Shown here one piece after another: positions 1-64,000 of a stretch of 64,000 nt of DNA (positions within the stretch are counted from its first letter, which is position 1; every line of letters begins with the position of its first letter). Location of the stretch: NCBI GenBank assembly GCA_964106645.2, contig OZ067051.1. The stretch is one strand, 5' to 3'. The position numbers were made by a program, and so were the translations under genes. The notes under the pieces were generated by a model. That model made no database searches. It saw only the letters and a list, made by a program, of their open reading frames with translations, and had not been told where the DNA came from. This DNA is from Podarcis pityusensis. Lineage: Eukaryota.

Positions 1-35
1 CATAGCACTTAGTGTCTGATGTTTCCCCTTCCTAG

Positions 36-1643
36 GCTTTATTCAGAGGATCCCAAGGAGGCAATAAGGCAGTGTGAGCTACTCCTGGGTGAGCCAGACA
101 TCGACAGTGCCATCCGCCTGGGAGATGTTCTCGGCTTCCTGGTAGAACACCACCTACAGGTCCAAGAATTCCAGATGGTGAGTGGTCCAAGCTCTTTCAA
201 GGGTATTTCAATAGAGACAAGCCTCCTTGATAAGACATGGGCAGACCCATTCAAAATATTCAGCACCACACAAGTGTTGTTCTTGTGAGATTGTATGACC
301 ACCGATAATATGTGGTGGTACAATTCTGCATACTATTTTGTATGCAAAATACAACAGAAGCATAATTGAATTCTTTCTTGCATGTATTTTTAGAACTCCC
401 TACACACAGAGAGCTAGAATGTCAGGGAGCAGCCCTTCCCTCAAGTACTAGTTTTCTACCTGTGAGAATGGGGAATATTCAGGCATGCAGATCTTCCACT
501 TACTCCAGTGATTCTTTTAGGAATGTGTAGGTCAGCTCTCAGAAGCACAAATGGAAAATAGCTCACTAGAAGTGTAATGTCTAAACCAGTCCTGAATAAG
601 ATTATTATATAGTTGGATGGCAGGAGGTGGCAGTTCCAAATATAATTTATAAACATTATCATCAGGGGATATTTCTTTGCTCTTACCAACACCTGGTGTG
701 CGGGGAGGAAGGGGGGAGCCACAGACAAGCAGAGGAAACAATTGTGTTGAACCATCTGGAGATGCAATGATTCATTTGCTAAGAGCAGGAAGTGTCAACA
801 TGACCTAGTGTAAAATAGGGAAGGCAGAATTACTGGCTGTGGGCGAAAGGAACTGCTCCTCTGGAACAGCCAGGTGCTCTCTAGTCACATGGAATTCAAG
901 CAAAAAAATGAGCTGCATTAAAAGACACTGCGTGGCAGCAAATCTGTTCTGCAGACAGATCCTGCCGGACTATTAGCCGTCTAATGCCAGGTTTCCCAAA
1001 TAGTACTGCTAACAGTTCTGTAACATCTACCTATACACTGCAACATCTTTAAACAGTCTGTCTCTTGGCTTCCAGCCCTTTAATGCAGGTTCTAACTATA
1101 TGAACATGAAGGAATACAAATTCTAGATATTATGGAGCCTTGGGAATCACTCATACAGCTAATGAAAACCAGCATCTCACAACCCTTCTGCTGTTGGTAT
1201 AGCTATTAGAAAACTCCTTAGTCAGATGTTGAAAACCAGTGGATATGGTTTCACAAAGACAACTCAAATCCGTGGTTATGATTGCACTGTTCCAGTATAA
1301 GCAGATAACGGCTTACAGTCTGAGCTTAAAATAGCTTGTCAGTGCCACAGTCACCTGGAGGTAGATTTTTTTAGTTCATTTTACCATTCTGTTCAAGTGA
1401 GAACAACCCTTGACTAGGACATACTTTTGTTCTCCCTAGGCCTACCGGTACCTAGAAGAGTTGCGGAAAAAGATTCCCTGTGTCAACCTCAATTACTATG
1501 TGAGCCAACAGACTGTGGAGGCAGTCCACAGGGGACTGGGCATTCCTCTGAGCCGAAACACTGCCCCAGAGAGGGTTCGCCACAACAGCATGGAGGAGAA
1601 AGGAGTGGAAGACGAAGTGGCTGATGAAGCAGAGGCTTCCTAA
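36..1643 (+). CDS. IFT140: Intraflagellar transport protein 140, last two coding exons (36..177, 1440..1643); gene continues upstream of the window
   Basis: AG|36..177|GT encodes [49 protein letters not shown]|1440..1643 encodes [53 protein letters not shown]...AEAS*. This matches the IFT140 C-terminus as I recall it (QCELLLEEPDLD, VHRGLG, VRHNSME). The phase-0 junction is consistent. Confidence 0.95.
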
Positions 1644-2811
1644 GCAGTCTGAGCTTGGTCCCTGTAAGATGGTAACTTCTATTCCTGCACTGTTAGAGGA
1701 GAGCCAAAGGATTGCCTTGTCTCATTTTATTAGGGGTAAATAGACTGGTGAGAAGCCAGTTTCTAAGCTATATTGTATGCTTGGCTTTTTCCAAGATGTT
1801 ATGGTTTGAATGCACTGCCCAGTTGTTGAGGTTTGTGCATCTCTTAGCAAGTTAGTAGTGGTAAACATATGTATATGCCATTTTTGTTTTTAGCCCACTT
1901 TCAGGTATTTTAGTACTTTTATTACATTTTTGGGAAACACAAATGTCTTGAGTAATTTTGTATATCAGAAAAGATGAGAGACCAAGAGGTTTGGGCCAAA
2001 ACAGAACTTGATGTAAGCATCATAACACATTGTTTGAAAATCTGATGTAATCAAACAGAGCATCCAACATGACTTCCATTTTCCCTCAACCCCACCCCCT
2101 TCTCCTCTTGGTTACTTTGCAGAAAATGCATCACATTTAGTGCAAGTTGAGAGTGCGCTTTTTGCAGTGTGTGTGAAATAGTGCCAGGAGAAATGACTTC
2201 ATCCGCTCTTGGCAGATGAGCCACATGACCTGTTCACCAGTCCTCTGTTCAGTGAACATCTTAGGCTGAGTTAACAGCACTTTCAAGCCATTTTATCAGA
2301 CCTGATCAGTCAATAGAGTCCTGCTGTGTTACCATTGGCTACTGTAGTCATGCACAAAAGTCAAACAGAAGTTAATGCATGATACCCAGTAAGGACCCAA
2401 AGTCAAAAAGAGCCCATACTCTATCCAGAGCTCAGATGAGACGAACAACACACAGGTTCTAGGAGCTGGCGTAGATCCTTTCCTTTGCAACATACTCATA
2501 TTAACCTGGTTCAAGAACACTGAGTAAATAGTCTCTTTGCTCCTGTCCTGGCTACAGTGTCAGCCTATGCACACACAAGTGTGTGTTTGCAGAAAAGCAG
2601 CAGTACCAGCACACCTCTCTACCAACAGACCAACAACAAATGCATACTCAACTACCCTCTGCTACCAAGCCCAGATGTTAAGCTACCTATCTATGGCTTA
2701 CAGCTCAGTGTCCTCCTTCCATTCCTGTCCTCCAAGCAGAGACAGGGCAGATTCTGAGCCACCAGCTGGACAGAGGGCAGGCAAAGGGCATCTCCATCAT
2801 CAAGCCCTCCT

Positions 2812-5800
2812 TCACGTTTCAAGAGTTTTTTTCTTCAGGTTTTCCATCAGTAGCAGATTCTGCAGTGCCAAACTTCTGCAGTCACCATCTGGGTCCTTCT
2901 CTGCAACATCTGCAGAAAATAGGAAAAGACAGACAAGAGGAGAGGAAAGAATGGCTCGAGGAAATCCCTGTAGAGCATTAGTTGAACTGTCAAGTGTGCT
3001 TCAGTAAAGGAACAATAAAAGGAAGTTATCCCCACCCCAGCTCTCCAAATATCCAGCTTGTTTGATTTTAGACTAAACTTTATTTAGCAACATTTCTTTT
3101 TTACACAGTTACCCCGTGTAACCAAAACATCTCAGCACTAGGTGCTGGCAAGATAAAGTTGCAGCAGCTGTCTGTTTTCTTTAACCACAGGACCAAGTAA
3201 AGATTGGAGGAGTTTTAACACTGAGTAACTGAGGGAACACTGGAACGTGCTCTTTTTTTGGCTCAGTATTTCAGATTCTTTACCTCTAAACTAGTTTTAA
3301 AGGACGAATTTAAAGCCTGACTCCCACACAAACCCAGCTCAAGTTTACAAATCCACATTTTGCATAAAACTTTATGTGAAGTGGTGACTTCCATAAAGCC
3401 ATTTCAGGCATGCACCTATCTGTGTGTGAAAGAAATTTCTGCCCTCATACTCAGAGGTATGCTTCCAACTGCACAATGCAGCAACAATAAGCCACTTTGT
3501 ACAGATGCATTTTTATCAACCGGCAACTTTATGAAACGAGGTATGCACTTCTTTGTACAGTGGTGCCTCGTAAGACAAAATTAATCCGTTCCGCGAGTCT
3601 CTTCGTCTAGCGGTTTTTTCGTCTTGCGAAGCAACCCGATTAGCAGTTTAGCGGCTATTAAAGGCTTAGCGGCTTAGAAAAAGGGGGGGGGGGAGCGAAA
3701 AAAATCTCAAGACTCGCAAGACATTTTCATCTTGCGAAGCAAGCCCATAGGGAAATTCGTCCTGCGAAGCGCATCAAAAAACGGAAACCCCTTTCGTCTA
3801 GCGGGTTTTTCGTCTTGCGAGGCATTCGTCTTGCGGGGCACCACTGTACTGTGAAGCACAAACAGTCCTCATACCATACAGAAAAGTTAGCATCTGATGT
3901 GGCACTTGCATCATTCCTTGTCTTGAGCACTGTGCTATACGGCACATCAACTCGGCTTGCCGGTCTTGTTCTGGCTAGGTTTTTGTACCTTAAACAGCTG
4001 CAGACATATTAAGAATTGAGAAATGCAGCAGGCGAATCATTCCCTCCCCCCAACACACAGATGCCAGGACAGAATAAATTTCAGCTACTGAATTTTTGCT
4101 TGCTAGGCAGCAAATAGGCACTGTACCAGGGGGAGGGAGGGGGTGGCTGGCAGCTCTATATTTCTAACAGTCTTGCAAAGTGGAAATCAGGATGTCAGAG
4201 CAGAGGGGAGCCTGAACAAGTGGCGAGTCTGTGGGAGGAAATCCTGTGCGCACAAGCTAAGCGCTTGAAGCCTAGCACTAGGTCAGTCTGGGTACATGAC
4301 TCACTCAGATAGCCCCCCTCTATTTATAAAATGACAGAATGGAACACAGTTCTAAGGGCAGCCTGCAGTCCAAAATGATTAACATCAGCAGTTGCCCCAA
4401 TGTAACAAAGGCTCATTTAACGAGAGAGTGTGCACCGTGGAAGCAGATGGCTAGCCCAGTAGAAGAAATAAAAGTCAAAACCTCTGTGCTATCACAATTT
4501 TCTAAGCCACTAGCTCTTGCCTTCCCTTTCCATATGCCTATAGCGCTTCATGAGCCAGGCAACATGTTACCCACAAGGACAAAGTTTCTAGTCATCATGG
4601 TTGGAGAGATGTTTAAATATGTGATGACTTTGCCCCTCAACACCTTGACTGCGTATGCAAATCATACCCTATTCACATTACACAATACTTTCCATCTGCC
4701 TAGGAGGATATGGGGTTTTAGCACCAGCCCAGGAAGACTCTTCTCCACCTGTCCAGTTGCCCTCCTGAGCGTTATCAGCCCAAGACCATGCATCCCGTCT
4801 CCTTTCAGGCTAGCCTCAACTCATTGCTCAGCAGGCTACGCTCGAGGACAGCAAAAGCCTATTCCTCCACACACACCACGGCATGGGAAAAGAGGGAATC
4901 TTTAGGCTCCATGGCAGCCCTTTTCCCTTTTAAGGGCACAGATTTCTAGCAGCCAGTCCCGGGATCAAAGACTAGCTGTGCTGGTGTCACATCCTCTCCA
5001 GCTCCCGTGGGAAGCTCACTCTCAGGATCCAAATGGTGAGGGAAAGCAACCCAGGGCAGAAATGGGAAGGCTTCTGAGCTTATGTAGGACATGTGGCACT
5101 TGATTCCTGGCAACTCGCCCCTTCAGCAATGAAATCTGAGTCAGGCTGCATCACCTCGTGCATTTCTGGGCATGCAGGAGACGCTCAACTGCCCTCTCCT
5201 GACTGGAGACTGGTTGTATCCTCCTTTGCTTGTGGGGGTGGGTGCTGAGAAAAATGGCCCAGTGGAATTCCCCACTTCCATACACCCCTCAGGAAGACAG
5301 ACCCATTCACATGACCAAACTAGCACACTGGGAACAAGGACAGAGAAATTCCAGCCTGGGATGTAGCTTCTCTGCCTCTCGCCAATATCAGAGAGTGAGA
5401 GAAGGGTTGACCTCAGCACAACCCCTGCCAACGGCCTGCTCTCACAGTGACTTCTCACCTGCCAGCCAGGCTTGGGTCTCTAAAAGCTCCTCCGTCATGT
5501 CCTCCAGAAGGCACTCAGCAGGGACACTCAGGAGTGTGGAAGAGACAGATGACAAAAGCCCTTGGCGCACATATCTGCAGGGAAAAGGAGTGCCCTTGTG
5601 AAAGCCAGCAGGAAGGAATCTCATCCCTACCCAACTGATAGCTGGTGGCCTTGACACCGCCTTCTGCTTTGCTAGCTTCATTTTTCTGCTGGAGTCACCA
5701 AACTTAGTTGCTTGAATTGCACCGAGAGTTACCCAGAGCTGAACTCAGGAGATTTCTGTCCCACTCACATCTTCTAGTTGCTATTTGGAGTGTAAAGAAC

Positions 5801-6126
5801 ACCACCAAGAAAGCTGTAGCTAAAGCTGCTTTCCTAGAGCATGGGTGGGATGTCCCTCCCCCCCCCCTTGTTTTAATGCATCTACATGGGTTTTTAAAAA
5901 TTATTCTTTTTGTGTGTGTGTGGAGGGAGAGAGAGTGCACAGGGAAAAAACAAGACATAAAAGTGGGGGAAGAAAAAGGGGAAAAAGAACTAACACCCAT
6001 ACGAAATAGTTTAAAAACCCAGAACTTATAAACATTACAAGATCGTTACTGTAGTTAACCTACACTTAACTTACTTGGGAGTTGCCTTGGGCAAGAAAAA
6101 GCAACTAACAAATTATTTATTTAAAT

Positions 6127-6158
<32 letters not shown>

Positions 6159-9100
6159 ATAGGGGGCATATTAATGAAATAACAATAATAATAATAATGA
6201 CATATTCATGCCTGAGGTTGCATCAGTTTCACATTCAAACTACAGACATTGGAAAGTGTTGCTTATGATAATGACTGACTCATTCAAGAACTTGAGGGCA
6301 GTGTGACTTGAAATGCTCTCTCAGCCTCAGTTTTACTCAACCTGACTTTCCCTTTTTGTAGCCGTTTCTCTTCCCCACCTGGCTCTGGCATCTTGGTACT
6401 ACTGGGGGGCCCAAAGGGCGAGAATGGGATGAAGAGAACAAACTCCTTCCCCCACTTGATTGGGTTCCCTGGCTTTGGGTGCAGAGGGTCCCTCCCGCTG
6501 CCACCATGATGCTCACAAGAACTCACGTGTCTGCATGGAAGCGCAGGGTCCAGACGAACTCTAGCAGGGCCTTCCCCATCGCAGATGCTACCTGGAGGAG
6601 ACACACAAATCAGGATCCATGGAAGAGGCATTGAATGGTTAGCCTCGGGTATTTTGCTTTCTGAGGCAGAAAATCCAAATGGTAAAGATATAGTAAGCAA
6701 AGGCTGCAATCCCATAGTCACTTTCCTTTGAGTAAGCCCCACCAAACTCAATGGGACTTGCTCCTTTGTAGGCAGGTATAGAATTATACCGAAAAGCAGT
6801 GACAATTTGCCATCTGTTAACAGTACTGCTGGCTATTGCTTGAGATCAGCAGCCTCCTCCACTCTCCCTCAGAAAGTCTGCCCTGGATTCAAACATTAAG
6901 AGACCAGGAATGGAAACAGTGGCTCATCCACAATTGAAGGCACTACTGCTTCGTACCTGGGGGCGGAGGCAGGGGAATTGCCACATCCTGCAGGTGGTAC
7001 ATAGTGGGGGGAACTCGGCATGCACTTATTTAAGAAATATTGACATACATTTAAAAAACTGAGCTTCACATTTGAAATTTAAATAAACTGTCAAATTGTG
7101 TGTTTTTTATTTTATTTTGTGGGATACGTATTTATATCTCCCTTTTGAACGCATTGTTGGAGTTGCTTGCAAGGCCAAGGAATCTGGATTTATTTATTTT
7201 TTAAATTACAAGTGACCCAATCAAAGATAAAGGACTCAGTCTTGGGAGGCCATCGGGTATGTTAGTGCTTGAAGAGTGGGAAGGCAACAGTGACTGAGAG
7301 CTGTGTCGAGAGTGGACGTTCCACCCACCTGCATTCGCTAGGTCTGCTGGTTTATTGCTGCAGTTCTGAAACCAAGCAGCTTATGCAGAATCCTGAGAGC
7401 ACCTGGCTTTTGGAGTTGGGGCAGGGAAGCTGTGGCCCTCCAGATGCTCCCAGCCCCAGCAAGCATGGCTAGCGGTCGGGGAAGATGGAAGCTACAGTCC
7501 AGCAACATCTGGAAGGCCACAACTTTCCCACCCTGATTTTAGAGGGGCAGAGGGAAGCAAACTCCCAGAGCCAGTGGTAATTACAGAGTGAAGCATGGAG
7601 AGGTGAGCAGCTTCTTCTGCCTTGAAACCAAATGGTCTCTACTAATTCAGAGCCAGAATCAGACCACGCAGTTTCAAAAACTCCCTGCATACACCATGTG
7701 TAGATGCTTCACCCCCTCACATCCTGTCCGCCAAAGCAAGTGTTCACTGGCTCCCTTTGGCAAAAGATGGGATACCACAGCATGCCAAAAGCCAAACACA
7801 GGCAACTGTGTACTTCTCAGGTACTTTGGAAGGGCCTATCTAGTATCCTCACCACACTGTTGACAGCGAAGTACATCAGAATTGCCAGGGTGTGTGTCAG
7901 CCGGGCCAAAACCAGGTGATCATCTCCCAAAAGGTCAAAGGTGGTCAGTGGCCTGGAAAGCAGAGAGGGAGAATGTTCTAACTGGCTCTGAAAGATGGTC
8001 TCCTTCCCTACAAACCTCCTTAGGTTTTAAGATCAGCAAAGGGAGCCTCTTGGTAGTTCCACTGCCCTCAAAAGTTTTGGGAAGGGAGTTGGCCCAGGTG
8101 GGAGAGGGCGTTCTCTGTGGCAGCTCCTAGGTTGGGGAATTCTCCCCCCACAGGTGTATATATAGAACCTTCATTGGTTTCCTTTGTGTGAAGACACACT
8201 TCTGACACCTGATATACATGTTTTCCTGGGACAGCAATTTGTTCTATTTGTTAAAAAAAATCATTATTATTATTAATAATTATTATTATGAAGATGAAAG
8301 AGAAGGAGGAGAAGCAGCAGCAAGCCTTAGTCTTAAACTGCAGCTCCCAGCTCCTATCATAATTGTTGTTTACAAAAAGCTGAGAACAGTTGTTCTCCAT
8401 CAGGCACCCTCTGCTATTGCTAAAGAGAACCAAATTCCAGGAGCCAAGACAGAGCCTTCTTTTTCAGAAGCTGAGCAAGAACAGACATGCAGCAATTCCA
8501 AAAGGAGCCAAGGACCTGGGTGCAAAGGCACCATTTGGACATTTTTGCTGCAGCACTCCTGCAAATGAAAAGGTGAACTACAGTTTAGTCTTTTTAAAGA
8601 GTTTGGACTGTTCTGGCTCTTGGAGCTGTTGGGAGTGGCAAAATAAAAAGACAGAAAAAGTCCTGTACTCTGTTTAAATTAAACTACTTGTTTGTTTAAA
8701 TATAAATGCCTGGTGCATTTATTAACATGGAATACAGACACACAGCCCAGCACCTACCAAACCTGAATCACACACCTGGTTGATTGCTAGCTTACTTTTT
8801 CTGCAATGAGATAAATTTCAGCCATGAATATAATGGGTGCTGTTGCAGGAGATATTCAAAATGTATTCCATGCATGCCTCTGATAACACAACACAGCCCT
8901 AGGGACATGAAAATGCAAATGGCCTCACCTGTCGAAGTTCCGAAGAAGCGGGAAAAAGAAATGACCAGCAACTGGACCAAATCTGTTGGGGGCAGATGGT
9001 GGCTTTGCTTGGGACTGGCCCTGTTCCAAACGAAGTGAAAGGTCAGGCAGGAGAACTGTCACTAGCAAGTGAGACTTGACGAAGACCCCAGAAGAGGCTT

Positions 9101-12100
9101 CATGGATGCAATGTTTTGTTTCACTCTCCCTTAAACAGACCAATCTGCTTTCCTTGTGAGGGATCATTGTAGGACTCTCAGGGTCCTTTCAATTCTATGA
9201 TTCTATGAATTTCAGACATGCCAATCCAGATCCACCGTAATGCTTTGACTATTTGGAAACATAGTTAATCAGCTTAGCATCAGTTTTAAAGGGCACTGGT
9301 GTCTGAAACATGAAATGTGTTGCCATTTGCCCCTAAGTAAGAAAAGGGAAGTTTCTTTTGAAATGCTTAAGCACCTTTGTGGTTAGCAGTGCAACATCTT
9401 ATGACCAAGTTCAGCCACAGACAGGGAAAGCACATCTATTTCTGAATTTCAGGTGGTATCAGCTTAACTCAAAAACGATGTCGGGAGATAGGTGATGTTT
9501 GGTGGTGAAGGGCATGACCCAACTGTGGAATGTGATTGTACTGCATCACCTTCTATGGCACAGATCTGGCCAGCACCTGAATGAATAGACAAGAAGATCT
9601 GTGGGAGGGGGAAATGGAGGCAATAAAAGACGGGAGACAGGACTGAAAAGTTGTCCTCCCTTGAGATGACCATCAGAGGCAGGAGGCCCATCCCAGGATG
9701 AAAATAAGAATATGCTATAGCTTTTCTTTTCCTGGAACAAGATGTGCCTTTGAAATAAAAAGTATGCTAAGTGTTTCCTTGCTGTGTTGACTGGCTCTTT
9801 AAGGCAAACAATCTCCATGCTGGAGTAGTGGTATAGAAGGAGCCATTGTTAATTTGTTAATTGTTACTTTGACCAGATCAGGGATAGAGCTCTCAAGGTG
9901 CTTCCACCAATGTAGCCCTATCAGGAGAGATCAAGGACAGGTCTATAATTTATAGACGGGTTGAAACTGAGGAGAGCTGATCAAACAAGACCCTAATAAC
10001 GTGGGCTGCTGTCTCTCCTGGGCTGAGTAAAGGAAGTTTCTATGAAGGCCTTCAGAACAAAGAGAGAACTCCTCTCCACATGGGGTAGGTGAATGTATGG
10101 CCCCTCCCATTACCAGAAGTTTGGGAAGCCTGAACTAAACAGAAAAGCATATTTCTTGGATGGAGTGGGAGACCCTTGAACACAAGACCAGCTCGTCTGT
10201 CTGCACTGATGTGCCCCTGCTGCAGCTCAAGGCAGTTTTGCATTTCCTGGCTTCACCTTTGCAAACCTTCGGGTCTTGCTTCGGATCCTTTCATCCACAA
10301 CTTTTTGCCAGTCTGGGGAAGAGCTGTTGCTAGGCAGGATCTGGATGCTGGGCTGTTTCAGACTAGGAAGTTGCTTTGCTTTAGGAGAAAAGGGCTGAGA
10401 GAGTTCCTGGGCTGCTCTGGCCAGCACCTGAGTGAATAGACAAGAAGCTGTCAGGCGCTTCTAGCCTGGAGGTGCAGTGCATCCCACTCGCTTCACAAGG
10501 ACAGCAAATATAAAACACAGAGCATCGTTCAAACTACAAGAAACCATTTACAATAGCAAAATAAGGGATGCGGGAGTCAGAACTTCACATATACACAACT
10601 TCATGGCAGAGGTGAGGAATGAACTGGGGAGCTTCCGACAGGTAACTCAGTCTCTTAGCTGCAATGTAACACTATCTCTCGCAAGGCTTGCTTATAATAT
10701 GCTGGAAACGGGTCACTTACATCCAGGATGTCCATGCGCTGGCGGAGACTATAGTTCAGGGAGTAGAACTCAGAGGTCAGAAACTGAGCCACCTAGGCAA
10801 CAGAAAACAAAGGTGAGTTTAGAGGTGTTCTGTGGCTTCTTAAGTCTTACAAGCTGCCCCATCAATCTGGCAAGCTAGGGGCAGAGGAAAGAGGGCAGAG
10901 GAACAGACTGCTTTATTCCAGTGCTTCTGCCCATGGCTTTCCTGCTCTTTCCTAGTAAGATGGGCTTTCCCTGTCCACCTAGTGCAACCTTACCAATCTC
11001 CTCTTCTTACCAGCCCCTTAGCTAAGCTTCTCAAATGGCCCACTCCAAGCCTGGCTAAGAAAGGCCAGCTGCAGATCCTCAGCCCCTGCAGTCAGAACCA
11101 AAGACAGCACAAGGACTCACTGGTGTTGGGTCTGTGACAGCGATGGCCACCAGAGCGCCTTGACGAAGCCCCACAAAGCCTTCTACGTAGCTCTTCTCGT
11201 CTAGATGCAGCAGGACCTTTGCCAGTTCCACGCTCACCTGCACAAAAATACCAAAGAGTGTATGTGTGTGTGTGTGTTTTGAAGTCTCAGCCATTCAAGA
11301 GGCTTGATGTTTCAGGCAGGTCAAGTTGAGAGTCAGCTGGTCTCATTGAGTGTAATAAAAAGTTGCAGGGGGCAGGGAAGAGATGACAGTCCCATACCCC
11401 ATCTCTTGCTGCCACCTTGACACCCTAAGTTGGGTGTTCAAGAGATCACCAAGGTTGCCTAGACTGATTATGCTGCCAAGGAGCTTCAACGTATGTGCAG
11501 AGCAACTGGAAATCATCTAAAGCATACACCCCCAAACTCGGCCCTCCAGATGTTTTGGGACAACAATTCCCATCACCCCTGACCACTGGTTCTGTTAGCT
11601 AGGGATAATGGGAGTTGTAGTCCCAAAACATCTGGAGGGCCGAGTTTGGGGACGTATGATCTAAAGTCCTAACTGCGCCTTCCCCCCTCACACCCCAAAT
11701 ATGATATTTTGCCTTGGACAGCAAAGAAGTCAACTGTCGTAGGGTTGCTGCCACCACCAGAATTACAGAGAACTGTCATTGCCTTCCAATGGCAAAGGGG
11801 ACCACCCTCCTGTATTTCTCACTTGTCAAGGGCAAGCCCCTGAGCCCCAACAAGTTCTCATGGGTTATCTCTAAAGCTGAATCAAGATCAAACCAAGAGG
11901 CACAGGTCACATTTACTTCTCGAGCAGCTGCCACATTTCTTCGGATCAAAGACTCCAGAGTGCTCATTGTGGCTTCATACTTGTCTGGATCTTCGGGACC
12001 AGTCAGGACTGAGAAAAAGAAAAGACGAGAAGGAAGCTTGCATTTGACTTCCCAGTTGTCCAGTCAAGTTAATGCTGTACCAGGAATATATGTTGCATGA

Positions 12101-15100
12101 ACGCAGAAAGTTCATGCAATCATATGCTTTAAACTGAAAGATTTGGGTTTGCAAATAATTGTGGCAGTCTTTCATAGATAGGTCTGGGACAAAAGTAGCC
12201 AATGAGGTGCCTTCCAAAATTTGCTTGACTCCAACACCCATCAGCCCATGAGCGGTGGTTAGGGGATGATGGGAATTGGAGTCCAGCCCCATCAGTTAGG
12301 CACCATGTTGACTTGTCCTAGTCTGGGACACAGGAGATAGTAAAGAAGTGCAGGAGGCTCTGAATAAGGCATAGAATGTGTCAGCCCAACAGAAAAGCCA
12401 CAGGATGTTTCACAGGCAATAAATGTGTTTACTTCAACCAGGAAACACATCACATGTTGAGAGCCACTGCGGTGTCCTCTGTTTCTTGGATGAAAGGTGG
12501 GATACAAACAAACAAAACATCCCAGAAAGCTAGTTCACATGCCACACTAAACCATAGGCTTGCACAATTTGAACAACCATGATAAAGCCGCATGGCACAC
12601 TTCCTCTCTTCCTTCAAGGAGTTCCAAAGCTTTTGCTTCTGTATTTGATTAACCACAGCTTGCTATGCTTTACAGACCAGAAACAGTGGTCAATTTTAAC
12701 TATGGTTAGTTTAAACAAGCCAGCTTCAGTAACTATGGTTTAAAGTTTGCTTGATTGAAACTATCTAGTTCGTGTCAGTCACAGTTTGCTGGTCTGGACA
12801 ATGCAGTTAAGCAAAAGTGGAAACAAATGCTTCCAAATTGTTTCTCCTGGTCAAATGAGAGGAGGGGAGGGGAAGGGGAAGTCTGAAGGCCCATGGCTCA
12901 CTGTGGCTCATTCTTACTTGCTCTTGTCATGCTAACTATGGTTTAATGTGTCATGTGAACAATGCTATGGACTTCATACCATCTTATCCCTTATCCCTTA
13001 CTTTCAATACAGTCTCGGATGTAGGTGGGAGCCTTGGTCTTCTTCAGTTCTTTGTCCTCCGACATGTCGTACGGAACGAGGTCATCATCGCTGAAAAAGA
13101 AACAAATTTAAATTCTTCCTCAAATGAGCTTCAATTCACGCACACAGTGTGAAGATCCCACATTATATCTACCTTCTTGCTTGGAAACAACATTTTCCCA
13201 CATACCTATCAAGCTCAGAGTCATCCCCCTGGTCCAGTCCTGCAGAAGCACTTGGCTGTGGTTTCACACTGGGTTTCAGAATAGTGCTTGTTGTCATGGC
13301 TGGTCTGCTGTTCCTGCAGCACCAAAAAAAAAGTTCCTACCAACTGAGGGAAAAGTCTTGCTTATGCTGATAATAGGAAAGAGGTGCAACAGCAAGTGAA
13401 AACATAACTATTATACAAACATGCTGCAAATTAGCCTGGGTTCTAAAAACGTCAGAAGTTATGTCCTGAAACTCTACAAAGAAATAAGAAAACTGTTACG
13501 TAGACTAAAAGATCCCATTTGCACAGAATGCCACATCATGTTTTAGTGAGCTTCTCAGCTCATGTGATCTTTCCTTCCCCCACCCACCGCCCTCCTCTGG
13601 CAAGCCATGGTGAGAGGTCTGGGAACACCTGCTTCCTATTTTAAATCAAACACAGTTTATGATTACATTTGAAAGGGAGAAACTGTGGTTAGCTTAAACC
13701 ATGCTTTGTTGAAACAAGGTTAGATCAAACCAGTTTATAATCCTGGCTTATTCAACAAAGTGTATTTTAGCACCACACAAATTAATGCAGATTAGTTTTG
13801 ACTATGGTTTAGCTTAATGTGTTAAATAGGCCAAAGTCTCCAGCGGAGAAAACAATGACAAAAAGCAGCTAGTGCTAGTTGAATCTGAAGCAGTCTAAAG
13901 GTAACTTACCCAATGCTCTGGGAATCACTGTCAGGAATCTGCTCTGGCCTCTGAATCAGCAAGGTCTTTAAATCTCTGATCTCATCATCTTCTTCATACT
14001 AACACATTGAGAACAAAGCAAAACATTAAGATAGAATAAGGGAACTAGTACACAGGTTGGCTCTTGCATAAAGGCAAGTGGCAGCTGTAATTTGATTTAC
14101 TAAGTCCATTCTTGGGATGGCGCTTGTTGTTTCACCTCAGAAAATGGTTGAAACAGGTTGACCCACAAGGTTTGTAACAAGAGACAGGTGCCTGCTTAAA
14201 AGCAAGGCCAGACTCGACTAAATGTTGGTTGGATTCAGACATAACAGGAAACCACAGTTTCCTGCTAAATGAATGAACAAGCCTCACACTTGCATACTTT
14301 CCCTCCCGGCCTCTTGTACAGCCACAAGGAGACATAAGGTTTTGCTTCCATTTTTGAAACAATCCACAGTTGCCCATTACAACCAGATTTGAAAGACCAT
14401 GGTTTGTTTCAACTGTGGTTTCAGGGAAATCTGAAGCCATGGTCTTGCAAACCAGTCCCCCACGTTTGGACCTAACAAGGAGATGTTGCCTTTCTAAAAG
14501 CAGAAGCAAAAGTTTGCACTCTCCTCCTGAGAGGCAAAGGCTCCTACAGACTTGTTCACATGGTGGGATCCTGATTTCCCATTATATTTAAACAGAACCA
14601 TTCTCTCTGTCACACACACAAACATATACACACAACAATTTTAAATGGCAGAAGCTGGGACACAATAACAAAGGTATATTCCACTAGCATATTTAAAGGA
14701 TTTTTTCCCTGCCACAACCGAACACTGCAGAAAGTTCACTTGGCTGTCTCACCTGAAATATCAGAGCAGGGCCTTCAGACATTACCCTGGCACTGACGCA
14801 CTCGGCCACAACCATCCCCATATGGCGGATCTTTGGCAAGTTGCTGTCCAGGTGACACTTCATCCCTTCCATCATGACTGTGAGTAGCTCTGGAAGGGCA
14901 AGCAGAAGGTGACCAGGCAAATTCAGCAAAAAGCACAATAGCCAGCTTAGACACATTTAAAACCTGATAAGGAGGTGTTGTGCTTTCCACAATGGGGCAA
15001 ATATATATTTCGGCATCTTTTGAACCATCTGCTATGGCTTTCCAATGCAAGCAGAAGAAGACAGTGCTGACCTTTCCTTTTCTTCGGATACTTTGGCCTA

Positions 15101-18100
15101 CAACTACCATCAGCCCCAGCCAGCACACACATGCTAGGTGGGTCTGATGGGAGCTGTAGACCAAAAACATCTGGAGGTCTCAAGGTTAGGGAAGGCTGCT
15201 GCAGGTGGACTATCCCACCCTATGCTGGGCCACTTCTCAGCTGATCTCTATTGGCAAGACATCCTACTGATCTCACCACATCTCAATAAACTGCAGTTTT
15301 ATGACATTCACACCAAGATAATAGGTTCTATCCAATGGTGGTCCTGTGCAGAATAGTCCCACTGAAGAGAATGAATCTTAGGCTTATTCATTTCAATAAG
15401 TATACTGTGAGTAAGACTGGTACCGGATACAACCAATTGCCGTGGCCACCCTGTGAGCATCTCCCAGGAAGTCACCCAGATTCCACCATGAAGATTTTGA
15501 GGTCCAGAGGCCCAAGATGCCAGCTTGGTCCTTTTCTCTCTCCCTTACCTTGTCTGTCGCTCTGTATTTCTGCTTCTTTCAGATGAGAGAGGCAGATCAG
15601 AATGGCCTTGCTGATGTACAGCTGCTGCTCCGCTGGGGAGTGCTTCACAGCAGTGCTGCTTCCCCAGGTCTCCAGCAGCTCTTTCAAAACCTGCGTTAGA
15701 AACCTGAGTGTTGGGTTCAACGTGTCATTCTGCCCCTGTCCCCACAAGCCTCCTTTTGGGGCCTCTTAGCATAATAACCCAGCAGTGACCGACTCCCTTT
15801 GTCCACCAGAGGAGGCACCTTCACATTAAGTGCCAATGAACCCAATTCCACTTTGTATGAGGGAGTCTTCTGCTGGAGCCAGACCTATGCCTCTTAAAGG
15901 CTTGGTTAAGATCTCTCATCATCCCCTTTTTATCCAGAAGCAAAATTTGGGGGTGTAAAGACTCCCCAATTACCAGCAGCGTCAAGGAGAAGTAAGATGT
16001 ACAGAACCTCTTAGTCAAGGCAGTAACTCTTAATGTCTCAGGATCATCTGCCCTGTGCTTTACTAAGAAAGCTTTGCCCTGCATATCTGGGCTGAATTGC
16101 CATCTGAGGCCTCCTCTCAAGGGTTGGGCTCCAGGGAGACAGTCCCACCAGTGTGTGCAGAGCTTGCTCCTTGGACTCAGGATGTCTTGGGAGAAAGGGG
16201 TGTGTGTGTGTGTGTGTGTGTGTGTGTCTTTCTTTGCAACAGTCCCAGCTACAACCCCCCTGCCCTCCAGATGGAGCAGCCAAAACACAACATTCTCATC
16301 AATCTGCTGGAAGGAACACATGGGTGCATCTGCAATCCCACCAACTTCTTCAGTCGGTTAGTGACTATCGCCTCCTCTTCCCACCCTAGCAAGCTAAACC
16401 AGAAGAGGTGAGGATCATAGAATCATAGAGTTGGAAGAGACCACAAGGGCCATCGAGTCCAACCCCCTGCCAAGCAGGAAACACCATCAGAGCACTCCTG
16501 ACATATGGTTGTCAAGCCTCTGCTTAAAGACCTCCAAAGGAGACTCCACCACACTCCTTGGCAGCAAATTCCACTGTCGAACAGCTCTTACTGTCAGGAA
16601 GTTCTTCCTAATGTTTAGGTGGAATCTTCTTTCTTGTAGTTTGGATCCATTGCTCCGTGTCCGCTTCTCTGGAGCAGCAGAAAACAACCTTTCTCCCTCC
16701 TCTATGTGACGTCCTTTTATATATTTGAACATGGCTATCATATCACCCCTTAACCTCCTCTTCTCCAGGTTAAACATGCCCAGCTCCCTTAGCCGTTCCT
16801 CATAAGGCATCGTTTCCAGGCCTTTGACCATTTTGGTTGCCCTCCTCTGGACATGTTCCAGTTTGTCAGTGTCCTTCTTGAACTGTGGTGCCCAGAACTG
16901 GACACGGTACTCCAGGTGAGGTCTGACCAGAGCAGAATACAGTGGCACTATTACTTCCCTTGATCTAGATGCTATACTCCTATTGATGCAGCCCAGAATT
17001 GCATTGGCTTTTTTAGCTGCCGCGTCACACTGTTGGCTCATGTCAAGTTTGTGGTCAACCAAGACTCCTAGATCCTTTTCACATGTACTGCTCTCAAGTC
17101 AGGTGTCACCCATCTTGTATTTGTGCCTCTCATTTTTTTGCCCAAGTGCAATACTTTACATTTCTCCCTGTTAAAATTCATCTTGTTTGTTTTGGCCCAG
17201 TTCTCTAATCTGTCAAGGTCGTTTTGAAGTGTGATCCTGTCCTCTGGGGTGTTAGCCACCCCTCCCAGTTTAGTGTCATCTGCAAATTTGATCAGGATGC
17301 CCTTGAGTCCATCATTCAAGTCGTTGATAAAGATGTTGAATAAGACCGGGCCCAAGACAGAACCCTGGGGCACCCCACTAGTCACTCTTCTCCAGGATGA
17401 AGAGGAACCATTGATGAGAACCCTTTGGGGTTCGGTCAGTCAGCCAGTTACAAATCCACTGAGTGGTAGCATAGTCAAGGCCGCATTTTACCAGCTTCTT
17501 TACAAGAATATCATGGGGCACCTTGTCAAATGCCTTGCTGAAATCAAGGTAAGCTACATCCACTGCGTCCCCTTCATGCTACATCCACTGCGTCCCCTTC
17601 ATCTACCAGGCTTGTAATTATGTCAAAAAACGAGATCAGGTTAGTCTGACATGACTTATTTTTCAGAAATCCATGCTGACTATTGGTGATCACAGCATTC
17701 CTTTCTAGGTGCTCACAGACTGTTTGCTTAATGATCTGCTCCAGAATCTTCCCTGGTATTGATGTCAGACTGACTGGGCGGTAATTATTTGGGTCCTCTC
17801 TTTTCCCCTTTTTGAAAATAGGGACAACATTTGCCCTCCTCCAGTCTGCCGGGACTTTGCCTGTTCTCCAGGAATTCTCAAAGATGACTGCCAGTGGTTC
17901 TGAGATCACATCTGCCAGTTCTTTTAATACTCTTGGATGCAGTTCATCTGGCCCTGGAGACTTGAATACATCTAAACTAGCCAGGTATTCTTGTACTATC
18001 TCCTTAGTTATTCTGGGCTGTGTTTCCTCTGCTGAATCATTTGCTCCAAATTCTTCAGGTCGAGCATTGTTTTCTTTATCGGAGAAGACTGAGGCAAAGA

Positions 18101-21100
18101 AGGCATTGAGGAGTTCAGCCCTTTCTGTGTCCCCTGTTTGCATTTCACCATCTTCTCCTCTGAGTGACCCCACTGTTTCTTTGGGATGGAGAACCCAACT
18201 TGGTTTCAGTGCAATGGTGCTCCATCAACATCCAATATTCCCCAGAACTCGCAAATCCTCTCTCGCACAGGATATTCAGCATCTTGTGACAAGTGGGAGA
18301 GGCAACCTTATGAAAAGATCTCATCCACTGACAGAGAAAGGCCACTCTGAAATGACCACCCATTTATCTCACTTTTAAACCTTTAGTTTGTTAGCACACG
18401 GAAAAGGAGTGAAACACAGGCTGGCAAGATGAGTGGCTCTGGGGTCACTCCTCTTTCACTGTAAGTTAGTTCTGATGTGTTTTTTTTACATTACACATAA
18501 GAGGGCTGGGAAGGTACTCCTATGAACTCTACCAAGTTGCATGTTATCTCTTTCTCTCTCACATATATAGAAATATATTTTGCTAACCATTACCCTGCTT
18601 ACCTTGATCAGTAAGAGACGCCGCATGTTGTCCAGGGCTAGATATCCAAGGAGGTTCTGGAGCACCATAGTCTGTATCATACAGAAAGCAAACAATGGAA
18701 ATCACAGCAGACCCTTTGAGAAAGAACAAACTCTCTCAATATCTTCCGGTAAGCTATGAACTATAAACCAAACCAGGTGACTTACTGTTCAGATCATTAT
18801 ATGGGAATATGAGCTTGACAATGAATGTTCATAGCGGACCAATTTGTTGTAATTGTAAAATTTACAAATATGCTCAGTGTACCATTACGATATGCATTGT
18901 GTTGATATTGTAAAAGAAAATTAGAAGAAAAGAAAAACAGTGCATGCAATTTAGAAGAAGAGTTTGGATTTGATATCCCGCCTTTCACTCCCTTTAAGGA
19001 GTCTCAAAGCGGCTAACATTCTCCTTTCCCTTCCTCCCCCACAACAAACACTCTGTGAGGTGAGTGGGGCTGAGAGACTTCAGAGAAGTGTGACTAGCCC
19101 AAGGTCACCCAGCAGCTGCATGTGGAGGAGCGGAGACTCAAACCCGGTTCCCCAGATTACAAGACTACCGCTCTTAACCACTGCACCACACAGGTTTATG
19201 GTCAGAAAGCAGGATGGCAGGGTTATTTCCTTAAACCAGGGTTAGCCAATGTGATGTCCTCCTGATGCTGCTGGCCTACATTTCCCCAAACCTGCCTCAG
19301 AAGGGGCACCCTGAAACTTCTACTTGCAAGTCCAAGAGCACAAGCACCGCAACATCACAACTTGTAAAAACACAGGTCTCCCATCTTAGACATAGCATAT
19401 AATGCCATCCCAACAAACATGCTTGCCTCCTGATTAATGACATCCAAGGACTCTCACCGGATAGCTGTACTGAAGCAGCAGCATCTTCTGGGTCATCACA
19501 AATTGAGCCTTCTTGCTTTTGACAACCAAATTCCCCAACAATCGTGACAGCACGGCAGGTCTAGCAATACAGACAAAACAACATTTCAACCATGAATGTC
19601 TTTCTTCTGAATCGGTGCTGTTTTAAAATCACAACTGGATCACAAGACTAGATGATTCACAAATAGAAGTCTGGAATGTATTGGCAAAGCAAGACATGCA
19701 ATATTCAGGTTCCCGTCCTATAAGGGCAAATAAAAGCAAGAGAGATGTCTCTCTGCTCAAATCTGATATGTCTGAAAGACCACCCTTGGCCTAACCAAAC
19801 TTTTAAGATTCTTTTCAGGTGTGGTATTGGGGTGCTCCCACTGAATAAAGAGAGATGGACAACCACCAGAGAGAAGGCCTTTTTGGTACTGGCACCTAGT
19901 AATGGAACTCCCCTTCCCAGGAAGGCTTGCCTGGTGTCATCCCTGTGGACTTTTCAGTGCCAGGTAGAGACCTCTCTTGTTACCCAGGCCACCTAAACAA
20001 CTTATATTGCCAGGTTCTCTCCAGTTTTTAAGTCTGTGTTTTACATCTTAGAGGTGCTGTGACCTGTGTTTTTCTTGTAGTTATTTATAGTTCATAGTTT
20101 AACCGTCTTATTTTCAGATTGTTTTAAAGAGTCATTTATTGTAAGTTGCCCAAAGGGCTGTGTTTTATGAGGAGGCATACATACATACATACAAATAAAT
20201 AAATAAAATAAATAAATAAGCCTTCCTCCTTTCCAAACTTCAACAGCTGAGCAGGCTGAAAGGAAATCTAATTTGTACAGTGGTACCTCGGGTTACATAT
20301 GCTTCAGGTTACATATGCTTCAGGTTACAGACTCCGCTAACCCAGAAATAGTGCTTCAGGTTAAGAACTTTGATTCAGGATGAGAACAGAAATTGTGCTC
20401 CGGTCGCGCGGCAGCAGCAGGAGGCCCCATTAACTAAAGTGGTGCTTCAGGTTAAGAGCAGTTTCAGGTTAAGTACAGACCTCCAGAACAAATTAAGTAC
20501 TTAACCCGAGGTACCACTGTGGTGCAGGGGGAACCATTTTCAACTGCTGCAAGGATACAAGGAGGCATGACATGTGCCCATCATTCCACACAAAGGTTTG
20601 GCTGCTTACCCTGCTGCTGCCTGAACAAAGCCACAGACCACAGGTTCCACCCAGCGATCTGGCACACTCTCCACCAGTCGCCAGCATATCCTCTGCCAGA
20701 TGCAGTCAGACTGGGTACGATCCGTCAGGTGGGACACCAACACGTTCAGGATTTCTTCTGCATTCCAAAAGAAGAAGAAAAGGAGCTGCTTTGAAATCAA
20801 AAATCCTTTTTACTTCCTTATTTATTTATTTTTTTGGCCAATAGTTAAGATAATTTGGGTGGTGGGAAGAGGGGGATCTTTCCTGCTGTTCTTTGAGACG
20901 GAGAGCTTTTAAAAACATTTTTATAAGAATGCCCTTCACACATCATATAATATTGTTCTTCGCCACTGTAAATCATGGCATTATATATTCCTTCCATGGC
21001 ATTGTTCTTTAAAAGTCTGCCTCCTAGTGGCTGAAAAAGGGATAACAGCTGCATTCTGTTAAGCAGTGCTCAGTCTTAAGTGTGCAACATGTCTGTTGAG

Positions 21101-22977
21101 ATCAAGTCATTTAAAGAGAGACATAGAATACGAAAGAAAAACTGGCTGTCAAACCAATACTCCCTGTTTAGCCAGCATCCAGTTCCTCTTCCAGGCCACC
21201 TGCCTGGCTGTCCGAGTCATTTATAACTTAGACAGTTTCTAAGAATTCATCATAGCAGAGGTGGCTAACCTCCAGTCTGGGGGAAGGAATCACATGAACC
21301 CAAGGTTCACTGCAGCTCATGCATGCCACAATAAACCATGGTTTAGCTTTACCAGGTAACTTGATTATGTATTCCAGCTGACTTTCCTTGTCTCTTCCTC
21401 ACGTGGTTTATTGTAATGTGGAAGAGCACCCAATGACTTTTCACAAGCCATGGGGTGGGGGTACAGGGAAAAGAGGGCAAGACAGCAGGAACAAAAAATC
21501 AAGTTATCTGGAAAAGCTAAAAGCTCTCTTGGAATTCTCTCCTTAGTGGCCCCAAATCATCATTTGTTGTTATTATTAACTAACATTATTATTAAGTTGC
21601 TTAATATTTCCAGGTTCCAGAGACTCCAGCCTCCTCATAAGACAATAATCTTCATAGAGTTGTAACTCGAGAGGCTAAATACTTTTTACGATACGGTGTA
21701 ATTTCTTACACTTCATTATGCACATACAGTTAAATCTTCAGAATGAGTGTGACTGTTTTTTGTGAAATGAGCTCCAGCGATATGCCAAGCTTGGGGACTC
21801 TGTGCATAAAGCAGTTGTAGGGCACAGGCTCTGTACTCATAAGGTCCCATGTCCAATCCCCGGCAACTTCAGTTCAGGTAACAGCGCTGCAGGAGGAAAA
21901 TCTGCCTGAGACTTTGGAGTGCTGCTGACTAGCCAGAGCTAGATCGACCAATGGTCTGACTCAGCATAAAGCTGCTTCAAATGTTCATATGAACCACACT
22001 ACCAACTGCAACACTCTAACCAGACTACATAGGAGTAATGAAGCATCATTACATCAAGTGATAATCAATTGCTGCAGTTTGATTCAACCAGTGACAGAGC
22101 AGAGAGAAAGCAACTTTGAAAGCAGACATGCTAAAAAGGAAGCTATGGCTTACTGCAAGCTTTAAAGAGCACTCACTTTGTCTTCCATGCATGCATACCT
22201 TCCCTAGCACCTGGGACACAAAGGAGATTGAGCAATCCAAGCCACCTGGAATACAAGAAAAGCCACATTAGTCGATGGATCTGTCAGATCACAGAACTGA
22301 GACTGAAGCTCCAGCTGCAAAGCTTCCACGAAGATGAACAGAGCACTGGCATATAAATGGAAGTCCTCAGGGGAAGTCAATAACCTGGAGCTATGTATAA
22401 AAAAAATAAAAAACTGTCCAGTAGCACCTTAGAGACCAACTAAGTTTGTTCTGGGTATAAGCTGTCGTGTGCATGCACACTTCTTCAGATAAAGCTTACA
22501 CCCAGAACAAACTGTTAGTGAGCTAAACATGAAGAATGAAAAGTGGGTCCATGCAAGTGAGGATGACAAAGTCCTTTCAGAAGAATAAAACTCACTACTC
22601 AATGAAAGCCTCATTATGAGGTTTGAGAGAAGCCAGCTCTGCACAAAATAGGTTGTCCTTCCTTTCAAGGCTAGGAAAACTAATCCATTTCTGTGAGATC
22701 ATGAATGACCGCAGACCCAGATGATTACACAGCAAACCACTAAGGCCCACCCCCTCCAGGGGTGCGGGGAACGTTCCCCAGCAAAAACTCCAGAGAGCCA
22801 CGGCTGGTCAGTGTACCCTGAGATAGATGCAAAGGACCATCTGCATCACTGGCACAATATAAATCAATAAACTACTGTATACCTGCAAAAGATTTTTTGA
22901 ATTCTCTAGGCCTAAGACTCACACTGACAACAATGGGATTTAAATGTGCTTTATTTTGGTTGGACTGCACACGCACG

Positions 22978-23014
<37 letters not shown>

Positions 23015-25542
23015 CCTTCTGCCTTTAATTATTCACATGCACCTAAAGATATACGGGTGTCAGATTATTATTTTAAGTAACAATGTAGTTTGATAGCTGT
23101 GATCACTGTGTTGGCACCAAGAAATACAAATATAGTTTATTGGACCAAGTTCAGTTTGTAAGTTTGGTCTTCACAGAGCTCTTCATCAAGCAGTATCTAG
23201 ACAAAAAATTATCCACAACAAAGAATTCTGAAAAAAACAAAAACCTCAAAAGTATTTGCATACTCCTACTATACCAATGTAGATTCATGGCATAAAGTTA
23301 TTGTTTTGTCTAGTGCTCAAATTACAGGCAGTCAAATGGGGAGAGGCTACCTCCACCCTAACTTTTGTGTTGGGTTCCTTTTGCTTCCATTTTAAAAGAC
23401 TAAGGGAGGACATGATTTGGTCCTCTACCTCTACTCAAAGGTCACTAGCTAGGATCTTTCCCCTGTTTCTGTAACTATGTACCTGGCTGAGGACAGCAAT
23501 CTGGTCTTCAGCTATGCATTGCTTGGTTTGGTTGAGACCAGCCATCCGGTTTCACCTGTGTTAACTGCTTTATTTGGAAGACAAGAGGCAAAGTCTGGCC
23601 CCTTTCTATTTTCTGACACCTCCTTAGCTATTGTTTGCAAAAGGTTATGGGGAAACCTGTCATTTGGCTAAACTTGGGAGGAAACAGGGGCAAGTCTTGC
23701 AGATTTCCTTAAGGGTCCCCTTCCCTTCCCTCCGCCCTCCCCTAATTTCAGAACTGGTTTTAAATACTTGTTATTCTTAGCCATGGCCTGTCAGTGCAGC
23801 AGCAGCAGCAGATCCTGTGAAATCTCACCTCGCAGTGAATCAGAGATCCTCTCCAGCACGTGGAGCATCTCCACACCAAGCAGCGGGAAGTAGTTTTGGG
23901 GGAAGAAGACAGGCCGGTTTTCTTCCTGGAGCTTGTTGCCTAGGTGATCAGGGAGACAGGCCACCTTATTGAGGATGGCCTCCTGTAGGACTGAAGGGCC
24001 AGCTTGTGTTTGTTGTTTGCAGACTTCCCACATCAGAGCAGACAGTCCAGCTCTCTGCAGGAACTGCTCCAGCACATCGACAACTTTATTCAGACGGAAA
24101 CTGGGCCTGCATGGAAAGGTATTTTTCTGCCTTTGTTTTCAATTCATAAGGAAAAAGCAACTCAACAGATAACATCATCACCTGCAATTCTGGTGGTTGT
24201 TTTTTAAACCACACTTTTCTATGATTCCTGGTTGTGGGCAAAGACTTGAAAACATATAAGCAATGCGTATTGAGGATTCACAGATGTCCATCAAGCTGTT
24301 CTAGAATCATAGAATTTTAGGGTGTTTCCAACATTAGTCATACTCAAAGCAGACCCATTTATATCAACTAAGGAACATCAATTTCTGTTAGCTACCACCT
24401 TTAGAACTGGAAGGAATTTTAAAGAACATCTAACACAACTACAGGAAAGAATTATAGCATTCTTGACCAAAGGCAGTTCAGTCTTCCTCTAACATATCCA
24501 CACCACAATTATTTCCACACACTTACCCCATAACTCTTGTATAACTCCTGCAACCACACATCTCCTTTCTTTGAACCTCAGGATGATATCCCTTACTAAG
24601 GGATTCAAAATTCTGTGAAGCCCAAAATATTGCACCTAAGAATGTGTGAATTAGGCAAAATAGTCAAGTCTACATTGTTTTCTAAAGGGGAATTTTTAAC
24701 TTTTTATGGTGTAGAAATTGTATTCTTGGTATAAAACTATGATCAATCATGATAGCAACGTTTGCAAAGTGAGAGGTAAAATAAAAGCATATTTGGGTTC
24801 TGTCCATGCAGTACTGTATATTGAAACATTTACCAGGTTCAGAAATAACACTAAACTACAGTTCAATATTAGGAAAATGAGTCTTGGGATCATGCACTTT
24901 CTCCTCTTCACTACTTCTTGGCATGTATGAGAAGATCAAAAGCCTTTGCTTTTGTTTTTTGAATTAACCACAATCACCTGTTATTTCTAAACATGTGAAC
25001 TATGGTTTGCACTAACAGCAGCTAGTTAAAAAACATTGTTTTGAGTCTTATTTGTTTTAAGTAACCAGTTAGACAAACCTCAGTTCCTAAGTTAGAACAT
25101 ACAGGGATCTGTGATTAGTTTTAAAGGGAAAGGAGAAGCTTTCAATCTTCTCATGAACGCTGAAGAGGAGGGCACATGAGACCAACATTTAGCCATGCTC
25201 ATTCTCATGGTGCAAAACCATGCTATAGAGTTATGCCTGAATGCAGCCAATGACTCAGTTCAGATGTTATGCCAAACCATGGCTGAATGATTAGGCACAC
25301 CCTCAGCCCCTTGGCATTGCCTTCCATTTATGGCTTGTGGCAAACTAGTTTGCCCTTACATCCAAACTCAGAAACTACAGTTTGTAATTGGCTTGAAACC
25401 TAAGATGGGCAAACAGACTCAAACTAGGAGGGAGAAGACACAGTGCATGAGCACAAAGCTTATTCCATGCCAACTCACACAGCACCAAATAATGGATTTT
25501 CGAATTACATCTGAACTGAGCCTACAAGTGGGATTTAAAACA

Positions 25543-25577
<35 letters not shown>

Positions 25578-26174
25578 CTTTGCATATGCATTTTGACATT
25601 TTGGGATCCTCTTTCCCACTGCACCTCAAACATTACACCCTACTCCAAAAAGCTGCTATGAAATGTTGAGTGGCATCTGATGAAGTGCGAGACAGCTGTC
25701 AAAAATAAAAATCAGCAGTCTCCCTATGTGTGCAAAAGTGCTTTTAGCACTGGGCTCTTGGGATTCAGGCCTCTAGATTGAGAGCATCCTAAAAACAAAA
25801 CAGTTTTAGAATTAGAGATCACAGCACAGTAGCCATGCTTACGCTGTAGAAATAATGGTGTCCAAAAGAACCATAAAAGTTTGGTCTGCTGGTCCTTCCA
25901 AGAAAAAGCAATCCCATAACTCCTTATCTTCATCTGATTGGAACTGCTCCAGCCAATCAAGACTCAGGTTACTGATAAGACACTGCAGAAAGGTAGTAAA
26001 ATGATTACGAGTAAATTCTTCTTTCTCTTTCATGGAGGGTGGATTTTCAGTTCCACCAAGGTAGCTCTTAATTGTCCGCAAAGTCTCACAGATCTGGGCT
26101 CCATCTCTGGAAACAGATAGGGTGCCAATTGCTTCTTGTACTATATGGCGAACTTGAAGCAAGTCAGAATCCAT
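2812..26174 (-). CDS. TELO2: Telomere maintenance 2 (TTT complex subunit TEL2), complete CDS, 20 coding exons, 828 aa
   Basis: Exons: 25843-26174, 23829-24106, 22177-22245, 20610-20757, 19458-19560, 18603-18671, 15549-15690, 14753-14889, 13910-13998, 13206-13313, 13002-13090, 11917-12008, 11121-11237, 10721-10792, 10257-10427, 8929-9020, 7853-7952, 6527-6591, 5459-5574, 2812-2909. All introns are GT-AG, the sum is 2487 nt and the frame is open. Hallmark motifs: [56 protein letters not shown]. Confidence 0.96.
3558..3846. mobile_element. Tigger/pogo-like MITE
   Basis: TIRs CAGTGGTGCCTCG.../...CGGGGCACCACTG, TA duplication on both sides, internal CGTCTTGCG repeats. Confidence 0.85.
6127..6161. 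repeat. (TAAA)n microsatellite
   Basis: Direct reading; a similar tract lies at 58761-58791. Confidence 0.9.
11523..11658. mobile_element. Palindromic hAT-type MITE
   Basis: Near-perfect hairpin with 8-bp TSD ATCTAAAG. Degenerate relatives lie at about 7420, 12190, 15100, 34800, 35230, 40500, 40730, 45130, 54090 and 58950. Confidence 0.8.
16200..16227. repeat. (TG)n microsatellite
   Basis: Direct reading. Confidence 0.9.
16414..18182 (-). mobile_element. CR1 LINE, 5'-truncated (RT region and 3' end), in a TELO2 intron
   Basis: ORF fragments [39 protein letters not shown] and LERVQRRATK-like. The (ATTCTATG)n tail is at about 16414-16430. Several frameshifts. Confidence 0.95.
18961..19191 (-). 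mobile_element. Squamate tRNA-derived SINE
   Basis: CACAACAAACACTCTGTGAGGT...CCCAAGGTCACCCAGC core and a box-B-like end. Degenerate relatives at about 27700, 38800, 58050, 58250 and 59590. Confidence 0.7.
20278..20519. mobile_element. Tigger-like MITE (family A)
   Basis: TIR CAGTGGTACCTCGGGTTA and internal TTCAGGTTA repeats; near-identical to the copy at 57701. Confidence 0.85.
22400..22512 (-). mobile_element. Penelope-like element remnant with degenerate minimal hammerhead motif
   Basis: The minus strand reads CTGAAGA-A-GTGTGC-AT-GCACAC-GACA-GCTTATAC, followed by an inverted duplicate arm. A second copy lies at about 47920-48020. Confidence 0.6.
22968..23013. repeat. (CA)n microsatellite
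   Basis: Direct reading; other CA/TG tracts lie at 25547-25575 and 44199-44230. Confidence 0.9.
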
Positions 26175-26929
26175 TTATCCTGGTCACTTCTGGAAAACAA
26201 CAAGGAGGTCGATAAGTAATACCACCAAGGTTGGAGAAAGTAGAGCTGGTAATTACTATCCCCTGAACAGAAGAAGTGGGAAGGGTCATGGCTCAGGGGT
26301 ACAACTTCTGCACTGTATGCGGAAGGTCCCAGATTCGATCCCCAGAATCTCCAGGTAGGGCTGGGACAGACTCAAAGTCTGAAACAGTGGAGAGTTGCTG
26401 CCCATCAGTAGAGAATACTGAGCGAGATGGACAAATGGTCTGACTTGGTACCCTTGAGTTACTTGGTGGAAAACGTGGGATATAAATATAGTAAGTAATA
26501 AGAACCACCAACATCCTGACCTCCTTGTGGGAGCGGAGATTTTAAAAACCTAAATAAACATGCAAGCACAAAACTTCAGGATGCTCCCACCTGTGTAGGT
26601 ATTGTGTGGGCCTAAGAGAAACTTCAGCCTAAGCCTGCAATCCTCTATCTGCTTACCTAGGAATAAGCCCCAGTGAACTCAGTTCTGAGGAGACACGCAG
26701 TGGTTTAGCACCGCAACAATGAGTCTTCTGGCACCTTAAAGACATAACAAATTTATTATAGCACAACCTCTGAACGCCCCTCACGAAATGGGCTGCCGAC
26801 CACAAAAAGCTTAAGCCAAAATACTGTAAACGCGTTAAGTATTTAAGGAGCCACAAGATTTCTTCGCTAGGCTTTGCTTTTGCTTTTTGCTGCTGCAAAA
26901 GACTAACACGGCTGTTGCTCTGGAAATTA

Positions 26930-27560
26930 CCGTAACGCGGAACCCAAGACACGTCTACTCGGAAGTAAGGCTCACTGAATTCAGTGGGACTTAATCCCCA
27001 CGCTGATGTGTAGAACAGGACCGCCCGGCGTGAGGGAGAAACGCCTCAGCCCCTCGCTTCCCGCCTTGTGAAGTTCCCACCTCCTCGCCTTCCCCCCGCC
27101 CCCGGGCGAGGCCTCACCAAGGGCAGAAATGATGCCACGGCTAACAGCGACCCCCCAAGACACTCTCCAATCAAGCCGGTGAACCTCAACCGGAAGTTCG
27201 TGTGTGTGTGCGCGCGTGTTATTCTAGCTTTTGCTTCGCGCTCTCTATGGTGCCCAATTGCGGCGGAGCCACCAGCGACGTCGCTTTTTACCGGAAGTTT
27301 ATCTCTGTGTGTTGTGCTGCCTTTTCTCTACGGTCCGTTCTCAACACTCCGGGTAATTGTTGTTGTTGTTTAGTCGTGTCCGACTCTTCGTGACCCCATG
27401 GACCAGAGCACTCCGGGTAATACGTTGTCTAAACAGCAGCAGCCGATTCGACGCTCCTGTCTTATGTGCGAGCGCCTCGAGCCGAGCCTGTCGAATCTGC
27501 TGATCTTTCTTACGACCCTTCGCAGCTCTCGCGCTCTCCCGGCCCGGCCCCTTTCTCTTC
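26930..27560 (-). promoter_or_regulatory. TELO2 CpG-rich promoter and probable non-coding exon 1
   Basis: Local CpG enrichment, two CCGGAAGT ETS/GABP-type boxes (about 27190 and 27291), a candidate exon-1 donor at 27116-27117 and the exon-2 acceptor at 26190-26191. Confidence 0.7.
27358..27408 (-). mobile_element. Extremely truncated BovB/RTE 3' end with 13-bp TSD
   Basis: Same 3' terminal sequence as the copy at 40997, flanked by the direct repeat CACTCCGGGTAAT (27345-27357 and 27409-27421). Confidence 0.85.
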
Positions 27561-28207
27561 CGCCCTTCTTCTTCTTAAAGAGACAGTAACAATAAAGTTT
27601 CTATCGCCCCAGAGCATGGAAGAAGAGGGCCTGTTTTTGAGAATCTGGGTGGTGTGTTACATCCCGAATCTGGTTTCACTGTTGGGGTGAATTTTATTTA
27701 TTTATTGTATTCATAACCCATTCTTTATCCAAGGATTTTGGAGGTTGGCATGTATGTTCGTCCCCCTCCCCGGTTTTATTCTCACAACAATCCTGTGAGG
27801 TAGGTTATTGAGTTGGCTGAACAGGAAAGTGAATCTTGCTCCCTGGGATCCTACCCAATCCAATACTCTTAACCACTACCCCCAACCATGAAATCTGTCC
27901 CAAGACTTGCTGACTGTTTTGAGCACCAGCCCCTCATCTGGCTCTTCTAAAGTGGCCTTGCCAGTTGCATTATTATTATTATTATTTTTAAAAGTAATTA
28001 ATCAGAGTGGAACATTTAGCTCATCTTTGAAGTCACCAAGCTCCTGCAGAACCTTTCTTACATCTTGCAGTGGTGTAGCCCACTCCCCCTTAATCGTGGC
28101 CTATAAGGCGGAAAATGAACCCCGCTGGCAATCTTATTTTGTTTCAGGGGAAAACAGAGGCTCCCATGATGACAGGTTGTGCTTCTGGAATGGCTGCTTC
28201 TAAGCCA

Positions 28208-28345
28208 GAGAGTAGCTCATTCTGTAGAGCAGGAGTTTCTTAATATCAGGGTCATGGGTTCAAGCCCCACAATGGGCAAAATATTCCTGCATATTTTGGA
28301 CTAGATGACCCTCGTGGTCCCTTTCCAAATCGACAATTCTATGAT
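28208..28345 (+). mobile_element. tRNA-headed SINE with CR1-type 3' tail
   Basis: TAGCTCA...GGTTCAAGCCC head and GGACTAGATGACC...ATTCTATGAT tail. Confidence 0.6.
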
Positions 28346-28773
28346 CACCTAGGAAAGAAGAGGTGCGGAAATACTTGGAAAGCACAGGCAACAAAATTGT
28401 CTACAGCTAAGGACTTTCTCTTGCTGATGATCTGCCCTTTCGCTGAAGCCACCTTATGAACTCAGGGCAGGTTACAAATTTAGTAATATTTTGTTACTTT
28501 TAAAAACATTTCTATACCACCTCCCTCACCAAACCTCAAGGCAACATACAGCAATATTAAATGAATATCGAAACATTAAAATCCTGTCTTCGTCCTATAC
28601 ACTTTTTGTCCTACACACTTACCTGTTCTGAACAGGTGGAGACATGGTATATTTGGATGCCTCATTGAAAATTGGGCTGAGAAACCAGCACAGCCATTGC
28701 AGGATTCAGTGGTAAAATTTTAAGCACACAGAACCACCACCGCATTTCTCAACTACAAAAGAATCCATACACA

Positions 28774-28799
28774 TTTATTCCAAACCTTATTGGTTTATT
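28774..28799 (-). terminator. Tandem AATAAA poly(A) signals of RNPS1
   Basis: TTTATT at 28774-28779 and 28794-28799, about 830 nt downstream of the RNPS1 stop. Confidence 0.65.
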
Positions 28800-29624
28800 C
28801 TGTCTTGCCATTCCACACAAGTACCAACAACATGACTACAAGATGCTAAAGGTATACAAAAATCAAACTTTATAGTAATGACTGTACAATAGGTTGCAAA
28901 TCTCTTGGCCTTTTGCAAACTGAACACTAGTTATCCCAATTGGTCTCCGACACATCACCTTCCACCCCAGGAGGAAGGTGACAAGAGAAACAGCTTTTCT
29001 GCCTATTTGTTTCACATATTCTAAAAGCAAAAGCATTTACATCAGTCTTGGGAAGGACAGGGCATGTGAACAATGCACCAAAAACATTTTAGTAAAGGAA
29101 GGGATGACTTACAAAGAACACTAGTCCTAGTCCCCCAGTTCTTAGGCTGGTTAAATGCACCAGCAGCAAGGAATATGAAAAAGCTTTTCTCTGTGCCAAC
29201 ATCCCTAAGAGCTGAGGGTGGCGGTGGGGGGAGAGGAACCAGTCCATATCTAAATTTGCTGAGGGTTTTCTTGCAACCTGCCATTTCTTTCTTCCAACAG
29301 TATAAATTTATTTTTGACATATCCTAAAAACAAGAGACTTCACTGGACTTAAGAGGACAGTATCATGTCTAAAAGAACAATGTTTCTTGTTGAGAACTTG
29401 CAAACCAAAGCTCCCTTTAAAAAGGACTTTAAGTCCAATCAAAGTCCACAGTTCACCCTGCTGGGCCCAAGACACTAGGCTAGGTTTCAGTTTCTCAGCT
29501 TTCCCTTCATTTTATTTTCATTCCTCTTTTATTTTTAAAAGGTACAATTTTTAAACTGAATGCACTTTTAAGTTTTTTTTAAAAAAAACAAAAAACAAAA
29601 CAAGGAACTGCCAAGTCCCACATT

Positions 29625-32600
29625 TTATCGGGAAGAGTTGGAACTGGATCGGCTGCGATGACGCCTGCGGCCTGGAGATCTGGATCGTGACCGTCTGCGA
29701 ACTGGGGATCTGCGCCTGGGAGACCTGGACCTGAAAGGGAATATAGTTGCAAGGAAGAGAGTTGAGCTTCAGTTAGGAAAATGGATGGTAATGGAAAGTA
29801 ATCCACACTTATATAGTCCCTTTTTATTCAACAGCATTCAAGAGTAGTTCTTACATCCTAAAGGGTGAAGGCAGTTCAACATGCTAACATTTTGTAAATG
29901 CAGAAAGCAATATAGCAACTGTATAATAACTAAATAAATATTTTCTCAGTTCCTAGATCACAGTGTTTTATTTTTGCAAATACACGTCATCAGCTTATAT
30001 TAACAATAAAAATATTCCATCAATCTCGACTTAAACAGATAAGGCATATACGGTATGTTCAAACTTAGAATGAGTTGTGAGATTTTAGACACATGCCCCA
30101 TGAGTACTTGAGAAGGGTCTATAGGGCAGAGAATGTTGGAACCATTATGGCGCAAGTACTTCCACCTGCCTTCTTCCCCTAATGTATTTCTTAATGTATT
30201 TTTAAAAATAAAATTGCTGGATTTATTATTGTACATTTGGTATGCTGTGAGTCACTTTGAGCACTGTTGTGGAAAAATGGCATACAAACAAACTGACGCT
30301 AATGCTCTGGAAGGGGGCGCCTATCCTTCAATTACTTTGTGTAGGGACAGTCTTTGTTCGCCATCAGCTGTAGTGCAGGAAGTAAGTCACTGCCCATCCT
30401 TGGTGTGACTCATCTGAGACCGCAGGTGTCTTCTTTTTAGTTTGCCTCCCTGGACAGAGCTCCTACCAGCTGTGAACAGCTAAGCCCCTCCGGCTTACCC
30501 AGCTCCACAAAGGCAACCTACCTTCTCCTCATGCGAGGTGGAGAACGACGCCACATGGGCGGTGGCGGCAACATCCTCCGTGGAGGGGAGAAACGCCTGA
30601 GAGGCATCCTGGGCCGAGGAGTCAGGACAGCCGTGGCAGTGATCTCCTGACCATCAATCTGCCCTATTTAAAGATCACAGAAGCAGAAAGTTGATTTGTT
30701 TCAGCAGGGTGAGGGATTGACGCAAAGGCTCCCTGTAGCCACTGCCTTCTTGCTCACTAGGGAAGGTCAAACTATGGCAATGGTGGGGGGGAGCAGGGAA
30801 CCTAGAGAGAGATATTAATACACAAGTAAAACATACATGCAGGGAGATACCAAAAAGACATTGGGGAACCACAAACACCACTTTGCTTACCTATTACGAT
30901 CAGGCCCAGTTCCCTGACTGATTCCCTCTGTGCGTCATTAGCCCCTCCCAAGAAAAAAAGAGATTTGTAACCTCTGACCTACACTATAAATTCTTAAATG
31001 TCCAACATGGGACTGCAAGTTTTTCCTGGGACAAGCCTCTGCTTTCTTTAGGAATAATTGCTGCCAACTTATTCCAAGGTCTTTGCTCATGCCCACAGGT
31101 CCACTGCCTTTCTGGAGAATGCAGTTTACCTTGGGGGCCATTTTCATCAGGATGATCCACCCTTCTCACTTTGGGCCTGAAACCAACATGATGTGGTTGC
31201 AGAGGTCCCACCAGCCCATATTCCTGGCAGACAAGGTTGATTTTTTAAAAAAGAATTCATACAGGTAAAATGATATATTTGTATTATTATAAGAGTAAAA
31301 CTTGAAGAACGAAGAGCCTTATTTTGTTCAGGTGTGCTCTGCAAAGAGCCCTCCTAGCTGGTAGAACCTATATCACTTTTGGGAAATCTGAAACCCTTGC
31401 TTTAATGGCGTGATCATCTCAAATTACAGATTTTTCAGTTATGTAGGAGTCACACCTCTTAACAATGCAGCCAGATTCTGAAACCCACCTCCATCCATGT
31501 GCTTCAGTGCCTTCTCAGCATCATCTGGATTCTCAAATTCTACATATGCATAACCCTTTGAGAGGTGTGGGTTGAGTCTGTCGACTGGCATATCAATCAT
31601 TTTGATCTTTCCATAAGTGGAAAATATTTCCATTATGTGGTCCTGGAAGAGGAAAAGCAAGCTCCTTAACGCTCATGGCAAATGTTCATTACCTTCCATC
31701 TTCATAACAACAAAACACTGAATGGGCAGCGGCGGAAGCAGCGGCGGAAGCAGCAGCAGCAGCAACACCCACCCACCCACCTTTAACTGGATTTGAACAA
31801 AAAGAGTGAAGACCATTCAATTACATATTGAAACGCTTCAACAGTTTTGCTTCCCAGGTTACCTGAACTTAACTCAGCTATATCTATAGGAGAATAAGAA
31901 GAGCCTGCTGGACCAAGCCAGTGGCCCATCTAGTCCAGCACACTGTTCTCACAGGGGTCAAGGCTCTCGCAAGCAGGGCCTGAGCACAACAGCACTCTCC
32001 CCTATAGAGATCTAGTGTATCAATACTGGGAGGGACCCTTGGTCAACAGCATTCCCAGCATTCATATTCAATATGGACTTACAGGAAGCTGTCTTATACT
32101 GAGTCAGACCATTGGTTCTGGGGGACTTTTGTTTCCCTACCCTCTTTGGCCTTTTTACTTCTTTCTGGGTATGAGTGAACAACAGGCATCTGTTACCTTC
32201 GTCACATTTCTGGTGAGTCTCCCAACATGTACTTTGGTAGGTTTGGGTGATGGACTCCTTCTCTTCCGTTCCTTTTCATCTCTCTTAGGCGGTTTAGACC
32301 TTGTGGAAATAAACAAAAAGTGTCAAACAAAAATTTAAACGTATGGATCTGCAACTCAAGCTCTTCATTAACTCCTATCATGCAGCATGACAAAAAAAAC
32401 CACCAATGATCTTATTCTGTATTCCTTGCTAAATTTGTTTTTTTTAAAAAGTGGCTGGTGCAACAACTACAGGCCATTTATAGTTTGCAAGAAATAATTA
32501 TGCTAAAAGTGAGTAACTATTGAGGTTTAACTTAAATTCAGTAGGGCTTGGAGGGACCTTTACTTGATACTATCCACCAAGTTTGAAATTTAGAAGCATC

Positions 32601-34372
32601 CTTTTCATAAAACACAGGTTCCCAAAGATGAGATTCAAAAGGCAAAGAACTGGCCAATCTGCTATTTTACCCACTTCTGCCTCTGGCCCACTGCTAGCAT
32701 GTGCCCCTCCCCAAGAAAGAAACATGGGCTTTGAGCTGAAAAGTGTTCCCCACCCTTGTCTTACAGGAAGCACGTATCAAGGCCAATGGAAATAAAATAG
32801 CCAGTAGCCTCCAGTAATCTAGACTCACTTTGAACGGGAACGCCTCCTGTTGTCATGCCGATGTCGAGATGGGCTTGGAGAACCCGATGAGCTGCTGGAG
32901 CTGGAACTGCGGGATGTGCTTGAACTCCCAGAGCGGCTTGACGCGGAGGAGGAGCTGGAGCCACTGCTGGAGCCGGTGCTGGAGCTAGAACCAGAACTGG
33001 ATGTGGAACTGGAGCGAGACCTGGCAGAGAAGGTGTCATGCAAGAGACTAATGGCAACAAGGGTGTTCTCCCGATAACCCCCAAGAACTTTTGAAGGTGT
33101 TGGAAAGAACACACCATTGTCTTTTGCAGTTCCAACCCAAACCTGGCCACCTCCCAATGCAGAGGTGATGCTCTTTCTAAATCATTTCACTTATTGTACA
33201 AATGGTCCTTTGTCAAAAAACAGATTTCAGAGCAATATACAAAAGTCACCTCAAATTACAAATACCTTATAAAACCAATTTCATGAAGAATGAGAAAAAC
33301 ATTCAAACCACTAAAAATGCCACCATCTAAAATGCTCAGGCAAAGGAAAATCTTTTAACAGTCTCTGAAATTACCTCCCTTTGGAGGGTGTTCCACAGCT
33401 GAAGTGCCCATAACACACACACCCCTTTGTAAATGCAGGACACACATCTTCTAAAGATGAACACCAAGAAGGGCCTCCCCTCCAAACAGATCATTAGGGT
33501 GCAAACGACCTCCTGTGCGAAACCACACACAAACCCCCAATATCTCAATCAGAGAAGAGGACCTGAAGTCAAGTATGTGTTTAGCATTACTGCTTCACTC
33601 AACTTACAACCGACCTGCTGGTTCACATCAAGGGGCATATTTTAAGTTCTCAAGCTTAACTGCCCTACATTCCTGGGAATCTCACAAGTAGGGCATGGTG
33701 AGACAGCCACCACAACTCCATCCCTGTATCCAACATCTGAAGAGTTAAAAGGTTTCCTCTGTCTGAGCATGGCGGCATCATTTTTTAACTGCCGATTAAG
33801 AATCCTTGGGAAGGCCTGGTCCTTGAAACGGCCTTCAGAAACCCAAGAATTCCTGACTCTGCTTACCTGGTGCTGCTACTACCACTGGAGGCGCTGCGCC
33901 TCTTGCGAGTTTTGTCACGCCCACGATCCTTTTCGCTTGACTCCTTTGTAGCTGGCTTGTCTTTGGACCTGTCCTTGGACTTTTCTTCTGTACGGTCCTT
34001 GCGCTTGGTAGGAGAGGGAGCCCTTTAATGAACAAGGTTCAGAAACTTAATTTCCAATCCCGCAATTTCAGTTGCAACAAAAGCAAGAAATGTCACTGCT
34101 ACAAAGATGCTAAGAGACAAATCCCCAGTGTTTACACTATGGAGCGGCTTCATGAAAGAAAGCCAATGGTGTGGAATATATGGAGATTATGAAAAGGAGG
34201 GAAGATGCATTTCTAATTCCTCATGCTTGATGGGAAATCCCTAGGAGTCTGCACAGATCCCCCAAGAGGGGTGAGGCCTTGAACATTCAGACAATTATTA
34301 CCTAGTGCTGGACTTTTTATTATTTTCTTTGATTCCTAGCAAACTCTTCTTTTTCATTCCTGACAGCTCCAT
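29625..34372 (-). CDS. RNPS1: RNA-binding protein with serine-rich domain 1 (EJC/ASAP component), complete CDS, 7 coding exons, 307 aa
   Basis: Exons: 34302-34372, 33867-34022, 32829-33020, 32197-32299, 31489-31642, 30522-30663, 29625-29730 (924 nt, GT-AG). The protein has MELSGMKKKSLLG..., a Ser-rich tract, the RRM (DHIMEIFSTYGKIKMIDMP...KGYAYVEFENPDDAEKALKHMDGGQIDGQEIT) and an RS/P tail ending SSSNSSR*. Confidence 0.97.
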
Positions 34373-35435
34373 TTTCCCCTTCCGAGTCCAAAAGCGGCAC
34401 TTTTTTGGGGGGGCTCACTTATCTGAAAGCTTACTTCTAACTCCTTGATTCTGAGAAACGATCCCTAAGCGAATGCAATAAACTCCAAAGAGCAGCCTAG
34501 TGACAAGATAAAAGGGATATGAGACAGTTAACATATAGGCAGAGGAAAAGAAAACCCACTTCACAAGAAAAGGCACAAGCTTCATGCAAAGCATTATAGT
34601 TCACACACTTCTGTGTGGCTTGTTATTACCCATTTGAAAATAGCATCTGCTGAATAACTTAAGAGTGTGTTTACACAGAGCATTTGAATTTTCTTTCTAA
34701 TCACCCTTCAAAAGGAGGAAGAACACACAGCAAAGCACACAGAGTTTTTCAGTCTGAATTTCTTAGTACTTTTCCTTAAGATATGCAGCATTACAACAGG
34801 ACAGTGGTAGCCAACATGGTGCCCTCCGTGTGAATTGAACTCCAACTCCCATCAGCCTGTCATCACAGCCAACTCTCATGGATGATTGGAGTTACAGTTT
34901 GGCAACATCTGGAGAACGCCACGTCGGCTACCTCTGCAATAGAAAGCAAGGTACCTCAACAGGACATTGTGGTACAGTAGTAGCAAGAAAGCATTTTAAG
35001 TCCCAGGAAAACTATAGTAGATTTTAATTGTTTATAAGAATTTCTACTGCTCTTCCTAAATTCTTAATGCAGTTTCTCATTACTACTGCTAAGCTTTATC
35101 TTGTATTGATACAGAGTGCTGCAGTTAAGTCTGCAATTTCAGCTCCATGGTCACTCCCAGAGACTATTAAATGTAACAGAGCAGAAGCAAAGCACAGCGC
35201 AAAACCCTATCCTCAGATCACACAACGGGGTGGTAAAACCTGTGGTCTTCCAGATGTTCTTGGACTCCAACTCCCATCAGCCCCAGCCAGAATAGCCAAT
35301 GGTCGGGGTGATGGGAGTTGGCAAACCAACAAAATTAGGAGGGCCACCATTTCCCATCTGTGGTATAAAAGAACCTCAGTTGGAAATGCTGCTGGCTATT
35401 CCAGATAAGCTACAGCAAGTCCTTATGGGTTACAC

Positions 35436-35759
35436 CAGGGGTCAGCAACCTTTTTCAGCCGTGGGCCGGTCCACTGTCCCTCAGACCATGTGGCGGGCCG
35501 GACTATATTTTTTGGGGGGGAGGGAATGAACGAATTCCTATGCCTCACAAGTAACCCAGAGATGCATTTTAAATAAAAGCATGCATTCTACTCATGTAAA
35601 AACACCAGGCAGGCCCCACAAATAACCCAGAGATGCATTTTAAATAAAAGGACACATTCTACTGACGTAGAAACACACTGATTCCTGGACCATCCGTGGG
35701 CCGGATTGAGAAGGCGATGGGTCGCATCCAGCCCACGTGCCTTAGATTGCCTTCTCCTG
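35436..35759. mobile_element. hAT-type non-autonomous element in RNPS1 intron 1
   Basis: CAGGGGTCAGCAACC...TCCTG termini, perfect 8-bp TSD GGTTACAC, internal tandem duplication. Confidence 0.8.
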
Positions 35760-37649
35760 GGTTACACACATTGTGGGCTCAAGAGTGTCTCTGTAGTCTG
35801 AGAGTAGCTATGGCTTATTTCAAGTACTTTAATTCTACCCCTCAGTATAGAACCCAAGGTGTTTTAAAGTCATACATTAAAAACAATGACTATTTTAGAA
35901 TGGTAGAGTACAGGGTACTGTACATTTCAGATTAAGTGTATGTATTTTTCTCTAGCAAACCAGCATCACAGCAATCTACGGGAAATGGGTGGAAACTCTG
36001 AAAACAAAGGTTTTCATCCTTGTAGTTCAATTCCTGTACACTGCTATGCTCAAGTAAGTCAACAGGCACTGAGAGAGCAAGGTTGCTTTGATGTACATTT
36101 GACGTACGAAGGACAAATATGTTTTATCATCGTTAAGATTAACACTTGGAACTATTACTTTATGGAGGGCAGCCTGGATTAAAATTAAAGATGCATTTTC
36201 ATGTGCTGAGACTTCTCTCAGGCACATTATACACACAAACTGTGTATAATGTGCTTATGCAAATAACCCTTTGGGAAGGTCCAAAGTAAGCTCCAACAGG
36301 CCATTATTCTACTGGTGTCTGTAACTTAAATTGCAAGTGCCTGAAGCAGTTCAAACATAAGGGAAAGCACATACTGTTATACCACTCTGCTTCTGCTATA
36401 GCAGAAGACTATTCCCACAAGCTTAGCTTTTCACTTGAAGCTCTGGTTAAGTATTTCTGCACGAGTCATTCAAGAAGGCAGCTCTTGCTTTTGTGGGATT
36501 AAAGGTATTATTCCTCTATATCCACACTTCATGACCCACTCTCTAAGTGGTACAAAAACAATTTGAAAGAACCTGTTCAGGTTAAATGAGGTCTTGAATT
36601 AACTTGGTGGTTAAGAGAAATCAGTGAACCCTCAGTAAAAGAGAACTGTCTGCTGTATATCACATCCTCAGTGCTTTAAGACCAGGAACACCAAGCCCAA
36701 GCTTACCAGTACTGCCCAAAAAGTAAAGAAAGAAATATTGTGTACAAACTTCAATAGTGCCTAGAGGTCTTTCTGTGGGAATCACTGACTTTGCAAACTG
36801 ACTCTTATCAGCATGTTCACAAAGCTAGCAGAATGGCTACCTGTATACCTTACTGTGTTTGGGCAATACAGTACATTTACTTCACTGTGGTGAAAAGCCA
36901 CTTGGTACATAATCAAGTGAATGCTTTTAGTCTTAGTGTTTTAAACATATCAGTGGACTTGCATATTTGTCTAAGTAATCACTGATATTATTGAAAGGCA
37001 ATTTCTTTGCTATTGATAAAGAAATATTAAGTGAATTATAATAGCACCTGCCACACTACTGCTCTTCACTACCACCATCCCAAGAAGACCCTCTAAGACC
37101 AAGACCACCCTCTAAGACCAAGAGGGACCAGAGATTTGAACCTGAGCTTCCCAGGTACAAGCTATATCCTGTACTAGCTCTGCAAGCTGGCTGAATGGAC
37201 AACAGGTTACATCTAAAAGTAAGAATCGTACAACCACAGTGCTGCAACATAAAGCCATATCTGAGAATCCACTGAATGAATCCCCATGCTGGAAGCCAAG
37301 GTTTAAGAGGTAACCAATGGGGCCAGTGTGGTGCAACACTTAGCATTACAGAAGCAAGAGGGTTAAATCCCTGGTCAGTCACAAAGCTCAACGGAGTGGC
37401 CTTGGCCAGTCTGAGGGATCACAACAGGCCTATCTCACAGGGCTGTTATGAGGTTAAAACGGGGGTAAGGGAGAGAGGAACCATAAACTCCATCCTGTAT
37501 TTCCTTGGATAAGGGATTGTCTTTTCCAACATCAAATAGATAACACGATCGATATAATAATAGAAGGACGCAACTTGAATGTGCACAGTACTGGTCAGGC
37601 AATTAAGGGGGCTTGAAGGAGACTTTCAGAGTGGGCTCCAGGAAGTTTG

Positions 37650-38210
37650 GGAGACCCCTCAAGGGGGGGGGCGGGGAGGGAAGAGAAACGAACCCCCTCC
37701 TCAACTGGGCCTAGCTGGCGAGACGAGCTTTCCTCGCCCGACACGGAGAAAGAGGGAAACGGGAAGGGGCGGAGCAAATCGGCTCTGCCGCTTCAGTCAA
37801 CCGACCCCACACAGCGCCTCTAAGGGCTCCCAAACTCTCCCCTCCAGCCAAGGCCTCCGCGCTCCTCGAGCTCCTCCGCGGGGCCGACCTCCCTCACAGA
37901 CCCACCCCCAGCGTCCGGGAACCTTTTCTTGCCACACTCGGGCGTAGTCACGGTTAACTGCAACCGGACCGGGGCAGATGGCGGCGGATTACCGCCTCTC
38001 CCCTCTACTTACATCCTCAGAGCCCGACCGTCGCTCCCTCGTCGCGCTCGCGGTGACGTACGGATTGCCGCCTTCCACACAGCGGCAAAGAGCAGCTAGG
38101 TGGCGCGCGCTGATAGCGTCACCGAAAGAAAGGAAGCGCGGAGAGGAGAGGCGGGGTAGCCATTTATCTCCATGGTTACTGGCCCCACTTAAAGGGGCAG
38201 ATCGACCCTT
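37650..38210 (-). promoter_or_regulatory. RNPS1 CpG island, promoter and exon 1 (donor GTAAGT after 38013)
   Basis: CpG-dense region. CRE-like TGACGT/GCGTCA (about 38054 and 38116), YY1-like AGATGGCGGC (37976-37985), GC box at about 37766, and a consensus 5' splice site GAT|GTAAGT. Confidence 0.8.
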
Positions 38211-39897
38211 TTTGTTGTGGTAGTTTAAGGCCCCATGGAGATAAAAAAGAAGGTTTTTTAGGAGGGTAGGGAGAATCCAACAACAACCCACTTATCTGTT
38301 CTTAAAACATGATAACGGAAAGGGGAAATGGGAGTTGAAAGGATTATTGGCTCATCCTGGATTTTCCCCCAAGCGCCTAGCACTTTGGACATTAAACATT
38401 TTTTTAATTTTTTTTATTCAAAATTATAACAAGACATATTATCCAAAAACATATCATCCTTATCCCCCCCCCCATTTTTCCTCCCTCCCCCCTCCCACAC
38501 AGAACCCCAACTCCACCCCACCCACCCCGACTTCCCTCAGTTCCAGTCTTTGGTTTTTCTAATGCTGTTTTCTGCATGTTACAAAGTTGTATAGATCCTC
38601 AAACTGTTTAGCTGATTATTATCAATAAAAAAAATTGTGAATGTTTATTCAAACCTGCCAAGGAGTCCAGTTCGCTGGACATTAAACATTTTAATAAACT
38701 CAGTGGGAAGGCCTGCTGAGACCCCTGGCACGGGAGGCTAAGGGAGAATGCTTAGAGCCTGCCCAGATCCCTTTAATGTTGTTATTCTTCCTTCAAGGAG
38801 CTCAAGGTGGCATGCGTTGTTCTTCCCCCTTACTAATTTTATCCTTGCAACAACCCTGTGAGGTTCGGTAGGCAGCGTCTAACCTACCACACAAGGCTGT
38901 TGCATGGATAAAATAGGATACTTCATAAGTGTCCTGCATTCCTTGGGGGAAGGTTAGGATAAAATGTAATCAATAAGCAGCTGTATGGCAAACAGGCAGG
39001 GATTAAAACAGCAGAATAAAAGAGGCATGTGGCAAACAGTGTTTACTCTGGTGTGAGCTTTCATGGAGTAGGGTCAACTTCATAAAATACATGAAATGCT
39101 ATCTTTAGATGGCAGATTGTACAGATAGACACATTTTTATTTTGTGTCTTTGCTTAAAACCTATTTATGTATTTTGTTACATTTGGATTCTACGTTTTTT
39201 CTGTTATAGCACACATGCCTGAGAATTAGTCAAAAATCTTATTTGTGACTTTTAGTTTGTTCCAAAAAAGTTATTACACCACTGTTATTTTGGGGTTTCC
39301 CCCCCTTTATAGGTAGCTAACCAACACAGCTACCTGTGAATATGTTACAATTTAATGACATGACTAATGTCCAGTACAACAAACCAAATCTACTTACCGG
39401 CTATGAAACAGCAACCATCACACACCTCATTGCAGTCTAAATTCCCATAGATTTCAGTGGGAATTGAATTAAATCATGACGAACTTGTTTGACAAATTTC
39501 AGTGGGACCCAAGTTCAGCTAATTCGTTTGGAACCGACCTTATTTATTTATTAAATGTAAAATGTATCACTTTAAAGGTCTTTATGATCACTTTAAAGGT
39601 CACCAATGTCTCAGCTGCGGGCACATTTGTGCCCATAGGGTACCCCCACCAGCTGAAAATAGGTTTGAAGGAAGCATTCTATCATAGCCAATGTACTGTA
39701 CTTTAATTTTGTTTTAAACTGCCACACACACACACACCCTACAGTGGTGCCCCCTGCTCGCTCTATTGAAACATCTGCCACTGTTTAAAATCAACACTAT
39801 TGTTCTCATTATCTTTCCATCCCTGCTTTACTCAAATGTAAAAGTGCCATTTCCCTCTCAGTGTCCTTCTACTCCCACTTTACTAAACTTTTGCCAT

Positions 39898-40452
39898 TGT
39901 TTATGACAACCACTTTCCCCCCTTCACAGTGTTACTCCCTTCTCACTGTACACAAACTTCTCCCTCTGAAACTCTGGCTCCCCTTCCAAACCCATGATCC
40001 TGTATCTATGAGGGGAAGCTGACAACCTAGTTCCTTCGTCAATATAATGGCTTTGGCTGACTAGTTAAGTACTATGGTTTAGCACAGGCAAAAAGAGGCT
40101 GCTTTGTGCCATAGAAGCAAATAGGTGAGCTTTCTTGTGAATCCCCTCACCTAGCTGCTACTAGAAGAACAATAGTCAAGAGTGATGTGTGTTAGTTGGA
40201 AGCTGGAGACTGATGCATACCTTGCTCTGTTGTGGGTCTAAAGCAGTGACTAGAGGAGAAGCAAGGTATTTTGGAGTACTAATGCTGTGAGCCCCTCCAT
40301 ATTATGCTCAGGTTGTATATATGTGCAAATAAAGCCACATATTCTAAAGACACCACAGTGTCCAGTGACCTTCATTCTCAAGAGTCCAAACCCTGGAAAA
40401 GTGCTTGGAACCCCTGGAGTAACTCACTGCTCAAGAGATTGGGGTGATAACA
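39898..40452 (+). mobile_element. Possible older solo LTR
   Basis: TGT...ATAACA termini, AATAAA at 40328, imperfect 4-bp flanks CCAT/GCAT. Confidence 0.4.
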
Positions 40453-40996
40453 GCATATTGGTTTATCTTTAGTAACATAACTTCATCTAAACAAGGTGTG
40501 GGGAGCCTTCTGCCCTCCATCAGTTGCTGGATTACAACTTCTGTGAGGGCCAGTAAAGCATGGCCAATGGCCAAGGGGGATGGCAATTGTAGTTGCAGCA
40601 ACACCTGGAGAAACAATGGTTCCCCACAAACATACTGGAGGAGTAAGATTGTAAGCAGCGCAGGTGAAATGCCATGTTATGCAAGAGCAGCAACCTGTGG
40701 CATTTCTACAGAAAGCTCAGGCACATGTAACGGGTGTGAGGAACCTTTGCCCCCTGCAGATGTTGCTGAACTACAACTCCCATCATCCTTGACCATTTGC
40801 CATGCCTGCTGGGACTGATGGGAGTTGTAGTTGATCAGCACCTGGAGGGTCAAAGGTGATCCACACCTGGTTCAGTTTTTAAATTGAGCACCTATTTCCT
40901 TCCCTGGGCTCTTTGGGAAGGAAGGGCAGGATGTAATTTTAAATAATAATAACAACAACTGTATAATAATAGAGCAATAAAATTATACGTCTGGGT

Positions 40997-41432
40997 GGTT
41001 GTTGTTTAGTCGTTTAGTCATGTCTGACTCTTTGTGACCCCATGGACCAGAGCACGCCATACACTCCTGTCTTCCACTGCCTCCCGCAGTTTGGTCAAAC
41101 TCATGTTGGTAGCTTCGAGAACACTGTCCAACCATCTCGTCCTCTGTCATCCCCTTCTCCTTGTGCCCTCCATCTTTCCCAACATCAGGGTCTTTTGCAG
41201 GGCGTCTTCTCTTCTCATGAGGTGGCCAAAGTATTGGAGTCTCAGCTTCACGATCTGTCCTTCCAGTGAGCACTCAGGACTGATTTTCTTCAGAATGGAG
41301 AGGTTTGATCTTCTTGCAGTCCATAGGACTCTCAAGAATCTCCTCCAACACCATAATTCAAAAACTTCAATTCTTAGGCGATCAGCCGCCTTTATGGTCC
41401 AGCTCTCACTTCCATACATCACTACTGGGAAA
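40997..41432 (-). mobile_element. RTE/BovB LINE 3' fragment with target-site duplication
   Basis: Encodes MYGSESWTIKAADRLRIEVFELWCWRR...LRLQYFGHLMRR and has a (CAA)n tail. TSD GTCTGGGT at 40989-40996 and 41435-41442. Confidence 0.9.
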
Positions 41433-44196
41433 ATGTCTGGGTAGACTGCCTAAACAAACAAACAAACAAACAAACATTAGCAAACGTTTATCCTACATAA
41501 ACCTTGAAGGAAGGCGGCTCTTCTCCTGCAAGGGTTAAGCTGCTTCTCCCCTTGACCCCTTTCCCTGAAAGGGTTACAGAGGAGCTGCTCCTCCATCTAA
41601 AGTACACAAACCTTGTTCCCAGCAGGCTTTGCGAAGTTTGGCTTTCCCCCAATCAAACAAAGAAGGCTGGAGCTTTTCGAACAGCTGCTGCAGCCTCGTC
41701 AGCAGCCCCGGGACTGTGCAAAGTTGGGGAGAAACCGAAGCACTTGGGGTTAGAGAGGTGCAAAAAGAGCATTTGAGTTGGCGGAGCGGCGTTTCTCCTC
41801 TTAGCAGCGCGATCCTTTATGAAGCAGCCGGAACAGTTTTGAACAGAAGGAGGCTATGAAGATTGCAACTTTACACCAATTTAGAGAATGAGATCTGCGT
41901 GGGAGTAACATATGGTTAAGCGTGCAGAGTATAGCTTTGCACACCTGGCTGGCGTGGAGATCGCCTCTTCGGTCAAGATTTGGTAAAGGGCGCTTTGTAT
42001 TTTGGCAGGTTTGTCTCATTGCTCTCGTGGTTTGTTATTAAATTGTGCAAAAATCGCGGGAAGGTTTTTTGTTGTTGTTGTTTTGTCCATCACCAAACAA
42101 ACTAAAAGGAACCCCCGGGTAATACTTTTGGTGTCAATGCTAATGTTAGCAACAAACATCTACAAAGGAGCGAGGAAGTTTCCTCCGAATTAATCAAAAC
42201 CTTTTAGGCTATAATTCTCTTGTCTGCTTACCTGATGTAAGCCCCATTGAACTCGACGGGTTTTACTTTTGACTGGGAATGCATAAGATTGTGCAGTTAA
42301 CTCTTCTTAGTTTACAATCCCAAGTAATAAAAGAGAGCTCTCTTGGAAAGATTCAAACTTGAATGTCGGGGTATAAATAGAAACAGAAATAACAATGAAA
42401 AATTTTCACCTGGCTGGAAAATAAAGCACACACACATTCAGTCTTACTTATGTAACTTGCATGCCAGCTGCAGTAGAAAACAGAATACATACATTATTAT
42501 TTTTTGGCATCTGTCTGTCCCAAAAGACAATGGAGTGCACCTGCTGGGGTGACGCCAAACCACTGCCACTAAGCGCAAGCCTGGGCAGTGTGTAAATGTA
42601 ATCCTAGGTACGTCTACTCAGAAGTATCTCCCTCTGAGTTAAATGGTACCTTCTTCCAGGTTAGACATGTTTAAGGATTTCAGCCTAAAACCCTAACAAC
42701 CTCTTCCTGCCCACTCTTTATTTATTTTGCTTCACATTCGGCTTGGTGAGGAGCTCTGATGAACTCAAAATATTTTGTGCACCTCATTGTGACCTTTTAG
42801 TTAGGCTTGATTATTAAAATATAGGAAGATATACAGATTATACAGTTCCTTCAACAGATTTTTCTTAGCTTTCAAGGTAAATAATGCAGCAGAACCTGTA
42901 ATCCCTGATGATTATGTACCCTCAGGCAAGAAGGCAGTTTAGGAGAAATAGGATTGTGGGTTATACTCCTAACAAATGACAGCTTCAGGGATTCTAAGTG
43001 TACCTTCTTATATGTTGTATAACTGTTTAATAAGTGTTGCCTAACAGTAAAATCTTCTGTTTTCTTAGTGTAGTATCTTAACTGCTGTGTTTAACAAGCC
43101 AACCCACTGCAGTTAATAAAGGAATATTATGTCTCCTGGTAACATTCCACTAGCTAGGCAACGGTTTGAACATTATAAGGGCTTTAGCTGCTTGTTCATC
43201 CTAATCTAGGGTGTAAAGGAAAATAGAAAAAAAGCTGCCATTAATAATACATTTAAACATCAATACATTCATCTTAGTTTGTACATATAGATCAATATGT
43301 GCCATCCAGATGTCCTAATATGTCTTCAAATGAAGTTGGTGTTCATAGAAAGTGCACTCAAATGTTGCAAGGACTTTAAGGTCATCAGACCACCGCACAG
43401 TAGATGGTGCATATTTATTGTTCCAGGCTTTTAGTGACCATTAGGACATGTAAAATCTATTATTGTTGTTCTGCCATTAAGCAGCATACAATAGAAATAT
43501 AATTTAAAAGTACATGAACATCTGCAAATTTCTAGGATTTTGCCAGTGCAAAATTGATAAGGATAACATCTTTGGACCAAAAAGAAAATATCACCGGACA
43601 TGCCCACAGGGTTAGGGTTTTAACTGCTATCAAAAATTGATAGTCTACTTTCCCTGGGCTGGAGACATTTATTACATTTGGATAATGAAACATATCTATT
43701 GTTAGTGCTTATTACAGGAGAAAATGGTATTGGCCTTTGTAGATTTTAGTCTACCTAAAATAACACAGTAACCAGTTCCTTGGCCCAGGTGGAAGCTTCC
43801 AGGCAACTGTGAACCCCTAGACTTCTCTCTCAACCCTTAAACCTTCATTGAAAAGGGAAAACTGCTGTACCTCCTCTAAATTGTAAGTCAAAGAGCTCAG
43901 ATGGTATTTTGCTTTCTTTCCTTGGGATAACCAGATTGTCTTTAGGTTAAAGCTTCTTTGAAAGGTTGTAATGACATATAATTAGGTGGCCTCTGATCCT
44001 GTGGAAATACTCCCACTGTCGTGAATCTGTTCAAAAGAGATCCTTGCAACATCACAATTCACTTCTAGGGCAAATAACCCATGAATTCTGTACAATGTGT
44101 ACTGTTTGAAATGTGTCTGTACAGGCCTGGCTTTTGGCCTACAAAAGTGCATCGTTGCTGTGGCATCATCTGTAAAAAAAACCTTCGGCTCACTAG

Positions 44197-44231
<35 letters not shown>

Positions 44232-45933
44232 CCTTGAATTTCAAAACATTCTCTAACTTTGAAAGCTTGTTGTGGCAACATGAGTAACAATTCACACATT
44301 TCCTTGAATGTCCTCCTAACAGGGCAGAGAACCATAGAGGCAAAGCTTAGTTTCTGAAGACTCTACATAGACAAAATGCTCTAGAAATGGTGTGTAGGAT
44401 GTTATTAAGCAATGAGGGAAATGTGACCCTCCAGGCCTCTCTATGTGGCCCCATATACCTTCCTCTGGCCATGCCACTCACCAACCCTACTTCATTCCTA
44501 GCTGTCTTGGAGTGTTTTGGGTTGTTTGGGCTGGAATGTGTCCATAAGCTCTGATACTGCTTCTTGTTGGGTGGATGAAAAATAGAGGAGGGCTGGCTGT
44601 AAAAACTAGTCTACTCTGCAGAGGTAAAATCTGCATTCATTGCTCTGCCCGCTTCTGAAGCCCCTGCCCAGATGGAAATGAGGCCCTTAGTTTAAGAAAA
44701 GTCCCTTCCCCCGTCCCCCGAACTGGGGTGTCAAGATCTGGGACAGAGCATGCCTCTGTTCCACTTGGTGGTCAACCTTGCTTGATTTTACTTTGCTGCC
44801 ATCTGAGCCCCCAGGCCCTGCTACAGTAAACAATTCACAGCACTTTTGATAAGTGCACAGCTGCTTATCCTGTAATATTGTCACTTTAACTTGCTTTGTC
44901 CTTGGAATTTGTTTAAGTGCTGTGGGGCTGGCTAACAGTGTGGCCCTCCAGAGGCATTTATTTATTTAGCAGCATTTATATTCACTTAGTTTGCAATAAA
45001 ATCCCTAAGTACTTTCCATAAAATGGTATAAAATAGCAACGAAAACAGCAGACATAATAAAATGACCAAATTATCGTTAAAATCAACAGATGTTAGAAAC
45101 AAATGTACGCAATAAGACCAGTGTCACTGCGCTCCCAACTCCTATCGGCTTCACCAGCATGGCCAACAGCTGGGAGTTGTGATCCAACACCACCTGGAAG
45201 GCCACAGGGTAGCTATCCTGGTTTGTGTGATCATAGGGGAAACCTGAAGTTAGGAAGCTACCTAATTCTCAGCCAGATGGTCCATCTAGGTGTTCAGAAG
45301 CAGCCACCAGATAGAGCCCTATTCTCTCTTTCCCTCTCCCTCTCTCCTTCTTGTCTTAATGAGAACAATTTTATTCTATCCTTGTTTGTTTGTTTTCTCT
45401 TCCAGCCCAAAGTTCTGCTTAAGAAACAGAAAACTGCAAGAAATCAGAGAGGGATTTTCCCAGCGTGGCTTCTCTTCTTGTGTGGGCATTGAGTGGACAG
45501 GGTTAGACTGATGCTGTTAACTCCCGCCCAAGCGTTACTGGAGTCTTCCTTTGCTACAGAAAAAGGATATATATTTTTTAACTTCCTGCCCATCTTCTGA
45601 AGGGGAGATATAAATCCAAAAATACACAAGTGTTTGTTCCATGGAAAAGGCCATTGGCCAGCTCAGGAGCTGGTGATCTTTGCTGGATTTCAGAATGGAT
45701 TTAACCTTTGCAGTGGCTTTCTATAGGATGGTGCAACAGTGATCGTGACCTTGGAAGGAACACTGGTTGTTTCCCCAGCACCATTTTGCCTGTTTGACTT
45801 GCTAATCTAGCAGCATCCACATCAGGGTCTCTGTTGGCTGTTAATGTACCCTACCTTGAAAACGGCGTATTCTTCTGGAATGTAGCCACTGTCCATTTGA
45901 CTAAAGGAAGAGGCCAAAGTCCTTGGCCCCGCC

Positions 45934-48900
45934 ATGGGTCGCTTAGATGACCATGCCAAGAAACGGATTGTGGAGCTGCGCAAAGCCGGCTTGAGTTTCC
46001 GCAAGATCAAAAAGGTGCTGGAGCTGGACAACATCCGGGTCACCCCACAAGCCATCTACCTGTTCCTTAAGCGGAAGAACGTGGAGCCCAGCCAGCCCCC
46101 ACCTGTCTCTTTTCTGCAACCTGCTCTTGAGAATGGAAGCAGGAAGACTCTTGTGGACCAAGCTGGCTGGGAGGACAACCAGCTCTGGAAGTTACTGCAG
46201 GAAAACGAGACTGAGCACCATGGGCAGAGAGAGGCTGCTGGCTCTGTGGCAGGAGTTGGCCCAAGCTATGAGGTGCCGCCTTGTAACGGCCATTGTGATG
46301 GCGAGGAGCACATCAAAATAATTAGCGTGACTTCCTTGAGCAAGGATGGAGGGCCGTTTGAGAAGCAGAGTGCCTCCCATGAGGGCATCTCCAGCGGATC
46401 TCAGCTGGGCCAGAATATGGGTAAAGCTTTGCACAGCCTCTTTGTTCACATGTGCTGCTGGCTTCTGCTTGAGGCCTGTTTAAGAAAACTCCCACAACCT
46501 TTGCTCACAGCAACCACCCTCTGCAAGTGCAGGCTGTCAGGGGTCCACTTTCTATGGGTTTCTGGGCTGGAGGGTGAGTGACGGTTTAGTAGCACTTCTA
46601 AGGGGTAATAGCTTCTAGTTTAGTTCTGAGTGCCATGTGACCTATGAAGCCCTTAATGACCAGGGCTTAAGGCAGCAATGGGGTAACACCAAACCCATGG
46701 GCCTAATTCGTCCTGGCACATTGTCCCAATTTGGCCCATGAGGCTGTTCCTCAGAAACTGCTCCCACTTGCCCCACACTTGTCATATGTGAACATTTGTG
46801 TGGGGCAGGCACAGACTTTGCTGCAAATTTCTTTGCTAGTGGGGCTTCCTGTCAGTGCCTATTGGCTAATCAGCACTGATGGAGAGTTCAAAGGCGATTG
46901 ACAGCACTAAGGAACACATTAAAAATAAATGAATCAATTAACAATTATGGGAAGATGCATTCTTAATTGTCTGCATAGGCTTGGAGGAAGATAAGAGTTT
47001 TCAGGTGTTTAAAGGTTGAAACAGAAGGCAGCTGCCAATTCTCCACGGACAGAGTATTCCATAGCACTGGACTGACAATAACAGTCTGTTTTGTGTTGAT
47101 GTCAAATGAGCCTCACCAACTTGGGAGACAGCCATCAACACACCTGCAGATGATCTCAGTGATCAATCTAATGGTTCAGGCCGTCCCTAAGGTACCCTGG
47201 ACCTAAGTTGTTCAGGGCTTTGTAAATCAATACAAGGGCCCTAATCCTGGCTTGGCAGCAGATGAGCAGCCAGTGCAGATGTTTAGCAATGGTATCACAC
47301 GTTCCTGGCCATGTGTCCCCATCAGCACATCTGGGAGGCACCATATTGGTTTGCTACCCTGCTTTTCTCTGTTGGGATGACCCTGAGGCACCTCCACTTC
47401 TTTCTCTTCTTCACTTCCAGGTGACAACTGCCCAGGGCCAAAACCACCTGTGTCGCCCAGCTGCTTGACTCCATTTGCACCTGCAGTTCCTCAGCATAAT
47501 CTGAATGGCAAAGGGAAGGCCTTTCTGCCACCTGCCCGGAATCCTGCCTTGATTGTGAAGAGGAAGATCGTAGGCCGGGCCATCCATCTCCAGAAAAAGG
47601 TGGGAAGGGCACAGAGAGGGTGAGAGAGAGAGAGACAGAAATGAGCATGATTGGAAGCCCAGAATAGAATCCCAAGTTAGCCCTATTATTCTTGAGTAGT
47701 TTCATGCAACCCCTAGAATCAGTAGAAAGGATGGGTCTGGTGTCCTTCAGTGGGGTATGAGAGCTGATTCCCCCCCCCCCCCCCAAACATGTAGGAACCA
47801 ATGCGACCCTTTGGATTCAGATAGCGCATGGGTAGACCAGTCTGAAAAGCCCGGGACACAAATTTTCATGGCCCTCTAGTGGCTATGGTGGCTCATTTAC
47901 CAGAAATACCAGTAATGTAGGTAGCTGTGTTGGTTTGATGCAGTCGAAGTGTGCATGCACATGAAAGCTTATACCCAGAACAAACTTAGTTGGTCTCTAA
48001 AGTGCTACTGAACAATTTTTAATTTTTATTTATTTATTCAGAAATAATGTACAACTCTGGAAGTTGTATCCTCGATTCTGACCAGACCAAGCCTCCTAGA
48101 GCAAAATAAAAGAGGGTGGATGCAGGATGGAGAGAAGTGCTGCATGAGTGTCAAACCTCTGCATTGTATCTAGCCAAGTGTTACTCAGAGTAGACATATT
48201 GAAAGTGACTGGAGATGACCCTCTTGCCTTTTGCGTGGCTGGGATGTAGCTCGCTCCCAGAAGGGAATGTGGCCCTTGAACTGAATGAAAGGTTCCCCAC
48301 CTGCACTTTTTTCATCTTCTGGAAGTACAGCTCTTAAGCAGAAACTGAGTCTTCTCCCTTGTCCGTTAGGCAAATGTACAGAACGGGCAGAATTCATCTG
48401 GTTCTACACCCAGTTTGCCTTTCACGGTGAGGGTGCAGCCAACTGGCCATCCTTCCAGGGGGACAACTCCTGTCCCGATGGCATCTTCTGGCTGCTCTGC
48501 ACATGTAAGTGATGTAGAGTGTGCGTGCTTTAATAGCGATATATGTCAGAAAGCGTAAAGGCTCCCAAGCAAAAGGAGGTTGATTGTTTTTTGGGGGAGG
48601 CGGGGGGTGGGAGTTGAAGGATTGTGTGCATTGAGGTGGTAAGAGAGTCTGTAAAAACTTCAGAACCCAGTTGGGGAAGAGTTAGGGCAGGGGGCCACTG
48701 ACCTTTTGGGAAATGCTTGGAATTTTGAGAAAGTGCCATGGGCACCAGTCACAAAATGGCTGGCGTGAGGGCAAGGGGGTAATTGCCACATCATCTTAAA
48801 GGGAAGAGACAGAGACAGGGCCACAAAATGGTGTGGGCGTGCTCTCCCTCTCCCCTTGCAACAATGGGGGGGGGGAGGCAGCTACATCAGCCACCACCAT

Positions 48901-49876
48901 GCTCACTCGCAGAGAGAAGCTCTTTGCACGTCTCCTCTGAACAGAGGGTAAAATGCCAACCCAGTGAAATATTGACATGTTTTAAGGGGGCGTGTTCAAA
49001 GTAGGAGAAGCTGAGACGGTGCAAACAGGAATTGAGGAGGAAGAGCAAACAATCCCTGGTGTTTGGTGGATTTTAGAGGGGATATTTATGAAGACCTGCT
49101 GCAAACGCCAGAGGAGGCATCCTGGCACTTGTGATGTTTGTGACTCCTGAACTAGAGTCTTTAATTGAAGAAGAGAATAACTATTTGGTGATCCTACCGT
49201 GTTATGTACTGAAGTTCTCACCCTGGGCCAGCAGGGGGATACTGTAGATAGTTATGCAAATGAAGGATCGAAAGTGACATTCAGTGATTGGATAGTTTTA
49301 GAAAATTGTTACAGTAATGTGGTACTGGAGCTCTATATAAGCAGGCTGACTGAGCCCTTCAGTTCAGTTCTGTCCTGGCCTGTGAATAAACAAGAGCTGT
49401 TTGAAGAATCGCTGTGTCGTCTGATATGTTCACCCACAACTTAACACGCCATTTCTTCTTCTTTTTTGGATTCCCCCTCCCCTTTCTAGACTAAAGATGC
49501 CGGTACTCAGACTTGTACATTTAACCCCACCTACCCTCCAGTTCATCAGAATCCTCAGTGGGGAGCTCAGATGACTACCTCCTTGGTCCCTGCTGCCAAC
49601 CCTCAGCCGCTTGCAGAGAAACTGGATACAGTGCACACTGAGGTCCAGAAGCTTGCGCAGGCTGTGCATATGGTGCTGGAGCGCCAGTGCCGACTGGAGC
49701 GCCAACAGGAGCAGCAGCAGCGCTTCCAACAGGAGCTTCTCATGACGCTGCAGCAGCTCAGCTCCACTGTTGGCCACGGGGCGGTCCCTGCCCATGCCCC
49801 CTGTACTCCTTACAACGTGGCTGACCCCTCGCCACCCTTGCCAAGCTTCAGCCAGTTCAAGATGGAGCTTATCTGA
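45934..49876 (+). CDS. Uncharacterised 395-aa protein: N-terminal Tc1/paired-like HTH, low-complexity linker, TQT motif, C-terminal Gln-rich coiled coil
   Basis: Strong Kozak context (CCGCCATGG). Exons 45934-46420, 47421-47599, 48370-48504 and 49490-49876 have polypyrimidine-AG acceptors and GT donors, with phases 1/0/0 giving an open 1188-nt CDS. AATAAA at 50766 is followed by a GU-rich tract. Confidence 0.8.
46905..47300 (-). mobile_element. Old LINE (L2-like) 3' fragment
   Basis: Degenerate sequence resembling fragments at about 54720-55050 and 19745-20200, with (ATTT)-like tails. Confidence 0.4.
47920..48020 (+). mobile_element. Penelope-like element remnant (same family as 22400)
   Basis: GTGTGCATGCACATGAAAGCTTATACCCAGAACAAACTTAGTTGGTCTCTAAAGTGCTACTG is the reverse complement of the 22400 copy. 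Confidence 0.6.
49200..49446 (+). mobile_element. Solo LTR (about 247 bp)
   Basis: TGTTA...TAACA termini, octamer ATGCAAAT (49254), ATTGG (49287), TATATAA (49334) and AATAAA (49385) in LTR order. No clean TSD. Confidence 0.65.
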
Positions 49877-49936
49877 CCAAGGACTACGGGGATGGCAGTG
49901 GAGGTAATGAGTGAGCTGTTTTATGTTCTAAGTGTA

Positions 49937-50459
49937 CTGTATTTTTCGCTCTATAGGACGCACCAGACGATAAGACGCACCTAAGACGCAAGAAAAAAAA
50001 ATTCTGAATCCCAGAAGCCAGAACAGCAAGAGAGATCTGGCTTCTGGGATAGCCTCTTGCTGTTCTGGCTTCTGGGATAGCCACTGAAGCCTCTCCCGGG
50101 CAGCGGGATGAAGGCTCCCCCTGCCTGGAAGAGGCTGTGCGCAGGTAAGCTGCCCTCTGTACCTTCCCCCATCTCCCGCAAGAACCGCACGCTCTTTAAA
50201 GGGAGTGCGGTTCTTGGGGGCTTTTCTGGGAGGTGGGGGAAGGGACAGAGCCCCCCACTTCCCAGAAGAGCTCCCGCTGCCCTCCGGAGGCTTCACAGGC
50301 TGCCCCAGAAGCCAGAACAGCGAGGCGGAGCGCTGCGCAGCACTCCGTCTCGCTGTTCTGGCTTCTGGGGCAGCCCGTGAAGCCTCCGGAGGGCAGCACA
50401 CACATTTTCCCTTACTTTTTAGGAGGGAAAAAGTGCGTCTTATAGAGCGAAAAATACGG
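49937..50459. mobile_element. Tc2/pogo-like MITE in the 3' UTR of the HTH gene
   Basis: TIRs of about 27 bp, C(T/C)GTATTTTTCGCTCTATA(G/A)GACGCAC, with TA TSD and internal inverted repeats (CCCAGAAGCCAGAACAGC). Confidence 0.85.
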
Positions 50460-50765
50460 TATGTCTTTCGCACCTGGCTCCGGTTAGTAGATCTGCAGGT
50501 TCTAGGAAAACACACACACTAAATCCTGCAAGTCAAACTCGTATGGCAGGGGCTGTTGCAAAGTAAATGGGGTCAGAACATCCTTTGCATACCTGGTGCC
50601 CTCCAGGTGTTTAGGACTACAGTCACAGCCAGCATAGGGCAGCATGCTGGCAAAGGCTGGGTGTGAGCTGTGTCCCAGTTCTTTGTGGGATACCTTGCAC
50701 AGGATTGGTTGGGGAGTACCTTGTCCCTTATGACCTGTATCAAGGCCCTGTGCAACCACGTTCAG

Positions 50766-50771
50766 AATAAA
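50766..50771 (+). terminator. Poly(A) signal of the HTH/coiled-coil gene
   Basis: AATAAA followed by GU/U-rich sequence; a second AATAAA lies near 50855. Confidence 0.55.
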
Positions 50772-51875
50772 ATGGTCTATTTACACACGTGTGCCTTGTT
50801 TTCATAATTTGTTCTTTTCTTAAATTACTATTTTTAAATATAAACTTCACATCGCAATAAATTAAATATATCAAAAAGTGAAGACGGATTACAATGAGTG
50901 TTAAATTAATGTGGCTAGATTAGATATTTTCCCATGTTGGTTTTTGTTTTTTAAAAAATTACCATTGCAGAAAATACATGAGGATTTTGCTACAAGTTGT
51001 AGAACAGTGTTTATAAGTTTGGATCAAAACATACATAAAATGATAGTGTTCATAATTGTTATACAGAGAGGTTTTATTTTTGCACAGTTCAGATATGTAA
51101 ATACATCTGTTTTGGTTTAATTGCACCTCCAGCAATGTGTGTTTGGATTGTCATCACATTTCTGACTTCTGTTTTTAACCAGATTTTTCTTGAGAAGCCG
51201 TTCTGTACTTACCTGCGTTCTTGGAAACACAACAGGAACCTCACTTTCCCCTCGCTCTTGTCAATATACTGTGCCCTTAAGCAAAAAGGCACATGTTTTT
51301 GTCTAAGGCTTCTTCACCTTAATAAAACAGCACAAAGAAACTTAAGACAGGTTTTTACTGCCCAAAGCCAAATACCACTGCATCGTAGGGGTGTAGTAAA
51401 ATGCCACAAAACAAATCCACATGTGTCAAAAGGGCATGTAAAGCTGCAGTCTTATACACAATTAACCTGAGCACAATATCTATGGGGTACCACATAACAC
51501 TACCTCTGCCCTAAATGGGAGCCTATGCAGTTGGGCTATCTCTGGTACCATGGTACTAATAACACTGGTACATTCTATTTACCCCCCTCCCCAAGCTTCT
51601 GTAGGGACAACACAAATAATAAAGAGCAGTGCTTGCTCTTTGCAGTATGCATGATGCCCAAGCATGTGGAAGAGGGTGCCACTGGGACCCTGGCACCCAA
51701 ACAACCCCCTCCCCTGGCAAAATTATTATGGGAAGAAGTGTCCTTTTGTAGCCCATAGACTGGTTGTGTAAACTTGGTTGTTGTGCCCACAACAATGGTT
51801 TTTGTGGTTTGTAAATGCGCCTGTAGGTCCAAAAATGTGGCCATCACAGTACAGAAAGGCTTATCAGTGAAGTTA

Positions 51876-52199
51876 AAAGGTAAAGGGACCCCTGACCACT
51901 AGGTCCAGTCGTGGCCGACTCTAGGGTTGTGGCGCTCCTCTCGCTTTATTGGCCAAGGGAACCGGCATACAGCTTCCGGGTCATGTGGCCAGCATGACTA
52001 AGCCGCTTCTGGCAAACCAGAGCAGCGCACGGAAATGCCGTTTACCTTCCCGCCAAAGCAGTACCTATTTATCGACTTGCACTTTGACGTGCTTTTGAAC
52101 TGCAATGGGAGCTCACCCCGTTGCAGGGATTTGAACCACCGACCTTCTGATTGGCAAGTCCTAGGCTTTGTGGTTTAACCCACAGCGCCACCCGCGTCC
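51876..52199 (-). mobile_element. Sauria-type SINE, near full length
   Basis: Characteristic body and (ACCTTT) tail; 13-bp TSD ATCAGTGAAGTTA at 51863-51875 and 52200-52212. Confidence 0.85.
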
Positions 52200-53315
52200 A
52201 TCAGTGAAGTTAGTTGTTACTGAACCAGCAGAATGTTTCTGCAGCATAATAAACACCAGGTGCTGTAGTGGTGACCAGCAGAGGGCAGTAGCTGATCAAA
52301 ACACAGGACCCTCACTCTCTCAAGTCCCATGTGCGAATACAAGCACCATATAAAATCTTCAAGATAGAAACAAACAAACAAACAAACAAACAGGAAAACA
52401 CTGGTGCAAACTAGTGGCTCAAAAGAGGCCTATACAAAGCAGGGAATTACGGCGGTAAAGAAAAGGGATGGAGGAGACATGCATTTGGTGCCAAGTGTCG
52501 CAACTCTTCTTTGGTTTGCTTCTAGGGGAGAATGAAATGTTGCAACAGATAAACCCTTTCCTAAGGGTTTTTTGCCTCTGACTCAGCCATGGGAAGCTGC
52601 CTATCAAGACCGATCATTAGGTCATCTAGCTCACTACTGTCTACACTGGCGGGCAGTGACTCGCCAAGATTTCAGGCAGGGGTCTCGCCCAGCCCTAACT
52701 GGAGATGCCAGGGATTGAAACTGGGACGTTCTGCATGCTAAGATGTGCTCTACCCACAGCCCTTGCCACATACGAAATCAAACTCTCTGCCCATCTAGCC
52801 AAGTACTTTCTACTTTTGACTGGCAGCAGCCCTCCAGGTTCTTGGCAGATGCCTTTCACAGCACCTGATCTTTGGTCCTTTTAAACAGAAGATGCCATTG
52901 GTTCTAGCGCCACCTACTGTTGGCCCTCCCTACCTTCTGCCCTACCAGTCCCAATGGGGACCAGCCACCGCTGGAAGAGAATTATAACCCTGCGTACACA
53001 AAACAAAGCAAAATCAAGGTTTTGCACTATGAAAATCTGCAAAACACTCCCCTCCACACCAGATACACAAGAGCAGTGGGGAGATAAAGCAGAAAATGAC
53101 CTGGAAACACAAGTTTCATGCATCTCCCAGTAAGGATGGGAAGTAAACATACAACAACAATAAATAAACCCAGGGCTTTCAAACATCCAATGTTACATTC
53201 TTGGTCCATGTGTGCAATTGCTGGACAACCAGCACAGCTGCTTTTCAGAGGTTTTTGCTGCTTCTCATCAGTTACAGAAATAGCTTTTTCCTGGTGAAGG
53301 CTGTTCCCAGGAGAG

Positions 53316-56300
53316 TCAGAAGTCTGCCATAAACTCACAGCGGTCGTTCAGCTCAATGGTGGTGTAATTCTGAGGCCGTCTGGGGAGGAGGGGAAACACA
53401 CACAGACACCAGAGGAAATAAGTTAAAGGAAAGTGGCATGACTTTTATTTGTTTAATCGGACGGGGAAGCGACGCAAAGCAACCGTTAATTGCATTGCTT
53501 CACGTACAGTGCTTTCATTATTGCAAACCAGAACATTTTGTAACAAGGCTATGCATTTAGAAAAATACTTTCCTGGTTTTTGCTTACAGAGTCTGAACAC
53601 ACTGTAGATTCCAAATGGGTGGGGGTGTCAGTACAGCATGGAATTTATTCTTAGAATCAGAAAACTGTTAGTTAGAAGGGACTCAAAGAGTAATCTAATC
53701 CAACCCCCTGCAACTCAGGGTCTTGTTCCTGAATCGTAGAACAGGACCAACTCCATGTATGAAGGGGGCCTAATAAGCACCCCTATGTCTGCACAGATCC
53801 AAATATCAGCAGGCAGCCCTTTTTTTCCTCCTGTTTATTTATGGCTGGAAGTGGGGGCAGATGGGAGGGCTTGCTGCTAAAGAAGGATGCCACTGATGTT
53901 AGCTCAATGGCAGGGCATCTGCTTTGCATGCAGAAGGTCCCAGGTTCAATCCCTGGCATCTCCAGGTAAGACTAGGAGAGAGCACTGCTTGAAACCCTGG
54001 AGAGCGGCTGCCATCATTGCAGAGACAATATTGAGTTAGATGGAGTTGATAGAAGGCAGCTTCCCATGTCTGTCTGATGAGCATCAGGCAGCCACCCATA
54101 TGTTGTGGGACCACAACTCCCATCATCACCCTTGGCCTTTGGCCATGCCGGTTGGGGCTGATGGGAGCTGGAGTCCAGCTACATCTGCAGAACATCACAT
54201 TCGCAACCTCTGCATTCCCCATTTGGGCACAAAAATCACGATGTCTGTTGCATGCACCAAAAGCAGCAGGGTGGGGGGGATGTGTCAGGAAGGGCCGCTT
54301 TGCAGCTGCTTAAGGGTGGTGCCTGCTGATGCTGAACTTGAGGCAAGGACCAAGGCTGAGCAAGAGAATGATAGCATTGCGGTGGAGAATTGGGGAAGTC
54401 AGTTCGTTGCACAAGAGCATCAAATCCACTTTAATTGCACAACCTGCATTTGCCGGTATGTGATTTGAATCCACCCCAAAGCAGCAGCAATTTGGAAGCA
54501 TCTTCAATGGGATGCCAATGGAAGGATTTTACTGTTGCTATTTGCTGTGCAGATGCATCTATTTTTCCCCACACTTGCATTCCCCGCCCCCCCGGTTGAT
54601 AGCAGAGGAGGAAAGTGTTAAACCTTTCCTCCTGCTGCATTGTGGTCCCTATTTGGAACAACACAAACAGAGAGTTGTACCCAATGTTAGTCCTACTCAG
54701 AGTAGACCCATTAAAAATGCTTATTTATTATACCCCCCCCCCTTCATCCTAAGATCCCAGGACGGGTTACATCATTAAAACACAAGACTAAAAACAGTCT
54801 AAAACAAGTTCCAAACATAAAAAAGAAAGTGGCTTCTAAAACTATACACCTCAAGTGTCAAAAGCCGGGGGTAAAGAGATGCCTTGTCAGCATTCACCAG
54901 AAGCTGCACAATGAAGGTGCCAGACACACCTCTGTGGGGAGGGAGTTCCACAGCTTAGGGGCCACCACAGAGAAGGCCCTCTCCCGCACTGCTGCCTCAG
55001 CACCTGAGAGGGTCTGTAGGGAAGGAGGTGGTCCTTCAGATATTTGAGGCCTGAGTCATTTAGTCATTAAGACATAGTCCACTTATTATCATTAATTTCA
55101 ACGGGCCGACTCTGAGGAGGACTTAGTTGGATACACCGCGGAGCTTCAATTTCTTTGAAGACAAACGAACACCTGATATCGCTTCAAACATTGGATTTAA
55201 AGTAATATAGAGTTAGACCCTTATACACAGAAAGCTTTAAAGCATTTCATTTCCTGAAACAGGCTGAGTAGAAGGAGACTTGCCATGCTAGAGTCTGAAA
55301 AACCCTGCTGTAGACAGACAAAATAAAGCAACACAGCAAAAACAGACACACAAAGGGGTGGAGGAAACGGGAACTTGAGTTGTGGGGAAGCTTGTTGAAA
55401 AGCCCCTTCGGGTTTTTTAGCTTAGTTAAATCGTTTTAAGCAGCTACTGGAACATGCTTGAATTTCCAAGTGAGGAAGCAGAAAGTTGCATGAAGCAAAA
55501 TGGGATGTGGGGAGGACCATTAGGATGGATTCTGCGTAATGCACACAAACTTCCCTTGTAAATTCACATAAAGAGAACCCTACCATAAAGGAGTGTGACA
55601 TTATAACTAACTGAGGCTAACACGTTTGTTAGGGGAACTGTAAAACAAACACACTCTGTACTCCTGAGGAATTAGTTTGTAACAGAGTACATGGAGAACA
55701 CAGAGTGCTTTGTTTCACGTTTTTAAGCAAAACATGTTAGGCTTAATAAATTACAATTTACTGCACTGAAGATTTGAGGAACTCTTCTTGTTCCTTCTTA
55801 GCTGATTCTTCTTTTTCTCCCTCCTTTTCTTTCACAAACAGCTAGGCAATGGCTGCCTCTGGATGGTCATATCTCAGCTTAATAAAGCAAGACAGGAATG
55901 AGCTTTGTGCCCTTGCATTCAAGAGACCTCCTGTTTTCTCCGAACCAAGAAACTATGGTTACCACCTTCAGAACAAGCCAGGATCTTAGATTAACTTCTA
56001 ACCATGGTTTAAACTCCTGGCTTGCTCTAAAGCTAGGAACCATTGTTTCCTGAAGAATCAGGAAACAATGGCCAATTGGAGACTTCTGCATCGCGTTCAG
56101 GTGTGCCACAAAGGAAGGAGAGAAGAGGCTACATTCCGGGGCACATGGCTTATTCAGATCATTAGAACCGGGCCATTAACATAGTAGGTCCAATGTAAAT
56201 TTATCTTTGCTATTATTATTTTACTGCTTTTATACAGCAACTCCACTTTCTGGATGACTCACTAAGCAAAAAATGAAAATGAAAATTGTAATGCAACATT

Positions 56301-59300
56301 AAAATATAGTATAAAATGATAAGAACTAAAACATATTGGAAAGCAATTTTAAATTAATTTTTTAATTGAGCCTGCCTCAATTTCATGGCTTTCCGGTGCC
56401 AGGAAGAATGAGTGCCAATTACCCACTTTTACAGTCCACAATTCACCCTTCTAGGTGGTCTCTAGTTGATCTCCCAAGCACTAGGAGAGCAGACGGGTAG
56501 GAGGGCTGTGTATGGCAGAGTAAGAACTGCAGTGGAGTTTCAATCTGGTTTGTTAGACCCTCCAAAATATGCAGGGGGCTGAGGCAAAGGCTGGCACACA
56601 AACCAGAAAGCAGAACTGCCGTTGCTCCTTACCTTTTGATGCAATAGAAAGCTGTTCCAGCTAAAAGAAGTACAAGAAAGATGGACCCCACAACAATGAG
56701 AGCAATCTCCCAGGCTTGAAATGAAGCTAAGAAAAAAAGAAAAGGAGGGGGAATAATTATTATCAGTCTGTCTTGGTGAGCTCCCTACAGCTTTGGAGAT
56801 AGCTTTCTAGAGACAGGTTCAAGAGACAGGTTCAATTTCAGGCATCTCAACAGAGCGCCACTGCCGAACAGTGCAGACATTACTACCTCCTCTAAAAAAT
56901 GTCTTTATTAAAGGTTTTTAAACAATAAAACGATTCAAACCCAACATAATCTTTACCTTTACATACATAAAGGTAAAGTACATATAAATTTATATATTTA
57001 ATATATTTTCCTGCTACACCACAATGATCACTAAGCAACACGACCTACAGGTGAATTTACATCCTCATTGTCATTTGGCGCATGCAGGTAGGAGAGAATC
57101 TACGCAGAATAGATTCTATTCCTTCCAAAGTATGCAATGAGGATAAACTGTTCATCTATGTATCTTCCCTCCCACCCACCTCTGCCTCCCAACACGATAT
57201 TTGGAATGTTTTGATTGTTTTGTATTAGTTAGCTTGTTTTAATGTTCTGTCAGTATTATTGAATTTTAAAGTCAAACAAAATAATTTGGGCGCCTCTCGT
57301 GTCGCCACTTCCTCGCAGCCATTTGGGCCGTTTCCCCATCCGCTCACCCTGAGACCTCTGCGCTGTTTTTCCCAGAGATGCACATGCAGCGTTTGCTTTG
57401 AGGGGCTTCCCGTCCACGGCAAAGGGGTGGGGACTTGAGGAAAAGTGAGAATGCCACTGAACGAGGCGCTGACGCTGTTCAGGTGACCTGGCCCACACTT
57501 GGCCAGAGACTTTCAGGGTGGAATTAAGGCAGGTGAACGTAACCCCTATATGGAAAGACAAAAAAGAGGAGCGGGGGTCTGGTTCAGTTCAGAAGTACCA
57601 AAGGGAGAGCGGGGGGCGGGGTTATATAGCATCAAACCAAACCTAGGATAGGGCTGTAACAGAAAGACAAGGTTGTATGAAAGAGGAGTTTCTACAGATA
57701 CAGTGGTACCTTGGGTTACATACGCTTCAGGTTACATTTGCTTCAGGTTACAGACTCCGCTAACCCAGAAATAGTACCTCGGATTAAGAACTTTGCTTCA
57801 GGATGAGAACAGAAATTGCGGGGCAGCGGCGCAACGGCAGTGGGAGGCCTCATTAGCTAAAGTGGTACTTCAGGTTAAGAACAGTTTCAGGTTAAGAACG
57901 GACCTCCGGAACGTATTAAGTTCTTAACCCGAGGTACCACTGTATACATAAACACCAAGATCCTTTGCCCCTGCTTCACTCCTCTTCAGATTTTTATTTT
58001 ATTTGTTTTTACACCTTTCTTCTAAGGAGTTCTATTTTTATCTTCACCATTTTTACCCTCACAACGATCTTGTGGGGTAGGTTAAACTGAGAGCTATTGG
58101 GCTGGCTCAAAATCACCTGGTGAGTGTCATGGCTGAGTGGGTCTCCCATGTCCTAGTCAAGCATTACACCACACTAGCTCTCAATATTTCCTATTTCAGT
58201 AAGTTGCACGCTTTATTGGATGCGAGTTGTTGTTGTTACATTTCTATCCCACTTCCACTCCCCCAAAGAGCTCAAGGTAGCATACACAGCGCTCTCTTTC
58301 TCTCAATTTTATCTTCACAACAACCCTGTGAGGTAGGCTAGGCTGCGAGACAGTCACTGACTGAAGGTAATTAAGCAAGCTTCATGGCTGAGGGGATTTG
58401 GACCCTGGTCTCCCAGGCCCTAATCCAACACTCTAACCACTACTTTACACTGGCTCCAGGTGACTCGTATACCTGCCTCCATTGTAAATGCTGATTTTGT
58501 CTGCAGTTTCCTCACAATTCCGATGGACTGTCTGCTTTGTTTGGTCTGTTTAAAGCGCCATTTGTACAATTGGAGCTGCATCTGCACCATACATTTAAAG
58601 CACTTGAACTGCTCCCCCCCTCCAAAGCATTCTGGGAATTGTAGTTTGCTAAGGGTGCAAAGCATTGTTAGGCGACCCTAAAATACCGAAGCTGAAAAGA
58701 GCAGCATAAAACGCTTCAGGCCAGCAAACCAAACCACAAAATCAAATGTATCACAATTCAAATAAATAAATAAATAAATAAATAAATAAATGCGGATTTA
58801 AAATAGCAGTATCAATTTAAAATCCATCCGGTTTTCTTTACCCAAGGGTAGATTTAAATACAAAAGTCTATTAAGCCTCCTCTAAAAGAAAGCAGGGAGG
58901 AAAACAAAAACACCTCTCAAAGGAGATATGTGAAAATTAATTATACAAGGGAAGGGGAACCGTTGGCCCTCCAGAGGTTGCTGAACTATAACTCCCATAA
59001 GCCCCAGCAAGCAGGACCAGGGATGATGGGAGTTGAAGTTCATCTGGAGGGCTAAGGGTTCTCCACACCTGACTCATATAAACTTTGTGAGCTGCAGCAA
59101 GACTGTACCTCCCCAACAGCTGTCTCTACTAGGCAGCTAACAAATCTTAAGTTCCTATGGAAGTTGGATGATGTTTTGACACAGACCGTGTAGATAGCAT
59201 TGGCAGATGCCACAGAAGCAGCTCTCCTCCATGGATCTCACTAATGCTTGCTGGAGACTTGCCAACATCTGTGGGTTCTGAGGCCACATGGAACAATCTG

Positions 59301-62300
59301 CCAGGAGGAGGAGGAGGAATTAAGAGATATTGAGCCAATCCCCTTTGCAACAACGTGGTTCATGCAAAACACACAGCAGAGAGAGTCCATGCTCTTTTCT
59401 TTACTTTTCTTTAAAAAAAAAACAATTTTTAAAACAAATATTTCTTTATTAAACATTTCTAAGGTACAAATTTAAAATTAAACAAATGCAAAGGGTGTGT
59501 TATGAACATAACAGACATAGGACAGCAGTCTTAACATTTCCCTCCCCCTTTATGTTTTCTTTACAGGGTTTCTTTACAAAGTTTTTTATTCATCGTCACA
59601 ACCACCCTGAGAGGTGGGTTAGGCTGAGAGGTAACAACTGGCCCAAGTTCACCCAGTAAGCTTCATAGTTGAATGGCGATTTGAACCCTGGTCCCCCATG
59701 CCCTAGTGTGACACTGTGGCCACATTGGCTCTCCAGAATACACTGCCTGTTCTTTTGTTTGGAGGTCAGCAGCATCCTAAATCACCTTTCCACTCTCACA
59801 AGAAAAAGAAGATAAGCTTCTCTTACTGGGGGTCAGCAGGCAGATTTCAAGATTCAGGAAGAGAGATTCCTGTGGGCAGTGATTCTCCAAGGCAGGAGTG
59901 GGGTCAGAGACTGCATAGATTTTGCCGCAGGAGGGACAGCGGCTCAAGGACAGCGGTCTGCAAAAGAAACAGAAAATCAACGAGCGTTCCCCATGGGATT
60001 TCAAAAACATATACATTTATTTCAACTTGGCATCAATTTATTGCATATGTTAAAGAAAAACAACATAATCAACAACCTTCCCCCTTCTACTTCATAAAAT
60101 CATAGATCTATAGATTTGGAAGGGACCTCGGGGGGCAGCTAGTCCAACCCCCTGCAATGCAGGAATCAAAGCTAAATAATCCCTGACATATGGCCATACA
60201 ACCTCTGCTTGTTATTTGAATCCTTTGGTTCGCATCCTACCTTCTGGAGCAGCAGGAAACAAGCTTGGCCCATCTCCTGTGTGACAGCCCTTCCCATACT
60301 GAAGATGGCTACCATACCACCTCTCATTCTTCTCTTCTCCAGGCAAAGCATATCAAACTCCCTTGGTTTCCAGACACTTTATCATCTTGGTTACCTTCCT
60401 CTGTACCCTTTGCCGCTTGTCAATATCCTTCTTTAACTGCGGTGCCCAGAACTGGACACATAAATAAGTCACCTGGAAGTGAACCTAGCTTCCTTTTCCA
60501 TGAAAAGTGACTTCTTGTTACATGCCAACCAGAAGCCAGGGGTTGGAACAAACATTCAGGAATTGTGGAAAAGGAAATTAACTCTGGCTGTGCAGGGGGA
60601 GGGTAGGACTGCCTGCAAGCCTGAGGATTTGTGTGGGGTCCTTTCTGCTCATGCATGTAGTGGTAAACCATGGTTTAGTGTTACATGTGTGAACACAGCC
60701 ATACTCTCTCCTCTTGTCCTTCTTTAAGTCTGTCTCTCTCCAGGTCCATAATTCCTCTCTATGATCAGGACCTCCTTTTGGCTCTTTATTGTTAAGAGAT
60801 AAAGCTAACTTCACATGCTAACCAATTGGAGGTCCCATAGATAGCATGATGAAGTCACAACAGGATGCAGCCAATTATATTTTGATATACAGTGGTACTT
60901 CTGGTTACATATTTAATTCGTTCCGGAGGTCCATTCTTAACCTGAAACTATTCTTAACCTGAGGTACCACTTTAGATAATGGGGCCTCCCACTGCCACCG
61001 TCGTGCGATTTCTGTTCTCATCCTGAGGTAAAGTTCTTAACCCAAGGTACTACTTCCGGGTTAACGGAGTCTGTAACCCGAAGTGTTTGTAACCCGAGGT
61101 ACCACTGTACAATAATGTCAGAAAGCAAGTTCTGAATAATGACTCGGTAGAGCCTTTTGCCCCTGTTCACAGCCCTTCCCCATAGCCAAAAGGAAGAGAG
61201 GACACTTTTTAAAATGTTTTTTTTGAAAGAGCACTCCCAATATTGGGATAGAAATGCAATAAACCTCACCTGCCTCCTTCCCTAGATACAAAGTGGATCG
61301 GTTCAGAAAGACGAGGATGAGCTTGGCTTGCACCCGTCTCCCATGTATAAACTGCAACATCTTTGAGGTGCTCCTCCATAGTGCCATTAAGAGCATGCCT
61401 GGAGAGTGCCACAGAATGGGTCACTTCTTGCAAGGAGGGATTGCTCCAAACAGAGGGCATCACTCGTTGCTCTGGAAACACAGATGGTATAAACACAGTC
61501 AAAACCAAGGAATGTGTGAGTCTTCTCCTTCCTGCTTCTTGACAACTGAAGAGTTAGGTGGAGAACCTGCGGCTCTCCAGATGTTCAAAATGGCCTCTAC
61601 CCTTTGGCCAACACGCATCTCTAGCTTGCAAAGTATGCCGCCACATCCACACGTGCATGAGAGATGAGAAAGGGTCATAGTGAAGTGTTCTATCCCTGGC
61701 ATCTCCTGGTAGGACTGGGAAAAGACTCTTGTCCAAAACCCTGGAGAGCCGTTGCCAATTAGTGTTGACAATGCTGAGCTAGAGGGACCAACGATCTGAC
61801 TCAATACAGTCAAATCTCACTTCCCAAGCACCTCCATTTTGGAACATTTCAGCTCCTGAACCCCGGAAACCTGGAAGTATTCCGGTTTTCAAACGTTTAT
61901 CGGAAGCCAAGCATCCAACGTGGCTTCTGCTTGAGTGCAGGAAGCTCCTGCAACCAACAGGAAGCCACACCTCAGTTGTCGAACATTTTGGAAGCCGAAC
62001 AGGCTTCTGGAATAGAAGACGTTCGACAACCAAGGTTTGACTGTATAAGGCAGATTCCTAAGTGTGAGGAAGGCCTCATCTGCCCTCTACATTTAAAGCA
62101 CCATCGTAGCACTTTACACAGCCGCAACTTCCTCCAAGGAATCTTGGAAACTGTAGTTTGTTAAGGGTGCTGAGAAAGACTAGGAGACCCCTATTCCCCT
62201 CACACAGAGCTGCAACTCCCAGAGTGGCTTAACAATAAATTACCCTTCTTAAGGAACTCTGTGAGGGAAATAGGGGTCTCCTAACAACTCTCAGCACTCT

Positions 62301-63363
62301 TAACAAACTACAGTTCCCAGGATTCTCTGGAAGGAAGCCATGGCTGCTAAAGTGGTACAATGCTGCCTTAAATATATAGCGCAGATGGGCCCAATGTCTC
62401 TCACACAGCAGGGGAGTTCGTTAATAACATTACCCAGCAGGGTGAATGGTATGGAGCTTTCTGTGCAATCCACACTTCCTGTGCAATTCACATGCGCTCC
62501 TCTACAGCCCGAGATTGCAACCTGGTAAATCAGCTGCCAAGGTTTTGGGCTGCGTGTGATAAAGGGGCCCATTAAGCTTTTCAATTTGTGGAAGCTGAGC
62601 AGAAAAAGGTTATCTGTGTGTCAACTATGGATAGGGTAGAAATTCAATTTTTGTTTGCATTTTATTGACAAGCCATCTAATTTGCACTTCTCAAATCAAG
62701 ATGCAAACCAAAACACACTTGTCTTCCGAAACCCACACTTCTCCAATTTTTGCAAAATACTCTTGTAAAGTGTGGACAGTTTTCAGCAACTTAGGGGAAA
62801 GCATGCATAAAAATGACTATAGTAGTGAAAACATACAAAAATGAATTATGGGAAACTGATTAGGGGGAAAATGTACATTAGTTAAAATTGCATTGAATAA
62901 TGTGCTTATTAGCAGGTATCTTCACTAAAACGTGGCTGAATTAAAATTTGCAGATTGCTTCAGAAATGTGGAGAAATGAATTTAAGATTGGGGAAAAAAT
63001 GAGATAGCGACAGAAACTTGGACTGACAAATTCATCCATCCCTAGGGTCAATGTCATACCGTGAGGCTTGATAGTCTTGGACTGTCCTTCTGGCAAGATG
63101 AGGAACAAACCATTGCTTCCAAATGTGCCCTGCAGATCAATAGTGCTGTATGGTATGGCACTGTGCCCGGAAAAGAACATCAACGTGTACCCTTTCAAGC
63201 TGACACCAGGATGCCCTTTCAGCTCTATAAATCGGTACAGAATGGTGTGGTTGGCCATGCCCAGTTCATTGATTACGACTGAGTGGTTCTGGGGCAGTTC
63301 CTCTGTGGAATTTGAGCCAGGAGGTGGGCAAGTATTTTCCTGGGAAGGAGTCATTTCTGTCAC
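53316..63363 (-). CDS. Uncharacterised type I membrane glycoprotein with lamin-tail-domain-like extracellular module; 3' part only (367 aa), 5' end outside the window
   Basis: Exons 63060-63363, 61270-61471, 59827-59957, 59187-59297, 57348-57545, 56633-56726 and 53316-53379 join in frame (1104 nt). Motifs: VVINEL...FIELKG...LKGYTLMFF, SLSRC...PTP..EN.C, a Cys cluster CFCGICQCYL, the TM helix WEIALIVVGSIFLVLLLAGTAFYCI, and the tail KRRPQNYTTIELNDRCEFMADF*. Confidence 0.8.
53898..54068 (+). mobile_element. tRNA-headed SINE
   Basis: A box TAGCTCAATGG and B box GGTTCAATCCC, followed by a body shared with copies at about 21810, 26290, 52620 and 61680. Confidence 0.7.
57701..57942. mobile_element. 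Tigger-like MITE (family A)
   Basis: TIR CAGTGGTACC with TA TSDs at 57699-57700 and 57943-57944. Confidence 0.85.
60100..60462 (-). mobile_element. Degenerate CR1 3' fragment
   Basis: Aligns by eye to the 3' end of the CR1 at 16414 (GTCCAACCCCCTGC, GGTGCCCAGAACTGGACACA). Confidence 0.65.
60890..61107. mobile_element. Tigger-like MITE (family A, opposite orientation)
   Basis: TIR CAGTGGTAC and TA TSD; the internal sequence is the reverse complement of the 20278 and 57701 copies. Confidence 0.8.
61807..62043. mobile_element. TcMar-type MITE nested in a tRNA-derived SINE
   Basis: Termini CAGTCAAA...TTTGACTG with TA TSD; SINE sequence resumes on both sides. Confidence 0.75.
62071..62392. mobile_element. 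Long palindromic MITE-like element
   Basis: Imperfect inverted arms (CATCTGC.../...GCAGATG; ACTGTAGTTTGTTAAG/CTTAACAAACTACAGT). A half copy lies at about 58575-58680. Confidence 0.6.
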
Positions 63364-64000
63364 CTGCAGGAGAAACCCACAAAGACTTGCTAGGCCTGAA
63401 ATATTACATATTCTAATAACATTTCTAACCTCTGTGCATTTGGTTTTAAAACAGACTTGGGTTGTAAGTTGCTTTTGGAAAGAAAAAGTGACTGATACAT
63501 TGAATAAATGATAATTAAAGAATAAGTCAAGGTGTAGAGCAGGGCTTCCCAATCTGTGGTCCATGAGCTTCATTCATTCATACATAGAAAAAAGGGCTTA
63601 TTGATGGCTATAGGGTAGTAAGAGGCAGCAATGTTTCTGCTGCTGGAAACCAGAGGAGGGAAGAGTGTTATTGTGCTTGAATCTTGTTCGTTGGTGTCCC
63701 ACAGGACAGGATGCCGGACTAGATGGGCCATTGGGCTGATCCAACATTCTTTTCTTGTGTTCTTATGCTAGCTGGCCTGTGGCATATCCATATTAAACAC
63801 TCATATTGGGTTTTTTTAAAATTGCATTTTAATTGCTTCTTTTATTTCTTATATTATATTACTCTCTGAATTACAGGGAATTCAAACTGCCATACAATCA
63901 AATACAATATCAGAAAGAAAAGAAGCAATAAAAATACAATAAAAATCATGTTGGATCTAGAACAGCGTTTTACAATTGCTGCAATGGGCAGAAAAATCAT

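What the first reader, a model, noticed from the sequence alone, without database searches (positions are those of the whole stretch)
33867..38014. RNPS1 start codon assembled by splicing, with exon 2 acting as a uORF/poison switch
Seen: exon 1 ends ...GAGGAT|gtaagt, and both exon 2 (starts 34496) and exon 3 (starts 34022) begin with G, so either splice creates AT|G. Skipping exon 2 gives MAPSPTKRK..., a shorter in-frame RNPS1. Including the 195-nt exon 2 gives a 27-aa ORF (MLLFGVYCIRLGIVSQNQGVRSKLSDK*) that stops at 34415-34417. That stop is 113 nt before the next junction and 42 nt, in frame, before the second ATG (34372). Established: RNPS1 is an EJC/NMD factor, and stops more than 50-55 nt upstream of a junction trigger NMD. 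Inference: an autoregulatory switch between a short isoform and an NMD-sensitive or reinitiation-dependent long isoform.
Basis: partly seen in the sequence, partly recalled or inferred. Interest (0 to 1): 0.7.

Follow-up and report, generated by a model that had tools for sequence, protein, structure and literature searches.

The report
One start codon, three splice fates
In a reptile (likely a lizard), the RNA-surveillance gene RNPS1 is spliced so that one start codon opens either the protein itself or a short upstream reading frame also catalogued in humans, which likely tunes how much and which form of the protein is made rather than destroying the RNA.

Summary
The anatomy is real and every coordinate checks. 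In one single-cell run of a close relative, 496 reads join exon 1 to exon 2, 424 leave exon 1 into exon 3 sequence, and 21 use a second donor. So about 46% of reads at the main donor skip exon 2. Skipping puts the AUG on the main frame (284 aa). Inclusion turns it into a 27-codon uORF ahead of a second AUG (307 aa). The second donor leaves it as AUG-stop. The same split-start uORF is catalogued in human as Ribo-seq ORF c16norep15, and Met-before-exon-3 isoforms are annotated in birds and mammals. The 'poison' reading is weak. The inclusion form is the larger share and encodes the canonical protein. The stop is AUG-proximal with a strong AUG 42 nt on. Human RNPS1 shows no gene-level NMD response. 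Autoregulation is untested. Best reading: a PTBP3-like splice-coupled uORF dial on protein amount and N-terminus. The parts are catalogued; I found no paper treating them as a switch.

The parts
38013..38054 (-). Exon 1 (31-42 nt from the two main inferred start sites, 38043 and 38054); ends in AT
   Evidence: (adapter-like loose ends behind 38043, 113 reads, and 38054, 298 reads)
38012..38014 (-). AUG1: genomic ATG overlapping the exon 1 donor; A at -3; in spliced mRNA its G comes from the next exon
   Evidence: human counterpart has 2 nt in exon 1
38007..38012 (-). Main 5' splice site GTAAGT; when it is not used, AUG1 is followed directly by TAA
37923..38054 (-). Extended exon 1 (second donor, intron starts 37922), joined to exon 2; AUG1 becomes AUG-stop
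   Evidence: 21 reads, 14 starts
34302..34496 (-). Cassette exon 2 (195 nt): uORF body, 42-nt spacer, AUG2 and 71 coding nt (23-residue N-terminal extension)
34415..34496 (-). Exon 2 part of the 27-codon uORF, TGA at 34417-34415; C at +4 of AUG1
   Evidence: human c16norep15; rat RNPS1-like P0029
34370..34372 (-). AUG2, start of the 307-aa form (A at -3, G at +4); a third in-frame ATG at 34357
33867..34022 (-). Exon 3; joined to exon 1 it gives MAPSP..., with G at +4 of AUG1
   Evidence: single copy in the genome
32829..33020 (-). Exon 4 (serine-rich region)
   Evidence: model
32197..32299 (-). Exon 5
   Evidence: model
31489..31642 (-). Exon 6 (RRM core)
   Evidence: Pfam RRM_1 E 1.4e-14; single copy
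30522..30663 (-). Exon 7
   Evidence: model
29625..29730 (-). Coding part of last exon 8, to the main stop
   Evidence: model

Best explanation
One AUG at the exon 1 donor of RNPS1 is reassigned by splicing to the main frame (exon 2 skipped), to a 27-codon uORF (exon 2 included) or to an AUG-stop (second donor), and this likely works as a dial on protein amount and N-terminus rather than as a poison exon. Shown: the three joins, their read shares (45%, 53% and 2% in one run of a relative), and the conserved split-start uORF in human. Inferred: skipping gives AUG1 its best context (A-3, G+4) and yields the 284-aa form efficiently. Inclusion weakens AUG1 (C+4), diverts part of the ribosomes into the uORF, and makes the 307-aa form only by leaky scanning or reinitiation at the strong AUG2. 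Those ribosomes would strip the downstream junction complexes, so the mRNA mostly escapes NMD. The uORF peptide itself is probably not the functional product.
For: Coordinates and contexts. Joins: 496, 424 and 21 reads. Single-copy gene, so the skip reads are unlikely to come from a retrocopy (window's genome). Human uORF c16norep15, 26 aa with 2 nt in exon 1, scored 'conserved', 0 MS studies, PhyloCSF mammals -115; 22 of 27 positions match the window's uORF (compared by eye). Rat RNPS1-like P0029 begins with the uORF peptide: score 67 against a shuffled maximum of 43 over 200 shuffles. Met-before-exon-3 records in two birds, platypus, a seal and primates. No gene-level NMD response of human RNPS1. 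AUG-proximal stops and reinitiation favour escape. PTBP3 precedent.
Against: No protein-level or reporter measurement was available, so repression by the uORF is not shown. The read shares come from one run of a related organism, not deduplicated; the two bulk runs had depth 1-3 and the contig run looked like DNA. The skip join is read from loose ends, not from a laid joint. The gene-level NMD table also misses SRSF2 (meta FDR 0.90), whose minor isoforms are NMD targets, so it is insensitive to isoform effects. The same review cites a study in which reinitiation after uORFs did not reduce NMD. c16norep15 belongs, by its name, to the ORFs seen in a single Ribo-seq dataset (recalled).
Confidence: 0.55

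Rival explanations
1. Autoregulatory NMD switch: RNPS1 or the EJC promotes exon 2 inclusion, the uORF stop triggers NMD, and RNPS1 output falls.
For: The stop is 113 nt before the next junction, with six junctions downstream. RNPS1 abundance can set NMD efficiency (title of PMC1935013; passages). One cited study found uORF translation triggers NMD regardless of reinitiation. The non-canonical part of exon 2 is conserved from this reptile to human.
Against: Inclusion is 53% of junction reads at steady state. Human gene-level FDRs are 0.61-1. The stop is AUG-proximal. The exon encodes the canonical N-terminus, which a classical poison exon does not. None of the listings of 10 paper searches showed RNPS1 autoregulation.
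Confidence: 0.17
2. By-product: the 284-aa form is the old gene, exon 2 was added later to supply an optional 23-residue N-terminus, and the uORF follows passively from the old AUG at the donor. Its conservation reflects splice signals, not translational control.
For: PhyloCSF is strongly negative and there is no MS support. All four substitutions against human are non-conservative (by eye). Spacing and frame to AUG2 appear to differ between species. A pipefish RNPS1-like isoform also starts Met-before-exon-3 (P0098), and 0 of 20 named non-amniote records carry the exon 2-type start (many are partial or paralogues).
Against: The only indel against human is one whole codon, and the stop is kept at the same place. 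Conservation runs over the whole uORF, well beyond the acceptor. A translated uORF with A at -3 is rarely neutral for downstream initiation (established scanning model).
Confidence: 0.22
3. The 27-aa uORF encodes a functional micropeptide or arrest peptide.
For: 22 of 27 positions are identical to the human peptide, and it is catalogued as 'conserved'.
Against: PhyloCSF is -9.7 (primates) and -115 (mammals), with 0 MS studies. There is no Pfam match. The differences are non-conservative.
Confidence: 0.06

Closest known systems
Human RNPS1 uORF c16norep15 (GENCODE Ribo-seq ORF set, row in PMC10032668 supplement file 2) and annotated Met-before-exon-3 RNPS1 isoforms
   Same: Orthologous gene; uORF start split with 2 nt in exon 1; 22 of 27 positions identical; same stop position; short isoform annotated, e.g. 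XP_014108244.1 (bird) and a platypus short/long pair.
   Different: The human uORF is one codon shorter. The catalogue lists it as an ORF only; the papers seen do not link it to exon 2 skipping or to regulation.
PTBP3 exon 2 / AUG1 switch (PMC4477659, passages seen)
   Same: A cassette exon 2 decides whether AUG1 opens the main frame or a uORF; downstream AUGs are reached by leaky scanning and reinitiation; the mRNAs are not NMD-sensitive; the products differ at the N-terminus.
   Different: Polarity is reversed: in PTBP3 inclusion gives the main frame. The PTBP3 AUG1 lies within exon 1, whereas here it overlaps the donor, so the splice choice also sets its +4 base. PTBP3's regulators are known; RNPS1's are not.
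Poison exons / AS-NMD autoregulation of splicing factors (SRSF2, PTBP1; SRSF7 split-ORF)
   Same: A conserved alternative exon in an RNA-binding-protein gene brings in an early stop more than 55 nt before a junction.
   Different: Here the exon-containing mRNA is the larger share and encodes the full canonical protein; NMD sensitivity and feedback are not shown.

Membership tests
Poison exon (AS-NMD autoregulation) | Alternatively included exon | tested here: met
   496 inclusion versus 424 skip reads in run X21
Poison exon (AS-NMD autoregulation) | Stop more than 50-55 nt upstream of a junction | tested here: met
   113 nt
Poison exon (AS-NMD autoregulation) | Inclusion leaves no full-length coding frame | tested here: not met
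   Inclusion keeps a 307-aa frame from AUG2; this start type is in 52 of 369 fetched proteins
Poison exon (AS-NMD autoregulation) | Isoform is stabilised when NMD is blocked | tested here: inconclusive
   Human gene-level FDR 0.61-1, but the table also misses SRSF2; isoform tables unreadable or without an RNPS1 row
Poison exon (AS-NMD autoregulation) | The gene's own product controls inclusion | not testable with these tools
   Needs RNPS1 knockdown or overexpression junction data
Splice-coupled uORF / alternative-start switch (PTBP3 type) | Splicing moves one AUG between main frame and uORF | tested here: met
Splice-coupled uORF / alternative-start switch (PTBP3 type) | The uORF is translated | tested here: inconclusive
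   Human orthologue is in a Ribo-seq catalogue; no ribosome data for this species
Splice-coupled uORF / alternative-start switch (PTBP3 type) | A downstream AUG is used by leaky scanning or reinitiation | not testable with these tools
   AUG2 in strong context 42 nt after the stop; use inferred from the canonical 305-aa protein
Conserved-peptide uORF (CPuORF) | uORF conserved in position and sequence over a wide range | tested here: met
   Human and rat RNPS1-like record
Conserved-peptide uORF (CPuORF) | Constraint on the peptide rather than the nucleotides | tested here: not met
   Published PhyloCSF -9.7 / -115; dN/dS not computed here
RNPS1 orthologue | Serine-rich region, single RRM, RS/P-rich tail; closest to named RNPS1 proteins | tested here: met
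   RRM_1 E 1.4e-14; exon 3 96% identical to a cobra record; last 59 residues of the model match a turtle RNPS1

The most novel reading that the evidence does not exclude
RNPS1 sets its own dose through exon 2. One amniote-conserved AUG overlapping the first donor is steered by splicing into three fates, the splice choice also rewrites its +4 Kozak base, and RNPS1/ASAP or the EJC pushes inclusion to cut its own translation without NMD. The 282-284-aa form, not the 305-aa form used in most studies, would then be the main cellular protein.
Probability: 0.2. Interest if true: 0.7.

Novelty: new member of a known kind. Interest (0 to 1): 0.42.

Why it matters
RNPS1 level can limit NMD efficiency and guards splice fidelity (PMC1935013 title; passages of PMC9178013 and PMC9170173), yet no control of its own level appeared in my searches. 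If about half of the mRNA carries a conserved repressive uORF and the other half starts at an optimal AUG, exon 2 is the obvious place for that control, and work done only with the 305-aa form may miss the commoner protein. The test is cheap, because public human NMD-inhibition and RNPS1-knockdown RNA-seq can be recounted at two junctions. If it fails, this is an ordinary annotated isoform pair.

Tried and rejected
Reads: no listed holder is on record as RNA. Bulk runs X23 and X24 had depth 1-3 on the exons. Contig run X1 covered introns at depth 6-7 and not the exons, so it was set aside. Homologue searches: the uORF frame found no candidate. A DNA pattern from exon 2 found 0 metagenome matches. 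The 29 metagenome loci from alignment A1 were 45-68% identical, distant relatives, and were not used. The 50% representatives added one named pipefish record only. Canonical fish and frog RNPS1 did not come up, so the age of exon 2 is open. RNA structure: 34373-34520 folds no better than shuffles (z 0.68); rejected. In-frame TGA/AUG2 as a readthrough device: rejected as unlikely, since a mammalian record matches the +1 frame and a cobra record seems to cross the stop in the +2 frame (short, by-eye matches), and 72 of 278 X21 reads lack one base at 34407 (near read ends, so possibly an artefact). Supplements: PMC7530721 (animal CPuORF list) and PMC9178013 (isoform tables for RNPS1 and SMG6/7 depletion) could not be read and may bear directly. 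Held files of PMC8233366 and PMC8361881 have no RNPS1 row, which is uninformative. PMC10908861 lists a different, 144-nt RNPS1 uORF on another human transcript (file cut). The paper reader was closed, so PMC13275300 and the split-start papers were seen only as listings. Earlier findings: nothing relevant.
Full report
Identity. The region is the 5' end of RNPS1 on the minus strand of a 1.5-Gb genome. Exon 6 matches RRM_1 (E 1.4e-14), exon 3 is 96% identical to a cobra record, and the gene is single copy by three searches. A squamate, likely a lizard, is inferred from these matches. The eight-exon model gives 284 aa without exon 2 and 307 aa from the ATG inside it.

Observation. The sequence coincidence alone is not remarkable: 7 of 7 acceptors in this gene begin with G and ATGTRAGT occurs 4 times in the window against 4.47 expected. 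The ATG also exists before splicing, because the donor supplies a G, and it is then followed by TAA. Splicing therefore decides what follows the AUG.

Transcripts. I laid four runs of a close relative (organism A, not the best DNA holder) on 34350-38250. Only X21, a single-cell run read to about 6%, was informative. It has 496 reads (82 starts) joining 38013 to 34496, and 21 reads (14 starts) joining a second donor at 37923 to exon 2. It also has 424 reads that leave exon 1 at the main donor with a loose end whose consensus equals the first 30 letters after the G of exon 3. Shares are 53%, 2% and 45% of 941. Loose ends behind 38054 (298 reads) and 38043 (113) look like template-switch adapters (type recalled), which places the main start sites 40 and 29 nt before the AUG; a minority of reads reach about 38127.

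Three fates of one AUG. With exon 3, AUG1 has A at -3 and G at +4 and opens the 284-aa frame. With exon 2, it has C at +4 and opens the uORF; AUG2 downstream has A at -3 and G at +4. With the second donor it reads AUG-TAA. The effects on initiation are inferred from the scanning model, not measured.

Conservation. A supplement row of PMC10032668 lists human Ribo-seq ORF c16norep15 in RNPS1: 26 aa, two bases in exon 1 (2268055-2268056) and the rest in exon 2, 'conserved', 0 MS studies, PhyloCSF -9.71 in primates and -115.09 in mammals. By eye, 22 of 27 positions match the window's uORF, with four non-conservative changes and one whole-codon gap. A rat RNPS1-like record, probably a retrocopy, begins with the same peptide (score 67; maximum 43 in 200 shuffles over 151 proteins). 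Of 352 fetched proteins, 40 begin with Met directly before exon 3-like sequence. These include two birds, platypus (with a long partner), a seal model and a pipefish isoform; the primate ones have diverged tails, and most of the rest are ruminant RNPS1-like genes, likely retrocopies of the skip mRNA (inferred). No exon 2-type start occurs in 20 named non-amniote records, many partial, so exon 2 may be a later addition; this is weak. The in-frame relation of stop and AUG2 seems not to be kept: a mammalian record matches the window's +1 frame across the stop and a cobra record seems to use +2 (short matches, scores low).

Poison or dial. For NMD: the stop meets the 50-55-nt rule, and one study cited in a review found that uORF translation triggers NMD regardless of reinitiation. 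Against: the inclusion form is the larger share and encodes the canonical protein (305 aa in mouse). Stops within the first 150 coding nt and with a nearby AUG often escape. In the UPF1/SMG6/SMG7 knockdown-rescue table of PMC5238794, RNPS1 has FDR 1, 1, 0.61 and meta 0.996, against 2.6e-22 for SMG5. That table is gene-level and also misses SRSF2, so partial isoform-specific decay is not excluded, though a strong effect on a majority isoform should show. [quoted passage not shown] Autoregulation has no evidence either way.

Best reading (0.55): a splice-coupled uORF and alternative-start switch that sets RNPS1 amount and N-terminus, mostly without decay. Rivals are a passive by-product of a later-added exon (0.22), NMD autoregulation (0.17) and a functional micropeptide (0.06).

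Comparison. It works like the PTBP3 exon 2 switch, where AUG1 alternates between main frame and uORF, downstream AUGs are reached by leaky scanning and reinitiation, and UPF1 knockdown does not stabilise the mRNAs (passages of PMC4477659). Polarity is reversed, and here the AUG overlaps the donor. It fails one defining feature of poison exons (inclusion keeps a full frame) and one of conserved-peptide uORFs (no coding-type constraint in the published score).

What I saw of the papers. Passages: PMC9170173, PMC12019242, PMC9178013, PMC12047184, PMC4477659, PMC9661723, PMC1935013. Supplement rows: PMC10032668, PMC10908861, PMC5238794. Supplements searched without a hit: PMC8233366, PMC8361881. 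Supplements unreadable: PMC7530721, PMC9178013. Listings only: the rest. Ten full-text searches listed no paper on RNPS1 exon 2 skipping, its uORF or its autoregulation; I saw 20-30 rows of the larger result sets, and subscription journals are missing. One search lists two papers containing 'start codon is split' (PMC3668367, TOGA2 preprint), so split starts are known as such.

Verdict. Real, abundant and conserved; both parts are already catalogued in databases; the switch reading is plausible and not found in print; the poison/autoregulation claim is unsupported at present. New member of a known kind, interest 0.42.

Noticed in passing
window 23833-26174 (minus), CpG-rich start region near 27000-27550: TELO2 follows RNPS1 closely on the same strand: 23833-24105 is 64% identical to the TELO2 part of a swallow model that fuses both genes. 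TELO2 stabilises PIKK kinases including SMG1 (recalled), so two NMD-linked genes are neighbours; probably ordinary synteny.
   Followed up: partly
window 34743-34900 and 35136-35790: Interspersed repeats (SINE-like) in intron 1 that attract reads from elsewhere in the genome; contig depth up to 53,000.
   Followed up: no
window 34407 and 34382: One base left out in 72 of 278 and 15 of 65 reads of run X21, in runs of C and A between the uORF stop and AUG2; allele, slippage or read-end artefact.
   Followed up: partly
proteins P0048, P0116, P0123, P0186, P0109: Two families of diverged ruminant RNPS1-like genes begin at Met directly before exon 3-like sequence; likely retrogenes of the skip mRNA, one with a curated cattle record.
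   Followed up: partly
protein P0064 cluster (20 members): A 211-213-aa RNPS1 form that joins the exon 2 N-terminus to the end of the serine-rich region is annotated from marsupials to turkey; not checked in the window.
   Followed up: no
window 34357: A third in-frame ATG five codons after AUG2, where mammals have Val.
   Followed up: no
window 37090-37125: Short direct repeat of about 19 bases in intron 1 (seen).
   Followed up: no

What the first reader, a model, noticed from the sequence alone, without database searches (positions are those of the whole stretch)
45934..49876. Unnamed spliced gene that looks like a domesticated transposase DNA-binding domain turned transcription regulator
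Seen: four exons join into an intact 395-aa ORF with a strong Kozak context and a poly(A) signal. Residues 1-50 (MGRLDDHAKKRIVELRKAGLSFRKIKKVLELDNIRVTPQAIYLFLKRK) follow the pattern of the N-terminal paired-like HTH of Tc1/mariner transposases (L....R..IV.L...G.S...I...L......T...I). There is no DDE catalytic domain and no flanking TIRs. The gene has introns and ends in a Gln-rich coiled coil (LAEKLDTVHTEVQKLAQAVHMVLERQCRLERQQEQQQRFQQELLMTLQQL). Inference: a host-fixed dimeric DNA-binding protein, possibly binding TcMar TIRs such as the many MITEs in this window. I do not recognise a named mammalian orthologue, so it may be a non-mammalian vertebrate gene.
Basis: partly seen in the sequence, partly recalled or inferred. 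Interest (0 to 1): 0.85.

Follow-up and report, generated by a model that had tools for sequence, protein, structure and literature searches.

The report
Ancient transposase-derived silencing factor of vertebrates
This lizard gene, unnamed but kept from fish to marsupials and apparently lost in placental mammals, took its DNA-gripping first 48 residues from a jumping-gene enzyme and carries a short motif that matches a known docking site for a gene-silencing complex.

Summary
Confirmed: four GT-AG coding exons give 395 aa; spliced contigs from four studies support them; RefSeq predicts the same, uncharacterized, protein in lacertids. The gene seems single-copy in lizards, turtles, alligator, birds, marsupials, monotremes, amphibians, lungfish, coelacanth and ray-finned fish, head-to-head with RNPS1 in lizard, tinamou and shad; no eutherian or shark protein was found. 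Residues 1-48 (dN/dS 0.01-0.12) fold as a three-helix HTH and align without gaps from Met1 to the first (PAI) helix-turn-helix of invertebrate-type Tc1-like DD34E transposases, including ones retrieved by their catalytic domain alone. Linker, second HTH, DDE and TIRs are absent. New here: a motif I-[IV]-S-V-T-S-L, invariant at the three critical positions from shad to lizard, matches the validated ATF7IP-binding motif of MGA (IVNVTSL). A coiled coil, a terminal SUMO consensus and, in tetrapods, an LC8 TQT motif (also noted by this scan, s1-711445) complete it. Best reading: a dimeric DNA-binding adaptor that recruits ATF7IP-SETDB1 for H3K9me3 silencing; no binding is shown. Binding to young lizard MITEs is unlikely. 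I found no paper on the gene.

The parts
41616..41981 (+). probable promoter and non-coding first exon (inferred)
   Evidence: 41616-41684 is 77% identical to the tinamou locus upstream of the orthologue; donor-like site at 41982; RNA contigs carry 363-394 nt upstream of 45403 that lie outside 45000-50950. The joint itself was not seen.
45406..46420 (+). first coding exon (5' UTR part 45406-45933 with six upstream ATGs; CDS from 45934)
45934..46077 (+). residues 1-48: three-helix HTH, homologous to the first (PAI) HTH of Tc1-like DD34E transposases
46165..46203 (+). short conserved amphipathic helix with near-invariant W79, partner unknown
46312..46338 (+). FAM-like motif IKIISVTSL (I129, V132, L135 = the three critical positions of the MGA motif)
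47421..47599 (+). coding exon 2; 47537-47599 encodes a conserved basic helix (possible nuclear localisation or second contact surface)
48370..48504 (+). coding exon 3, in-frame 45-aa cassette, disordered; missing from many annotated isoforms
49490..49876 (+). coding part of the last exon
49490..49513 (+). LC8/DYNLL-type motif TKDAGTQT, tetrapods only
49610..49765 (+). long helix with heptad pattern (coiled coil), residues about 306-362
49856..49873 (+). terminal FKMELI with a SUMO consensus (hydrophobic-K-x-E), kept as IKVE or similar in fish
49935..50461 (.). 527-bp MITE with 29-bp terminal inverted repeats and TA ends, inside the 3' UTR; unrelated passenger
50766..50771 (+). poly(A) signal where RNA contigs end
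31487..38014 (-). part of the RNPS1 gene, conserved head-to-head neighbour (its lower end not mapped)
   Evidence: upper end from note s1-711358 and the CpG-rich stretch

Best explanation
A domesticated gene born in or before the ancestor of bony vertebrates, when the 5' end of a Tc1-like DD34E transposase gene (start codon plus first HTH only) was fixed beside RNPS1 and joined to host-type sequence. SHOWN: intact, spliced, conserved, syntenic gene; HTH homology to these transposases; loss of linker, second HTH, DDE and TIRs; conservation of short motifs in a disordered body. INFERRED: (1) the HTH still reads DNA by sequence; (2) one PAI-type HTH binds weakly, so the coiled coil, stiffened in tetrapods by LC8 on the TQT motif, makes a dimer that reads two half-sites; (3) the I-x-S-V-T-S-L motif docks on the fibronectin-III domain of ATF7IP and brings SETDB1, as in MGA and ZMYM2, laying H3K9me3; (4) SUMO on the terminal lysine reinforces this. 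It would thus be a KRAB/KAP1-independent repressor of a small, conserved set of host loci, lost in placental mammals and decaying in some birds. Step odds: real gene 0.99, transposase origin 0.8, sequence-specific DNA binding 0.75, ATF7IP docking 0.65.
For: Splicing. Range and single family. Synteny. Selection. Fold. Origin: in 1.84 billion proteins the only non-family sequences that match positions 1-45/47 are four short proteins (E 1e-5 to 4e-4), two traced to broken DD34E elements; 23 full-length transposases fetched by the catalytic domain alone align ungapped from Met1, up to 19/48 identical, top score 31 bits against 12 for the best of 4600 shuffles, and their profile scores exon 1 at 31.8 bits. 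Motif: MGA FAM is IVNVTSLAA, killed by changing I1, V4, L7 (PMC12303078; PMC7706265); the family consensus IVSVTSL matches 6 of 7, those three positions are invariant in 19 species from shad to lizard, three members have IVNVTSL exactly, and 20 of 20000 shuffles match as well as the lizard.
Against: No binding, localisation or chromatin data exist. The homology covers 48 residues of a common fold; structural Z scores (6.2-6.8) do not separate transposases from other HTH proteins; Pfam HTH_SB stays below its cut-off; the tree has too few columns to show direction. The motif was spotted first and tested afterwards, also resembles a SUMO-interacting motif, and has drifted or gone in many Neoaves and some frogs. 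The TQT motif is missing in fish, lungfish and coelacanth. Tissue of expression is unknown.
Confidence: 0.5

Rival explanations
1. Transposase-derived DNA-binding dimer as above, but the central motif is a SUMO-interacting motif or binds another partner, so the output is not ATF7IP-SETDB1 silencing (it could activate or scaffold).
For: The motif is a run of I/V next to acidic residues, and the protein ends in a SUMO consensus; other conserved helices (W79, basic helix) have no assigned partner; the body is Gln/Pro-rich.
Against: The invariant positions include S134 and L135, which fit the FAM pattern and are not needed in a plain SUMO-interacting core (own knowledge).
Confidence: 0.22
2. The HTH is kept as a protein-contact or non-specific chromatin module, not a sequence reader; the protein is an adaptor.
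For: The PAI subdomain of Sleeping Beauty also mediates oligomerisation (PMC7827188); the AT-hook linker and second HTH are gone; 85-90% identity from frog to lizard on all faces suggests protein contacts too.
Against: [quoted passage not shown]
Confidence: 0.12
3. The HTH came from an older host HTH protein or by convergence, not directly from a transposase.
For: Short domain, common fold, moderate E-values; no vertebrate copy of the donor family was found.
Against: No host family (PAX, pipsqueak, CENP-B, Myb/SANT) scores on the lizard domain; the match starts at Met1 and shares the longer helix2-helix3 turn without gaps.
Confidence: 0.1
4. One reading: it binds TIRs of the Tc1/mariner-type MITEs now present in lizard genomes and polices them.
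For: KRAB-transposase fusions act on cognate TIRs (bioRxiv 10.1101/2020.05.07.082677); a silencing motif would suit; a MITE sits in its own 3' UTR.
Against: HTH dN/dS 0.01-0.12 and near-identical recognition helix over all bony vertebrates, which do not share these MITEs (inference); the 3' UTR MITE differs even among the lacertid runs.
Confidence: 0.05
5. A plain transposon relic or a gene-prediction artefact.
For: All database names are automatic ('uncharacterized').
Against: Spliced contigs, synteny to fish, purifying selection, no TIRs, no second copy in the window.
Confidence: 0.01

Closest known systems
Tc1-like DD34E transposases of marine invertebrate-type contigs (P0171, P0177, P0180, P0344, P0359, P0362)
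   Same: First 46-48 residues align without gaps from Met1, 30-40% identical; same three helices.
   Different: The gene lacks the basic linker, second HTH, DDE domain and element ends; it is spliced, fixed and under purifying selection.
PAX paired domain; Sleeping Beauty and Tc3 PAI subdomain
   Same: PAI-type HTH; weak matches to 6urs, 2m8e, 6pax and Z 6.2-6.4 to Tc3.
   Different: Only one of the two HTH units; no PF00292 match for the lizard domain; longer turn before the recognition helix.
SETMAR, and pogo-derived CENPB, JRK, JRKL, TIGD, POGK, POGZ (PMC7386202)
   Same: Host genes domesticated from IS630-Tc1-mariner transposases.
   Different: Those come from mariner or pogo and keep both HTH units, mostly the DDE fold too (own knowledge); this comes from a Tc1-type DD34E lineage and keeps 48 residues. 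That paper names only SETMAR and CENPB as earlier Tc1/mariner cases.
Host-transposase fusion genes such as KRABINER (bioRxiv 10.1101/2020.05.07.082677)
   Same: Transposase DNA-binding part joined to a repression module in a spliced gene.
   Different: No KRAB, SET or SCAN domain; the effector is a short linear motif. The survey needed a Pfam transposase domain, which this gene does not reach; its locus ids are not in the supplements held.
FAM-bearing ATF7IP partners MGA, ZMYM2, ZMYM4, ZNF518A, MBD1 (PMC7706265, PMC12303078)
   Same: Same motif in a disordered region of a DNA- or chromatin-binding protein.
   Different: Small protein with one HTH and a coiled coil; binding not shown; absent from the mouse and human systems where those partners were found.
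LC8 clients such as Panoramix and ASCIZ (PMC7861614, PMC10046861)
   Same: TQT-anchored motif in disorder near a coiled coil, in a nuclear regulator.
   Different: One motif only, and only in tetrapods.

Membership tests
Tc1/mariner transposon | DDE/DDD catalytic domain | tested here: not met
Tc1/mariner transposon | terminal inverted repeats around the ORF | tested here: not met
   (44000-52000; only the 3' UTR MITE has TIRs)
Tc1/mariner transposon | bipartite DNA-binding domain with basic linker | tested here: not met
   similarity ends at residue 46-48
Tc1/mariner transposon | dispersed copies | tested here: not met
   one locus in the window; one locus id per named species; whole genomes not scanned
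Domesticated transposase gene | homology to a transposase | tested here: met
Domesticated transposase gene | orthologous fixed locus across species | tested here: met
Domesticated transposase gene | purifying selection | tested here: met
   (synonymous sites near saturation, so values are rough)
Domesticated transposase gene | transcribed and spliced | tested here: met
Domesticated transposase gene | a shown cellular function | not testable with these tools
   no paper found
Host-transposase fusion genes (Cosby et al. criteria) | recognised Pfam transposase domain | tested here: not met
   HTH_SB 21.5 bits, cut-off 43
Host-transposase fusion genes (Cosby et al. criteria) | two or more exons with RNA support | tested here: met
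Host-transposase fusion genes (Cosby et al. criteria) | fused host-derived domain | tested here: inconclusive
   only motifs and a coiled coil; no donor gene found
PAX / paired-domain factors | paired domain PF00292 with PAI and RED | tested here: not met
FAM-bearing ATF7IP partners | I/V-x-x-V-x-S-L motif with critical I, V, L | tested here: met
FAM-bearing ATF7IP partners | motif-dependent binding to the FNIII domain | not testable with these tools
   needs pull-down or co-IP
LC8 clients | TQT-anchored eight-residue motif in disorder | tested here: met
   (LC8Pred not run)
LC8 clients | LC8 binding and induced dimerisation | not testable with these tools
   needs ITC or co-IP
Myb/SANT-coiled-coil factors from Harbinger (MSANTD, NAIF1) | Myb/SANT or MADF domain | tested here: not met
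   no such Pfam match; only the layout is alike (own knowledge)

The most novel reading that the evidence does not exclude
An undescribed sequence-specific arm of the ATF7IP-SETDB1 heterochromatin pathway, as old as bony vertebrates, built from a single Tc1-type HTH plus linear motifs. It silences a fixed set of loci in fish, amphibians, reptiles, monotremes and marsupials, and was discarded in placentals and some birds. It would be the oldest clear Tc1-type domestication in vertebrates and would help explain how lineages with few KRAB zinc fingers aim SETDB1.
Probability: 0.35. Interest if true: 0.8.

Novelty: new variant of a known kind. Interest (0 to 1): 0.62.

Why it matters
Catalogues of transposase-derived vertebrate genes rest on Pfam hits and on human and mouse, so a gene below Pfam cut-offs and missing from placentals falls through both. 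It adds a Tc1-type (DD34E) domestication to a list dominated by pogo and mariner, shows that one HTH can be enough to keep, and offers a direct test in zebrafish-type fish, frogs or opossum cells of a DNA-binding recruiter of ATF7IP-SETDB1 that needs no KRAB or KAP1. Its apparent loss in placentals is a candidate regulatory difference between them and other vertebrates.

Tried and rejected
Searches were run exon by exon by reference; the joined window model was not searched or folded; the database protein P0198 stood in for the full-length fold. PDB sequence search with the lizard HTH alone: nothing; with the profile only weak hits, the best an EF-hand-like stretch of CFAP115 that I reject as partial and repetitive. 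Foldseek: no match at E <= 0.001. ESM Atlas features: all under 0.82. A mixed alignment meant to pull full-length transposases returned orthologues only. Metagenome scan with the transposase N-termini: nothing. No complete TIR pair was found for the donor-type elements; only a shared left boundary at TA with different flanks. Multi-repeat HTH proteins P0156-P0186 match only short stretches and score low on the transposase profile. The 48-column tree groups the host domain with P0171/P0180 but cannot give direction. Locus look-ups failed for Zootoca X2, coelacanth and bichir. Paper searches by locus ids, neighbours and concepts found no description. Automatic names such as 'collagen-like', 'IF-2-like', 'polyhomeotic-like', 'veA', 'MED15-like' are low-complexity mislabels. 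No human sequence was fetched or compared.
Full report
Observation. The four coding exons lie at 45934-46420, 47421-47599, 48370-48504 and 49490-49876. All introns are GT..AG, phases fit, and the sum is 395 codons plus a stop. Exon by exon they match the RefSeq model of Zootoca vivipara (P0198, 395 aa) at 91-97%; Podarcis and Lacerta have the same 395-aa model, so the window is a lacertid lizard. Contigs from four studies show joints 1 and 3, and one contig runs through all four exons. These runs differ from the window by about 3%, so they are a related species, and contigs show presence, not level. They also show that the first coding exon begins at about 45406 and that 363-394 nt come from further upstream. 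A stretch at 41616-41684 conserved in tinamou, with a donor-like site at 41982, is the likely first exon (inference).

Range. Residues 1-60 find orthologues in lizards, turtles, birds, marsupials, monotremes, caecilians and frogs; further calls add alligator, geckos, newt, lungfish, coelacanth, bichir, paddlefish and many teleosts. Every name is 'uncharacterized' or an automatic mislabel. No placental, shark or snake name appeared, and all unnamed hits are nearest to non-placental groups. Only the best 120 of 240 and 493 hits were listed, so absence is likely but not proven. RNPS1 lies head-to-head in lizard, tinamou and shad; the downstream membrane-protein gene is shared with tinamou; in opossum and platypus an ABCA-type transporter of ABCA3 size lies tail-to-tail. 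From memory, unchecked: in human and mouse RNPS1 and ABCA3 are neighbours with only non-coding genes between them, which fits loss in placentals. Nei-Gojobori dN/dS is 0.012 (lizard-tinamou), 0.04 (lizard-platypus) and 0.12 (lizard-shad) for residues 1-48, and 0.21-0.28 for the rest; synonymous sites are near saturation.

The N-terminal domain. AlphaFold2 gives helices 6-17, 22-31 and 38-48 at mean pLDDT 86. Structural neighbours are HTH proteins, with Tc3 transposase at Z 6.2-6.4 tied with GcrA and ArgR; in the Atlas nearly all neighbours are transposases or integrases. Fold alone does not decide origin. Sequence says more. In 1.84 billion proteins, the only sequences outside the family that match positions 1 to 45-47 are four short proteins. 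Two were traced to broken elements in low-GC eukaryote-like contigs from metagenome assemblies, followed by HTH_Tnp_Tc3_2 or DDE_3, with D-83-D-34-E spacing. To avoid circularity I searched with the catalytic part alone. The 23 full-length transposases recovered align to the lizard protein from Met1 without gaps, up to 19 of 48 identical; the host profile scores them up to 31 bits against 12 for the best of 4600 shuffles, and their own profile scores exon 1 at 31.8 bits, E 0.005 at whole-library size. Pfam HTH_SB gives 21.5 bits on residues 8-33 only. The similarity stops where the transposases begin their basic linker. So the gene kept the start codon and the first (PAI) HTH and nothing more. 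In Sleeping Beauty this subdomain dominates base-specific binding and also oligomerises (PMC7827188). Direction, transposon to host, is inferred from the narrower range of the host gene; the tree cannot show it. The host animals of these elements were not identified.

The rest of the protein. The model of P0198 is disordered except for helices 80-91, 204-226 and 306-362. Across 19 bony vertebrates the kept blocks are W79, I127-L135, a basic helix around A216, the heptads of the long helix and a terminal hydrophobic-K-x-E. The block I-[IV]-S-V-T-S-L matches the ATF7IP FNIII-interacting motif (FAM) defined in PMC7706265. The validated MGA motif is IVNVTSLAA; changing I, V and L at positions 1, 4 and 7 abolishes binding, and tethered MGA raises H3K9me3 through it (PMC12303078). 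Those three positions are I129, V132 and L135, all invariant. Of 209 family proteins, 93 read IVSVTSL and three IVNVTSL; 20 of 20000 shuffles match as well as the lizard. The test is after the fact, and the motif drifts to VASL or is lost in many Neoaves. The TQT motif (VKDASTQT most often) fits the LC8 anchor described in PMC7861614 and is limited to tetrapods. The terminal K-x-E is a SUMO consensus (own knowledge).

Mechanism. Most likely a small dimeric repressor: coiled coil and LC8 pair two HTH heads, the heads read two half-sites, the FAM motif brings ATF7IP-SETDB1, and SUMO adds avidity. Gene structure, homology and motif conservation are shown; every binding step is inferred. I give the whole chain 0.5. 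The near-frozen recognition helix argues for conserved host targets, perhaps relics of the founding element's ends, and against young lizard MITEs. The main rival is the same protein with another output partner.

Novelty. Domesticated transposases and FAM-bearing recruiters are known kinds. I found no paper on this gene or its locus ids, and its ids are not in the held supplements of the host-transposase fusion survey, whose criteria need a Pfam domain. A review of pogo domestication lists only SETMAR and CENPB as earlier Tc1/mariner cases. The library misses most subscription journals. The combination (one Tc1-type HTH, linear silencing motif, bony-vertebrate age, placental loss) makes it a new variant of a known kind. 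Interest 0.62.

Noticed in passing
L003:4597-5061, L007:1890-2903, L011:5143-6012: Three DD34E elements only about 67% alike each carry a tail-to-tail ORF with a BEN domain or its likeness: possibly a two-gene Tc1-like transposon, like Harbinger with its Myb gene.
   Followed up: partly
L012:1633-3211 (also L013, L014): A broken bird copy with introns kept and the same downstream neighbour: stops after residue 56 and in the last exon, damaged HTH. Seen on 15 contigs; species not known, perhaps chicken or a relative. Looks like an independent loss.
   Followed up: partly
P0127, P0132 and many Neoaves proteins: The FAM-like motif decays in many birds and parrots have changes in the HTH, suggesting relaxed selection.
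   Followed up: partly
window 49935-50461: TA-flanked MITE with 29-bp TIRs and long internal hairpins (50276-50397, 95% complementary) in the 3' UTR; would form double-stranded RNA.
   Followed up: partly
window 45406-45933: Six upstream ATGs in the 5' UTR part of the first coding exon, ORFs of 1-29 codons; possible translational damping.
   Followed up: no
window 53298-63372, minus strand: Unnamed multi-exon membrane-protein gene, syntenic in tinamou, no Pfam match for the exon tested; in opossum and platypus an ABCA gene lies next to the HTH gene instead.
   Followed up: partly
window 16430-18173: CR1-like LINE reverse-transcriptase fragments (ORFs 16487-17062 and 17574-18173, minus strand).
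   Followed up: no
window 48370-48504: Exon 3 is an in-frame cassette just before the TQT motif, absent from many annotated isoforms; it would change the spacing between basic helix and dimer module.
   Followed up: no
searches hit lists: No snake or Anolis name among the listed hits although many other squamates are there; possible further loss.
   Followed up: no

Follow-up and report, generated by a model that had tools for sequence, protein, structure and literature searches.

The window, a 64,000-nucleotide stretch of the Podarcis pityusensis genome, carries the 3' half of a gene whose product is predicted, from its sequence, to be a single-pass type I surface glycoprotein. Its main ectodomain unit is a bacterial-type version of the lamin tail domain (LTD), in a conserved receptor-like family that reaches from sponges through a brachiopod and deuterostomes to the echidna. 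To our knowledge, the lamin-tail domains known in animals are modules of the nucleus or the cytoplasm. We put the probability that the lizard protein is an endocytic ligand-capture receptor at about one half. If this reading holds for the family, an extracellular lamin-tail domain would for the first time have a tractable ligand-binding function, perhaps as a site of cation-dependent uptake comparable to the lids of Bacteroides transporters, and the endocytic receptor class would gain a new ligand-binding module.

The gene and its product

The gene is the lacertid orthologue of zebrafish si:ch211-183d21.1, Xenopus MGC145260, and records labelled "LTD domain-containing protein". A preliminary description of this DNA had called it unnamed; databases already list it, as an uncharacterised LTD protein. 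The literature yielded no functional paper on the family, only database labels, and the available portions of PMC7820862, PMC11083954, and PMC11431876 contain nothing connected to it.

Thirteen minus-strand exons encode 1072 residues, with the start lying 8 kb past the window end. The predicted layout is: a signal peptide; two successive units, each with a conserved LTD-like repeat (R1 or R3), a degenerate repeat (R2 or R4), and a SEA-like domain; one transmembrane helix; and a 22-residue tail. The four repeats, transmembrane helix, and tail tyrosine of the si:ch211-183d21.1 family are all present. The features are as follows:

G000:C14:16805019-16812252, outside the window, past its end: exons 1-6
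63060..63363, minus strand: exon 7 of 13, residues 706-807 (end of R3, glycosylated linker, first half of degenerate R4)
61270..61471, minus strand: exon 8, residues 807-874 (middle of R4)
59827..59957, minus strand: exon 9, residues 874-918 (end of R4 with conserved Cys pair, strand 1 of the second SEA-like domain)
59187..59297, minus strand: exon 10, residues 918-955 (helix 1 and Cys cluster of the second SEA-like domain)
57348..57545, minus strand: exon 11, residues 955-1021 (remainder of the second SEA-like domain, and stalk); 3' junction bridged in 4/4 runs
56633..56726, minus strand: exon 12, residues 1021-1052 (transmembrane helix); both junctions bridged in 4/4 runs
53316..53379, minus strand: coding part of exon 13, residues 1052-1072 and stop (cytoplasmic tail, with Y1057-x-x-I-E-L)
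52367..53315, minus strand: 3' UTR of about 950 nt, its far end placed where two RNA contigs stop

The seven in-window exons have GT-AG junctions and join in a single open frame to a TGA stop. Junction support, on which the preliminary description had staked its model, takes two forms. RNA contigs with CT..AC ends span 53379/56633 and 56726/57348 in all four runs examined (4 of 15 presumed RNA runs, from four studies of a near relative), and two of them extend 134 letters past 52501, on the 3' UTR side. The other four of the six junctions have as their basis 1056/1072 identity to database model P0001 and matching intron positions. The gene is spliced and protein-coding: the open frame, GT-AG sites, spliced contigs, and orthologues rule out an artefact or pseudogene. 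It is also internally duplicated, half 2 repeating half 1, and all four introns of half 1 reappear in half 2 at identical column and phase.

Much of this had been foreseen from the window: the seven in-frame exons, with both end coordinates exact; the single helix (about residues 1027-1049) and 22-residue tail; the type I arrangement; and repeated LTD-like units upstream. Extending the model upstream gave the full 13-exon gene with four repeats in total, and an N-terminal hydrophobic segment that resembles a signal peptide. R1 and R4 searches of the P. pityusensis genome found no paralogue, the sole match being the gene itself. A stretch resembling the VINE motif, at about 62523-62420, lies outside the gene model, exon 7 joining exon 8 directly in P0001 and in relatives. 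A Zootoca model (P0003) was treated as chimeric, its FN3 block having a 97% match on a different contig.

An extended lamin tail domain

Each repeat spans about 177 residues: a lamin-tail core, followed by a C-terminal extension of about 60 residues, with a conserved Cys pair. The motifs first noticed, VINE...FIEL...LKGYTL and SLSRC...PTP...N-C, are present in the exons, and the LTD-like fold proposed from them is borne out. Pfam LTD (PF00932) matches P0001 in two stretches, at 69.7 bits against a curated cut-off of 34.3. Single exons score 32-33 bits, slightly below the cut-off, and exon 7 alone, which encodes the start of the most degenerate repeat, R4, has no Pfam match. Foldseek with a predicted R1 model (pLDDT 87.9, pTM 0.86) places lamin domains at ranks 1-4 (best E 1.3e-3, probability 1.0), and the Ig-like core (residues 1-120) aligns with lamin B1 at VIA Z 7.7 (rmsd 2.9, 100 residues aligned).

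The core, then, is that of a lamin tail, but the module as a whole is not the 110-residue lamin LTD. The lizard repeats are longer (177 residues), are predicted to be extracellular, and accompany neither a coiled-coil rod nor, by Pfam, a filament domain. Topology and 10-18% identity to lamin domains rule out a paralogue of lamins or of LMNTD1/2, which we take to be further lamin tail domain proteins. Identity to repeats of bacterial proteins is 40-52%, compared with some 17% to lamins; R1 and its best bacterial-type matches share 40-46%, and the figure for invertebrate repeats reaches 52%. ESM Atlas likewise returned bacterial look-alikes of 170-180 residues for R1.

These bacterial relatives are long proteins of the cell surface that also contain Big_5, PKD, Calx-beta, and DUF11 domains. 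Their extended LTDs, including those of ExeM-type EEP nucleases, carry the same motifs as the lizard repeats and often stand in tandem. The likeness to secreted bacterial proteins that had been suggested holds for the nucleases (an EEP domain in 8 of 34 bacterial-type proteins scanned) but not for CotH, which was seen in none of the 34. The lizard protein family has no EEP nuclease domain by Pfam, and the lizard protein has a transmembrane helix and cytoplasmic tyrosine motif in place of signals of T9SS, PEP-CTERM-like, or similar type. The LTD of ExeM itself is of the short, 100-residue kind, unlike the 177-residue lizard repeat. According to the accessible part of PMC6085458, full in vitro activity of Shewanella ExeM requires the LTD, whose role is not established there, and the function of bacterial lamin-tail domains is an open question.

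The best fold match of the repeat is Bacteroides BT_1938/DUF4876 (PDB 4q1z), a lipoprotein whose fold is shared over nearly the whole repeat (Z 12.1, rmsd 3.3, 170 of 177 residues aligned; R3, Z 13.1); the next unrelated structure scores Z 5.5. Sequence identity is 13%, Pfam DUF4876 has no match in the lizard protein, and the latter is an animal transmembrane protein. The accessible parts of two sources describe BT_1938 as a lid predicted to bind substrate on a TonB-dependent transporter (bioRxiv 10.1101/2023.03.17.533168), and list its locus among iron-regulated genes (PMC10434189). A modelled fold in common does not demonstrate a common function. PDB matches of the repeat profile (NTF2-related and calmodulin only) were taken as chance, a PDB sequence search with P0001 gave no match, and Foldseek with the full-length model (pTM 0.44, domains not placed) gave no usable match.

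Distribution and origin

Full-length orthologues, 35-77% identical, occur in sauropsids, amphibians, lungfish, coelacanth, and ray-finned fishes, those of the last lacking the first SEA-like domain, unlike the lizard protein. The preliminary description recognised no mammalian counterpart, but echidna XP_038618171 is 40% identical along the full length. The frameshifted fragment P0149, considered as a therian remnant, groups with grouse. Beyond non-mammalian vertebrates and echidna, relatives are found in sponges, Lingula (a brachiopod), echinoderms, hemichordates, and amphioxus; the invertebrate members have 3 to 12 repeats. Two Oscarella members begin with a Frizzled-type domain (Pfam Fz E 3.5e-17 in P0320; a similar N-terminus in P0182).

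A tree of these domains against bacterial LTDs, as first proposed, nests the animal domains among bacterial ones when short bacterial LTDs serve as outgroup (23, then 14, nine having been removed as long, misaligned, or redundant). AU tests reject neither the animal nor the bacterial domains as a clade (AU p = 0.26 for bacterial domains as one clade). A bacterial origin of the animal repeat is plausible: bacteria, which have it on secreted and surface-anchored proteins, would have passed it to the animal stem, making it a candidate for transfer at the root of the animals. A fuller scenario is tentative, and we consider it rather doubtful: an ancient family of animal endocytic receptors, in which a bacterial surface binding module was acquired in the animal stem, the SEA-like domain and FxNPxY were added before the sponge split, and the result was kept as far as monotremes and lost in marsupials and placentals. 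If therians lack the family, the loss would mark a function retained by egg-laying mammals.

Uptake, and other possible functions

Conservation is concentrated in alternate repeats. Mean identity is 65% for R1 and 62% for R3, against 48% for R2 and 38% for R4, and near-invariant positions number 60 in R1 and 50 in R3. All 103 of 103 vertebrate proteins with four repeats have the sequence Q-N-G-x-D in both R1 and R3, and none has it in R2 or R4. It also occurs in 126 of 132 unnamed domains of bacterial type, which were collected without using that pattern. This suggests a model in which R1 and R3 bind an extracellular ligand, their invariant acidic residues and Q-N-G-x-D loop perhaps holding a cation such as Ca2+; the role of spacer would fall to R2, R4, and the SEA-like domains, and the tail tyrosine motif would recruit clathrin adaptors to pull the ligand into the cell. 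Besides selective R1/R3 conservation, the endocytic reading draws on the fold match to the BT_1938 lid, on a variable repeat number (3 to 12), as in multi-ligand receptors, and on the tail motifs and short 22-residue tail without a catalytic domain. The LDL-receptor family, megalin, stabilins, SorCS, and amnionless are likewise type I proteins with tandem ectodomain modules and short NPxY/YxxPhi tails. The lizard protein may work like LDL-receptor-type endocytic receptors; it is not a member, with no Pfam match to LA, EGF, YWTD, CUB, or Vps10p domains and no FxNPxY in its tail.

NPxY occurs in 10/21 tails of named invertebrate proteins (near-duplicates included), those of a sponge, Lingula, four echinoderms, a hemichordate, and amphioxus, and in nine of the ten as FxNPxY; 3/21 have FDNVLY and 8/21 neither motif. 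Among vertebrate proteins with a predicted transmembrane helix and a tail of at least 12 residues (16/116 were excluded on these grounds), 99/100 carry Yxx[IMF]E[MLI]. Only R1052, Y1057, and E1061 are near-invariant in the tail, the last two being shared by no fewer than 95% of 55 orthologues. YxxPhi motifs are served by AP-2, and FxNPxY motifs by PTB adaptors, Dab2 and ARH among them. FxNPxY would be the ancestral signal, superseded in vertebrates by the YxxPhi-type motif, with AP-2 in place of a PTB adaptor. As read from their sequence, the tail motifs would favour uptake over adhesion. Against the endocytic reading stand the lizard tail's lack of NPxY or FxNPxY, the zebrafish enterocyte and macrophage data described below, and YxxI, which may equally be a phosphotyrosine site.

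One near-invariant tyrosine, 7-8 residues from the membrane in vertebrates, would also suit a signalling receptor or co-receptor, in which ligand leads to tail phosphorylation and engagement of an SH2 or PTB protein, as would the Frizzled-type domain in Oscarella. Such a role is improbable: Pfam finds no kinase or other catalytic domain in the lizard protein, and the residue at Y-2, which the usual ITIM consensus considers, is Gln in the lizard, with hydrophobic residues confined to some turtles and birds, so the conserved tyrosine is not an ITIM by that consensus.

The Cys-rich juxtamembrane region of the preliminary description is probably a SEA-like domain, which occurs twice; the strand and helix order fits in each copy. 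The model of residues 903-1009 matches TROP-2 (Z 7.9, rmsd 3.0, 94 residues aligned), MUC16 SEA (Z 7.2-7.6), SorCS2 (Z 7.6), whose membrane-proximal domain is SEA-like, and SEA-type folds of the dystroglycan complex and GPR126 (overall range Z 6.6-7.9), but also the unrelated Cas6 (Z 7.3), all below the tool's caution value of Z 8. Pfam SEA gave no match at E up to 1 in six family members, and ESM Atlas no usable match to this part.

These SEA-type likenesses fit an adhesion protein or matrix anchor, its repeats an extended stalk binding itself, a partner cell, or matrix, its tail serving only recycling or sorting; so do the long bacterial surface relatives, and integrin tails also carry NPxY motifs. 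We consider this unlikely: conserved repeats alternate with degenerate ones and the polar loop is invariant, a pattern more in keeping with a site for a small ligand than with a uniform stalk, and vertebrate tails have no second conserved cytoskeletal or PDZ-type motif.

All six sequons predicted in the window are present (residues 723, 731, 743, 835, 918, and 962; shuffle mean 2.0, p = 0.008), and the whole ectodomain has 14 against 7.1 expected. Such glycosylation could indicate a mucin-like protein that is shed at the SEA domain and either scaffolds the glycocalyx or a barrier or binds microbes at the cell surface. A G-S-[VT]-[VI]-type cleavage-like motif in 5/8 invertebrate relatives checked, and Ser/Thr-rich linkers in sponge-type and amphioxus members, point the same way. 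For the lizard protein this is the least probable alternative: G-S-[VI]-[VI] is absent from its last 450 residues, its first SEA-like domain has G-P at the motif's place, and long Ser/Thr tracts are absent. Conservation of most sequons is poor (N918 in 38/55 aligned orthologues, the other five in-window sequons in 5-24/55), and tight R1/R3 conservation indicates a specific binding site.

The zebrafish orthologue makes the ligand, cell type, and knockout phenotype directly testable. The gene name is absent from the searched supplements of PMC12768270, PMC8405809, PMC9901936, PMC8517238, and PMC10662954 and from files 4 and 6 of PMC11906160, which carries no evidence on expression. Other supplements of PMC11906160, in the part available, put its detection at 0% for both posterior lysosome-rich enterocytes and ileocytes, and at 0-0.2% for anterior enterocytes. 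It is also among the 50 most depleted transcripts in retinal macrophages/microglia (log2FC -10.3; PMC6423051). It is therefore not of the gut protein-uptake or macrophage-scavenger type. In the retina the transcript is enriched in non-immune cells, which would suit adhesion.

Gene model and protein architecture

The window lies at G000:C14:16740001-16804000 in the lizard genome. The seven minus-strand exons recognised in the preliminary description were borne out, with GT-AG sites and a single open frame, and its proposal that the gene extends upstream proved correct: 100 kb of adjoining DNA added six further exons past the window end. Their GT-AG sites were chosen by the match to P0001, a database protein from Podarcis lilfordi labelled 'LTD domain-containing protein' (window numbering continued):

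72252-71376, minus strand: exon 1
71003-70784, minus strand: exon 2
69944-69787, minus strand: exon 3
68084-67983, minus strand: exon 4
66721-66515, minus strand: exon 5
65569-65019, minus strand: exon 6

The 13 exons encode a protein of 1072 aa that agrees with P0001 at 1056 residues. In each of four sequencing runs examined, which come from separate studies of a near relative and are only guessed by the tool to be RNA, contigs span the last two introns exactly, giving read support for these two of the 12 junctions. One contig of 4539 letters has a length compatible with a transcript of the gene's size. Searches of the genome with repeats R1 and R4 found no second copy, the gene itself being the only match. 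A likely splice acceptor precedes the start codon by 159 nt (L003:8253-8411, minus strand), hinting that the first exon is untranslated and lies still farther upstream; this leader also holds a short upstream ORF. Two intronic stretches (window about 57700-57945 and 60890-61110) belong to a high-copy interspersed repeat; contig coverage over the first is very deep.

The gene is real and annotated in databases but apparently unstudied. Searches on the zebrafish, Xenopus and four LOC names, the ZFIN identifier, and lamin-tail topics, in which subscription papers and supplements were thinly covered, found only a table row in PMC6423051 and one mention in a genetic-map paper, PMC3098391. What is new is how the protein is built and internally duplicated, how far the family ranges (sponge to echidna), how close its bacterial kin are, and which signals the tails carry.

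The protein contains four lamin-tail-like (LTD) repeats, each about 177 aa, and two SEA-like domains, each about 105 aa:

aa 38-214: repeat R1
aa 224-403: repeat R2
aa 407-508: SEA-like domain 1, after R2
aa 537-718: repeat R3
aa 734-902: repeat R4
aa 904-1009: SEA-like domain 2, after R4

A hydrophobic stretch (aa 1-22) precedes R1, and hydropathy together with orthologue N-termini points to a signal peptide. The second SEA-like domain leads into a TM helix, and the protein ends in a tail of 22 aa. R1 and R3 are 49% identical; R4 shares 26-28% with the other repeats. The protein is an internal duplication of a three-part unit: conserved repeat, degenerate repeat, and SEA-like domain. This is argued by the introns, since all four in the first half share alignment column and phase with four of the five in the second, and by domain trees, which group the R1 and R3 repeats of vertebrates in a single clade. 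The first SEA-like domain is missing from ray-finned fishes.

The repeat fold and its bacterial relatives

AlphaFold2 modelled P0001 with mean pLDDT 77.6 and pTM 0.44, and R1 alone with 87.9 and 0.86. Foldseek on the R1 model placed lamin B1 and A/C Ig-like domains on top (best E 1.3e-3), with no row at E 1e-3 or better. VIA-align ranked first BT_1938/DUF4876, a Bacteroides protein (Z 12.1, rmsd 3.3, 170 residues aligned, 13% identity), and second lamin B1 (Z 7.7, rmsd 2.9, 100 aligned). The repeat is therefore a lamin-tail core plus a C-terminal extension. The membrane-proximal domain resembles the SEA domains of TROP-2, SorCS2, and MUC16 (Z 7.2-7.9). Unrelated ferredoxin-like folds score nearly as high and Pfam SEA gives no match, so the domain is termed only SEA-like.

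GTDB genomes yielded 418 stretches encoding relatives, of which 79 loci were kept: 49 Bacteroidota, 15 Pseudomonadota, and others including Chloroflexota and Verrucomicrobiota. The best bacterial-type matches to R1 share 40-46% identity with it, and for invertebrate repeats the figure rises to as much as 52%. The bacterial-type proteins have termini resembling secretion (N) and surface-sorting (C) signals, and often tandem repeats; fusion partners include an EEP nuclease (8 of 34 proteins scanned) and Big_5, PKD, DUF11, and Calx-beta domains. Some are small (P0152-P0173), with hardly anything besides a single repeat between signal peptide and sorting tail, making them good minimal models for ligand finding.

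A FastTree analysis of 437 domains parts 199 animal or eukaryote-like from 238 bacterial-type domains by one branch (support 100), 132 of the latter being unnamed records classed by eye. IQ-TREE on 62 of the 437 supports the same split (100/96). Rooting on 14 short bacterial LTDs gives a clade of animal plus extended bacterial domains (96/87). Within this rooted tree, the extended bacterial domains form a clade in 0 of 200 bootstrap trees, a result dependent on a single basal row, and the animal domains do so in only 45%; AU tests reject neither grouping (p 0.26 and 0.35). These sequence comparisons support a single origin of the animal repeats, and bacteria as the source of their nearest kin. 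Transfer from bacteria is the economical reading rather than a demonstrated result.

Tail signals and candidate role

Among 55 vertebrate orthologues, near-invariant positions number 60 in R1 and 50 in R3, against 13 in R2 and 15 in R4. All 103 four-repeat proteins have a Q-N-G-x-D loop in both R1 and R3, and none has it in R2 or R4. Several invariant columns common to bacteria are acidic or amide residues, which suggests a putative cation or polar-ligand site.

The tails carry two different motifs: Yxx[IMF]E[MLI] in 99 of 100 vertebrate proteins having TM and tail, and NPxY in 10 of 21 invertebrate tails (FxNPxY in nine). FxNPxY is the internalisation signal of the LDL receptor, and YxxPhi binds AP-2. 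Mainly because two different sorting-type signals occur on one ectodomain family, endocytosis is the preferred reading, and an endocytic receptor has a probability of about one half. The match to BT_1938, predicted lid of a TonB-dependent transporter, is compatible with endocytosis but is no proof. Of other roles for such a surface protein, adhesion is rather unlikely, phosphotyrosine signalling improbable, and a barrier function slightly less probable still.

If an uptake receptor, it is not of the gut or macrophage kind: detection of the zebrafish gene stands at 0% for ileocytes and posterior lysosome-rich enterocytes, against 1-2% for the remaining cells of the data set (PMC11906160 supplements), and its transcript is strongly depleted in macrophages of the retina compared with the other cells there (PMC6423051).

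Distribution and genomic setting

A full-length search found 131 proteins; the best 120 come from squamates, turtles, a crocodilian, birds, amphibians, lungfish, coelacanth, ray-finned fishes (under the name si:ch211-183d21.1), amphioxus, and a brittle star. An R1 search of 50%-identity representatives gave 2562 matches at E up to 0.001. Names checked for 29 of the best 150, plus one earlier match, include sponges (Corticium, Oscarella, Sycon), Lingula, hemichordates, echinoderms, and echidna, whose protein has an identical layout and 40% identity across its full length. Therians, arthropods, nematodes, cnidarians, and unicellular eukaryotes do not appear among those names, an absence of little weight since echidna is also missing from the best 120 of 131 and clusters conceal members. 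Human and mouse are not known to have the gene.

Coelacanth has two paralogues (P0074 and P0078), each with four repeats, and amphioxus several members with 3-9. Oscarella P0320 and P0182 have an N-terminal Frizzled-type cysteine-rich domain, then six to nine repeats. The Zootoca model P0003 has three FN3 domains, LAR-type phosphatase-like, between the halves (aa about 525-810). The first maps to a different contig of the lizard genome, C6, at 97%, so this gene model is likely chimeric.

The neighbours are:

window 37-177, plus strand: IFT140 exon (Pfam TPR_IF140_C)
window 5460-5573 and 14753-14887, minus strand: TELO2 exons, convergent with IFT140
G000:C14:16850493-16851123, minus strand: nagA-like gene, probably AMDHD2, upstream of the LTD-repeat gene
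L009:7346-7525, minus strand: V-ATPase c subunit exon, probably ATP6V0C, also upstream

The local order is ATP6V0C, AMDHD2, LTD-repeat gene, TELO2. The human counterparts form two blocks about 1 Mb apart in 16p13.3, so the gene may lie at a rearrangement breakpoint. A CpG-rich stretch near window 27000 is probably the TELO2 promoter. LINE-type reverse-transcriptase fragments occur at window 17071-18224 and L010:27-1030 (both minus strand), and a weak Tc1-like HTH match at window 45901-46578 (plus strand).
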